From Lytechinus pictus (lineage: Eukaryota): a DNA stretch of 64,000 bases. Position 1 is the stretch's first letter. Every line of letters starts with the position of its first letter. This document shows, piece by piece, positions 1-64,000 of the stretch. The stretch is from NCBI RefSeq assembly GCF_037042905.1, contig NC_087250.1, positions 10,480,001 to 10,544,000 of the forward strand. Direction: 5' to 3'. Below the pieces are notes generated by a model. The model saw only the letters and a list, made by a program, of their open reading frames with translations. It was not told where the DNA came from and searched no databases. A program made the position numbers and the translations under genes.

Positions 1-245
1 AAAAGATGTTTCTCACACCTTTTTAAAATCCTCGACGGACTTGATCAATTTCTTACTGGTTTCCAAGTATTGAAACAACACCAGTTTGGAATCAAACCGA
101 TGCTGTTTTGATACTAATTGGTGTTGTATAAACACCTATCTGGTGTTAGACCAAAACGAAGCTGGTGTTGTTTAACACTTCTCTGGTGTGGACATATATA
201 GATTCCGGGCTGGTGTTAAATCAACACCGGAGTTTTTGCAGTGTA
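1..245. mobile_element. Non-autonomous DNA element/MITE, right part (ends ...TTTTTGCAGTG-TA)
   Basis: About 175 bp is nearly identical to 3703-3882; rich in ACACC/GGTGT subrepeats. Confidence 0.6.
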
Positions 246-269
246 CGCATTACCCCCTCGCTTTCCAGG

Positions 270-2000
270 GCATTAAACATACATCCTATTTATATCAGTA
301 ACTAAGGATCTAGAACCTCTTGACAAGAACAGATTGCCTGCATACTTGCCTTCAAATTCAAAATGCCCAGGAGTTCAACAATATGAAGTATACAATGCCC
401 TTCGAAAGATAAAGAGCAATAAAGCAGGTTTGAAGGAAGACCTTCCACCTCGCATTTTACGTGAATTTGCTTATGAATTTAGTAAACCTGTAACAAATAT
501 CTTAAATGCATCTTTTAATTTAGGTATTGTACCATGGCAGTGGAAAAAAAAAGTCAAATTGTTCCTCTCCCAAAGTCACAACCCCCTACTATTACTCAAC
601 TACGCCCAATTGCTCTAACAAGCCGTCTCTCTAAAATAGCAGAATCCTTTATTGTTAAATGGCTTTTGGAAGATGTTTCTCAATGTATTGATTTAAACCA
701 ATGTGGCAACATTCCTGGATTATCAACATCGCATTATCTCATCAAATTATTACACCGTATTTTAGAAAATTGTGAGAAACCCAAATCTATATCAACTATT
801 ATTTGTACTGATTTTTCCAAAGCGTTTGACAAGTTGGACCATAATATTTTGGTTAGAAAATTAATTGATTTTAGAGTTAGACCGTTTATTATTGATTGGA
901 TCATTAGTTTTTTAGAACAAAGATCTCAGTGCGTAAAATATCAGAATAACTTTTCAGAATATGTAACCACCCACGCCGGAGTGCCCCAAGGCACAAAATT
1001 AGGACCCATTTTATTTTTGATTATGTTTAATGATGCTTGTCAAGAACAATTGTTGCCTTATTTCAAATACGTTGATGATCTCACGTTACTTGAGAACAGA
1101 AACTTACAAAAACTATCAATTTTCCAAAATGTATTAGATGATTTATTAGAATGGACAGACAGTAATCATATGACACTAAATCCTAGTAAGTGTATGGCAA
1201 TGAACATAACATTTATGAAAAATGCACCCTTATGTGAGTCTTTGCATATCGGCTAATCAGAACTGCCTTGTGTTGATACCTTAAAGATTTTAGGAGTTTA
1301 TATCCAACATAATTTAAAATGGGACTTCCATATAAATGAAATGTTAAAAAGTGCAATAAAAAGCTCTATATGTTTAGATTAGTGAAAAAATATAAATTAC
1401 CAATTTCTGACTTAATACAAATATATATCGGATACATCCGCCCTGTTTTAGAATATTGTGTGCCTGTGTTTATTAATCGAAGTTTAACTTTAGATCATGT
1501 ACAGAAACTAGAAAGAATCCAGAAAAGAGTTTGTAAAATTATCTTAGGCAAAAGTTATTCAACTTATGAAGATGCTTTAAAACGATGCAAACTGGTTACA
1601 CTAAAAGATAGACGTGAGCAATTATTATGCTCTGATTTTGCAGTATCTGTAAGCAAAAATCCACATTGTAAAAACTGGTTACCGGAAAGGAACGTTGTTG
1701 GCATGACTTTACGCAATAAACAAAAGTATATGCAATACAAATGCAGGACCTCCCGTTTTAAACATAGTGCAATACCGTATTTTATTGATCTTCTTAATAA
1801 CTCGTAAAGTGTATATTTTCATTGTAATTTCAATGTATACTGGGATTTTTTTAATGTACCATTAGTTTTATCGTCATTACATAATTGTTTTATGCTACAT
1901 GTGCAATTGTTATACCTTTGTAAATACATACATTTCAGCGTTTTAGCTGCAGTATGTGTATGACTGTTTTTACTGGAAATAAATAAACCATGAAATGAAT
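270..2000 (+). mobile_element. 5'-truncated, frameshifted non-LTR retrotransposon (CR1/L2-like reverse transcriptase)
   Basis: ORFs 334-618, 534-1256 and 1370-1807 join into one RT with motifs LRPIALTS, DFSKAFD, GVPQGTKLGP, KYVDD and LERIQKR. Frameshifts at the A-run ~545, ~1254 and ~1360. AATAAA and a short tail lie at ~1978-2000. Confidence 0.9.
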
Positions 2001-2359
2001 CCTAATGGAAAGGGTAAGTAGGTTGCCAAAATTGGGAAAGAGGGTCTATTTTTGCAAGACATGTATACGTATATGTGTAAATGGTATATATTTCAATCTA
2101 TCATGAAAAAGAATGATAAAGCATTCACGCAAAAAAAGCTATTTAAACTTTTTACAACGCTGTTTGCTGTATATGATATGGTATTACACCAAATCCATGT
2201 GTGACACGTTCCTCAAAAAGTATTCATTGTCACTATTTATACACATTAAATATATTTCAAAAATGTATTATGACTAATATCAATGGAGGAGAAAACAAAT
2301 TAATAGACGAGCTGTGATTGGCTGTCGAGGTAGACATATGATTTTAATACAGCCGTAAA

Positions 2360-2620
2360 TTGAAGCAAAGTAACTAAAATAACGCAAAGGTTCTTTCGAA
2401 CATCTGGCGGCAGAGAATAGGGTCAGTTAGCTTAATATATTATGCTGCCTGGAGCATACGCAGGTGAGTGAAACTCCTTGCTCGGCTGAGTACCTTATGC
2501 CTAGATAAACACTATTGTTTTCTCTAAATGAAAAAAAAATAAAGATATTAGTAAACCAACTCAAACTCACCGCAATTCTCCTCATCTTCGTCGTTGGGAC
2601 AATCGGTGAAATGATCACAA
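2360..2620 (+). repeat. Copy 1 of a ~260-bp direct duplication (copy 2 at ~3154-3415); holds the 3' half of an LDLa exon
   Basis: Both copies run from TTGAAGCAAAG to GAAATGATCACAA with a few substitutions. Confidence 0.9.
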
Positions 2621-3153
2621 CCCAGATAGCAAAATATCTGGGCCCCATATGGGTCCAATGTGGGTTATCTGGGACCCATATGGCCCATATGGAAACCATA
2701 TGGGCTAGAGGTGGGTAGGTCCACATGGGGCCCATCTGGGTTATATCTGGGCCCACATGTACCAGATGAATATCATCTGGGCTGGAGATGGGCATTTTCA
2801 AGTGGGACCCAGATGGGCTAAAATATGTGGGACCCATCTGGGTTAAATCTGTGCCCATATGTACCAGATGAATATCATCTGGGCTGGAGATGGGCATTTT
2901 CAAGTGGGACCCAGATGGGCAAACATATATGGGACCCATCTGGGATGTATCTGGGCCCATATGTACCAGATGAATATCATCTGGGCTAGAGATGGGCATT
3001 TCCAAGTGGGACCCAGATGGGCAAACATATATGGGACCCATCTGGGATGTATCTGGGCCCATATGTACCAGATGAATATCATCTGGGCTAGAGATGGGCA
3101 TTTCCAAGTGGGACCCAGGTGGGCTAAAATATGTGGGGCCCATCTGGGTTATA
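2621..3153. mobile_element. Truncated MITE with an internal 102-bp tandem repeat (~4 copies)
   Basis: ATGTACCAGATGAATATCATCTGGGC recurs at 2757, 2859, 2961 and 3063. Only one terminus (CCCAGATAGCAAAA) is visible. Confidence 0.75.
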
Positions 3154-3365
3154 TTGAAGCAAAGCAACTATAATAACGCAAAGGTTCTTTCGAACATCTG
3201 GCGGCAGAGAATAGGGTCAGTGAGCTGAATATATTATGCTGCCTCGAGCATACGCAGGTGAGTGAAACTCCTTGCTCCGCTGAGTACCTTATGCCAAGAT
3301 AAACACTATTGTTTTCTCTAAATGAAAAAAAAAATAAAGATATTAGTAAACCAACTCAAACTCGC

Positions 3366-3473
3366 CGCAATTCTCCTCATCTTCTTCGTTGGGACAATCG
3401 GTGAAATGATCACAAATCCAATAATGATGTATACAATCACCATTGGAACATCTGAATTCGTCGGGCATGCAAC
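3366..3473 (-). pseudogene. LDL-receptor class A (LDLa) domain exon, phase 1-1, GC donor; functional status unclear
   Basis: tttaaag|108 nt|gcgag translates to (G)[35 protein letters not shown], with six Cys, FxC, CI and the acidic DCxxxxDE motif. Confidence 0.8.
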
Positions 3474-3702
3474 CTTTAAAAGGTAAACCAAAAAGAGGGA
3501 ATCAGTGTTTCCATCGATAGCTCAAAAAAATATTTCGCGAACCTGAATCCGGAATTTCCACTATTGGAATTTTTTTTGTCATTTGAGATTTGCAACACTT
3601 ACATTCCACCCTTTCACACGTAAAAAAAATTGATGATTCCATGCAGTGGAAAATAAGGCTAATTACGAATTTTTTGCACGTTTGAAACCATATTAGAACA
3701 TG

Positions 3703-3882
3703 ATTGAAACAACACCAGTTTGGAATCAAACCGATGCTGTTTTGATACTAATTGGTGTTGTATAAACACCTATCTGGTGTTAGACCAAAACGAAACTGGT
3801 GTTGTTTAACACTTCTCTGGTGTGGACATATATAGATTCCGGGCTGGTGTTAGATCAACACCACCAGAGTTTCTGCAGTGCA
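3703..3882. mobile_element. MITE fragment, same family as 1-245
   Basis: Near-identical to about 70-245. Confidence 0.6.
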
Positions 3883-4304
3883 CAGTGCCTATACTTTCAT
3901 TCTCCACGAAACAATTTTATCTAAAAAGTTTTGTGATAACATGACATGTGTTTGCGCCAATGTGATTATTCGCGTATTACTCGCATAGAGGAGTTCTTGC
4001 TCCACAATGCATGACGGTTAGAAAAAAAAAACGTAGAAAATGTATTGTCAAATGCTTCATGACCAAGAGCAACCAAGAAGTCTTTGTCGAAAATATTATT
4101 GGTTAATCAATCAACCAGCAGCTTCGTCCTGGATTCTGGACAAGCGACATAATTGCACGTTTTCGTCAAATCTGAAATCTAGGACGAAACAGCCGTTCCC
4201 GTTCGCCTATTTTCGACAAAGACCTCCCAGCTGTTGTCGTTTGTCGGGAATTTTCAATACATTTACTATGTTCATGAATCCCTATTCTTGGCGCGACCGC
4301 ATCA

Positions 4305-4499
4305 GGACAACTGCAACCTGGATAATCACCCCCGGACAACTACCCCGGACAATATTACCACCCGAGGACAATTACCCTATAGAATAATTTTCTTCGGGGG
4401 GGGGTAATTGTCCGGGGCTTGTTGTCCTCGGGGGTAGAACGTTGTCCTCAGGGGGTAGTTGTCCGAGGATGATTGTCCGGAGGTAATTGTCATAGAACC
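4305..4499. mobile_element. Palindromic MITE built of GGACAA(T/C)TACC subrepeats
   Basis: Left-half GGACAACTACCCC-type units are mirrored by GGGGTAGTTGTCC-type units. Confidence 0.65.
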
Positions 4500-4554
4500 G
4501 TCGACCGTTTCGCCAAATTATACCGTTTTACTGGACCGTAAACCTCCTACTCAC

Positions 4555-4714
4555 CGGCTCCAGGACGGGGATCTGTCGTCGCCGGGCTATCCGGAGGGCG
4601 ACAAAAGACGCTACCGGTAGGAGAATGCGGCTTTCCAAACAACGTTGAGTTCCTGACCGGAACACCTCTGTGGAGCGCACCATCAGAGTTCCGGAACATG
4701 GGACAAACTACTTC
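4555..4714 (-). CDS. Putative upstream exon of the LDLa-domain gene (phase 0 to phase 1)
   Basis: cttcag|160 nt|gtgagt gives the open frame EVVCPMFRNSDGALH...TTDPRPGA. Its end phase matches the LDLa exon, and it is GC-rich relative to its flanks. Confidence 0.5.
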
Positions 4715-4963
4715 CTGAAGTTCACAGTGTGATATTGGATAAGATGGATGCAACACTGCATTTTTAGTTTTAAAAAAATGATTGCATTGAAAAATAATCA
4801 TAAGACTCTGCATTGAACAAACTACACTCAAACAGTTACAACACAAATAGGGGGGGGGGGGGTGGGGCACTTGTGTAAGACCGGCATATTTATATAAAAA
4901 ATATTGACCATGACATTTGACCCGTGCGCCCCCCCCCCCCCGGATCCGCCACTGGTATAACTA

Positions 4964-5193
4964 CACAGTAAAAACGCTGTTTAAGATTTTATACAACGCT
5001 GTTTACATTATGAACCTTGCAGTAGTTGTTTAACAGTTTAAACAATCGTGTTTAATTTATTGAAGATTAGATATTGAAAATTAAACTTTGTTGTTTAGAT
5101 TTTAAACACTTGTTTAAACTGTTTAAACAGTTACTGTAAGGTTCATATAGTAAACAGCGTTGTATAAACATTTTAAACAGCGTTTTTACTGTG
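4964..5193. mobile_element. Palindromic MITE with TA target-site duplication
   Basis: TA-CACAGTAAAAACGCTGTT...AACAGCGTTTTTACTGTG-TA; inverted symmetry runs through nearly the whole element. Confidence 0.85.
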
Positions 5194-5841
5194 TATAATT
5201 TCAGCTCGAGCTTCGCGCATGTATAAGTTGTTCAGTGAGAGTATGTATTCTGTACATTAATTCCTACAAGCAACCCTTAAATGTATTAGTTTATCATAAT
5301 TATTTATAACAATAAAAAATGCCGTTCGCGCTTCGCTCGCACACTATTTGTTTTGTGACATTATTATCTTCGTTTCGATTCATCAACACAATACCCGCAG
5401 TCTATTTAATTATCATTTACCACGAGTACGTACCTCAGTTTCTCATAACTCAATTAATTTTCAAGGACCTATTCTTTGAAATAATTTACCGCATTCTATT
5501 AAAACATGCCGAACCCTCAATTCTTTCAAACATTATTATAAATTGCATCTTTTAAGTTTGTATTCTTAATTTGCTTGTATAACTACGCTGTATATTTTGA
5601 ATGTATGTGTTAATATATGTTTTCATTTATGTTATCTTTTTTTTATTTATTTATTGATTTTGTCTCATAGTTGTTGGGTCAACGCTCAATAAGGCTATCT
5701 GCTCTTTTTTGTTGGCCCCTCATTCTCATAAATATGTTTTTTGTATGTTGTCACAATGTTTTACTTATGTACCTTATGTATGTTTTTCATGTTTTTATTG
5801 AGAGTGTAAATAAATTGAATTGAAAAAAAAAAAACATGCTT

Positions 5842-6869
5842 AAGACCTGGTCAGACCGCCCGAACTTTGTTGGAGCGTTCCTTGAACAGTAGGGAGAGGG
5901 GGCCGAATTTCGACAACGCTCGTCATCGCGCACAAAATTGGGAAAAGATCGAAAACACGGGCGTTGCTTAAGCGGTGCACCATTGAAGCCGGCGTTGTTT
6001 AAGCGTTGGTTTAGCGGTGAAGCGAGCGTTGATAGGGCGGCGTTCTGCGCATGCGGGTGTTGGCTCGACGGGGGTTTAAAGTTGGATTAGCGGCATACCG
6101 CTTTTGACTACGGATCTGAACGGATCGCTTTGATAGAAGTTCTGGTGGGTGTTTCATAAAGCTCTTCGTAAGTTAAGAGCGACTTTAAGAACGACTGGTG
6201 ATCCTTTCATATGGTAAATGGCATATTTATTAGAAATGGGTTTGCTCGTAAGAAAGTATCACCAGTCGTTCTTAAAGTCGCTCTTAACTTACGAACAGCT
6301 TTATGAAACGGCCCCCTGGTCCATTTCTCCCCGTATTTATAGCCAAATGCTGGTCCCGCTCCAACACCTCCATACCAACGCCAAACCAAAGTTCATCACC
6401 GCAATGCATCGCTGCTTAAACGCCCGACAACGTTCCAGCAATCCCGTGTCCGCTCGTAAAACGCTTAAAACCGCTCCATCAATGTTTGTGCCACGTTTAA
6501 TCACCGCCCGGGAAAACCTTGCGAAGCAGCGGTGGTCCAGCATTCAAGGTTTCTGCGTTGGCCTAGCGGACCCAAGCGTCCACGAACTTGCGTCTAGTGA
6601 TGCCAAACTTTGACTGGGCGTTTTTGGAGCGGAGGAGAACCTTGCCGGAGCGGAAAATTGCCCGCTCATCACCGCTCGCAATATTTTGTGCACCTCAGAA
6701 CTTTCGGAGCGGTAGGAGGGACCATCAGCGGTGGCCGAGCGTATACGGCGTTGCTTAAACGGGGGCCAACTTCTGTTAAACGGGGGTGAACGGTAACGAG
6801 CGACCGGTGATTTTTTTTTCATCGCTCCAGGAACGCTCCAGCAAATTTCTGGCGGTGTGACCAGGCCTT
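5842..6869. mobile_element. GC-rich non-autonomous DNA transposon (Harbinger-like termini) with a nested MITE at ~6147-6315
   Basis: Termini AAGACCTGGTCAGACCGCC and GGCGGTGTGACCAGGCCTT. The inner palindromic element is bounded by GTTTCATAAAGCT and AGCTTTATGAAAC. Confidence 0.7.
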
Positions 6870-7337
6870 TCTCCCTTTCAAAAGTCAGCAGAAAAGAAGC
6901 CATATGATATGAAATAATTTAGCATGAATTGTAATTAGATAAAAGAAAAAAAAGCGAAAAATATCAATAAGTTACATTTCAAACTATTCACATTCCTAAT
7001 TGTTTGAATATAGTACAATAATGTACATATGTACATAAACTGAAAATAGTCATTAATTACAAATTTAAGAAGTAACAACTTGTTTTAAGGAAATTTCACA
7101 AGGTTATCGAAAAAGAAAACTTACTGTTGCAGAAAATCCATACAGCCAGCCCAACAAACCGATTCTGTTGACGAAAAGGAAGAAAAATTATTATTATTGA
7201 TTTGTACATTATGACGACATAATGGAGACCTACGTGTACTAATATTGTTTCTCTAATTACTCTCAAGCTTCAAATACTTAATTCAAGGTAAGTCCACCCC
7301 AAAAAAATAGTCTGTTTGAATAAAAAGAGAAAATCTT

Positions 7338-8062
7338 ATGGCCAAGTGGATTTGACTTTGAAACAGAGGGTCGTGGTTTCGAATCCTGGCCAGCCATGGC
7401 GTAATTTCCTTCCCAAGAAATTTATCCACATCGTGCTGAACTCAATCCAGGGCTCCGTAACACAAAAGATAAGCGATTAATTGTTAATTTGAAAGAACAA
7501 TTCTGATTGGTTCCTAATCAGTCTACAGAGCAAAATGCGCACGCAAGGATGATCTTGATAGGCCATTTCATTTAACGATTAATCGCTAACCTTTGTGTTA
7601 CGGGCCGGGGCCCGTTGCAGAAAGAGTTGCAATCAATCGCAACTCTAAAAATCATGCGCGATTTGATTTTCAACCAATCAACAGCGCGCATTTGGGACTT
7701 GCGATTGATTTTTGACTTGCGTTTAAACGCAACTCTTTCTGCAACAGCCCCAAGTTGGGTGTTTCATAAAGCTGTTCGTAAGATAAGAACTTTCTTGTGG
7801 TAAATGGTATACACCATAGGCGATGGTTTAGCGCGTAAGAAAGGATCACCAGTCGTTCTTAAAGTCGCTCTTAATAACTTACGAACAGCTTTATGAAACG
7901 GCCCCCAGGTGAGGTAAGTGGATACCTGGGAGGAATGTATTGCTTGAAATGCCACCGCGCTGTAAGAGTCTGCGGGGCTAAAGCCAGGGTAATAATATCC
8001 AATTGAGCGCCTAGGGACGCATTATGGAGTGATATGCGCTATGAGCATGTCACTATTAGTAT
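7338..8062 (+). mobile_element. tRNA-derived SINE split by three adjacent MITEs (7451-7606, 7607-7751, 7757-7905)
   Basis: B-box-like TTCGAATCC. The SINE body CTCAATCCAG resumes as CAGGTGAGG after the inserts, and each insert has its own TIRs. Confidence 0.7.
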
Positions 8063-8157
8063 TCCCTCAAACTCGGATGTAAAATAAGAAAGTGACATTT
8101 TTATGATTTTGATGAAATTTTCATCTTTATTCTAGTTTTATTTTTCTTTACGCCGAT

Positions 8158-8460
8158 TACCATCTTCATTACCGTCATCATCATCACCATCATCATCATC
8201 TTCGTCACCATTATCATCATCATCATCATCAGTGGCGGACCGTGACCCGAAGGAGACAAATGATTGGAGGGCACTGTATTCTTTGCGAACAATGCTGTGC
8301 CCCTCCAATGCTTTGTCTCCTCCGGGTCACGGTCCGCCACTGATCATCATCATCATCATCACCATATCATTATCATCATCATCTTCGTCACCATCGACCA
8401 CCAATAACAAAATTCATCATCATCATCATCATCACCATCATCATCGTCGTCATCGTCAAT
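8158..8460. repeat. (ATC)n microsatellite containing a 113-bp palindromic MITE (8230-8342)
   Basis: CAGTGGCGGACCGTGACCCG...CGGGTCACGGTCCGCCACTG is flanked by ATCATCAT on both sides. Confidence 0.85.
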
Positions 8461-9036
8461 GCATTATGTTTTTATTTTTTAATTGTTTATTCCGTTGATC
8501 GTATTCTTCTATTTCCTGTTCTCAAACAAGCTAGCTTGTTCCAACTTTTATTTTCTCTTTAATTATTATATAGGGTCTACTTACCATTTACAAAGCCGTG
8601 CTAAATCTGCTTCGCTGCAAAATCAAATGGAAAAAAGAGAATATATCGAAGTAAATCTGTTCAGACAATTCCAAACGTTTGGGTCTATTTCAAGTGAAAT
8701 ATATTGCTTGAAGTGTGTCATTCACAACCATTCACTTCGGAAGTTACATTTTGATCTAACCCCAAAGTGATATTCAATTATATATATCATGAATTCCCAA
8801 AATTTAGCATTAAAAGAAAGGCTTTAAAAAAAGTATGCGCAGTTTAGGCACATGTCATTTTTTTTTTTTTTTTTTTTTTTTGCTTGATTTTTTTTTTTGG
8901 GGGGGGCAAACTATTGATAAGAATATAACAAACTCTGTGTAAATGATAATCTTTACTATGATTTTTGTATGTAAAAATTTCCTATATGTTTTTATTTTAT
9001 ATTTTATTTTATATATGTTAGAAAGTCAAAAAAGGG

Positions 9037-9075
9037 GCCTAAGCTTTCGATCCTAGCAGAATCTTCGTCGGAGGC
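9037..9075 (-). ncRNA. Minimal type-I hammerhead ribozyme-like motif (Penelope-type remnant)
   Basis: Minus strand reads GCCU-CCGACGA-A-GAUUCU(GCU)AGGAUC-GAAA-GC-UU-AGGC. Confidence 0.55.
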
Positions 9076-10463
9076 AAATATGTGTATCAAAATGTACGAA
9101 ACGAATTGTGAATGTTGGAAATGAAATGAAAAATCCTGAATTACCGAAAAGAACCCACGGTCGATCAGCAGCACGCCAAAGTCTTGAAAAATACAAACAT
9201 ATAGGGCCTACCCTACTTCGAATGAACGGCCGAGGGAGTACACGTGAAACATACTTGTTAACGCCAAATTACTTCCATCATTGCCTACTTCGCTACCAAT
9301 AAACACAATAAAAGCTGGTTAAATTTCTACATCTATTTCTCAAAGAGCACGTATAATTGCTGCGTTAAATAGGTCAATATTAATCTCACATATGGCACAG
9401 CGATGGGTCATAGCACTATATGGACTGGTGCATTATCAGGTTAATGGCTATTTGGGGGGGGGGCATAGTTCCGGTATGCCCCCCCCCCCCAGTGACAGTG
9501 GCGGATAACCCCGTTTTTGTGCTTTTCTAATTTCGTGGTACCAAAATTACCTTCATTTTATTGATAGTGAAACCCCCTTTTCTGCTTGTCCAATATCTCG
9601 GTCAAACCCCCTCTTGGAAAAGCTAGATCCGCGCTAGTCTAGATTCTAGACGTCGGTGTACTTGTTATTTCTCTCCCCTTGCTTCATTCTCCCCTGCGCG
9701 CCATCCCCAGTGATCGCGCTATCCCCTCTTTCATGAGGGTAGGAAATCTTGGGGCTGTTTTCATTTCGGGCGTAGAGGTCGAGGATTGTGTTATTGATCA
9801 ACTGAAAAACAGAACAGTCCTGGCAAAGGACTAGATCCGCGCCTGCCTGATGAAAATAGAATAAACCACGTACTTACTCCTAATGACGTCATGACCCCCC
9901 CCCCCCCGGAAAATTTACGGGCCGTACATCTTGACTTAAGGGGCAACATTTCACCAAAAATATGAATAAATAAATAAATACATAAATAAATGATAAAAAA
10001 TAATTAATATATAAATACATGAATGAATAAACAAATAATACTTCTTTTTTTCAAACATGCTATATCAGAATACATTCACTCAAATAGAAACAATTAATTG
10101 TTACCCGAAATTCCATCAATTTCAATCACCGAAAATAGAAACTTCTTGTAACCAACATTTTGCTATCGGAATTTTGCCAATCTTGATAAAACATATTTCG
10201 GCATTTACAAGAATGAATCAGATACAAATAAGTTTTTAGGAAGTTGAATATCAAGAGTATATCAACTCTCATATAAATAATATAGATTAATAATAAAAAA
10301 GTAAATAAAATATTTATTACTTACCCTTGTCAAAAATTATGGTGAAACAACAAATGATAATAACAAGAACCGTGCAAAACAATTGCAAATATTAACAATC
10401 TATAATTTCATATCAATCAAATAGAAAAACCCAATATCATATAATTTTACAATATTGTACACT

Positions 10464-11050
10464 TTAAAGGGATACTCCAGGCTGAAGATATTTCAATAAA
10501 TTGAGTAAAATTCACAAAGCAAAATGCTAAAAACAAATTGATCAAAATCGGATAACAAATAACAAAGTTATTGAATTTTAAAGATTTGTATTATTCCGGT
10601 GAAACAGTTCTAGGCATGTCTTCATGAATATTCAATGAGCAAACTGATGATGTCATATCCCCACTTGTTCTTTTGTATTTTATTATATATATGAAATTAG
10701 GATCATTCAAACATTTTCTACCAAGAACTAAACAATTGTAATGACAACTGATTAAATGCATTAGTTATTTATTGCTGTAAATTATTTCACTATAATGGAG
10801 ACACATCATTAACACATGTATGGAAAAAATGAAACTATTATTTCATGTAATAACATAAGAAAAGGGAAAGCGGGAAGTTACATCGTCAGACGCCCTAATG
10901 AATAATCATGATGACGTGCATATAACGGTTTTCACAACTTTTGCTAAACTTTAAATTTCAATAACTTCGTTATTTGTTATCTGATTTTGATGAAATTTTC
11001 AGCATTTTGCTCTGTGAATTTTACTCCATTAATTCAAATATAATTATCTT
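10464..11050. mobile_element. TTAA-flanked Kolobok-like MITE (same family as 21204-21751 and 58413-59018), right end decayed
   Basis: Starts TTAA-AGGGATACTCCAGGCTG and shares the internal block ATCAAAATCGGATAACAAATAACAAAGTTATTG with its inverted copy. Confidence 0.75.
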
Positions 11051-11229
11051 CTACTGATAGTCAACGCCCTCTCTTGGTAATATTTTTTACGTTTTAAAAA
11101 GGGGCTATCTCACAAGTAGATCAGTTGTAGGCCTACTTATGTAGCTTAATTTACACTAAGAAATGAGGTATCGCATATGGTATTGAAGTCTGGGTTGGGG
11201 CTTGATAGATTGATCTAGATTCCATACTA

Positions 11230-11650
11230 TAAATTAAAAAAATTGCAATGCGTGCGATAACAGTAATTTAGTACGTACATGATAAGGATCTTAAGATACT
11301 TGACATTTTCCAACTTTATAGATTATCTATCTGTTTAGCTTTATGTAAATATGATCTAATTAATAAAAAATTGCCACATTCGCTGCTACAATATTGTTCA
11401 CTAATTCAACATAGATATATAGTACAAGGCAAAAGGAAGATGAGAGCTTGGGAATCGAGTTATTATCTTAATGTAGGCACAACTTCTTGGAATGAGCTAC
11501 CAATCAAAATCAGAAAGAAACCATCAAGGTCAAGTTTTCATAAAGCTGTTGTTGAACATCTGTTGGAAAACTGAACTTTGTTATCATCTATATGGGATTT
11601 TTGTTATTTATATATCTTTCATATATGTAAATACTGTTAATTTTTATTAA
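11230..11650 (+). mobile_element. Decayed 3' end of a LINE
   Basis: ORF 11371-11574 ends GTTSWNELPIKIRKKPSRSSFHKAVVEHLL, the WNxLP...SF C-terminal signature of CR1/L2-type ORF2. Confidence 0.55.
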
Positions 11651-11824
11651 ATTGTTATGTAGGCATTATATTACAGAGTATATTTAGTAGACTTACGATT
11701 ATACATTCTTAAAGGACCCAGATTCCGCCATGGGGGGGGGGGGGCCCAATTTTATTTACCCATATTTTCCCCAATCGGCCGCTTAAAGTTAATTTTTTGT
11801 TTGTTGCTATGAAGGGGTTGGCGC

Positions 11825-13867
11825 AGTGGCGTAATGAAGCACAAATTTTGAGGGGGCTCGATTTGGCGTATTGCGCAAAATGATAAGAAGTTGCGAGCGA
11901 GCGAGCAAAAATTTTGAAATTTTTATTCAGTACAAAAATCCAAGTTTGTGAAAGATTTTGACATAACTTTTGGAAAATAATATCATATTTTTCACCCTTG
12001 TCCCTTTTCTTTTTTCTTTTTTTCTTGGTCGTGATTTTTTTTTCCGGGGGGAGGGGGGCAAAACGCCCATGTCCTAACAGTTACTTCTTAGCTTTATTCT
12101 TATAAAACAACATAAATGTATAATATTCTCATAAGCCCTATTTAAATAGTGCGAACGCGAAGCGCGAGCTAATTCTTTTTGGAATTTCATGTACTTTGTC
12201 CTGAAAAATAAACATTCTGGGCAATGTTTGTGAACCTGAATAATTACTGCGAGCGCGAAGAGCGAGCAGAAATTTTTAACATGCGTTCTGGCCTGATCGA
12301 AAAGGGACCTGTTAAGGACGTTTTTCAGTTAGTCATTAAGACGATACATATTTCAACGATTAAATTATGCGAGCGCGAACTGAACATTTTTAACATTCCG
12401 ACCTAAAAAATTGCCATTCTAAGCACTTATTGTAATCATTAACGGTATAGGTATATAACCAAACAATTGATGCGAGTGCGAAGCGCGAGCGGCAAAAATG
12501 AGATTTATGACCTAAAGACGGGACACTATATATATTTTGTAAATCATGAAAAAGGATGGGATTTGGTATCTTCCTACATTGATAATGCAAGCGCAGAGCG
12601 CGAGCAGAAAATGTTTGATATTTTTATCAGAAACTGGATAATTTTAGCACGTTTTGAATAAAGATCAAACTGCGTATTTAAATAAACATGCATGCGCGTG
12701 ATTTAGAGTTAGACAGAATCTGCATGGGCATTCTGAATACATTTTATTTTTTTAATCATGACTCGCGAAGCACGAGCTGAAAATATTTGATATTCCGGTA
12801 TGAAAAGGGTAAAATTTAAGCACTGTTTAAAGCACTGTGTAGGGAAATTGAAGTGAAGTGGATGTGGATAGCACACTTTATAAATGATGCGAGCGCGAAG
12901 CGCGAGCTTGTATTTTTATTATAATTTTGACCTAGGACCGGGACATTCTAGGCCTAAGAACGTTTTGTCATATAAAATGATGACTATCTCCCCATTCCTC
13001 TTCCTAAGCGCAATATGAAACTTGTCGATAATCCTTTCTGAAAATCCTCTCTGAAGAATTTAGTTATTGGGAAATCATGAAAATTTTATTATATTTATTA
13101 ATCTGATAAGCCTAATGATTGCATGAAATTGGTTAATGTTGAGGCCTGAAAACTGACTATTTTAAGCACTTTTGTAATGATGAATAGGATTCATGGGTCG
13201 ATATATTTTTAAGAAGTAATGAGAGCGCAAATCGCGAGCCGAAATTTTTGATACAATGTACACTGTTATAAAAGGTGGATTTTAAGTAGTTTGTTATAGA
13301 ATTAGTATAGAATAACTCACCAATCAAAATGCGAGCGCGCAGCGCTAGCTGATTGGCCTTTGTTTTTGACAATCACACCTGAAAAGGGATATTTTGATAA
13401 TCTTATGGAATACAAAAATACAATAGGTGGGCCTACTTGGAAAATCAAATAATGCGAGCGCACAGCGCAAGCATGAAATTGTTGATATTCACACCATAAA
13501 ACGGAATTTTACAGAGCACTTTGAAAAAAATTTGTAAATCAAAGCTCAATGTCCGAGGTGCAGTATGTTTTCTATATTGACTTCAAAACTTGATATTTTA
13601 AGCTTTATATCGACCCGTATTGAGCAAGATTTATATCTCACCGAACAGGCAATGCGAGCGCGAAGCGCGAGCGAAAATTCAATTATTAAAATTATTTTCC
13701 AAGTCTTCCCCTGACTGTATTTTATTCACTCGTCTCCCTCCTCTTTCCTCTTCTTTTTTTCTCCTTTCTTTCCCCTTTTTTTCTTTCTTTCCCCTTTTTT
13801 CATTTTTTTGCTCCTCCAATAGGGGGGGGGGGGGGAGGGGGCCCCTCTCCCCCTGGATCCGCCAATG
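11825..13867 (+). repeat. Element containing a diverged ~110-bp tandem array with conserved GCGAGCGCGAAGCGCGAGC cores
   Basis: Cores at 12151, 12249, 12369, 12472, 12587, 12760, 12889, 13221, 13331, 13454 and 13654. Ends are CAGTGGCG... and ...GGATCCGCCAATG. Confidence 0.7.
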
Positions 13868-14664
13868 TTAAACGAGAATGAAACCTTTGGAACAAGTGGG
13901 CTTGTGTGGAAAGAGAAAAATCAAAGGATAAGATCAAAGAAAATTTGAGAAAAATCGGACAAAATAATGAGAAATTTATGAGCATTTGAATATTGTGATC
14001 CTCCCATTCATTGGCATTGCGTCAGATATGTGTGATGTCACATGTGAACAACTTTCCCTTTGATGGAATATGAAATACCCCCAAAATGTCTCTTTTTGCT
14101 CTTTCTTATGGTGATACAAACTCTTTATCCGTGATATATTCTTTGAAAATCTATATTACAAGCCCTCCTTTAGAAAAAATTCATGATCTACTGATAGATG
14201 TGATAAAAGAGGCATTTTAAGTGAAATAAATACAAAAGCAATGGGAAAGTTGTTCACATTTGATATCACACATCCTTGTCGCATTGCCAATAGGATCTAC
14301 ATTACAAAAGTGATCTAAACACACAAGTTATATTGTTCCAAAGGTTTAATTTTCCTTTAACAACTTAATAAAAATGTGTTTTTATCTGCCTAAACTACAT
14401 GAACTACAAGGAGCTAGACTTGACTATCATTTATGCTATGTTCTGGTTCCTATTATCCTGGCTTTTTTATGTATTCATAACTGAATGGCTGTAAACTTGA
14501 AAAAATATTATTCATTATTATCATTATTTATGTTTTATGTCCTGCGCTTTTCACCAAATGTCCCAAAGCGCTTACATCTTCAAAAATGTCAAATCAAGTA
14601 TAAAATGAACTTTGCAATCTTAAGACTCTCGGACTGGAAAAAAGAAATGTATCAAGTCCCTTTG

Positions 14665-15242
14665 TCAAGGTCAAGTCCACCTAAGATTTTTTTTTTTTTG
14701 AATCAATAGAGAAAAAATCAGACAAGCGTAATGTTGAAAGTTCATAAAAATCAGATGAAAGGCAAAAGCGAAATTTTAAATGTCATAACTTTCTTATTTT
14801 TCATCTGATTTTTGATGCACAATTTAGTCACATGCAAATAGGAGAATCGATGACGTCCCTCACTCACTATTTTTTTTTAATTGTTGTCTGAATTATACAA
14901 TATTTCATTTTTACAGATTTTACAATAAGAACCAACTTGACTGAACCATCAACATGTTAAACAATGGTAATTTCCACATGTTCAGGGAGAAATAAAATTT
15001 GGTTTCATAGATTATTTCATATTTCCAATAAAAGAAACAGTGAGTGAGTGATGTCATCGATTCCCTCATTTGCATATTGACTGGGAAGTGCATATCGTAA
15101 CTTTTTTGTGAAATTAAGCGAAATTTAAATATGTCATAACTTTCTTATTTTACATCCGATTTCGATGAAATCGTCAGCGTAATTGTTAGTTTTTTCTCTT
15201 TTTATTCAAATCAATTTTTGTTGGGGTGGACTTGTCCCATAA
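14665..15242. mobile_element. Kolobok-like MITE (AAGGTCAAGTCCACC...GGTGGACTTGTCC family)
   Basis: Terminal inverted repeats; internal similarity to 17672-18279. Confidence 0.7.
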
Positions 15243-15479
15243 ATAAAAAGAGCGATGGTTACTATATCATATCACTGCATTGGATAATAAATAAATTTAT
15301 TCATTAATCAGAATACATAATGCGGGGGCGGATAACTGTTTAGTGAGATAACACAATCGAATGATTATGATCATAAAAGTTACCGATTTTAAAAACCTCT
15401 TTCGATCTAATCAATGTAATATGATGTTCGTCTGATGTTTAAGATATTTCTTTCCAAAATAATAGGACCCACTCGTATA

Positions 15480-15720
15480 ATAGCCCCCCCCCCCCTTCTT
15501 GACCGTCAGCTGAGCTCATTGGCATTGCATTGAGTGACAGTTGTGGAAACAAACAAAGCGAGTGCCACGCCCCCTCTTTCACCACGTGCATGCTTAACGC
15601 TTCTATAGCATATAATCGTTCGATGTTCTGCGCATGCGGTTTGGCACTCAGCTGATCGATGGTGCGTGTAAATGACAAGACCGTACCCGGACCCCACCAC
15701 GACAGAAGCTCGATAATTTT
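15480..15720 (+). promoter_or_regulatory. Candidate ELOVL promoter
   Basis: CpG-rich segment upstream of the CDS with inverted CCAAT (ATTGG ~15518), CCACGCCCC (Sp/KLF ~15564), CACGTG E-box (~15582) and TGCGCATGCG (NRF1-like ~15629). Confidence 0.5.
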
Positions 15721-16048
15721 ACCACTTATGTGCTGGTCGCTACATCGTCCGACTATTACATGGGCCATTATTCGTCGGGAGCCTTTTGTTCTTTATGAAT
15801 AAAATATCGGAATATTTTCCTCAAGATCAAACGTAAATCAGAGAGCTCTCAGTCGGCAGCCTCGCCTCGTGTCTCGTGAACCATTTCGACGAAAGTACTT
15901 CGACGTTAGAAAAGCCGGCTTAGCTTATTCGTGACATATCGTTCGATAGACGAGGCTCAAGTATAGCTGAGCTGTTTCCATTCTGCCTTATTTTTAGCAT
16001 CAGACTCCTTCATCAACCTATTTTGAACTGGAAAACTGAAACTACAAA

Positions 16049-16978
16049 ATGGCTTCGTGGTTAAGTGATCCCCTGGCAGCTTTGGAGAGCACGTTTGACG
16101 GTTCTTGGATCGACTGGTCGCTGTCTTCGTGGTATATCACTTTCATTTTCTCCGCCATTTATATCATGCTGATATACCCCCTACGAAAATGGATGGAACC
16201 ACAAGAGCCAAAGAAACTCCGTGGACCGCTGGTCGCTTGGAATCTAATTATAGGGATGTTCAGCATTATTGGGACGGCGAGGGTTCTCCCAGATTTCCTC
16301 AAGAACCTCCGCAATGATGGATTTTATGCTAGTTTTTGCGAGAGCAATTACTTTTTGAAAGACCATGTAGGCATTTGGGGGTTCCTGTTCATATTATCGA
16401 AGATCCCCGAGCTAATTGATACCCTATTTATCATCTTACGCAAGCAGAAATTGATATTTCTGCATTGGTATCACCACGCTAGCACCCTCATTTTCGCCTG
16501 GCGAATGTACGCCACACGCAGTTCAGTCGCTTATTGGTTTTGCACTATGAACTATTTCGTCCACAGCCTCATGTACAGCTACTACGCGATCCGCGCTGCG
16601 GGTTTTCGAGTGAACAGAAAAATTGCAATGGTTATAACTTCGCTACAACTTCTGCAAATGTTCGTAGGAATTTATGCTGTGTTGTACGCAGTGCACCAAA
16701 TAGCCAACGGCCACCGCTGCGATACGAAAACCCCAGAGCTGGTATTTGGAGTCGTCATTTACACAAGTTACATGATACTTTTCTCCAAGTTTTTCTACGA
16801 TGCATACATCGGGTCACGGCGTGTACGGCCATCGCGCGATAGCGTAGCAGACGGCAAAAAGGTCGCCGAGGTCAATGCCAATGGATCGAACCATGACGTC
16901 ATGAATGGAAAGGGAGATCACCTAATTTCAAATGGCAATGGACACATGCGGCTTAGAAGTACACAGACCCAACAATAA
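16049..16978 (+). CDS. ELOVL6: Very-long-chain fatty acid elongase, ELOVL6/3-like; CDS intronless, 309 aa
   Basis: ELO-family motifs SKIPELIDTLFIILRK, the histidine box FLHWYHH, MNYFVHSLMYSYY and ITSLQLLQM; multiple TM segments; good start context aaaATGG. Confidence 0.93.
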   Translation: MASWLSDPLAALESTFDGSWIDWSLSSWYITFIFSAIYIMLIYPLRKWMEPQEPKKLRGPLVAWNLIIGMFSIIGTARVLPDFLKNLRNDGFYASFCESNYFLKDHVGIWGFLFILSKIPELIDTLFIILRKQKLIFLHWYHHASTLIFAWRMYATRSSVAYWFCTMNYFVHSLMYSYYAIRAAGFRVNRKIAMVITSLQLLQMFVGIYAVLYAVHQIANGHRCDTKTPELVFGVVIYTSYMILFSKFFYDAYIGSRRVRPSRDSVADGKKVAEVNANGSNHDVMNGKGDHLISNGNGHMRLRSTQTQQ

Positions 16979-17671
16979 TGAAACTGAATGTTTATATTGT
17001 TAAAAGTATAAAATTATAGTTATTTAAGGTATCAAGTACATTAAACAAAAAACAAAAAATGCTGGATGTTTTTAGTTTAAAGCAGGAAAGAAAGATTAAT
17101 TGTGTCTTTGAATTCACCTTTTTTTTTGTGTTGGCCTTGTTTATTTTTGCTTGTTGATTCTTGGTCACAAAGGTTTAATGTTGAATCAATTCTAACTATT
17201 TACTACAGGTCTGTAAGACTTGAAAAGGAGAATAAAAATCCCAATTCGGCCCACTCAAAAGTCGTATTTCATGTGGATTTAAAAAATTGATATAATTGCA
17301 CTTGTAACTTTGTCTTACATTTTTGCAAAGAATCAATGAGTGGTTGACTACCAAATTTCAAAATATCTTGAACAATATTTATTTCAGCTGCATGCTTGCA
17401 CAAAGGTCTGGAAAATATTTTGATATTTAATAACACGCCAAGCCTCAATTCTCAAACATGTCAATTCCTATTTTTGCAAAATGGAACTTCGTTTTTGAGT
17501 TGCGTTTGTATTTTGAAAGCTAGAGCTAGAGTTGTCCTGAAAACTTGTGATTGTCAATGACAATATGTATTTACTAAGTGATGTGTGTGCAGTACACTGT
17601 AACTGCTGATTCCTTTCAAAGCGCACAATCTCTCTCACATAGGCCTACAACTTTTTTGGGGCAAATGCTGT

Positions 17672-18279
17672 TTAAAGGTCAAGTCTGCCAAAGAAACATT
17701 TCGATTTGAATAAATAGAGAAAAATCAAATTAGCATAACGCTGAAAATTTCATCAAAATTTGATGTAAAATAAGAAAGTTATGACATTTTAAAGTTTCGC
17801 TTTAATATTTTTCACAAAACAGTGATATGCACAACTCAGTGACATGCAAATGACACAGTTGATGATGTCCCTCACTATTTCTTTTGTTTTTATTGTTTGA
17901 ATTTTACAATATTTCATTTTTTACAGATTTGACAATAAATGAAACTTGCCTGAACCATATAGTATTAAACAATGCTAATTCAACATGTTCAGGGTAGAAT
18001 CATTGTTTCACTTGACAATGAGGAGAAAATTTGAATATTTCATATTTCAAATGATAAAATTCAAAAGAAAGTGGATGACGTCATAAAGTCTTCTCATTTG
18101 CATACCGACCAGGATGTGCATGTTATAGTGTTATGTGAAGTGAAATTAAGCGAAACTTTAAAATGTCATAACTTTCTTATTTTACGTCTGATTTGGATGA
18201 AATTTTCAGTGTTATGCTTGTTGGATTTTTATCTTTTTATTCAAGACAACTTTTTGTTTGGGATGGCCTTGTCCTTTAA
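17672..18279. mobile_element. TTAA-flanked Kolobok-like MITE in the probable ELOVL 3' UTR
   Basis: TTAA-AGGTCAAG...CTTGTCCT-TTAA with internal inverted blocks. Confidence 0.8.
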
Positions 18280-18586
18280 GTATTCAAAGTCAAACTGCAA
18301 AATTATTGCTGGGAGGTACATTAAACAAGCAAACAATACTTGCTCTTCAAGGAGCCATTTGTCATTGTCAAATTGTTTTTTAGTAGGCCCCATTGTGCGT
18401 TATCACTGTTTGCATACATTGTCTTGGATATTTATTCAGAGATCTATACACACTGAAAATCTTGAACATTGCCATTACAGACATGCATATTTTTAATATC
18501 TGGCGAGTCAAGATGGGGAAGATTTTGCACAGAAAAGCAATGCTGTTTTTACACATGTATAGATCTGGAAAGTGTTCAATTCATCC

Positions 18587-18746
18587 AGGGGAGCGTTTCA
18601 TGAAAGACGTTTTATCCGACAAGTCCTGTTTTATCCGACAGTTACTATAGTAACAATAGTAACAGTGCTTCTCAACCAATCAGAATCCAGGAAAGTTGTC
18701 AGATCTGACAACTTGTCGGACGAAAATATTGATGAAACGCCCCCCT
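18587..18746. mobile_element. Harbinger-like MITE carrying X-box and CCAAT motifs
   Basis: GGGGAGCGTTTCATGAA...GATGAAACGCCCCCC; same family at 49455-49597 and within 59965-60573. Confidence 0.75.
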
Positions 18747-20555
18747 GATCTGAACCAAGTGGCCTAGGCCCATATACCATACAAATATGATGTTTAATGT
18801 GTTTTTTATTAGTAATCAGAAGAGTTGCAGGTATTTGTCATATTCCACATGTTTCATCTTTATAATGTGTATTGTGTGTGAGTTCAAATGCTGTTTGATT
18901 ATTTACCAAGGAAGATGATAATTATTATATATGTTCCTGTGCAAGTTTGTGCATTATTGGGGACATTATATTGTGCATGTTATAATTTGTGCTTATCAAT
19001 AGCAAAGTTCATGCATGGAGGTTTGTGTTATATCCCTATGGCTTATGCTTATATGCTTACATGTAGGTGTAAACCTATTTCAAAGAAAGGGGGGGTCGGT
19101 TAGTGGGGGGGGGGGGGGTATATTTTGCATGAATCGATGCTACTCTGCATGGAACTATGTAGATGGAAACGGGCTCTGATTTATGAAGAATTCACTTTAT
19201 CCAAACGTTTGGATAATATATCGACAGAATAAAATCTGTATGTTTGTTTAATGGTGTGTCTCCACTTCCACAAATGTTCAATCATGCGGAAAATATTGCC
19301 TACAATGTATGTTCATCAAAATATTCTCCATTTACATGTATTCTCCCGTGAGTCAATGTGTGTGTGTCCAACTATGTGATCATGCATTGACGCTGAAACA
19401 CAGTTTGTACTGCTCTATTTCTGTACAATGTACATAAATCTAGCACAGTGTATGTATATGTATCTGTTTTTGTAATGACAAACTATGTGTGGGGCATTTC
19501 GCATTGTAATAATAGATGAATTGCAGTTTGCACTACATGTACTCGTGAGGGGAATGTATAATGTATCATGTATGTATTCATAGTAAAAAGACCTACTGAA
19601 CTCAGATTGCATGTGCAATTATACTGGATGCATTGTTGCGTTTGATAATTATGGAGAAATAAATACTTTGAAGTAGGACGAATGAAGGAATGAAATGCGT
19701 AAATGTTACAGAGCTCTGGATGATGCCATGAAGCATTTACAATGTAGTAAGAAGGCATGGTTACATGTAGGACTTGGGAAAATAAATCACGCTATCAAGG
19801 ATACTGTATAATACATATTCGGTTACTTGGAGTCCATGACACGATACAGATTTTTTTCATTATCATCTGCAAAACCTTGCAAAATGGCTCAAAATGTTCA
19901 TTTGTGTGCATTTCCAATTCCATCATTATTAAATATAAAAAACACCCAAAAATAGTTGTGTGTGTGTTATTAGTCACGTTAAACCTTTTATTGTATCACT
20001 TGGACATGATGAAAATGAATGTTTTCATTTTTCTTTTTTAAGATGAAAGGAAACAAATTAAATTCTGTGTTTCAAAAACGAACAAACAGCCCATGTGCAG
20101 TGTGCACACAATGTCATGGAATTTCGCACATTTTCTTTCAGTAAAATTTTGTGATATTTAACATTGTTAAAGTGATTATATACAAATATTGGTGTAAGTA
20201 TTTGTGCATATATTAGATATAGGTCACAAATATTGAAAGCTTTATTTTAATTCTTGTAGAAGTCACTTCCTCTGTTAGTATTTCTGTTAAAGTGTTATTT
20301 TTAATGCGCAAAAATGAGTCATGTATTTGAATATCTGGTACAGCATGCACTGTACCTAGTATAAGTTGCATATTTAAATGTATTCGTTTGAGTGTTGATT
20401 TCAATGCAAGCAAAATGAGGCTTATTTGAAAGAATAATGAAATCTAATGATTTTCATTTCTTTGTAAATATTTTTGCATTTTTATGTTAACAAAAGCTTG
20501 TGAATTACTGAATTGAACAATTGTGATTGTTTTAGGCGACTAATTCCATATTGTG

Positions 20556-20605
20556 AATAAAATTCACTTTAGTGACATCAATTTAATTCAAGTGTTTGTT
20601 CTTTT
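20556..20605 (+). terminator. Candidate ELOVL polyadenylation signal
   Basis: AATAAA followed ~30 nt later by the GU-rich GTGTTTGTTCTTTT, at the end of a T-rich plus-strand tract. Confidence 0.35.
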
Positions 20606-20737
20606 AAAATCATGGAGCTACATGTACTAACACATGGTTCTTTGGAAAGAAACAAAGCATTTACATGAACAGGTCAAATATCACTTCTGTCACAGGGTCT
20701 GACATTCGACCTCATGGGCGAGTTAGGGGATGGTCAA

Positions 20738-20851
20738 ATGATGGATGAATGAATGGATGGATGGATGAATGAATGGATGGATGAATGAATGGATGGATGA
20801 ATGGATGGATAGATGGATTAAATGGATGGATGAATGAATTGATGGATGGAT
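20738..20851. repeat. (ATGG/ATGA)n microsatellite
   Basis: Direct inspection. Confidence 0.9.
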
Positions 20852-21203
20852 AGCCCCCCTCCCTATGCCAGAATGAGGGAACATGAAGAAAAAAATGGGT
20901 TCCTGTTGGCCTACATAAGGACATACATTTTCATTCGAAGAAGTAAAAGAAAACCACTGGAGGTCGCGAGAAAGACTAAAAAATATTACGCCCCTCCCCA
21001 ACTTTGATCCAAGGTTGTGTCTTTAAAAAAAGGTGCACTTTTGAAAAAAAAACAAAAAACAAACATTATAAGGGAAGGAGTTATGGGAAACTCGTAGACT
21101 AGCCTTGTCCAATATTGTAAAGAATGTATTGAAACTAGATTGCTCATCATCTATTATAATAGGCTTTCATGTTTCTGAGAGGAAAGTCATTAACTTTGAT
21201 TTA

Positions 21204-21751
21204 AGGGATGGTCCGGGCTGAAAATATTGATAGTTATATAAATAGAGTAGAATTCACTGAGCAAATTGCCGAAAATTTCATCAAAATCGGATAACAAATA
21301 ACAAAGTTATTGAATTTTAAAGTTTAGCAATATTTTGTGAAAACAGTCGTCATTAATATTATTTTGTATTTTATCATATTAAAATATAGGTTTATTCAAT
21401 TTTTTTCCTCCAGGAACTAGAAAAATTGGATTGACAACTGATTTAGTGCATTAGATATTTATTGCTGCAACTTATTTCATTATAAGGGAGACATTTATTC
21501 ACGCAAGTATATATGAAATAATGAAAAATTATATGATTTTATGTAACGTAAGAAAATGGAAAGTGGGGATGTGACATCATCATCCCACCTAATGAATATT
21601 CATGACGACTGTTTTCACAAAATATTGCCAAACTTTAAATTTCAATAACTTTATTATTTGTTATCCGATTTTGATGAAATTTTCGGCATGTTGCCCAGTG
21701 AATTCTACGCTATATATCAAGATACACATATTTTTAGCCCAGACCATCCCT
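21204..21751. mobile_element. Kolobok-like MITE with TTAA TSD
   Basis: AGGGATGGTCCGGGCTGAAAA...TTTTAGCCCAGACCATCCCT-TTAA. Confidence 0.8.
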
Positions 21752-22225
21752 TTAAAGCTTACGGGGTTGATGATGATATGAACGAGTAATAATGTATTTA
21801 TGTTTGGCCTTGCTGAGTAAAATCTACTGGTTGTGGGATAGTAATATTGCATCAGTAAACAGGAGTTGCTGTACATAGCAATATAAATTTCCTGGTAGAC
21901 TCAGTGGTAATGAGAGTATTATTAATATAAAAGTAAATGAAGTTATATGTATAAAAGTGAGCAGTGCTCGCCTTACATGCAAAGTTTTCGAACTTTTGCG
22001 GTGTCTTCTAGAAAATATGCTATCCATACTGATAGGCCTATACATAATAAAGCATTTCCCAAGCATTATCTGTTATTAAGAAGTCATTCAAAAGTATGTG
22101 TAGCACTGGCGGATCCAGGGGGGGGGGGGGGCACAACCGGGCCGTGCCCCCCCTTTGAGAGCCACAATCAAATTTACAATGTAAATAATATACCGCTTTT
22201 ACCCAAGTGTGCCCCCCCCCCCTTT

Positions 22226-22257
<32 letters not shown>

Positions 22258-23454
22258 GCTTGTCAAATTTTAATCGGAAAAATGTGCCTTCCCTTTTAGA
22301 AAATCCTGGATCTACCCCTGATTAGTAGCACCCCATTTAGGGCACTGTTGTACGGATGAGGCGGGAAGGGGGCAGGTTCAAACGAGTCACGACAAAGGGG
22401 GAAAAATGATAACGAAAATGAAAGAGAGAAAAAAAAAACAGACAGAACTTGAAAGAAAGAATATGGTGACATATGATATAATTTAATATTGGAATGTTAT
22501 GACAAAAATCTATGACAAAATTTGATTGACAAATGATTTTACAGTGTCAACATATTCGCGCGCTTGCAAATTTTTTTAGGAATCCTCCCTATGCCATGTT
22601 GTACCTTTCAACATTTTTGGAAATTACGCCTCTGATTTAAAGCATCAAAACTGAAATATTTTTTCATCCGTTACAAACAAACACGTAGCATGTTTGTTTT
22701 GTTTCCTTCCATTTGTTAATTTCACCACTCAACAATATAAACATGGCCATACGCAGATTTTCCCTGCCAAGGGGGGGGGGGTGTAAGATGCGGAAAACTT
22801 TTTTGAAGAAACTCGAAAGCAAGGGAGCAAAGCTTTTCATGAGGACGCTTTTGTATTTTCTAATTTATAAGTGAAATTGATTAAGGAATTGTGCACTTAT
22901 TTTTGTGACTTAAAAAAATGTCAGCTTTAAACATTTCTGGGGGTCAACTAGCCCTCCCCCCTGCTGCATACGGCCATGAGAATAAATAATGGTTAAAAAA
23001 AGTCACGCCAGCATTAGATGATCACTAACTTGTATAAAAGGTCAATGCGTCCGATAAAAATAGCACCATATGATTATAGTCGAGCCATATGTATGTCTGG
23101 ATCTGACCATATCTCAGAGAACAAGCTGAAAGGACAAGTCCACCCCAACAAAAAGTTGGCATGAATGTAAAAAGAGAAAAATCAAACAAGCATAACACAG
23201 TGGCGTAACAGGCGGGGGGGGGGGGGGGAGCAGGGGGGCACTGCTGCCCCCCTGGCGGAGTTCACCGGATAAATGGGGGAAAAAACGGGAAAAAGAAAAA
23301 AGAATGGGAGAAAGAAAGAAAGGGAAGGGAAAAGGTGAGAAAAAAGAGGAAAGGGGAAAGGAAAGGGAAAGGGGAAAAGGAAAGGGAAAGGGGAAAAGGA
23401 AAGGGAAAAGAACACTAAGAAAAAATATAAAAAGGGAAAACGGGGAAAAGTAGT

Positions 23455-23665
23455 GAGGCGCGATAGCTCAGTCGGTAGAGAGGGTGTTTCGGATTCCGGT
23501 GACCCGGGTTCGATTCCCAAGTGGTGCGCTACCCGGGTGCGCTAGTGCCCTTTGGTAAGGCATTTATCCTCATTACCAGGTCCCTCGGAGAGGACATTAA
23601 GCCGTTGGTCCCCTGGTTGCTTGCTCACAGGCATTCGTGCTTTCTTAGCAGTCAGGTAAAACAAC
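23455..23665 (+). mobile_element. tRNA-derived SINE (copies at 29821-30025 and a partial copy at ~60350-60520)
   Basis: A box TAGCTCAGTCGG and B box GGTTCGATTCC, followed by the non-tRNA body GTGCCCTTTGGTAAGGCATT shared by all three copies. Confidence 0.85.
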
Positions 23666-23751
23666 CTCGGTATAACAAAAGGAAAGAAAGAAGAACATGT
23701 GAGAAAGAACAATTCTCCCCGATATACTCCCCGAGTTTTGTGACACCCCTG

Positions 23752-24617
23752 GTATAATAATGATAATTATTATTTGATGATAATGATGATTATGATGACG
23801 TTGGTGATGATGATAATGATGATGCTGACGATGGTGATGATAATGGTGGTGCATGGTGATGATGACGTGGTTGAAGTGGTGGTGGGGTGATTGATAGTGA
23901 CGAGTGTCGCAAAAGACTGTCATATCAGACCCTGGTGAGAAAGACTGCATACATGTATGGATCTTTTTTTCCAATAAAAGATTTTTGCAATGCTAAATTC
24001 ATCCACAATATTGTGCAATAAATGGAATTTTGATTTATGGTGATCTATTCGAACGAAAGTTTATATAGGCACCTTAACCCCCCCCAAATGATAATACATC
24101 ACCACCACCACCACCATCATCATCACCACCACCACCACCACCATCATCATCACCACCACCACCACCACCCTTCATCTTTACCACCACCACCACCACCATT
24201 ATCATCACCATCATTATCACCAACGTCACCATCATCATCATCATAATCATCATCACCATCGTCATCGTAATCATCTTCACCATCATCACCACCACCACCA
24301 CCCCCATTATGATCATCATCGTCGTCGTCATTATCATCATCACCACCACCGCCACCACCATCATCATCATCACTACAACTATTACCATCATCATCATCAA
24401 CATCACCACCACCACCACCCCCACCACCACTAGCATCATCATCATCACCATCATCATCACAACCACAATCACCACTATCATCATCATCACCACCACCACC
24501 ACCATCATCACCATCATCACCACCACCACCACCCCCACTATCATCATCATCATCATCGTCGTCGTCATCATCATCATCACCACGACCACCATTCCCATAA
24601 TCACCATCATCTCCATA
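23752..24617. repeat. Compound (ATC/ACC)n and (GAT/GGT)n microsatellites
   Basis: Direct inspection; this is the source of the poly-H/M/D/T ORFs. Confidence 0.95.
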
Positions 24618-24619
24618 AC

Positions 24620-24840
24620 CTGGAGATTGTGGCTCAGTGGTAGAGCGCCTGCCTCTTGAACAGAAGATCCTGGGTTTGCTCCCAGGCTGAATCATATACC
24701 AAAGACTTTTAAAGTGGGACCTTCTGCCTTCTTCTCAGGTACTTGACATTTTCAAATGGAGAAGTGTAATAATAACATTATGTTATGCAGGGCCCACTGG
24801 GAGAATAAGTGCTGAAGTTGCTTCCCTGGCTGAGTAAAAA
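24620..24840 (+). mobile_element. tRNA-derived SINE, second family
   Basis: A box TGGCTCAGTGG, a degenerate B box, and the core CATATACCAAAGACTTTTAAAG. Confidence 0.65.
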
Positions 24841-26299
24841 AAGAAATATTACCACCACCACCACCATCCTCCTCACAATCACTCTCACAGTCATTACGAT
24901 ACTGACAAACCATCATATAATTGACAAATGAATTGAATGAACAAACAAAGACAGGTACATTATACAAATCTCGTTTAATCCATAGGTATTCGGCTATTTA
25001 TTGCCATAAATACATACATGTAATATACAGCAATTATCATAATTCAGTACTAACAGAATATCTTCTGTCTTCTAATACAATAACATTTTTCTAGGGAAGC
25101 ATCCTCTCTCACATGCATTTGGATTTCAATAAACACAAGCAGAAGTTTTGTGGGGAAATGGTTGTGAGAAAACATATTTTCAGGTTCCTTACACTGACAG
25201 CTATTACTTTTTGAAAGGAGCCCATTATAAAGTACAAACTTTGATTTTAGTGTACAGTCACCATAATTTCAACAACAAAAAAATACAAATCCCAAGGTAT
25301 TTAATGATGGTCATAATCCTTTTGTAATGCATATATACTCACATACACTCATATTACAATCAATTATATGTTTCCCGTCATACATGTCAATTTTTATGAT
25401 TTACAGTTTAAACTGTAGGTATATAAAGATGCAAAGCAGCAATTATTCTGTTTGTTCTTTCTGCTCATAGAAAAAAGGATGAAAATATTTAAGGCAATTA
25501 AATTCAAAATGCTACAACTATTAAACAAAAGCCCACATCAATTAAGTCTACTTATATTCCTTTTCTGAAATAGGTAAATGCTTTGTTTTACCATACTTTC
25601 TTGAAACTTCATTTTTTACATATTTGATAAAAACAAAAACATCATCAAACAGAATGAAAAAATAAAATTATTAGCAATCAAATTGCTTAAATACAATAAA
25701 AAAACATTCTTTTTTATTTTTGTCTCTGTTAAGTGGACATTTTTATCGACAAGGGCCAACATAACAACAGTGTCAAAGAAAGCAAAACTTCCACAACTTT
25801 TATGCTAAAGTCACACCAATGCAACCGACTCCAGTGCCCCCATTTCATAAAACTTGTCACAATAAACAAATTGTAATAACAGTTAAAAGCTACTGATATC
25901 CTTCAATCTCATTGGCTGATGAAAAATTTGTTATAGAAATTGTGCATTTGTTATTCTAACAAACAGGGACCCAGATCGATCAAAACTATTTTGTTATTTT
26001 GAATGGCGTATCATCGGTTGTATTGGAGTCGGTATCGTTGTTGTGACTGTATCGACATCTCTAATGTCCACTATCAATGCACTCTGTCTCTGTAATATAT
26101 CTTTGATTTTCCTTTAATTTTCCATGCAACATATATAGTACTGATAAGGTATTTTAAGCATGATATATATACAATTGCAAGTAGAGTAGAACTATCCTCA
26201 TACTCTTTTCATAGCAGAATCTTGTGTGTACTCTGTAGCACTTTTTATGCTCGAACTGTAGACCATTAAAAAAATATCAATTACATAATTAACTCCTTC

Positions 26300-26595
26300 T
26301 AATAATTAGTAATCATGATAATAATAATAATAAAAAAAAAATAAAATAATAATAATAAAAATGGTAATAATAATAATGATAAAAATTATAATGATAATAA
26401 TAATGATGAATATAATAATAATAATAATTATAATGATACTAATGATGATAGTAATACTGATAATAAAAATAATAATGATAATAATAACAACAACAATAAT
26501 AATAACAATCATAACAAAAATAATATTAATAATGATAATAAATATCACTAATACTACTACTGCTACCACTAATAACAATAACAAAAATATAATGC
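26300..26595. repeat. (AAT)n microsatellite
   Basis: Direct inspection. Confidence 0.95.
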
Positions 26596-27289
26596 ATGTT
26601 CATCTCTCAAGTATAATAACAATGATAGTCATTGACAATAAAATAAAATTATACATCAATCATAACAGAAAACAATGGATCACAAAAAATATATGTATAT
26701 ATAACACAAAACAATAAAAACCATGGGAAAATATAAATGTATGGTACAAATGGAAGTATAATATGTTTGAATTTAGCAGCCAATAAAAAAAAAGCAAAAG
26801 CACTTTTAGTGCAAAAAATAGATGAAATCCATTTCAACATACTTGTTTAAGATTCACATTTGTACTCACCACCCATACAAACAATATCATACAACAAGCA
26901 ATGGGCATAAAATAAACTTTAAACTATAGAGAGTGTACAAAAATAATTAGTTTTATATATGTGCAAATTATAAGGAATAAAAAAAATAATTGACTTTGAT
27001 ACATGTAGGACATGTTTATGAAGGTTACATTCATTTTGGATAAAGGATTGCGAGCTCTATATGTATGTTGATAAAATCTTAATTACGTAAACATAGTAAT
27101 GTAGTAATAGTTACTTTTGTTTCTTAGAGAATACTGAAATAAAAAAGAGAAAAATCAGGAATTTACACTCACAATGACTGATCCTGATTTCGAAAAATTA
27201 TTAAAAATCTCACTAAAAGAGGAAAAACAATTAAATTAATATGTTAGAAAGTCGCTTGAAGAATAAAATTAACTGAAACAACAACTAGC

Positions 27290-27564
27290 AGGGCCCTGTC
27301 TCACAAAGAGTGATGATTGATCCAATCAACCGCAACTTTGGCAAGCCAGCAACGTCAACATCGAAAATGCATGTTTGCTCAAAATGTTTTCTAGACTTGA
27401 TGTATACTCATACATAATATGCATTGCTGTTTTGATAATGTGGTGTGTTCTCATTTGTTTATTAAGGATATTGTGTGATTTTCCTGTAGGAAAAGTTATA
27501 ATGATGGAATTCCATATAGTTGCAATCGATCCGATCAATCATAACTCTTTGTGAGACGGGGCCC
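27290..27564. mobile_element. Harbinger-like MITE with CAG TSD (inverted copy at ~33913-34187)
   Basis: CAG-GGCCCTGTCTCACAAAGAG...CTCTTTGTGAGACGGGGCC-CAG. Confidence 0.75.
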
Positions 27565-29820
27565 AGATCTTTCATTATAATGCTGACAAAGCAAAAACAT
27601 GTATATAATTCAAAAAAAGATAGCATCAAAAGAAAAAAGACTTGCCTATGAATCTGACATTGAGTAAATAAAAAAGAGAACAATTGCTCAAGAATGCTGA
27701 CAAAGCAATTAAAGGACATTATAGATGGGTGTCATGCATAAGTAACTACCGACTCATGGCCAACAATGCATCTGGCAATTACTCATGCATCGCAAATTGA
27801 CCTGATGCAAGGCTACCCATGCCTATGGTAATTACTTACATATGCATGGCTGTAAAAAAAAATCAACCATCCTATAAAACAAATGATACACAGGTTTGTG
27901 CATCGTTAGGACAAGTGAGTATGCGGTAAATATGAAAACTAGTCTAATAGCTCTATCGTTACCTTTAATATGCTCACTAAACCTACCGATGCACTCACAT
28001 CTGTGCATCATTTGTATATTAACCCTCTGCCCACAAATGTTACAAAATTGCTCATTAATTAGTGCAATTAGATTCACCGATAGTGATAACAAGTTTTTCT
28101 TACTCATTTTTGAACCAGCGAAGCTTAGGAGTAACTAAAATGTAAAATTCTTCAGTAACATCTACAATATAACTATCTGTATCAATGGTACTAGAGGGAA
28201 AGCAAAATTCAGTGAAAATATTCAACAATAATCATGTATCATGGCTGGCAAAAATGTTAAAACTGTCAAAGGTTCTTGCGTTTCAATTTTTTTAATAATT
28301 CTGACTTTGTATGCCTTAAAGTCTTTATTTGTATATTTTTAGCATTTATATATACTTTTTTTTTTTTTTTAATGCCTTTAGGGCCCCTTTTAATACAAGC
28401 TTTTGCTGAAAGGGCACCCTATTAAAATATTGTTCAATAAATAAATAAAATAAATCATCATTATCCTTTTAAACTTAATTCAAAATGCAAAGAGTTTTAA
28501 TCAAAGAGGAATAGGAGCAAAGTATTGACTTTAAGGTTTATCTTGAAAACTTAATCCGGCAAACATGACTATTATGACACCAGTATTGATTTGACAAGGT
28601 AATCACTCATCGGCAAACAGTCAGAACATTTTGGTACACTTTGGACTCAGACTAGGTGATATGTCTATCAGATTGATTCTATTTAGATTCAAATATGGAG
28701 GGGGGGGGGGGAGGAGATAATTAAAAAGTATTTGATTTGAATGAACAAAATCGGAGGAAAATTTAGGAAATATAAGAAAAACAAGAATAGGAGAAGGGAG
28801 AAGAAAGAGAAGGAAAAACAAGAAGAAAAACAAGAAGAAGAAAAACAAGAAGAAGAAGAAGAAAAGGAAGACAAAGAAGAGGAAGAAGGAGAAGGGGGAG
28901 GATAATAAGAAGAAGATGAAGGTAAAGAAGGGGAAAGAGAAGGAGAAGGGGGAGGAGGAAAACATCAACTCATTATCATACAAATCACACCTGTTTTCAA
29001 TGCTTCAAACCATCTTTTGTTTGTGGAATGACAACTGAAATTGGGGTTACCCGTGCCATAATTTAGTCTGGAAAAACGAATCTTCTGCCAATGCCAAGCC
29101 TTGTCAGGAGAAGATAAGATACACAGAAATCTAATCTGTCTAGACAGCTTAACAATGTGAAAAGTTAAATGGACAATACTTCTTAAAACTACATTGATAA
29201 TACCCCCTGGAGGCCACTTACATTGACAAAGTGGATATCACGCCTGCCCCAAAAAATATGAAAAAGGGTCCCTGGGCATGTTACGCAATGTAATAAGGCT
29301 GTCAAAAAAAAAATACTGAAAATATTGTAGGCCTATATATGTCACTTGGAGAGCTACGTGTTTACGGTCCAATTTGCAATTAAGGGTATAAGAAGACTAA
29401 GATGCCTCATAAAGGATGTAATTTTTGTGCAACCCTACGTGTTCAGGGTCCGACTTTGAGCGAGGTGTGGGAGGTAAATCCAATGTACGTAAAGGTAATA
29501 ACTGTAACTCAAATGAGCATACACATACTAGAAAAAGAATTGCTGGGGCTGTTAAACTATCGCTGTACGTGATTGGGGGGGTCAAATTAAAGGAATATTT
29601 GTCAAGGCCAGGGTACCGTCTTGTGTCCACTACTTGTGAGGGGTGGGGTTTCACCCACCAATGCTTGTAAAGGGGTGCATTTTCAGAACATGGAAAATAC
29701 TTGTTTGGGGTGCCTTTCGAAACCCCATGGACGTGCATGATATCCACTCATCAATGGAGGTGCCCCCCCCCCGATTAATACCCTAAAAATAGGTGAGTGT
29801 GTCATAAAGTTGTTCATAAA

Positions 29821-30025
29821 GGAGGCGCGATAGCTCAGTTGGTAGAGCGGGGGATTCTTATTCTGGTGACCCGGGTTCGATTCACACTTGGTGCGCTAGT
29901 GCCCTTTGGTAAGGCATTAATCCTCATTACCAGGTCCTTCGGAATGGACCTTAAGACGTCGGTCCTCTAATTGCTTGCTTACAAGCATTCATGCTTTCTT
30001 AGCAATCAGGTAACAAATCCCCACC
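29821..30025 (+). mobile_element. tRNA-derived SINE
   Basis: High similarity to 23455-23665; A and B boxes present. Confidence 0.85.
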
Positions 30026-30693
30026 AATCAATCAATTGTTCATAACTTAATACAAATGACTTCATGCAGGATTGGTGAACAATTGTTCTGCTAAATCTAC
30101 CATTCATGTTCATGTGTGACCTAATGAACACCTTTTTGCTATTTTAAGTCTGAAAAGAGTTTTCTATTAATTCCAGTAGAGAACACTCTCAGTGAAAGAG
30201 GTACACTAATTACTTACAGAACTCTAAAATCAAGATTTACAAGAAATTTCAAATACTGAAATCCTTTGATTAGCAAAGGGGTCTTTTTAGGATATTCTTC
30301 AACGAGAATCATGTCAAATCTTGTTAATCTCTCCCCTTCAAAAAGAAGATTTTTTTTTAGTTGCACCAGATAAAGAAATAATCAACTGCTACAAAGCGAG
30401 TTAATAAAAAATTCCAATTGTCTTCTTTTGCTGAAAATTAGGATTTGGCAGAGAAAAAAAGCAAAAGATCCATTTGTTTAGAACAAAGGATATCACATCA
30501 TCGCATAGCTTCTACATTAACTGTAAGTGTTCTAACTCAAGTGGAGAACTCTCTGAGCTAAAAAGGAGCACTACTCCTGCAACTCTAATATTAAGATTTA
30601 CATGTACAAGTACTTCCAAAGAACGAAAAATCTCTTGAATAGTGTAGGAGTCGCTTTAGGATATTCTTCAGTGAGAATTAGATCAAGATCCGG

Positions 30694-31079
30694 TTAAAGT
30701 GATTGGTTAACATTGGTTTGACTTTGAAAAAATCTGAGCTAGAAGGTCACACTTGTCACCTGTGTCTGTGATATGTTACAAAAATGAAGCCCAGAAAAAA
30801 TTGCGTTCGTAAATAATTATTTAGTGCTTCAAAAATTGAAATATAAAGTGACTGGAAACACCATCTTAATTTCATCCCATACACTTATGTGTACTATTTA
30901 GGCGTCTATAAGATGCCTATTTACAAAATCGGGGTTTGCCTTGTAGTTTTAGCTTTTCATTATCAATAATGGTTGTTTTCAGGGTTTATTAGTTCTAAAA
31001 CATGCACTTGTACACATGTTTCATCTTGGTTTGAGACTTTTTTAAATCGGCTGCTCACAAAGTTAAACAATACCTTTAA
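30694..31079. mobile_element. TTAA-flanked Kolobok-like MITE
   Basis: TTAA-AGTGATTGGTTAAC...GTTAAACAATACCT-TTAA, with imperfect TIRs. Confidence 0.6.
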
Positions 31080-31631
31080 TCTCTCCATCCACAAAAGAGG
31101 AGTCTTTAGATGCACCAAGCTGTAACAAAGCACTTGGTGTTATGGGCTTGCAGATGACCTACTTTTAATTTTACGACATGCTTAAATAAATTCCCCGACT
31201 TAAATCTAAATTAGAATGGCTTCCTTAAAAAGAACGAGTGCCCAATTTACACTACAACGATGAGGATATTTGTTACAGAATTTGAAAAAGAAAATAAGTC
31301 TATTTCTTCACAAACATGTATGCCTACCTGGAGAATTATCCCAAGCACCAAGAAAAAACCCAACACGATCCATTGTCTTATGTTGATCAAGAAGCATTTC
31401 ATCCAAAACGAATATTTACATACATATATGTATAATCATCATCAGCTGCATTATGACTAATTACTTCATGAATATGCAAAACACATGAATATTCATGATA
31501 CAATGTTCAGGAACATGAACTTATTATATACTTCAAATTTTGATTGAATTAAAAGGAAACATTTAAAACTATTTAACATATATGAGAGCAGAAAGGCATT
31601 ATATGTACAGTATGTTCAATGTTGTTGCAAT

Positions 31632-32473
31632 CATGGACCTATTACGAATGGACATTCAACGAATCCCCTCCTTTGACACAGAGACCGTCGCCGCTAATCC
31701 TTTTATAAACAGAGCGCTGGCAGCTGACACCCATCAAGCCGGTCGTAAAACATGCTCTCATTGATTGACAGCGGAAATCGATTGTACGCTGCTCCTACCC
31801 ATTGCGATGTTGTTCGTTCACTTTATCAAAAGCAACGCACAGCAGCGAACGTTAGCGCTATGAAAATGATAGCAGAAACAAGAAAACAGACGTGCATAAA
31901 CGTATTTTTTACGTACATCGCTAACAACCGGAAATGAAATGCATTGACATCACCTTGCAGATCCGTATATCTACGGCAAAAAAGCAGTTGAAATTCGACG
32001 AAAAAATCTGCGGAAAAACGTTAAAATCTCAGCTTTTTCGGACAGTATCGATGTCGATAGTAGCGCTTACCTTCGGTCAGAAGTTGATTTTCATTTGGGC
32101 ATAAAATTCCACAGGATTGATGAAATTTAACGGGATTTTTTTTGATGGACAGACGACAATCGCACATTATAGAGAGCCTAAAATAATGTACTGAAAAACC
32201 GGATATGAAAAGCGCATTGCATTCTAGGTAATGTAAGGACTTTCCCTATTGGCAATCGGGGCTACAACATGACCGTCTTTGGTCGAAAGAGGGCCAGTGA
32301 TCGATCGGTGACGATCATCGGGCGAAAGGAGCTTGTGTAAACAATCACCCCGGGCGGTCGTTGTAAAAACCGCGTAAAGAGAAAGTTAAGGGTTAGACAG
32401 CAATTTTGACAGCTGGAAACAGGTGGTGGTCATAAAATGCTCTCGTTGAATGTCCATTCGTAATAGGTCCATG
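31632..32473. mobile_element. Non-autonomous DNA transposon with 31-bp perfect TIRs and a 7-bp TSD (P-superfamily-like)
   Basis: TTGCAAT-CATGGACCTATTACGAATGGACATTCAACGA...TCGTTGAATGTCCATTCGTAATAGGTCCATG-TTGCAAT. Confidence 0.85.
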
Positions 32474-32544
32474 TTGCAATAAAGAAGATGACAACAAGTG
32501 GTTAGCAAATACTGATTTTTCCATCCAGAAGTATAGTATACAAT

Positions 32545-32702
32545 TAATGAATGTTTATGAGTGCAATGGACAGAATACTTCATGAGGTGAAAGATGAAAT
32601 GATCCATTCAACGAGGCGTAGCCGAGTTGAATGGATCATTATTTCATCTTTCACCTCATGCAGTATTCTGTCCATTGCATGAATGAACAAACATTCATTA
32701 TT
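32545..32702. repeat. ~70-bp-arm inverted repeat with a central GAGGCGTAGCCGAG hairpin
   Basis: TGCAATGGACAGAATAC...GATCCATTCAAC is mirrored by GTTGAATGGATC...GTATTCTGTCCATTGCA. Confidence 0.75.
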
Positions 32703-34852
32703 TGGTTTATACGACACCTTTTTCATATGAAATTTATGAATTTCGATGCAAAACATGCTCATGCAGTGAGAGTTCGGTCTGTTGATTGTTACGTCATTAC
32801 AACATGCGTACTGCTGGTGCCTGCAGCTGCAGTCTCGGTGCGCGGGTGCAATGGACAAAATCGTATGGATCCACAATTGCACGATGAATGGATCCAAAAT
32901 TGCACGGTAGAGGACGTCATTGCAAAATGCGCTGAATGAACGATATCAAACAACCAATCAAATCACGAGGATCTACCTAGGTGTCATATAATGTTTGTTA
33001 TTTGAATGCATTGCTTAAATTGTTGTATGCAGTTGCATTCATTTGGGAACAGGATGAAAACTTGACAGAGGTGAATATGGAAGTGTTTTTTTTTTGCTAA
33101 TGAAAGTTTGTAGGCCATCCATTAGAGGGGGAATTGTTTAATGTTGTGAACTTGTCATCATTTAATACATATAATGACAAACACAGAAAAGCAATGTAAT
33201 GATAAAGCATCTTTTACATCAAATATCATAATATAAAGATCATTTCAAAATAAAACTTTTACCTCAAAGCAGTTTGATTTGAATAAAGAGCTTAAAACAT
33301 ATATTTCAAAATAAAAAATTTATGATATACCACATAGCATTTTGAATGAATGAAAAAACTGAAAATAAAACTTAAAATTTCAGGTAGATGGCAACATGCT
33401 TTCCTATTAGTTTCCCGTGCTATCATTTTTTTCTCAAAAGGCAAGACAAACTGATTAAAATTGAAAAAAAAAAAAAAGGATAGCGATGAAAATACTAGGA
33501 ACTGTTCTTGTAAAATCACAAGATATATCCGCTAAAACATGTTCCTAATTTATCATCTCCTGTACACTTTTAGCAGGCGCGGATCCGGCCGGACTAGACA
33601 AAAGACCATTCTCGGGGCCAAATTGTTTTTGAAAAACAGTTGGCTTCTCGAAAATACTGTGTCTAATCTGGCTGGATCAGAGCCTGCTTTATTTATAGGA
33701 TATAGAGATTTATTATAATGTAGTAATGAAGTGGGAGAACTGAAAGCCGCAAATAGGGATTTACTCAATCTAAAATGAGGCTTCAATCCTTGCATTCAAT
33801 GATAGTATACCCTACAAGGGCCCAGGGGGCTATTCAAAATGACTCTGTGAAGTCACAAAAGAAATGACTAAGCCGATACAACAATCCAGTGAAAGCTAAT
33901 CTCAGATTAACAGGGGTCCCATCTTTTACAAAGAATTGCGATTGGACCAATCAACCGTGACTATGGAAAGCCAGCACCGTCAACATCTAAAATGCATGTT
34001 TATTCATAATACTTTTTACATATGTACAGGCTATTCATACATTCATCGTTTTCTTGAAATTCAGTGTGCTTCTCTTTGCTTACAAAGGACATTGTGCACA
34101 TTTCCTGTAGAAAAAATTATGGCATTGTTGGATTTCCATATAGTTGAGGTTGATCGGATCAATCGTAACTCTTTGTAAGACGGGCCCAGATCTCTGTCCT
34201 TAGGCCTGATATCTTTCAAGCCAGTGATTTATCAAGTCAAGCATGATGTCAGAGTTTAATGCAAGTGCAAAGGTATCAAAGTAGAGCTAAAGAGATGCTC
34301 TTCCACACGCATGAGTCCCTCCTCAAAACTAACAATCAATCATCTCGAAGGTTTTCTGTAATAAAGGATCTCCAAAATAAACAAAACAGCTTATTCCATA
34401 AAACAATCAGAAACATGATGCAAATTTTGATAAAAAAAATTACATGATCATTTAGCATGAATATAGTAGAAATTATATTATTGGGTAGATTATGGTATAA
34501 TTCTTAGACTATATGACCAAACTGTTGCACCCTGAGTAATAATCCAGGTACTACACGATTGGTTTCAGTCTTGAGTTGGCACTGTTCAAAATGACTATGG
34601 CATGTTGTGGTATGAGTATTTTAAATCATTAGTTACTTTATTCTAGTTGGAATAATTCAAATAATTCAAAAGACTGCATGTCAAAATGTTGCATCATGGG
34701 TAAAGGTTTAGGAACCACTTTAGTCATACGCTGATGCTATTCGATGTGACTGTGCTACATGTATATTGCCTCTAAAACATGAAAACAAAACAGTGAGCAC
34801 TCCATGACAATAAGCTACAGTAGAATACAGCAATGGAAGAATTATGATAAGG

Positions 34853-35044
34853 GGGGTGTTTCACAAAGATTTAAGTATGACTTAAGTCGCACTTAAACGC
34901 CGACGCGTATCTGAAATACAACGCGCCATCTTATTGATAGATACGCAGTAGTGCGCATCCTTATGACACGATCTGACCAACGCGGTCAAGACTTTCATAC
35001 CGTACGCAACTCTAAGTCATACTTAAATCTTTGTGAAACACCCC
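34853..35044. mobile_element. Palindromic MITE with GGGG...CCCC ends
   Basis: GGGGTGTTTCACAAAGATTTAAGTATGACTT is mirrored by AAGTCATACTTAAATCTTTGTGAAACACCCC. Confidence 0.8.
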
Positions 35045-35084
35045 AAGGTTTCCTTGAGTAATTCATTAAATACCTTGGTGAAAG

Positions 35085-35748
35085 TAAATGGTGGAGGGTG
35101 GAATCACATCCCGAATATTCATCTACTCATGAATATTCATCTTATACATTGATATTCTGCACACAATGAATATTCATCTAGGGATGTACTTTCTTCAGAA
35201 CAGAACATGGTGGGGTCACATCCTGAATATTCATCTACTCATGAATATTCATCTTATACATTGATATTCTTCACACAATGAATATTCATCTATGGATGTA
35301 CTTTCTTCAGAAAAGAACATGGTGGAGGGTGGAGTCACATTATGAATATTCCTCTATTCTTCTCTTCATTAATATTCATCTACAAATGAAAAATCTCCAC
35401 ATGATGAATATTCATCTATTGATGTACATTATTCAGAAAAGAATATGGTGGAATCACATTCATGAATATTCAGTTACTCATTAATATTTACCTACTAATG
35501 GATATTCTTCACATAATGAATAAATTCATCTATTTACGAGCATTCTTCAGAAAAGAACCTATGAGGTGATGACTCAATAAACCTGAATAAAGATGAGGAT
35601 TAAATTAATTATTATTCATCTCTGTTGATCAGCAAGATTGTCTGATATTACCTGAATAGTGATGAGAATGAAGTTCATGAATAGTCATCTTTGTTCATCA
35701 GCAAGATTGCCTGAATATTGATGAGAATGAGGATCATGAATATTCATG
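35085..35748. repeat. Degenerate tandem repeats rich in ATGAATATTCAT in the proximal SPRYD3 3' UTR
   Basis: About 110-125-bp units over 35090-35550, each with 2-3 GAATATTC palindromes; shorter units continue up to the stop codon. Confidence 0.75.
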
Positions 35749-35750
35749 TC

Positions 35751-35888
35751 TCAACCGCTCAGAGGTTGTAGGTCGACCCTAACTTTCTCCTCTGGACTCA
35801 GGAGACCAACGGTCGGATAAAAGCCGCCAGCTGGGATGGTCACATTTTCTCTTCTTCCGATCGTTGTTCCGTTTCGGGTAAAGAAGAC
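35751..35888 (-). CDS. SPRYD3: SPRYD3 last coding exon
   Basis: ctatag|VFFTRNGTTIGRRENVTIPAGGFYPTVGLLSPEEKVRVDLQPLSG*. Confidence 0.92.
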   Translation of the reverse strand, partial: VFFTRNGTTIGRRENVTIPAGGFYPTVGLLSPEEKVRVDLQPLSG

Positions 35889-38800
35889 CTATAGAAACAC
35901 AAAACAGAAAAGACAAATCGTGTCATAGATGTATCATAGTGATTCTGATTCTTGCCTTGTAATTAGTGCTGGCCGATATTTGATCTTAATGTTAGTCGAT
36001 TATCGCCAGCAAAATATTGCCGATAACACGATATATCGCTTAGTCTGAATTTCATAATACGTGTATATTATTCAGTTTCATTGTGAACTCTAGGATTTCA
36101 TGAGAGCAAGGAATGGAGAAAAAGAAAGTAAGGCTTCCATCAGTACTTGTCCATAAAGAGCGGGCATTTGGGTAACAACTTATGAAGTTCTGATTTGGTT
36201 TAAAGCAATATAGAGCAGTATTTTGTGGATGTGCCGTGGTGTAGCGGTTCTGACTCTCGCCTTGTAATCAGAGGGTCGTGTGTTCGAATCCCACCATGGC
36301 CTAGCGCCCTTTGGCAAGGCGTCAATCCACTCTTTGCCACTCTCACCCAGGTGCTAATTGGGTACCGGTAGGAAACAACCGTCATTGTGGTTGGTTTAGC
36401 AAGTTTGCGCCTAACAGGCTGCTTGGAATGCTATGAATCCAGTGACCGGGTAATAATAATTGTGAAGCGCTTTGAACAGTCGTAGATTGATAAAGCACTA
36501 TATAAATGCCAATTATTATTATTATTATTTTGGTTAATAAAAGTGATCAACTTTTCATCATAAAAAATATTTTGGTCAAATTGTGTTCATGCAATATAAG
36601 AACATAATCATAAGCATCCTTGCACAATCTCTGCAAGCCATTTGTGAGCCATGAGAAAACAGGATTCTCAGATTTTCAAGAAAACAAAATTCCCTGATTT
36701 TTCCCCGATGAAGTTTAAAAATTCCCCAATAATTATTAGAACCCCTTCCCAGTTGCGCATGTTTTCTAAGTTGTTGCACTGAATTACTTGTGTTTTCAGT
36801 ACAAAACCAATAATGTAAAACTATTAAGTACCACCATAACCAGTTATTCAATGGATGTTGTTATAATATGCAACAAAATATAACAGAGTCTGCCTGACTA
36901 CCATGCTTTTGACCTTTTGGCTGGTCAAAATTCCCTGATTTTTCCCTCATTTGAGGTATTAAAAAATAATCAAATTTCCTGATTTTCCCTAACTGGAAAA
37001 AAGTAAAATAATTTTACTTGATTTCCCTGATGGGCTGGGAACCCTGGAAAGCCAGGCTTTAGCCCAACTTGACAAACAGTTTCTGAGGTGCTGTATAAAA
37101 GTGGATTATTACCACAACAACTATTGGCTTACTCACTTGTACTTTTGTTCTCTCCTGTTTCCTCTGACCAACGCCCATCGCGTTGATGAGCTCGTCTTCG
37201 AGCCAAAGGTCCTCGTCGTCCGAGAAGTCGTAGAGGTGGATACCAACGTTATCTTGATCACCCGGTTCACCGAGCCTGTTGGGGTTGGGTTTCCCGGGCC
37301 TCCATTCGTCGATGATCTCCTCTTCCGTATCACTGCCATCATCACTGTAGAGACAGGAAAGAAGATATGGGTCGGTATTTTGTTATAACACACATCAGTG
37401 AGGGCGTTGGTAAAAATTAATCCCCATAAGCTACATGTACCTTCTGGACATGGACATACCATGAATGATACAGCGAATGGTATATCAACTGTTTCAAAAG
37501 TACCTCCAAGTACTATACAATGATGTCTTTGCTTCATTAAAAATACCCACTACTCATCACTGCAATCAGTACTGTAAGGACTGGAACAGAAGGGCTGGTA
37601 TTTCATTATAATACACAGCAGTGAGGGCGTTAGTGAAAATTATCCACACAGGGTTCATGTACCTTCTGAACAGGCTGAGTGTGTTTTAACTGTTTCAAAG
37701 GTACCAAGTACTGGGAAATTAAACTGATAAGAAGTCAACAAATCATTGTCATCATCACTGTAGCAATTGAATGATGGTGAAAAGAGAAGGGCTAGTATTT
37801 CATTATAATACACATCAGTGAGGGCGTTAGTGAAAATTATCCACACAGGGTTCATGTACCTTCGGAACAGGCTGAGTGTGTTTTAACTGTTTCAAAGGTA
37901 CCAAGTACTGAGAAATTATACTGATAAGAAGTCAACAAATCATCGTCATCATCACTGTAGCAATTGAATGATGGTGAAAAGAGAAGGGCTGGTATTTCAT
38001 TATAATACACAGCAGGGAGGGCGTTAGTGAAAATTATCCACACAGGGTTCATGTACCTTCGGAACAGGCTGAGTGTGTCTTAACTGTTTCAAAGGTACCA
38101 AGTACTGAGAAATTATACTGATAATTGGTCAACAAATCATCGTCATCATCACTGTAGCAATTGAATGATGGTGAAAAGAGAAGGGCTGGTATTTCATTAT
38201 AATACACATCAGTGAGGGCGTTAGTGAAAATTATCCACACAGGGTTCATGTACCTTCGGAACAGGCTGAGTGTGTCTTAACTGTTTCAAAGGTACTAAGT
38301 ACTGAGAAATTATACTGATAATTGGGTCAACAAATCATCGTCATCATCACTGTAGCAATTGAATGATGGTGAAAAGAGAAGGGCTGGTATTTCATTATAA
38401 TACACATCAGTGAGGGCGTTAGTGAAAATTATCCACACAGGGTTCATGTACCTTCGGAACAGGCTGAGTGTGTCTTAACTGTTTCAAAGGTACCAAGTAC
38501 TGGGAAATTAAACTGATAAGAAGTCATCAAATCATTTTCATCACTGTATCAATTGAATGATGGTGAAAAGAGAAGGGCTGGTATTTCATTTTAACACACA
38601 TCAGTAAGGGCGTAAGTAAAATTATCAACACAAGCTACCTTCAAGACATTTCTAACCCAACCAAGATATAACTGACAGTATTTGGAGTGTTTCAAAGGTA
38701 CCCAGTCTAAGTATTTATACTAATGCTCGATCAACAGTCTCCTCTTCTGTATCAGATTCGAGTCTATTAATAATAGAAAAAATGGGGAAGGCTGATATAT

Positions 38801-41800
38801 CATAGAACACATCAGTAAGTGCACTATTAAGTTTTCCCACTAATTTCTGATCCATCTAAGATATGACTGAAAGTATTTGAACTGTTTCAAATGTACGTAA
38901 TGTAGCCTGGTCATGTTAATGGTTCATTAAAAATATCCTCTTATCATTGTATTGACAGTAAGATGCACGTAAAGGAAACAAGAAGGGCTGAAGAAAGAAA
39001 GAAAGAAAGACAGGAAGAGACAGAGAGAGAAAGATAGAATGAAAAATATGAATCTCACCTATCTGCTTGGTAATCTCTAGGAAACATTATACCGCACCCC
39101 ATGATGTCTCCTTTGTGGCATTTAGGTCCAAAAGGGTTTCCTACTCCGTGGCCGGTGAAGATCTTACCATCGTCTAAGGAAACAAGAGTAAAAAGTCACT
39201 TTACAAGGGTATCGATTCTGACCCAGTCCCACATATACATATTCATGTCAGTAGTCTTTAAATGTAGTTAGATGATTACCTAAAACAGCACTGCAGACAT
39301 ATGAAAAGAAAGAAAGCAAGAGAGGAAGGAAGAGAGGAACGGAAGAACGATGGCCTGTGAAGATTTAACTATCATCTAATGACAAGATTAAGGAAAGAGC
39401 ATGTAAAGAGACCCTTCAAAAGGGTTTAAATTTTTACCCAGTCTCACATATTGATGTCAGTAGTCTGAAAATATCCATTCACTCAAGCATGAGATGTGTT
39501 CACTGGACCAAAATTTTAAGAAAACGTCCATTTTGATGAAAAGTGTTTAGGGTTAGGGTTAGAGGATCTGCATTCGCAAAGGTCCAGTAAATTGGCGACA
39601 ATAAACTACATCAAAGACACAATATGCATGCACATGAAGCTCACATCAAAGTTAGATCGTAACCAACATAGTGTACATGTGCATGCTTTGCAACATGCAT
39701 GATACCTTATGGCGTGCTTCGTTTGTAGGGACAGTGATTTTCCGTTTTACCGGTAAATAAAACGGAAATTCCGTTTGGTTCTTACACTTTCATGTAAAAA
39801 TTCATGGAATTCACCTTTGCAAAACGGAATTCAGGTTTTCGCTGTGTACATTTTCAGTGACAAAACGGAATTTCCATTTTTACATCAAGTTGAAACGGAA
39901 TTACAGATTTTCAGAAATGGAAAAGATCATTTTTTGAAACGAAAATCACTGTCTCTACGTTTGACCCACGTAGACCAATCGAAAATAACATGTTCGGACA
40001 GGTTTGTGCAATATACTATAGCCTTATTTCCCTTATTTTTTTCTCTCCCTCTGGAGCTTTTCACGGCCCACCCGTTGATAAGTGCTGATTTAGAGAGTAC
40101 CTTCCCTGGCGACTTCTTGCTGGTTCTGGTGTGGCTGGTCATGTAAAAAAACTTTTATTTCGAGTTAGACCTTACCTGCATGGTAAGCGATTGACCCTCG
40201 ATCCCAACCAGGATGCATATTGGTGGGGTAGTCCTTCCGGGTCACGCCGAGGGCGACATAGCAACTCCTTCCCGGGTCAATGATCTCCAGCTCGAAGTAG
40301 TGGTTTGCCGGGCCGAGCCGTTTCCGGCCCTGAGCCATCCCAAACTCTGAGAAGTCCTCCCCCTTTCCTGTGTACGTCACGATCTGTAGCCAATAAAAAA
40401 GGAAAAACCAAACAATCATGGTGGTAACCAATAATACAGGAACCACCTGTTTTCTCTTGAATAGCACTTCCTATTGAAATATGTTTTCCATCCACTTATG
40501 TTGTAAAATAGCCTTAAAAACAAACATTCTTAAGCATGTCGACATGCACCCATCAGAGTAAAATTGCATGAATGAACAGAACGCTAGAACGAAAAAGAGA
40601 ACCGAAAGAGGCAATGGACGCTATTTTATGATTTTGCAGTACCAAACATTTATTTATCCATTTACATGTATGTATTAATTGCTAGAATCTGTTTATTTAT
40701 TTATTTATTTTTTCTCTTAAATTACTTTTAGCAACAAATTAAAAAGACAAGTGTGCTATATAAATATCATGTATGTAAGTATGTATTATTATTATCAGAA
40801 CAGGATTATGTCCATGAAGACTAACTGCTTATCAAGACCACACTTCTCATCTACGTCGGGCAATCTTTATAAACAAGTTACATTAATACAACCTTGATCA
40901 CAATACCATATAATTCACCCAAAGTCAGTCTACACTCCAAGGTCTACTTAAAAAAATCCTTACTGATTGTTTTTTTTTTTGTATAACAACCAGTTTGTCT
41001 TCTTGCTATTTGATTAATTGAATGACCTTTGACCTTAACCACAAATGATCTTTGACCCTGACCAGATCATTTAAACACGATGGTTTAAATTAAACTCTGG
41101 TTTAAAGTTGTGGTTTACCTATGGATAGCCAATAGTGGCATAAATCTCTAACAGTAGAATTTCAATAAATCAGCTCATTTTTCTCTAAAATCATTCTTAA
41201 CTTTTTCGCAAGAATAAATAAGATAGCTTTCTTCACCATTCACCAGTTAAGAAAGAGCACAGTAAACGTAAGAAATATACAAAGTAAGGAAAATTTTGAC
41301 ATTTTTGGCTCTCCATAATTTTAGCACAGAGTTAGACCATGGTTTAAGTTAAACCTGACTTTAGAATAAGGGCCAATTACTTTAGACCTTTATCAGAGTA
41401 TAACACTAAATGATCTGTAAAACATACCTGTATATTGTCACATTGGTGGCCTTCTACAAAATCTGTTCTTTGATGACATCACACTATGCCCCAAATGACC
41501 CTTGATCTTAACCAGATCCTTTAAACCTCAGATGACCTTTGACCCTTACCTGTCCATTAACCGATGCATGGTTGACCCTTCTCCACATCTGTTCTTCCAT
41601 GACATCATCTATCAGCATATCCTCCTCCTGGTATGACCATCTACTGAGGCCGAGGTACTTGACGTGTTGCTCTCGGCCTCCCAGACTGAATGCTGGGTAA
41701 AATGGCTTCAAGGGGTCAAGGGTTATCTCCTCTTGTAGGATCTTAACCAAAAACAAGAAAATATCAGCATACATCATAATTAAAATTATATGAATTTTTG

Positions 41801-44800
41801 GGCAATTATTTAATCTATATCCTTTATATGCAGTAATATAGGATAGCTAAATAAAAATATTTTTCTTATAGGAGGGGGATGAACTGATATATCCGAGACG
41901 CAATTAAATCACTAAATATCTGTTGTCTATAAGGTCAGCCACTATGACTGATCAACCTAGACATAAAACGTTTCCTTGGTAATTGGTTATATACCAGCTT
42001 GACTTTTACCAGCAAAATGCTGTCCTTCCGAGTTCCTACGGGAGTTACCATAAACAAAAACAGAAACTTTCATTATTTTGAGAAAATTGCATTTCAATTT
42101 TTTTTTATATTACATGGCATGTGGAGGAGCTGCTCGTCTTCGACGTCACAAAATGAAAACTTTAAAATTTTACGACTCTATAAAATTCCTTGATGGATTT
42201 TCATCAAACCTTTGCCAATATTTTTCTAGTCTTTTCTGCTTTTAATCAAACCAACTTATGGTCAGAGTGAACATTCCCTTTAATTGAATTGAATCAAGCT
42301 TTCTCGTGCCACGTCGTAGCGCCCTCTTACCCTTTTCCCATTGACCACAACAGAGAGTGGGCAGATGAACGTGCTAGCATCCTCCCCCGAGCATTCCGCT
42401 CGCTCGAAGTGAAGCGCAATTCCAACTTTGTCAAAGTTCTGGGCTGGTGTGCAGACTAGCGTATCTGGTCTGCCAAAGTACCTGTATGAACAAATAAAAA
42501 ATATTTAAAGGAAGGGCCCATATGAAAAGAGTCCTGGACATACATACCTACTTAATATGGCATTGCCCAATTAGCATTAGGCATATTGTTATATTGTTTT
42601 GTTGCGGTTTCAAATTTCGCGCGAAACGTGTCACACCACTGAGAGTGTTTCCATAGCAACAAGAGCGCTTTCAATTTCAATTTCAATTTCAATTCAATTT
42701 CAATTTCAATTTCAATTTCATTTATTTCACATCTCTCATAAAAACATTCAAATGACAAATACAATATAAAACATATTCATACAAATATACACAATAGAAA
42801 CAAAGAAAAAAAATACACGATAAATCAATTGTAAAAAAGTGGACAGATAGGGAGTGAATAACATTACTAACATAACATCACTTTACGTGAAGTGATTTAG
42901 AAAAATAAAATGTTATGTCAAGTCAACTGCCCTCATCCAAACCACCATAAAATGCGAAAAACAGTGTCATGAAGAATATACAGATGCAATGTCTTTGGGG
43001 GAAAAAATGCAAGATTTGGTGAAGAATTGCTCAAATTTGTATTCAATGAAAAAGCACTTTCGTATGCGATTTGACTGCAAAAAAAAAAATCATCCCATCT
43101 CTTTTATATACAGCGCAGCAGCGATATAAAAAGGGAAAACAAAATCGACTGACTGACCCAACTTTCTGACCTAGGGCTTATGAGGGCAGCAAAACAATAT
43201 TTTAGGTTTAAGGAATTGACCTAGAACTTCTGAGACAAATATCGGGGGCTAAACTTCACAACCTACAGGTGTACTACCAAGAAGCATAAACATAACATCA
43301 CAGTGAATGGGAATTTTCTGTTGCCCTTTTTAAAATTCCAGGGCTGTTTTGAGCATTTTTTTGGAGGCAAAATCGCCCCGATCACCCCAGTAAGTTTTTC
43401 CCTCAGACCCTGGAACCTACTCTTTTGCCATCGTAGACGCTATACCGTACGGACGTCTTTGTTGATAATCAGCTAGAACTTACCCTTTGCCATCGTAGAC
43501 GCTGTACCCTACGGAGGTCTTTGTCGATCCTAGATGAGCATCTGTAGGGTGTGTCTGCATTGCCAGACCAACACGGATATCCTCGCTCCCTACTCCTTGC
43601 CCTTTGATCTCCACCTACAAGGATTATTAAAAGAGGAAACAATAATAACTGGATTTATCAACATATACAGATGACAGTGTTGAGACACAAAACAAGTTAT
43701 GATTTATCACGTACATTGTAACATATTTTCAAGATAAAGCTATTAAAGATCTTGACGCAAGATTTCAATGTATTTCTATTGTTTTTTTCTTCTTCATATT
43801 TTTCCATTTTCACAATTTTTTTTGCTTCAGTTTTTTTCATTAATCAGTATTAATAACAAATCAGTCTTTAGACACTGAAGAGAAGGTAAATAAATCGCTT
43901 GTAAGAGCACTCTTAAAATTTGTTTTTCTCCATTCACTTTGTACACAAATCTCCCCATTGACATTGTGTGTAAATGCCCCATACGTAACATGTTGTCCCA
44001 TACGTAACAATTTTTAAATCAACTTTTAATGAAAAAGTCTCTCTTGGCTTGCTTCGCGAACGAAGATTTATAAAGGCAGTCCACGTCTACTGCAGGCACG
44101 CATGTGACTCACAAGGCCAATACGTGATAGACAGACACGGCCACAGCGGCCGCAGTCAAAAGTCACGTTTGGTGTGGCTGCTGAGGCTTCGCGATTCTTT
44201 CTGCGGCGACGTTTCTCCCTCAGGTGATCTTTTCGGGATTCCTCGAAAGAAGAGGCAGCCTGATGGACTATATGTCGCCAGCTAGCACGGTCAGCAGCCA
44301 GAGTAGACCACTGGCAATGATCGATATGGCATGTACCGAGGGACTTCTTCAGGATGTCCTTGAAGCGTTTCTTTGGAGCCCCTCTGTCACGATTGCCAGT
44401 AGAAAGTTCGCCGTACAGGGCTATCTTGGGCAGGCGATGGTCTTCCATTCTTGAGATGTGTCCTGCCCAACGGAGCTGAGTCTTCAGCAGCATGGCCTCG
44501 ATACTGGGGATCTCCGCCTGTTCAAGGACCTCAACATTTGTGACATAGTCGGTCCAGTGAATGTTGAGGATGATCCGGAGACAGCGCTGATGGAAACGCT
44601 CCAGGAGTCGCATGTGGTGGCGGTAAGTTACCCACGACTCAGAACCGTACAGTAGGGTGGTGAGGACAACAGCTCTGTATACGCTGATCTTGGTGCCCCT
44701 TTTCAGATGCTTATTTCTCCAGACCCGCTTGTACAGTCTGCCGAAGGCACTGTTAGCTTTGGCCAGTCTGTTGTCTACTTCCCTGTCAATCTTGGCGTCT

Positions 44801-47800
44801 GAAGTAATTGTACATCCCAGGTAGGTAAACTGGTGAACGCTCTTCAACACAGTCTCGCCAATAGTGATGTGAGGAAGGCGGTACTCTTCCCGGGGTGCAG
44901 GTTGATGGAGGACTTCCGTCTTCTTCAAGCTGACTTCGAGTCCGAAGAGTTGAGCAGCCTCCGCAAAGCAGGATGTCAAGCACTGCAGGGCTCTTTCGGT
45001 ATGGGCAACGAGGGCAGCATCATCGGCAAAGAGAAGGTCTCTAAATATTTGCTCACAAGTTTTTGTGTGGGCCTGCAGTCTCCTGAGATTGAATAGACTG
45101 CCATCGAGGCGGTAGCGGATGTAGACAGCCTCGTCTTCATCAAGACCTTCCATGGCCTGCTTGAGCATTACGCTGAAGAAGATACTGAACAGCGTCGGTG
45201 CGACACAACCCTGTTTCACACCGTTTGTGATTGGGAAAGATTCGGAGTGATGGCTGTTTAACCTAACTTGGCCACGCTGGTTTTCATGCAGCTGGATGAT
45301 CATACTGAGGAACCTTGGGGGACAGCCGAGGCGTTCCAAGATTAGCCAGAGGCCCTTTCTGCTCACCGTGTCAAATGCCTTGGTTAGGTCGACAAACGTT
45401 ATGTACAGTCCTTTATTTTGTTCCCGGCATTTCTCTTGGAGCTGACGGAGGACGAAGACCATGTCTGTGGTACCTCGGTTTGCTCTGAAGCCACACTGGG
45501 TTTCTGGGAAGTGGTCTTCTGCGATGACAGGTACTAGCCTATTCAAGAGCACTCGGGCAAAGATTTTTCCTGCGATGGACAGTAGAGTGTGATACCCCTG
45601 TAGTTTGAGCAGTCAGACCTTTCCCCCTTATTCTTGTATAAGGTAATGATGACTGCATCGCGGAGGTCTCCTGGTAGCTTGCCCTGTTCCCAACAACAGA
45701 CAAGGAGTTCATGGAGCTTGTTGTGTAACACTGGTCCTCCACATTTCCATATCTCAGGTGGAATTCCATCAACTCCTGCTGCTTTGCCACTCTTCATCTG
45801 CTCAATGGCTTTTGTAAGTTCTTGCAGAGAGGGCGGTACATCCAGTTCCTCCTTGACTGACAGCTGGGGGATGCGGAGGGTTGCTGAGTCCTGGACAACC
45901 CGGTCAGCTCCAAAGAGTGCCTGGAAGTGCTCAGACCATCGGGTAAGGATAGATGTCTTGTCTTTGAGGAGTGTCAGTCCATCCGCACTGCGTAATGGAC
46001 TCTGAGCCTGGTGTCTGGGGCCATAAACAGCCCTGATGGCTTCATAGAAGCTTCTGTAGTCACCAGCATCGGCGTACTGCTGTGTTCTTGCTGCAAGTTT
46101 GGTCCACCACTCATTTTGCATCACACGAAACTTACGCTGGAGGTTGTTGCAGATGTGACGGAAGGCAGCTTTCTTCACAGGACAGGACGGATGTGACAGG
46201 TGGGCCTGGTGGGCCGATCTCTTCTTTTCCAGCAGTTCCTGGATCTCTTTGTTGTTTTCGTCAAACCAATCTCTGCTCTTCTTTATGGAAAACCCGATAG
46301 TTTCCTCAGATGACTGCAGAATGGAAGCTTTAAGCGAGTTCCATAGTGTTTCAGGAGAAGGATCCTCTAGGCAGCTGTTGTTTTCAAGCTTGGCCTGTAT
46401 GCCTACCTGGAACTCAGCTTTCACTTCAGCTAACTGTAGCTTGTTGAGATCAAACTTTTTCCTGCGGGGGCCTCCCTTTCTTAGCTTAGGTTTGAAATGC
46501 ATCCTGAGTTTGCAGCGCACTAGGCGATGGTCAGTATGACATTCTGCGCTGGGCATCACTCTGGTGTGAAGGATGTCGTTTAGGTCACGTCCACGCACTA
46601 AGACATAGTCAATGAGGTGCCAGTGTTTAGAACGAGGATGCATCCATGTTGTCTTGAGACTGTCCTTTTGCTGGAAGACGGTGTTGGTAATGACAAGTTG
46701 TTGTTCCATGCAGAGCTCCAGCAGCAAGCGTCCGTTGTCGTTACACTTTCCAACACCATGCCTTCCGAGTACTCCTTTCCAGGCGACATCATCCTGTCCT
46801 ACTCTAGCATTAAAGTCGCCGAGAATTAACAGCTTGTCGTCTGCAGGGGTGCTTTTGAGAAGTCTGCGGAGTTCCGAGTAGAACATGTCTTTTTCTGCAG
46901 GATCGGCTTGAAGAGTCGGAGCATACACACTAAAAAGTGTTGCATGCTGCTTGTTCTTTAGAGGCAGGCGCATGGACATGATGCGGTCGGAATGACCAGT
47001 TGGTAGGTTTTCCAGCTTGGAGGCTATGGAAGATTTGAGCATGAAACCAACGCCAGCTAGACGTCTTTCCGTTGCAGGTTTCCCTAACCAGAAGAGGGTG
47101 TATCCAGCGCCCTGCTCATGTAGGCTGCCTTCTTCTGAGAAGCGGACTTCGCTTAGGGCAGCAATGTCAACATCAAGCCTTGATAGTTCATGCGCGATAA
47201 GAGCAGAGCGACGTTCCGGTCGGTTGCTGTCAGTTCGGTCAAGCATAGTTCTGATGTTCCAGCATGCTAGTTTCAGTGTTTGTACACCCTTACAGGTGGG
47301 TGTGTACCTTTTTTTCTTTGTTGTTGTTTGACCGCGTGAGAAGATGCCCGTTGACCGCGGCTAGCCAACTGGGTGATGAGAGACGAGCTTTGGTTAGGCC
47401 ACCTTTTCTAGGCCCCTCTCCGTGTGGAGCAAGCAGTGCTGTCCCTAGATAAGGCTGCTCGGTCGTTCAGGGTGCTGCCGAATGATGCCGTCGTCTCTGG
47501 GTCAACATCAGGCGACCAATATCCTGAACCGCCTGCATGCAGGATTGGAACTGCGGCTTCCAGTGACATCTTCCACCTGCCGATTTCGCCCCTTTCCCGT
47601 CGCTACAGGGCTTGGTAAGTTTGGTGGCGTTTTGGACATGGACATGTCCTTTATGCCTGCGCTATGGAGGTTTAAAGTGGAGTACAGTGTGCGCAGTCCT
47701 GGCCCCACCCTTTACACCCGGGGTTCATCTGCCATAGCCTAGCTAGGTGGGACGGTGACAGCGAGGTCCTCGAGTCGTAGGTTTTACATCAGACTTTCCT

Positions 47801-48818
47801 TGTCCTAGATGAAAGGCCTGCCAAGGCTGGAGAGTTCCATCTACCCTGATTTGCTGGATGGCCGCTGTTGGCTCTCCTAAGCCAGCGCCCTTTAAGATGG
47901 ATCTTACTTTTCATTCCATCAGGGTGTCCAACCACCCTCCACACCGAAACCCAAAAGGAAAAGGTGGGGGAGACGGTTTAGTCGCCGTCGACTCGACCCT
48001 GAAACAGGTAGTACTGGCTTCCAGGTTACCAGTAGCAGAAAACTGTCAGGTCTCCAGACCTGACAAGCCTCCTGACCTGACTACAAATGAAAAAGTAAAC
48101 TATATTCTTTAAACTTTTTGTGACAAGTACAACATTTTCATAGTCAATAAAGACCTTTTCTTGGACTTGCCATTGAATGATGGGAGAGACTTTCTTAAAG
48201 TTATTTCTTCAACTGAATTAAATGCTTGAGTGCCTTATCAAGGCAGCCGAGCTGAAGCCAGGACAGTATATGACATAAAAGGCAGGGCCCGCTTGGGAGA
48301 GCATTTTTCAGAACTGAAGTGGCTACCCTGGGTAAATATAATGTCCTATACTATGAATATCATCATCATAATTACTATTATTACAACTATTATCATCATT
48401 ATCATTTTTACTATCATCATCAATAACATACCTCAAAGAAGTTTTCTTCTTCCGTCAAATCAACCAAGGCTATGCACGCCACTGGCTCCTTCGTTTTCCC
48501 TCCCGTGTGCCGGAAGCTCCTCGCTTTTCCGTACAGATTCAACAACATGCAAGAGAGACCCTTGATGAACTGGACTTCTCCTCGTTTGGCTCCGCCTTGC
48601 GCTGGAGCCTGCTGACCAAACCGCAGCGGCGGTGGGGCGAAGTTGGGGGCATGAAATGGTCGACCCACATTTACCGGTCCAGGTGGTCCTTGAATGTGGT
48701 TTGCCGCGATGTGCCGAGGGGCGTGCATATTTCGGCGACCAAGGAGCTGGGCAAAAAGGTCTTCGCCGTTGTCGGCAAGTCGTCTCCTGCGACGCCGGGG
48801 ATCCATGCGTGGATCCAT
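35751..48818 (-). CDS. SPRYD3: SPRY domain-containing protein 3, 8 coding exons, 509 aa
   Basis: Exons (-): 48818-48432, 43614-43484, 42481-42331, 41741-41550, 40383-40176, 39173-39059, 37344-37137, 35888-35751. All GT-AG with consistent phases (1530 nt). Motifs YFELEIIDPG, PGWDRGSIAYHADDGKIFTG, FGPKCHKGDIMGCGI and the C-terminus VFFTRNG...GGFYPTVGLLS...VDLQPLSG* match SPRYD3 as I recall it. Confidence 0.92.
36227..36530 (+). mobile_element. tRNA-derived SINE with a Deu/Nin-like core and (ATT)n tail
   Basis: A box TGGTGTAGCGG, B box GTTCGAATCC, core CACCCAGGTG...TGGGTACC, and tail AAGCACTATATAAATGCC followed by (ATT)n. Confidence 0.8.
37137..37344 (-). CDS. SPRYD3: SPRYD3 coding exon 7 (acidic insert)
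   Basis: ctacag|(S)DDGSDTEEEIIDEW...TKVQ|gtgagt; phase 2 to 0. Confidence 0.85.
37550..38640. repeat. 197-bp minisatellite (~5.5 copies) in a SPRYD3 intron
   Basis: Near-identical pseudo-ORFs at 37655, 37852 and 38049 are exactly 197 bp apart; the unit resembles the exon-7 acceptor region. Confidence 0.93.
39059..39173 (-). CDS. SPRYD3: SPRYD3 coding exon 6
   Basis: ccttag|(D)DGKIFTGHGVGNPFGPKCHKGDIMGCGIMFPRDYQAD|gtgag. Confidence 0.92.
40176..40383 (-). CDS. SPRYD3: SPRYD3 coding exon 5
   Basis: ctacag|IVTYTGKG...YFELEIIDPGRSCYVALG...PGWDRGSIAYHA|gtaag. Confidence 0.92.
41550..41741 (-). CDS. SPRYD3: SPRYD3 coding exon 4
   Basis: gttaag|ILQEEITLDPLKPFYPAFSLG...VNGQ|gtaag; phase 0-0. Confidence 0.85.
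42331..42481 (-). CDS. SPRYD3: SPRYD3 coding exon 3
   Basis: atacag|(G)YFGRPDTLVCTPAQNFDKVGIALHF...VVNGKR|gtaag. Confidence 0.85.
43484..43614 (-). CDS. SPRYD3: SPRYD3 coding exon 2
   Basis: ttgtag|VEIKGQGVGSEDIRVGLA...LGSTKTSVGYSVYDGK|gtaag. Confidence 0.85.
44039..48085 (-). mobile_element. Full-length RTE-clade LINE (~4.05 kb) with an 11-bp TSD, sense-oriented in a SPRYD3 intron
   Basis: TSD AATGAAAAAGT at 44028-44038 and 48086-48096. Encodes APE endonuclease plus RT, has a ~0.8-kb 5' UTR, and a very short 3' end with a GA-repeat tail. Confidence 0.93.
44068..47275 (-). pseudogene. RTE ORF (AP endonuclease, RT and a C-terminal CCHH/C zinc-finger-like motif) with one frameshift
   Basis: Motifs WNIRT, ALSEVR, SVYAPT, LGDFNARVG, TDHRLV, QCGFR, DLTKAFD, GVKQG, LLFADD and CGRC...SH. 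A 2-nt insertion near 45590 breaks NYRGITLLSIAGKIFARVLLNRL. Confidence 0.9.
48432..48818 (-). CDS. SPRYD3: SPRYD3 first coding exon (probable 5' UTR acceptor at 48901-48902)
   Basis: MDPRMDPRRRRRR...LTEEENFFE|gtatg is in phase with the next exon (VEIK...), giving the SPRY motif FFEVEI. Confidence 0.8.
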
Positions 48819-49454
48819 GTATAGGAGGTGTGATGACTAATATGGAGCAAGTCTTTAAAGTTAGTGCAGATGGATCAGAAGGAAGAAACAAGTGAAATTC
48901 CTGGATATATACACAAGGATAAGAATAAAAAAGATTAACATGATGGTATTGAAGCTAAGCATGAGTAGTTGCAGCAAACAATCATGACTTCATGAGAGGG
49001 TCTTTCAAATAAAAATCTTCTTACACAAACCTTACTCTGTGAAATCACCAACAAAAATAAGCACACAATGGACAGTGTAATATCACTGCTTGGAAGAAGA
49101 CCCAATAACTTGTTAGCATTAAAACGAGGCCCTGTGTTTGTTATATTTTTATCAATAATAAAATGCCTACCAACTGGAAAATAGAGTATTTGCGAAAGGC
49201 CGGGTGAATGCGAGGATGGCGAGCCAGTCACAGGGATTTCTTGGCAAAGCCAATACTGGAACTTCTCTTGTAGGAGATAGTGATAGCAGACTTGAATTTG
49301 ATTAACAATTATTCAGGTATTGTGGAGATACATCATACATATTGATATTCCTGCTTGGGATAACATAACAAAGTCCGGCAAATAATTGAGACATTCTACT
49401 TTTCTCTTAAATCACGGTATCAAAATATGCTTCCATACCTGCCTAAAATTCACC

Positions 49455-49597
49455 TGGGGGGCGTTTCATGAAAGGACTTGTCGGACGTTTTGTCCGACAG
49501 TTACCATAGTAACAGTACCTCTCAGCCAATCAACATCAGAGAAAGATGTCAGATCTGACAACATGTCGGGTGAAAATGTTGATGAAACACTCCCCGG
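49455..49597. mobile_element. Harbinger-like MITE carrying X-box and CCAAT motifs
   Basis: GGGGGCGTTTCATGAAAG...GATGAAACACTCCCC. Confidence 0.75.
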
Positions 49598-50139
49598 ATC
49601 AGCAACAAGACTCTTGCATTTCAATAAAACAAAATTTGTGCATCGTTCTCACCTCGTTCTAAAATTTCTTGCAATTTTTTAGTTTGTAAACTGTCCCTAA
49701 ACATGTGAAGGTGTTTTCTATCATTGATATCACAAATTCTTCGCTCTCACATTGGATTTTTTGAATTTTGTATTTTATTTTAATCAATTATATATATATA
49801 CATATATATATTTTTTTTGAGGAGTGGGTGAGTTAGAATTACCGACCAAAAGGATATATGCCAAAGAATGATAATAGCCTTCTGAGTGTATTTGAATACA
49901 GCAAATTTCTTGAAATGTTGTGTGAAAAATCTGACTATTGTTCTTCTTTCCTCTCTTATCTCTCTCCTCCTTGAAGTTCAATTTCTTTGTTCACTTTTTC
50001 ATTTTCCCCCTTCTTTTACCTATGTTTCCTTTTCTCTCCTCTATTTCGATTTCAAGCTCTCCTTTCTTTTCCAATACACCACCAATTCCTTCTTTACCAA
50101 GGGGAGATTCTGAACACATGTATGTTTAATGCCTCTTTA

Positions 50140-51486
50140 CATCCCAGAAGGAAAAACCAGTAAGACCAGTAAGAATTTTTACTGGTTTCCAGTAGAATTT
50201 TACTGGTTTCCAGTATATTTTTACTGGGCCAGTTGATTTTTAACTGGACCAGTAAAAATCAACTGGAGACCAGTTCAAACAATTGCATTCCAGTTAAAGC
50301 AAAGTAGTTACACCAGTTAAATTGTTTTTCATCAAACTTGTGTTACTGGTCCAATAAATGGTTTCCAGTAGATTTTTACTGGTTTCCAGTATATGTTTAC
50401 TGGACCAGTTGATTTTTAACTGGACCAGTAAAAATCAACTGGAGACCAGTTTAAACAATTGCATTCCAGTTGAAGCAAAGTAGTAATACCAGTTAAATTG
50501 TTTTTCATCAAACTGGTGTTACTGGTCCAATAAATAATGACTTTATTTCAAGTCAGATCATTTGACGAATTGTGGAAAATGAATCTTGCAATTCAGAGAA
50601 AGTTATTATCGTTATCATTGTTATCATCATTCTTCTTATAATTATCATAATTATTATTATTTAATTTATTATGATCATTGTTGTTATCATTCTTATTACT
50701 GTTATCATTGTTTATATCGATATTGTAATTATTATTATTAATATTATCATAATTATCAAGTATTAACATTATCATTAAAATAATTATTTCCTTTAATTAT
50801 GATAAAGATCAAAGCAAGATATATTCCTCTGATATAGTCAACTGGTCTAAAGTAATTCATTGTTGAAATTGAACTGGTCAAGACCAGTAATACCAGTAAT
50901 TCTGATGATGCTGATCACGTGGTTTACCTCATTTGCATATTTCCTATTTTTAAAAGAAAAATCAGGATTTAGATTAGGAATATCCTTGCAATGGCACTCA
51001 TTGTTGTTTAAAAACTTTCCAAATAAGTGTGTGAACTAATTCACAATGGAAATGTGTAATTTCATATATCACATTAAAAATAACAGCAGAAAGATTAATT
51101 TACTAACCATCTTTTCCATCACATTTCACTGGCCATGGTATATAACAAACCAAATGAAAGTAATAAATTGATCCAGTAAGACCAGTACGAGGACCAGTTT
51201 GACCAGTTCGAGGACCAGTTCGACCAGTTCGAAGACCAGTAGAAAATACCAGTAAAAGACCAGTATGATCGAAGACCAGTGAGACCAGTAACAAGCACCA
51301 GAAACAAAACCAGTATAAAATTCCAGTAATTCAAGACCAGTTTAATTTTTAACTGGACCAGTAAAGTTTTAACTGGACCAGTATGACCAGTTAGACTAGT
51401 AAACCGATGTTCCAATTTCCAGAGTTACCAGTTAAAATTCTACTGGTCTAACTGGTCCAGTGGAACTGGTTTTTCCTTCTGGGATG
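50140..51486. mobile_element. 1.35-kb non-autonomous DNA transposon with TA TSD and many ACCAGT/ACTGGT subterminal repeats
   Basis: TA-CATCCCAGAAGGAAAAACCAGT...ACTGGTTTTTCCTTCTGGGATG-TA. Confidence 0.88.
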
Positions 51487-52767
51487 TATTTAGTTTCAGG
51501 TTTTCCTCCTAGATGGCTGGCTCACTTCCAGGTCAGCCAGGAAGTAGTCATATTTTATTGGCTCTTTTCTCCAGCATCCACAGCATCTTTAGCTTGTCTT
51601 TCTTTTTCTTTTGCTCCTTCTTCCTTCCTTTTCTTTTGTTCCTCCTTCCTTCCTCTCTTTAGCATTTCATTCTTCCTTTTTTTCTCCTGTTCTTGACTTG
51701 AGCATTTCATACACTTTTTAGCCTTTTTTTCTCACTCCCTCCTTTTCTTTCTTTCACTTTCAAGTTTCTTTCATTTTTTACAGTGATTTGGTGGATTATT
51801 ATTTTTTCACTTTAGAGGAAGGTGCCAATACCTGGTGTTGGCTTATCTTATTATTACTTTTACTAGTTTTAGACCCCAACTTGTTACTGTTAGATCTATT
51901 CTTTTATTTAAATTTTTTTTACACCGAATCAAATGACATTTTGATTTTCTCATCAATACTCAATAGAAAATGGTGTAAATGGTTGATGTGATCTGGAGGC
52001 TGGAGCCAGGACAGAGGTTTGAACCCTGGACGAATCCTCACCCGACGCTACAGCTGGAATTGGAAACAAGTCACAAATTATGCTGAATTCAATACTGAGT
52101 GTAGTGTAGTAGAATAGCCCTACAAAATTTTATACGGGTGGGACCGCGATGAGACTCCCTTCTCAATGCCATAGGCCTACAGAACAAAATCAAAAAGTGA
52201 TAAAGGTGACAATAAAACATTGATACTTTCAAGACATTTATAATTTGATTCAATATATACGTACTCACTCCTCCGCATATCATTTTATGAAATCACAAAT
52301 AAAACAAGAGGATAATCTGTAAAAGAATTTACCCAATTTCCATGTTTTGATATTCACTTTCGGCTCCAATGATCTCATCTTTTTTTCACTGATGTACAAA
52401 ATTTCTATACCTTTATGATTTATGCGCAAATCTGTGTATCAGCGAAAAATTTTCAGACGTTTTCAATTGTGTATATTGTGGGTAATAATTAAAAAAACAA
52501 GCGTATGTTTTCTTATTCAAAAGCATGATTTGAAACATTTAAGAGTGATTTATAATGATATGAGAAAATGAAATCCTTTATTACATGTACTATCAATTCT
52601 TTTTAGAGCTTATGAGCTCTTAATATTCCAATTTGAAATAATAATTTACTGTGATACCCTCTGACATAATGGAATAGACCAACAAATTGCAACCTTGCAA
52701 CGAGACGCTACCCATCCTATTGAAGCGAAGAGACAAATTTTGACAGAAATTACCTCTAGATTTCACC

Positions 52768-52838
52768 ATGGGATGTTGTTTTTCTGGTGGTGATGGAAAA
52801 CTGGCTGAACAAGAGGAACCTGCCCCTCAATTTAGTTG
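52768..52838 (+). CDS. RP2: RP2 exon 1
   Basis: caccATGG start; [23 protein letters not shown](W)|gtgagt. Not in the ORF track. Confidence 0.9.
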
Positions 52839-55800
52839 GTGAGTTTGATATGAATGGAGTTGATTTCGAGGTGAATATCCCATTACAAGCAGAGGCAGCG
52901 AGATGGCCCCGGCCCCGCACTGCCACTGGCCCGGGCGCCCGGCCTAGCCTGCACCAGGCCAGTCAGGGGCCAGGGCCGCAGCCCGGAGCTCGAGTCGAGG
53001 TGATGCTTAAACAAAGGCAAAGCCTTAAAATTTAAATTGCTGCCAGGCCAGCCTTAGTTTTCTTAGTCTTAGACCAAAAAGCTTCGGTCTCTGATATATT
53101 GGTTGTTCCGATGGGGCCGATTGCACGAAAGGGTCCTTGCAAGGACCGTCTTTCGTGTCGCCCATCTTTTATGATAGGGCCTAGGCCTAGGCCTAGTTGA
53201 TATCAATTCAATGATACGCCATGTGAAACGCATTTCAAATAAATAATCTGCAAATATATTTTATTTGTCCGTTAGAATAAACAAAAATATTTTTTTATAA
53301 AATGATGTGATATCTTATGAAATTATATAAAATTTGATTTAAAAGCAAGCTTACGAATTTTATTTGTGATAAATTTCAGAAACACCCCGCTTATACTACC
53401 GGTATAGCGCATCATAAAAGATGGGCGACACGAAAGACGGTCCTTGGAAAGACCCTTTCGTGCAATCGGCCCCTGAACTCACCAAATACAAAGACCGAAG
53501 TTCTAGCTCGATCTGTACAGGGACTCAATGACAATGGCCATGTATTAGGGTGTCTGGAGAAAAAAATTATTTTTTCATTTCAAGAAAATATCATATTTTC
53601 TTTGTGAATTTGAATAGAAATAACCTTCAGACTGACAGAAATATAAAATTTTATGAAAAAAATCAAATTATTTGCTGCAAAAATGAAGAATGAAATCAGG
53701 TTAAGAAATGGACACACACAAATCCCAATTTTTAGCTTCTGAGAGCTGTTATAAATTTATTCTTGATGCCAAAAACTTGTCCATAAAGTGCCTAATAGGA
53801 ATTTTGATTCTCTTTCTGATGGTATGATTTTTTAAAAGGTTTGGAATTCAGATCACGATGAAAAATTGTGACAAAGTGAAAAAAATTGTGCCAAACAGAA
53901 ATTTCATTTTCCCATAGTTTAGTAAACGCATGGGGAAATGACAATCTCAACACACACACAAATAAGGGTTTGCAATTTATCTCTAAATCCTTATTTAAAA
54001 TGATCATATAAACTTTCTTTACTGTCAAAAGAAGTCCCTGAATTTTCCCTTTCCATACATCCCAAACATTAGATAGAAATCAATTCAGATCACATTTTTT
54101 TAGCAGCCTGAATTTCCCGAAAAAATGTGCCATATTTTCCCCTAAATTAGCCTGTTTTATGCTGACACTTTTCAGTGTGGCTTCAGACACCCTACATGTA
54201 TGTATGGCACGCCCATAGGGAAACAATTAAATATATATTTCACTTGAAATAAATATGTTTCTCTTCTACTAAATTATTTCACTCAAAGAAATTTATATTT
54301 CACTTTTCAAAAAAATGTTTCACTTTTCAAAAAATTTATATTTCACTTTTCAAAAAAATAAATTTCACTTTGCAAAAAAATATATTTCACTTTTCCAAAA
54401 AAATATTTTTCACTTTTCAAAAAAATATGTTTCACTTTTCAAAAAAAATATATTTCACTTTTCAAAAAAATATATTTCACTTTTCAAAAAAATATATTTC
54501 ACTTTCCAAAAAAATATATTTCACTCTTCAAAAAAAATATATTTCACTTTTCAAAAAAATATATTTCACTTTTCCAAAAAAAATGTTGGAATTGATACTT
54601 GCTCCATCTCCAGCAAAATTGTTGCATAATTATATACATAAATAAGTGACATACTGAAACTTTTCGACATGCACTCATCGGAGTAAAATCGCATGAATGA
54701 CCAAAACGCCAGAGCAAAACAATATATAATAGAACCGAAACTAACAGACCCGATTCTGTGGCGCCAGAAGAAGTTCGTAAGAACCATTGCGATATTTTAG
54801 TTGTTTCGCTTCAATATACGGCTGGTAACAAGCCTAACTTGTTTACTTGACAGCCAATCACGGCTCGCCGTTTAGCGTCCATTGTCTTGTTTCGGTTCTA
54901 TTATATATTGTTTTGCTCTGGCGTTTTGGTCATTCATGCGATTTTACTCCGATGAGTGCATGTCGAAAAGCTTCAGTACCGGTATGTCCGTTTTTAAGGC
55001 TACATTTTTTTATAATTTATACATAACAAGATCACTATCAGCTTAACAAATTGAATGATTTAGTGCTAATAGCCAGGGTGCTACATAAGTACTTGCCTGA
55101 TTGCCCGGGGCAAGTAAAAGTTAGAGCCGGGCGAGTGTTTTGAAGTAAAGACCAAAACTACTTGCCCGAATTGGGCAAGCAAAATTCACACAGTAGAAAG
55201 CAAAATTCTGACAATAGAGATATGATATTGACCCTAATTTTGGTCATGGCAGGCAGGATAAAATCACCTTGGAAAAAGAAATGCAATAGATCAGTTCATG
55301 TCAAAAGAAAAAGGTAAGTGGTTTATAAAACCGCAAAACTTTCTTTTGAAGAGGTAAAACTTTTTTTTTCAAGGATTTTTTTCGGGCAAGTGAAATAGAT
55401 TTTTGGGCAAGTATATTCCAACTATTTAAAGATTTACTTGCCCGACCGGGCAAGCGCTTCTAAAAAGTTATGTAGCACCCTGTAGCTTTAAACTTGTCTA
55501 GATTAGTTTTATGTTTACAATGGACCCTTGATCTAATTAACAGGACTCAAACAGTGATTATTCATTAGGGAACCATTACAAATATCTTGGTATCACATCA
55601 TTATTTGCTCCACCTTTTTTCACTTTAATGACTGCTGCACCATTCTGAGATTTCAAAATTTTACAAGGTACATGTATCTGTGAAGATTTTTAAGTGTCAG
55701 TCACATTTATGTCATCATTGCTTTTTTCATCCATTGTGAATTTTCGAGAACCCCCTGCAATATTAAACTGCATGTGTTCTAGATTTATGATACATTGCAC

Positions 55801-58800
55801 CAATATACTAAAATGTATTCCCATTGTTTTTTCCTTTCCTCCCACTTTGATGATATTGCTTCGCTCTCTTTTTCTCTCTCATTTCTGACAATTTCACCAT
55901 GTATTCTTTACCTTTCCCCTTCTCTTGGTATTTTTCTTTTTCATTCTTTATTTACTCTCTCTTTCTCTTCCTCTTCTCTTGAAAGGCTTTCCCACCGTCT
56001 TTCCTATCATTCCTGAATTTATCTATATTTTCCTCTTTTTCTTTCCTTTTACTATTATGGTTTCTGTCGCTTTATTTTGATATCTCTGTCTGTCTCTATC
56101 GGTATCTTGAATACTCTCCCTCTTGATATCTTCTACTCTCCCACCATTTTCTTGTCTCCATTTTTTTTTCTCTCTTTCTTTCTTGCTCTGTCTCGTATTC
56201 TCTCTCTCTTTCTCTTTATTTCTCTCTCTGTCTCTATTTTATTACCCTCCATTTCTACACATCTCCCTATCTTCTCATTGTGCTGCAATCATACATGTAC
56301 TGTATATTGCAATTTATTTTCCCTTATTCAATATTCAAACATCCATATATTCGCATGCATTGCTTCCGCCCTTCTCTGCTTTTACAGTTGTATGTCCTGT
56401 CCTCTATTTTGCAGGGAAAAGAGAGAAAAACTCGACATCAAGGACTTCACCTTCGCCGACCTGAAGGGCGAAGAGGTCGGCAAGGTCCCGGGGAAGATAA
56501 ATGGCCAGCGATTCATCATCAAGAATTGTGAGGTACAGTAATTGTCAATGGTAGGCCTATTTGAGTTAAAGAGAAATTCCAGTAGTTGCAGTAAACACTG
56601 ATTTCATGAGAAAGTCTGTAAAACCAGGCTTAATTGTCAGTATATCATCGAGGATCTAGATCTGGTACAGTTACATAAACTGAACTTTGTGAAATCTTGA
56701 AATCTACGCTGCAAATGTTCAGACTGAACTTCCCCAACACAGATAAGCGCACGTGGGACAGTGTATAATTATTGCTTTGAGCGTCGGGCCCGACGCTCTA
56801 CCCGAATCCTGTGCTTATTTGCTGATTTCTCAGCAATTACACAATTTCTTCCAGAATCCTTTGGCACATGCGTTTTATTTATACAAACAGACACTTTGGT
56901 GGTCATTTCATTGGATTCTGTACGAACTCATTTTGATATCGTTACCAAAACTAGCATTTATCTTTAAGTATAAAGTGTGTATAAAGGCTGCATGATGCAG
57001 ATATTGCCAGTTGTACGTTTCAAATAAGACTGTACTCCACAGAAGAAGAATGATTATGGGTATATGTCATCCCATCTATATTTTTTCAAACACTGTTCAT
57101 TAATCTTCTTTTCTTTAGCTAACAAAATAAAACAAACAAAAAATATCTCAATACTCAGAATACTTGCTTTATGGAGGTACATGTAGCATAGGTAAATATC
57201 TCCAATTGCAAAAATCTACTATGAAAAAATATATAGCAAGAAATGTCTAGTCCCCCAAAATGCTTCAAAAATAAAAAAAGATCTTGGGAATCGTGTGTAG
57301 GGTCCGGTTTTGTTTGAAATGTTAGCATTTGTAATATATTAATTCTAGATGACAGAGTGATTAAACTAACCCAAAGTGGCAGCTCATCCTTTGTGTGACT
57401 CATACTTTTAAACATTTTTTTTCTTTTGTCTTAGGATTGCACCATATATCTGTTTGATCACATGGCAACGATCACCGTGGATGATTGCACGAACTGCAGG
57501 CTATTTGTAGGACCAAACAAAGGAAGGTTTGTGTTTTAAACTTTATTTTAATCTCTAATTACGATGATGTATAGGCTCATCCCTCCCTCCTTTCCACTCC
57601 TCAAGAAAAGCATTCTTGAGCATTCAAGAAAAAAATCCTACCGGGTACCCATTCACCTCACCTGGGTTGAGTGCAGCACAATGTGGTTAAATTTCTTGCT
57701 GAAGGAAAACACGCCATGACTGGGATTTGAACCCACGTTCCTCTGATCGAAAGAGGAGTCATAACCACTAGACCACAACCAGGAAGAATAAGGAGCGAAA
57801 GAAGAGGAAGGAGGAAGAAAAAGGAGGAGGAAGAAGGAGGAGGAGGAGGAGGAAAAGAAGGGGAGGACGAAGAAGAGTTTGAAGAGGAAGAAGTAGGAAA
57901 AAGGAAGGAAGGAAGAGGAGAAGGGGAGGGGATAAGACGAGGAGAAGAAGAATATCTCTTTATTTTCATAATCAGTATCCATATGATCTCTCAACCATGT
58001 TTTCTGGTTTGCCTCTCATTAACAGTATTTTCCTGAGGAACTGCAGCTCAATGAAATGTGTGATCGCCTGCCAGCAATTCAGGACGAGAGATTGCAAATC
58101 AATAGAAACACTATTGCACTGCGATTCCAAGCCTATCATAGAGTCGTCAATAAAAATGAAGTTTGGCTGCTTCCAGTTCTACTACCCAGAGCTGTACGGT
58201 GAGTGGTAGCAGCAAAATGTAAATGGATTACTGTATTGGCCAGTGTAAAAAAAGAAAATACACATCTTGCAGGGGTGAAAGTAAATTATGGTAGAATAAG
58301 AGTACGTTTTATGGAAAACCATTTCAAGTGCATTTGTGTAGAAAAATTGTCCCAAAACTTAATTTTGTTGTGAAATTATGAGAGGGGATATGGTGAATGT
58401 TCAAGTGATTAAAGGGATGGTCCAGGATGGAGATATTTATATCTCAATAAATAGAGTAAAATAAAAAAAAAAAAGCTGAAATTTTGATCAAAATCGGATA
58501 ACAAATAACAAAGTTATTGAATTTAAAAGATTTGCATGATTCCGGTAAAACAGTTCTCGGAATGTTTGTATGAATATTCATTAGGTGGGCTGATGATGTC
58601 ATATCCCCACTTGTTCTTTTGTATTTTATTATATGAAATTAGGTTTATTCAAAATTTTTCTACCAAGAGCTAAAACAATTGGATTGATAACTGATTAAAT
58701 GCATTAGTTATTTATTGCCGCAACTTATTTCATCATAATGGAGACACATCATTTACACATACATGTATGAAAAAATGAAACATTTATGATTTCATGCAAT

Positions 58801-61800
58801 AACATAAGAAAAAGGAAAGTGGGGATGTGACATCATCAGCTCACCTAATGAATATTCATGACGATGTGCATATAACTGTTTTCACAAAATATTGATAAAC
58901 TTTAAAATTCAATAACTTCGCTATTTGCTATCCGATTTTGATAAAATTTTCAGCATTTTGCTCTGTGAATGTTACTCTTTTTATTTAGATATAAATATTT
59001 TCAGCCCGGACCATCCCTTTAAAGCAACAGGTTAAGGCTCTTTGCTGAACTGATGCAATGGCATGGTTTTGAATCCCGCTCTTGATGACAAATATTAATT
59101 ATATATTTTTACAGTTACAAATTATAAACAGTAGTATGTATTCCATTGAAATTAAACCTGACAGCTGACAATAAAAACAAGAAACTTGACTAAAAAAATC
59201 ACTTGGAATCAGTGGTGGCGGGGCATAACGAATTTTGCAGAGCTTTGTGTAATGCTTTATACATAAACACTGTAATACGAACTTTGATATTCCGCTTACT
59301 GGTAAGTCAAAAGAGAATATCCATTTTGGTTCCTGACTTTCTGACTTTTTGTATAAAAATTCAGTGAATTTACCTTTGCATGAAAGAATCCATATTTTTG
59401 CTGTGTACATTTTCTTTGACAAAACAGAATTTCCATTTTAGATCAAGTCTGAAACACAATAACAAGATTTGGAGAAACAGACAAGGAAAGGACAGGGGGG
59501 GACGCATCCCCCCTACCTAAAATAGTAGGGGGGGACACAATATCAAATGTCTCCCCTACTATTTTTGGTCTGTTATGATGGAGAAAAATACATCATTCAC
59601 AATGGAAATAATACATATATTTTGGACTAAATGACCTTACCTTTTGTGGGCGAACACTTATTTTTTCTTCTTGTTTTTTTGCTTGTCAAATTTTGTCTGG
59701 TTAAAATGACCTTAGATTTTTGGTGATAACCTTTTTTTTTTGCTGTCAAAGTTTCCAGCCCCTGGTCCCCCCTACCTTTGGGGACAGATTTCCACCCATG
59801 GTCCCTACAACTCCCTAAATTCTTGACTGTTTTCCTTTCTTAGACCAATTCAAGGCTGCTGGACTGAAGGCTTTCAGTAACACATGGAGTAACATACACG
59901 ATTATACACCAGTCCCTGGGGAAGAAAACTGGACCCTCTTGCCAGAGGTAAGCCTGACCCGTCAGGGGAACATTTCATCAACATTTTGTCCGACAAGTTG
60001 TCAGGGGCCCGTTGCAGGAAGAGTTGCAATCAAACGCAACACTAAAATCATGCGCAACTTCATTTTCAACCAATCAACAGTGTGCATTTTGGACTTGCAA
60101 TTGATTTTTTGACTTGCGTGTAAACGCAACTCTTTCTGCAACGGGCCCCAGATCTGACAACTTTCCTTGATGTTGATTGGCGGAGATGCACTGTTACCAT
60201 ATGATGGTAACTGTTGGATAAAATGGGACTTGTCGGATAAAAACGTCTGACAACTCCTTTCATGAAATGCTCCCCGGGTCTGACAACTTTCCTTGATTAT
60301 GATTGGCTGAAAAGCACAGTTACTATGGTAACTGTCTGACAAAATGGATTTCGGATTTCGGTGGCCCGGGATCGATTCCAGCTTGGTGCGCTAGTGCTCT
60401 TTGGTAAGGCATTCATCCTCATTGCCACGTCCCTCGGAGAGGACCTTAAACCGTCGGTCCTCTTGCTGCTTGCTTACAAGCATTCTTGCTTTCTTAGCGA
60501 TCAGGTAAAAAATCACCACCATTCACTTGTTGAATAAAATGTCCGACAAGTCCTTTCATGAAACGCTCCCCCCAAATCCTATGTGATCCATTGATATCAA
60601 TAGGTGGATAGAGCTACAACACCCTCTTTTGGGAACAAAAATAGTGCTCTGATAAGTCAATTGCACGCAGAAAGTTACACACTTTTTTCTTCTATTGCGT
60701 GTGCAAGTGGATGCATCGCACATGGAGTACTTTACGCTTCAGAGCACAACGAGCTCCATCCAGCTTATTGATATTGATGATGTGATCAGGATTAATCTTC
60801 AAATTGGCAATATTAATCTTCAAATTGGCAATGTTTATATTCTATTTTTTAATTAAAGCGAATTCGAATGAAACAGACCCTTGCATACAGGAAAAACCTT
60901 CCCATCAGACATGTTTGATGTATTAGTAAGCTTTACTTGCACACAAACCTACATTTTTTTATAAGTCTCGTTTTATTATCTATGTTTTACATGTTACCGA
61001 TAAATGCAGAAAAAGATATGACCACAGCCTTGTTATTTTAGAAAATGGAAAACTGGGGTCTCTATTTTAATCTTCATATTTATAGTAATTTGTTATTTTT
61101 TATCAATGCTAAATGATTTCTGGATATCAAGAATAAGAAAAAATTGTACGTCAGCATATGCTAGCCAAATCATCCAGCTACGACAGCCTCTTAAAGGAAA
61201 AATACTAAACAAAATGGCGCACATATCCGCATGTAAGGTGATCAAGCCCTTCTACATTACCCCAGCTAAGCTAGTCTACCGATTCCGGTGCACACAGCTA
61301 TTTAAGGAATCACTTCCTGCTAGTACCCATTTACCTCACCTGGGTTGAGTGCAGCACAGTGTTGATCAATTTCTTGCTGAAAGAAATTACGTCATGGCTG
61401 GATTTTGAACCAACGACCCTCTGTTTCAAAATCCAGAGACTAATCATCTGGGCCACAACGCTCCAAATAATAATAAGAAAAAAAAAGCTTCCAGTAATTT
61501 TAGCTTCAAATCTTCTGACCTTTTTCCTTATTAATATATTTCCCTACTTTGTTGAAAGAATGATTATGATTAATCTTAACCCTAATTCTCCCGGGGGGGG
61601 CCATTATGGCCCCCCCCTCGACAATTTTCGCGATATATCTGCTGCGCAAAATTTTTTGACCTCGCCGCTCACTGACTTTTTACTTTCAAGTCTCGCGCAA
61701 ATTTTGAGATCAAATTTGTGATGCCCGGGTACGCGGTTACGACATTACGCAACATTATGTAAGTGCATGTCAGACCAAAAATTGCTCATAAACGTGATTT

Positions 61801-63617
61801 CATGTACAAATCCAATGCAAATTGTGTATTTGGCCAAAATTCATAAATGTATCATTATTTCTACTTTTAATGATTAAAATTAATTAATTTTGTCTTGTTT
61901 ATGATTAGAATTAAGTCTGGAACGATTTCCATCGAAAAAACAATAAAAAACAAAAAGTAAAAAAACAAAGAAATACATAAGAAATTAAAAAAACAATAAA
62001 ATACATAAGAGCTCGGTCTTGGTACCAGAATTTTTTCATTCACAATTGTTAGGAATGCTATAAAGAATATTTTCACCAAAAAATAGCATTCTAGGAGCTT
62101 TATTTAGTGAATCAGAGCAAAAAGTATGATTTCATGAATAAATTAGCATAATTAATTCATATAAAATGAAAATATATGAATTCAGTGAAATTTACCAATG
62201 CAACTGCGTAGATTACGTCATTCTCTACCATCATGCAAATTTTCGTTGTGATCGCGCAATCCACGGCTGAGATCTTAAGGGGGGGCCATAATGGCCCCCC
62301 CCCGGGAATGACAAGAATCAAAATACCCCGGGAGATTGAGGGTTAACAATATGTATTCATGTCATGTCTAGACAAGAAGACAAAAAAAAAAAAATCTGTG
62401 TATGGAGTTTGCTAAATCTCTTAAAAAAACCCTCACTGTAATAACTGGGTACCAAAAAGGAAAAATGTCTCAATCTCATTAAGAAGTGTTCCAAACTTTG
62501 CTCAGATAAAATGCAAAACAGATCGTTTTAGAAAAAGTGCAATGCCATATTTCATTGATTTACTAAATTCTGAATAAATTATTACTTTCATACCCTTGAA
62601 ATCAGCACAAATTTTTGGCCATTGTTCTATTCTTCATTTCAATCCAATTACTATTTGAATTTTTAATTGTCGAATATTGTATTTACATAGTTTTTCTTTT
62701 CTTTTATTTTATTTTATTATATTTAATTAATTTGTACGCATGCTTGCTCTTTAAAAATTATTTATTATCTAGGTGAACATCTTATTGTAAACATGCTAAT
62801 ATCAGCCTTTTGGCTGTGTAACATGTATTGTTTTTATACAAAATAAACTATGATTGAATTGAATTGAATGTATTGCACATGATATGGTACTTTTTGTTTT
62901 GAGTGCCTCTGAATATTTAGAATTATGAATTATTAATATCATTATTATCATTTTCACAGGATTTGAATGTGGAGGAGTTTTTACCGTTACCCAAGTCCGA
63001 AGAACTTGTTGCCGTGGGAGCATCGTTAGACCCCGAGAAGAGCGTCGTCCCCATCACACACGGGACAAGAAGACGTGTGGGAGATCTGGTAAATATATAT
63101 ATTAATCAATACCACTATATTGGTTTAAACATTTAAACCTGACTGTACTGTGCCATAGTAAGCATCTTCCTGGAGTAGGGAGGGGGAGGGATGTCGCTCA
63201 AGCCCCCTACGGTTTTGACGTGGTACATGTGTTCATTTAAAAGAAAATAAATGCATGTAAGCTCCAAATTATTAAGACAGTTTCTCCCCCAAAAAGTCAA
63301 ATTTAATCATTTATATATGTCCAATTCCTGACTACAGGAATGATTTAAACTATCAAACATACATTTTGCTTCAGATGCTCTTTGCAATTCACTGATGAAA
63401 ACAAAAAAGCTTAAACAGTATTAAATGTTTTTTATATTCATTGACACCAATTTATGCCAACAAGCTCATTATGTACTTCATTCAAATACATAAGAAAGTT
63501 TATTCATATCGTTTTTGTTCATTTTCTTTTATGTTATAGACATGTCTGATGTTGGTGTTTCGGAACGAGCATTCTGACGAAAGGATTAGAGCCATCATTA
63601 GGGAGGTTCACAAATCT
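52768..63617 (+). CDS. RP2: Protein XRP2 (ARL3 GTPase-activating protein); first 7 coding exons, 3' end beyond the window
   Basis: Exons (+): 52768-52838, 56415-56532, 57435-57526, 58026-58198, 59844-59947, 62960-63088, 63540-63617. All GT-AG and in phase (255 aa). N-terminal MGCCFS acylation motif; TBCC beta-helix motifs [28 protein letters not shown] (arginine finger), PIIESS and [11 protein letters not shown]. Confidence 0.95.
53113..53473. mobile_element. MITE with ~60-bp TIRs in RP2 intron 1
   Basis: GGGGCCGATTGCACGAAAGGGTC...CGCCCATCTTTTATGAT is mirrored at ~53411-53473. Confidence 0.85.
53546..54194. mobile_element. hAT-like MITE
   Basis: CATGTAT-TAGGGTGTCTG...CAGACACCCTA-CATGTAT. 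Confidence 0.7.
54230..54585. repeat. ~21-23-bp minisatellite (AAAAAATATATTTCACTTTTC)n
   Basis: About 15 tandem copies. Confidence 0.92.
54652..54978. mobile_element. Foldback element with ~90-bp near-perfect TIRs
   Basis: TACTGAAACTTTTCGACATGCACTCATCGG...AGAACCGAAAC is mirrored at ~54888-54978. Confidence 0.85.
55074..55482. mobile_element. hAT-like MITE with GGGCAAGT subrepeats
   Basis: CAGGGTGCTACATAA...TTATGTAGCACCCTG. Confidence 0.8.
56415..56532 (+). CDS. RP2: RP2 exon 2
   Basis: ttgcag|(W)[39 protein letters not shown]|gtacag. Confidence 0.93.
56566..56967. mobile_element. TTAA-flanked Kolobok-like MITE
   Basis: TTAA-AGAGAAATTCCAGT...ACTAGCATTTATCT-TTAA. Confidence 0.65.
57435..57526 (+). 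CDS. RP2: RP2 exon 3
   Basis: tcttag|[30 protein letters not shown]|gtttgt. Confidence 0.93.
57637..57780 (-). mobile_element. tRNA-derived SINE, minus strand (related copy at ~61320-61462)
   Basis: Minus strand has TGGTCTAGTGG, GGTTCAAATCC and CTCAACCCAGGTGAGG; same family as the 7338 SINE. Confidence 0.7.
58026..58198 (+). CDS. RP2: RP2 exon 4 (catalytic QQFR)
   Basis: taacag|(S)[23 protein letters not shown]...[22 protein letters not shown]|gtgagt. Confidence 0.95.
58413..59018. mobile_element. Kolobok-like MITE with TTAA TSD
   Basis: TTAA-AGGGATGGTCC...GGACCATCCCT-TTAA. Confidence 0.85.
59844..59947 (+). CDS. RP2: RP2 exon 5
   Basis: tcttag|(D)[34 protein letters not shown]|gtaag. Confidence 0.95.
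59965..60573. mobile_element. Nested cluster of MITEs and a partial SINE
   Basis: An X-box MITE is split at a CAG TSD by the GGGCCCGTTGCAG...CTGCAACGGGCCC MITE (~60005-60148). A second partial copy is split by SINE sequence. Confidence 0.75.
61580..62342. mobile_element. piggyBac-like non-autonomous element
   Basis: TTAA-CCCTAATTCTCCCGGGG...CCCCGGGAGATTGAGGG-TTAA, with subterminal GGGGGGCCAT(T/A)ATGGCCCCCC palindromes. Confidence 0.8.
62395..62870 (+). mobile_element. Short 3' fragment of a LINE related to the element at 270-2000
   Basis: NWVPKR...[23 protein letters not shown] aligns with NWLPER...[29 protein letters not shown] and an (ATTGA)n tail lie at ~62841-62868. Confidence 0.75.
62960..63088 (+). 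CDS. RP2: RP2 exon 6
   Basis: tcacag|[43 protein letters not shown]|gtaaat. Confidence 0.9.
63540..63617 (+). CDS. RP2: RP2 exon 7
   Basis: ttatag|[26 protein letters not shown]|gtaagt. Confidence 0.85.
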
Positions 63618-64000
63618 GTAAGTATAATACAAAGTTCATTTATGCTACCCCCCTTGCCCACCCCCCCCTTGCCCTTCCCCCCTCCCCCTCCCCCTTCCAT
63701 ACTCGATCAATATCAGTTTTAAAAAAAAGTGTCGTCATTAGACAGATTTATAACTGGGTGATTTGACAAGTCAATGATAGTTGTAATTTAGTAAAATAAC
63801 TTACTGCCATTCAAAGTCTTTATGTACCCCCCCCTCCTTCCCGGGGGGGCCAATCTCTAGTAGTCTTTGACCACCCATAACTTATCTCTGTTGAAAGAAG
63901 AATTGGTAAGGATCACCATTTGACAGACATTGCAAGCTTGTGAGTTGAAAGCGAACGATAGGTGGAAAATTCAGTGTTAACAACTGGGCAATCCTGGTTT

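Follow-up and report, generated by a model that had tools for sequence, protein, structure and literature searches.

The tandem array of hairpin-forming cores in the window (the whole 64-kb stretch of DNA analyzed here) most likely represents the interior of a single aged copy of a DNA transposon family, abundant, non-autonomous and moving by cut-and-paste, with TIRs and an 8-bp TSD of the Pegasus/hAT-like type, a reading to which we assign a probability of roughly three in four. The evidence carrying it comes from five directions, namely the LINEs, SINE-like repeats and MITEs of this animal window, a sequencing depth far above that of a neighboring gene combined with considerable divergence among pieces of the same species, a right end resembling the TIRs of silkworm MITEs with 8-bp TSD, the presence of the same core near TIR-type ends at independent loci, and a core divergence in line with that found between copies. 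The initial annotation had considered an undescribed mobile element as one option, and membership in a mobile element is supported.

Aligning the units and searching with a profile derived from them resolved about 15 units of approximately 110 bp each on the plus strand (12151-13700), every unit pairing a core position with an AT-rich spacer that hosts GAAATTTT-, CCTGAAAA- and TTTAAGCAC-like blocks; the region is high-copy in three contig sets. The 19-mer core was matched nine times at up to three mismatches, always on the plus strand, compared with no match in 100 shuffles. Two of these cores are perfect (12889-12907 and, in the final unit, 13654-13672), three are near-intact with 18/19 positions (12151-12169, 12249-12267, and 12472-12490), and one carries 17/19 with a GCA loop, both of its changes being compatible with the fold (13331-13349). 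Three more retain 16/19, two of them without the GNA loop (12587-12605 and 13454-13472), the other at 13221-13239, where contigs from the sequencing runs identified the family letter at 13222 as the consensus core letter. The best ungapped core match per unit, in order from 1 to 15, was 18, 18, 12, 18, 16, 8, 13, 19, 9, 6, 16, 17, 16, 6, and 19 of 19, the core being partly or wholly lost in six of the 15 units with the spacer retained in several of them. At 12369-12380 the 3' arm is deleted, as seen in the unit alignment and profile, leaving just the 5' 11 nt (12/19 ungapped), the short degenerate unit at 12690-12759 keeps 8/19 at the core position according to profile and ungapped match, and at 12760-12777 a one-base deletion plus substitutions reduce the ungapped match to 13/19. 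The initial annotation had listed cores of one orientation at all of these positions, which stands for the nine matches but not for these three. Its period of mostly 100-125 bp needs a similar adjustment: the units do repeat, but their spacing varies from 70 to 129 bp, strict periodicity is absent, and the 332- and 200-bp gaps contain three extra coreless units, two within 12998-13220 (near 12998 and 13105; 9/19 and 6/19) and one at 13560-13653 (6/19), detected by profile and ungapped match and, for the former two, also by alignment. As these three units possess a spacer without a core, cores do not always outlast spacers. The array is absent from the Tandem Repeats Finder output for the 64-kb window. 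The inverted cores described earlier near 5205 and 5325 were recovered by motif scan and profile as a two-unit fragment of the same repeat on the minus strand (5204-5342), interrupted by another inverted-repeat element, its cores (5204-5222 and 5324-5342) having four mismatches each and lying 120 bp apart. Sigma-70 promoter-like matches (14 vs. 7.5 expected) were rejected as a product of the repeated unit motif and are irrelevant in an animal genome.

Judged from its sequence, the array appears to sit within a gene-less element of ~2.15 kb whose right end is a terminal repeat of the 8-bp-TSD (Pegasus/hAT-like) type. The last core is followed by a pyrimidine tract and then by the terminus, which reads CATTGGCGGATCCAG on the minus strand (13853-13867) and ends at 13867. 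A probable damaged left end with approximate boundary lies at 11704-11760 (plus strand), where a GGACCCAG remnant (11714-11721) precedes a G run; it is suggested by a depth rise in the bin 11644-11854 and by a weak match, with gaps, to the right end when inverted. At this copy, the left TIR survives as a remnant with no defined boundary, and a search for a TSD gave none. Behind it, a terminus-type motif at 11824, recognized by direct reading, opens a probable non-autonomous element with CAGTGGCGTA (11824-12071, plus strand), apparently nested, the ends of which match each other loosely. This region hosts the (GAGC)3 tract (11893-11906, plus strand) that the initial annotation had compared with the AAV Rep-binding element. 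An AAV-type Rep origin has its Rep-binding tract inside a T-shaped terminal repeat and is linked to a Rep gene, and around 11893 no long inverted repeat was detected. The tract is 18/20 identical to the core end and downstream motif at 12260-12279 and has the AAAWTTTT motif after it, just as the cores do, so that it may most simply be read as a loop-less variant of the hairpin core rather than as an AAV Rep site.

Within the element, no ORF of at least 100 aa from a start codon was found, and two overlapping stop-to-stop frames gave no Pfam match. Across the window, Pfam scans of 12 ORFs and 67 of 94 stop-to-stop frames (excluding low-complexity and previously scanned ones) matched only reverse transcriptase (RT), endonuclease, ELO, and SPRY besides two spurious hits; transposase, Rep/HUH, tyrosine recombinase, and Cas families were not among them. 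A linked autonomous ORF (HUH/Rep, tyrosine recombinase, or transposase), as envisaged by the initial annotation, hence did not emerge from these 79 ORF scans, and its AAV/HUH link is not supported.

Four of 23 listed sequencing runs were mapped onto 10800-17100 with a likeness cut-off of 80%, which hides remoter copies. Summed contig depth, compared as medians of eight array bins and four bins of an adjacent ELOVL gene, amounted to 119x (run X1), 749x (X12), and 1,628x (X14), a depth that denotes many copies and not a copy number. The ELOVL stretch of X1 differs in one letter out of ~1,250, a near-identity that assigns this run to the species of the window, and X12 and X14 deviate by ~3% over the same stretch. 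Array pieces of X1 (five, with two to three units each) differ in 188 of 1,301 letters (14.5%), with cores making up just 16% of the length; pieces of X12 differ by 9.6% (three pieces) and those of X14 by 13% (four pieces, one nested-element piece excluded), all taken from the 24 pieces listed out of ~112,000. Depth and same-species divergence together argue for the transposon reading. Other copies align across the spacers at ~85-90%, and 18 of 19 near-unanimous in-array differences lie outside the 11 recognizable cores (among the 40 rows listed of 656). Being matched in other copies, the spacers are family sequence and not acquired spacers. Joints among the 15 listed of 2,012 skip 223, 262, 451, 461, and 477 bp, i.e., two to four units, indicating that unit number or order varies between copies. 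The array belongs to a high-copy interspersed family.

The window is animal DNA of echinoderm-like character, has a GC content in the 36% range and is rich in microsatellites, inverted-repeat elements, and LINE fragments. The best named relatives of an intact single-ORF ELOVL6-like elongase of 309 aa (16049-16978, plus strand) come from a sea star and a crinoid, and its expression was low in the one RNA run mapped. A LINE on the minus strand (44068-47360) has two overlapping frames for endonuclease and reverse transcriptase, with an additional RT fragment at 534-1256. A SINE-like repeat whose head resembles a tRNA is present in three copies (23501-23676, 29855-30030, and 60350-60525), and a weak Rfam tRNA match at 24623-24694 was not called by ARAGORN. 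Young tandem arrays at 37588-38632, 2725-3154, and 50183-50535 have units of 197, 102, and 176 bp at 93-95% identity. Very high-copy foldback/MITE families with long TIRs occupy 10535-11051, 14010-14291, 15108-15237, 17706-18244, 21200-21755, and 58470-59025, their depth being far above that of the hairpin array where mapped. A 113-bp element in an ATC microsatellite (8230-8342) has a 14/14 terminal repeat of the same type as the right end of the array element and 8/8 matching flanks, and an element with the same end type at ~22104-22320 shows 8-bp flanks matching 6/8 by eye, resembling a decayed TSD. Finally, a minus-strand frame at 40168-40470 with a partial SPRY match under the curated cut-off is possibly an exon.

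An exact scan of metagenome contigs for the 19-mer returned 32 loci. Seven of them are AT-rich and carry the core inside or just inside TIR-type ends: five have one end in common, located 35 bp ahead of the core, a sixth has a different end, and the remaining one, L020, is an independent complete element of 391 bp. L020 has a TIR matching at 14/14 positions and contains two cores, of which one has a GGA loop, together with downstream motifs resembling those of the window; its flanks match at 3/8 positions for an 8-bp TSD. In the six loci besides L020, the core lies at most ~80 bp from such an end. Judged by composition and element type, the hosts of these AT-rich loci are probably animals. This recurrence of the core near TIR-type ends in L020 and the six further loci supports the transposon reading; adjacency in the window and L020, rather than full-length copies, suggest that right TIR and array travel together. 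At four other loci (L011, L028, L032, and L033; two with the same context) the identical 19-mer caps a long stem between end motifs of attC type. About 10 of the 32 loci are GC-rich repeats of prokaryote type (L002-L004, L013, L017, L024-L027, and L031), dispersed and with the core followed by a second hairpin.

Our class assignment builds on silkworm MITEs, the Pegasus-like families of which are presumably hAT-related. Table 1 of PMC2997013 lists four such families, BmMITE-13 to -16, with 8-bp TSD, and by hand count the right end of the window element is identical to the BmMITE-13 TIR at 13 of 15 positions, this resemblance being a further support of the transposon reading. PMC4763223 gives 8-bp TSD and subterminal repeats as features of hAT elements; PMC3442997 yielded no passage on Pegasus. 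Besides TIR type, the window element shares with BmMITE-13 to -16, as tabulated, the lack of coding capacity and the high copy number. In contrast, it is ~2.15 kb instead of 263-431 bp long, contains a long internal tandem array of hairpin cores, and has neither a TSD nor a left TIR demonstrable in this copy.

The rival explanation surviving best regards the units as a rolling-circle non-autonomous element (Helentron/HINE or Helitron), the hairpin serving as 3' end signal, the tandem arrangement arising by read-through, and the TIR-type ends stemming from neighboring or enclosing elements. A single-strand hairpin would fit an HUH enzyme, the missing TSD at this copy is in keeping with such an origin, and HINEs with 3' stem-loops and internal tandem repeats are present in sea urchins according to PMC4067079, where HINE/DINE-1 non-autonomous Helentrons are invertebrate, high-copy, gene-less elements with stem-loops and central repeats, as is the element of the window. 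However, the region 11500-14100 shows no subterminal inverted repeats, microsatellite block, T-rich ends, or TT insertion context, an arrangement that old copies can lose; the hairpin recurs in the units instead of standing once at the 3' end, the cores are not succeeded by a CTRR end, and the seven metagenome loci with TIR-type ends do not suit this origin, which we consider improbable.

The tandem-array MITE-type element is a known kind. DTC84 of Donax trunculus (PMC3879986) and Tetris of Drosophila virilis (PMC4079207) resemble the window element in having an internal array whose unit number varies, distinct unit types, and in each unit a conserved palindrome with an AAATT-like motif behind it. 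DTC84 differs by its microsatellite block, its AA target, and a palindrome that is perfect over 12 nt (PMC3879986), whereas the units of the window are far more diverged and have as their palindrome a hairpin with GNA loop and tandem GA mismatches. The single palindrome of each DTC84 unit marks the turnover point, units being duplicated and deleted (PMC3879986). Such hotspots of turnover in MITE arrays also speak for a dispersed minisatellite spreading on its own by slippage, conversion, or extrachromosomal circles, with cores alike by template switching and without a role in transposition, as do the variation of unit number and order between copies and the deletions removing a core or one arm. 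Yet TIR-type ends adjoin the array both here and in L020, and local turnover alone hardly accounts for one and the same 19-mer turning up in otherwise unrelated elements, making this explanation quite improbable. The initial annotation had itself named an ordinary MITE-type repeat with no structural constraint as the outcome speaking against its proposal; the first half of this has largely come true, but an absence of structural constraint has not been demonstrated.

Among ten aligned units the cores are 82.5% alike and the flanking blocks 38-50%, compared with 29% by chance, and core identity between units amounts to 83-85%. When aligned leniently, the initial 60 bases of the spacers reached 64.1% (59.4 ± 0.9 in shuffles), the remaining spacer showing no excess (60.6% vs. 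60.7). In a weak spacer-anchored search, the 14 other units scored 13-33 with a best outside score of 23, eight of the 14 being at, above, or loosely near this value. The earlier statement of surviving cores and decaying spacers is therefore valid for the comparison between units, but not for the coreless units with a spacer. Since spacers diverge far more between units than between copies, the cores of the ancestral element would have stayed near-identical while its spacers drifted. This points to constraint, or homogenization, acting on the element, and the cores appear to have been preserved during the active period of the family.

The nine intact cores carry 14 substitutions in 171 bases (8%), a value biased low by the selection of intact cores. 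Starting from identical ancestral cores, this divergence predicts a pairwise identity of 85%, as observed, and it approximates the per-copy value implied by the copy-to-copy divergence of 14.5%, an agreement that adds to the case for a transposon. Classified by hand, six of the 14 changes break a pair, three remove the loop G, three affect the free loop base, one forms a G-T wobble, and one converts A.G to A-T, nine thus damaging the fold. The share of the free loop base is slightly above expectation, and these three changes may be tolerated ancestral variation instead of decay. Pair counts of 14 animal-type cores revealed no covariation beyond shuffles (159/500 and 91/500 shuffles as high). 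CpG-type changes account for six of the 14, with p = 0.024 under a uniform model only and 0.14-0.36 with transition bias. With mostly fold-damaging changes, core loss in six units, and absent covariation, the cores of the window copy now appear to decay like neutral DNA.

The same observations weigh against an array used by the host under present-day selection, as a protein-binding or RNA element such as an enhancer acting on ELOVL, which lies 2.2 kb downstream; the CpG-rich cores, still 85% alike, and the proximity of this gene might suggest such a use. In addition, one RNA run (not a small-RNA library) yielded few array reads from both strands (1.65:1), mostly continuing into other sequence, and no position over the array where many molecules start or stop. 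This alternative is very improbable, and the selection proposed earlier is not supported for the present array. Readings of the array as a CRISPR-like system of repeats and spacers or as a Rep origin like that of AAV agree in outline only (conserved repeats that are short, variable spacers that are longer, and a single (GAGC)3 tract) and have a negligible probability, as the array spacers of 50-110 bp are homologous to one another and common to many copies instead of being unique and of even length, the genome is that of an animal, no Cas, Rep, or HUH family occurred in the 79 ORF scans, and an Rfam search of the window gave no match over the array, in accordance with the earlier remark that nothing shows CRISPR function and contrary to the repeat-spacer system offered alongside it.

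The minimum-energy fold predicted for the core by ViennaRNA comprises two pairs, a 2x2 GA/GA loop, four pairs, and a GAA loop, confirming the geometry drawn in the initial annotation. Its strand specificity is less clear-cut: with DNA parameters, the model gives the same fold for both strands (-5.0 vs. -4.7 kcal/mol, z about 0), so that the asymmetry rests on published GCGAAGC experiments (PMC13037366). This review describes the stability and nuclease resistance of GCGNAGC mini-hairpins, a stability beyond current folding models, and their occurrence in the phage G4 origin, ssiA, and N4 promoters. The core contains GCGAAGC as well, but lies in an animal double-stranded DNA transposon-type element; the searched text of the review does not contain the term “transpos”.

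The hairpin design does not occur at random in nature, and the core arms return with GNA loops in contigs of phages and at attC-like sites. In a viral scan with fixed arms and free loop, GNA loops were found in 61 of 109 distinct contexts vs. five with TNC (among the matches listed, related phages being non-independent) and in 49 of 55 contexts with flanks below 55% GC (likewise among the matches listed). In AT-rich phage contexts (viral contigs within L041-L150), a GTA loop sits on the same arms in 36 of 55 among the listed matches, apparently a recurrent non-coding phage signal. In GTDB genomes, the same arms carry GNA in 15 and TNC in six of 121 cases, mostly in GC-rich chance context and with little bias; three loci of Peregrinibacteria and Peribacteria (L295, L338, and L339) have ACG/ATG loops on these arms, two of them 78 bp apart. 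The tandem GA/GA internal loop is not convincingly enriched (5/120 vs. seven for the Watson-Crick alternative), and a tally of 17/125 was discarded as inflated by pooled loci from a scan in which GA/GA was fixed. Viral scans for an animal-type context gave nothing, or two chance matches in coding sequence. Selection on single-stranded DNA structure while the family was mobile is possible, with indirect support from the phage loop bias of the same hairpin.

Within the preferred reading of a non-autonomous cut-and-paste transposon, a transposase from elsewhere in the genome would have moved the gene-less element in trans. Slippage or unequal exchange at the hairpin would have added and removed units, spacers would have drifted between the units of the ancestral element with cores nearly unchanged, and after insertion the window copy would decay neutrally. 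A role of the cores as single-stranded DNA hairpins is plausible, and a folded single-strand signal in replication or gap repair of the element is our tentative favorite for their retention, at slightly below even odds. Double-stranded protein sites resembling hAT subterminal repeats are a rather doubtful alternative, and hairpin-driven homogenization without function is somewhat more doubtful still. A more far-reaching and, in our view, unlikely idea is that a widespread group of animal TIR elements with 8-bp-TSD-type ends depends on an ultrastable single-stranded DNA hairpin with GNA loop and tandem sheared GA pairs, a design also carried by phages and integron attC sites, these elements being copied with an unrecognized single-strand step, the signal having been multiplied into an array here. 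If true, this step would be hairpin-cued priming, fork stalling, or the action of an HUH-type or other non-DDE helper.

Our literature search found no paper that describes the array family, reports GNA mini-hairpins from TIR elements of animals, or shows cut-and-paste-type elements using a folded single-strand signal, its scope lying outside subscription journals, supplements, Repbase, and Dfam, and the latter two may list the family. In Strongylocentrotus purpuratus, 78.5% of repeats are unclassified (PMC8615465), and the array family adds another unclassified family where most repeats are of this status. The array shows how transposon interiors seed dispersed satellites. Should GNA/tandem-GA hairpins prove structure-conserved across animal TIR elements, this would mean that cut-and-paste-type elements use a folded single-strand signal.
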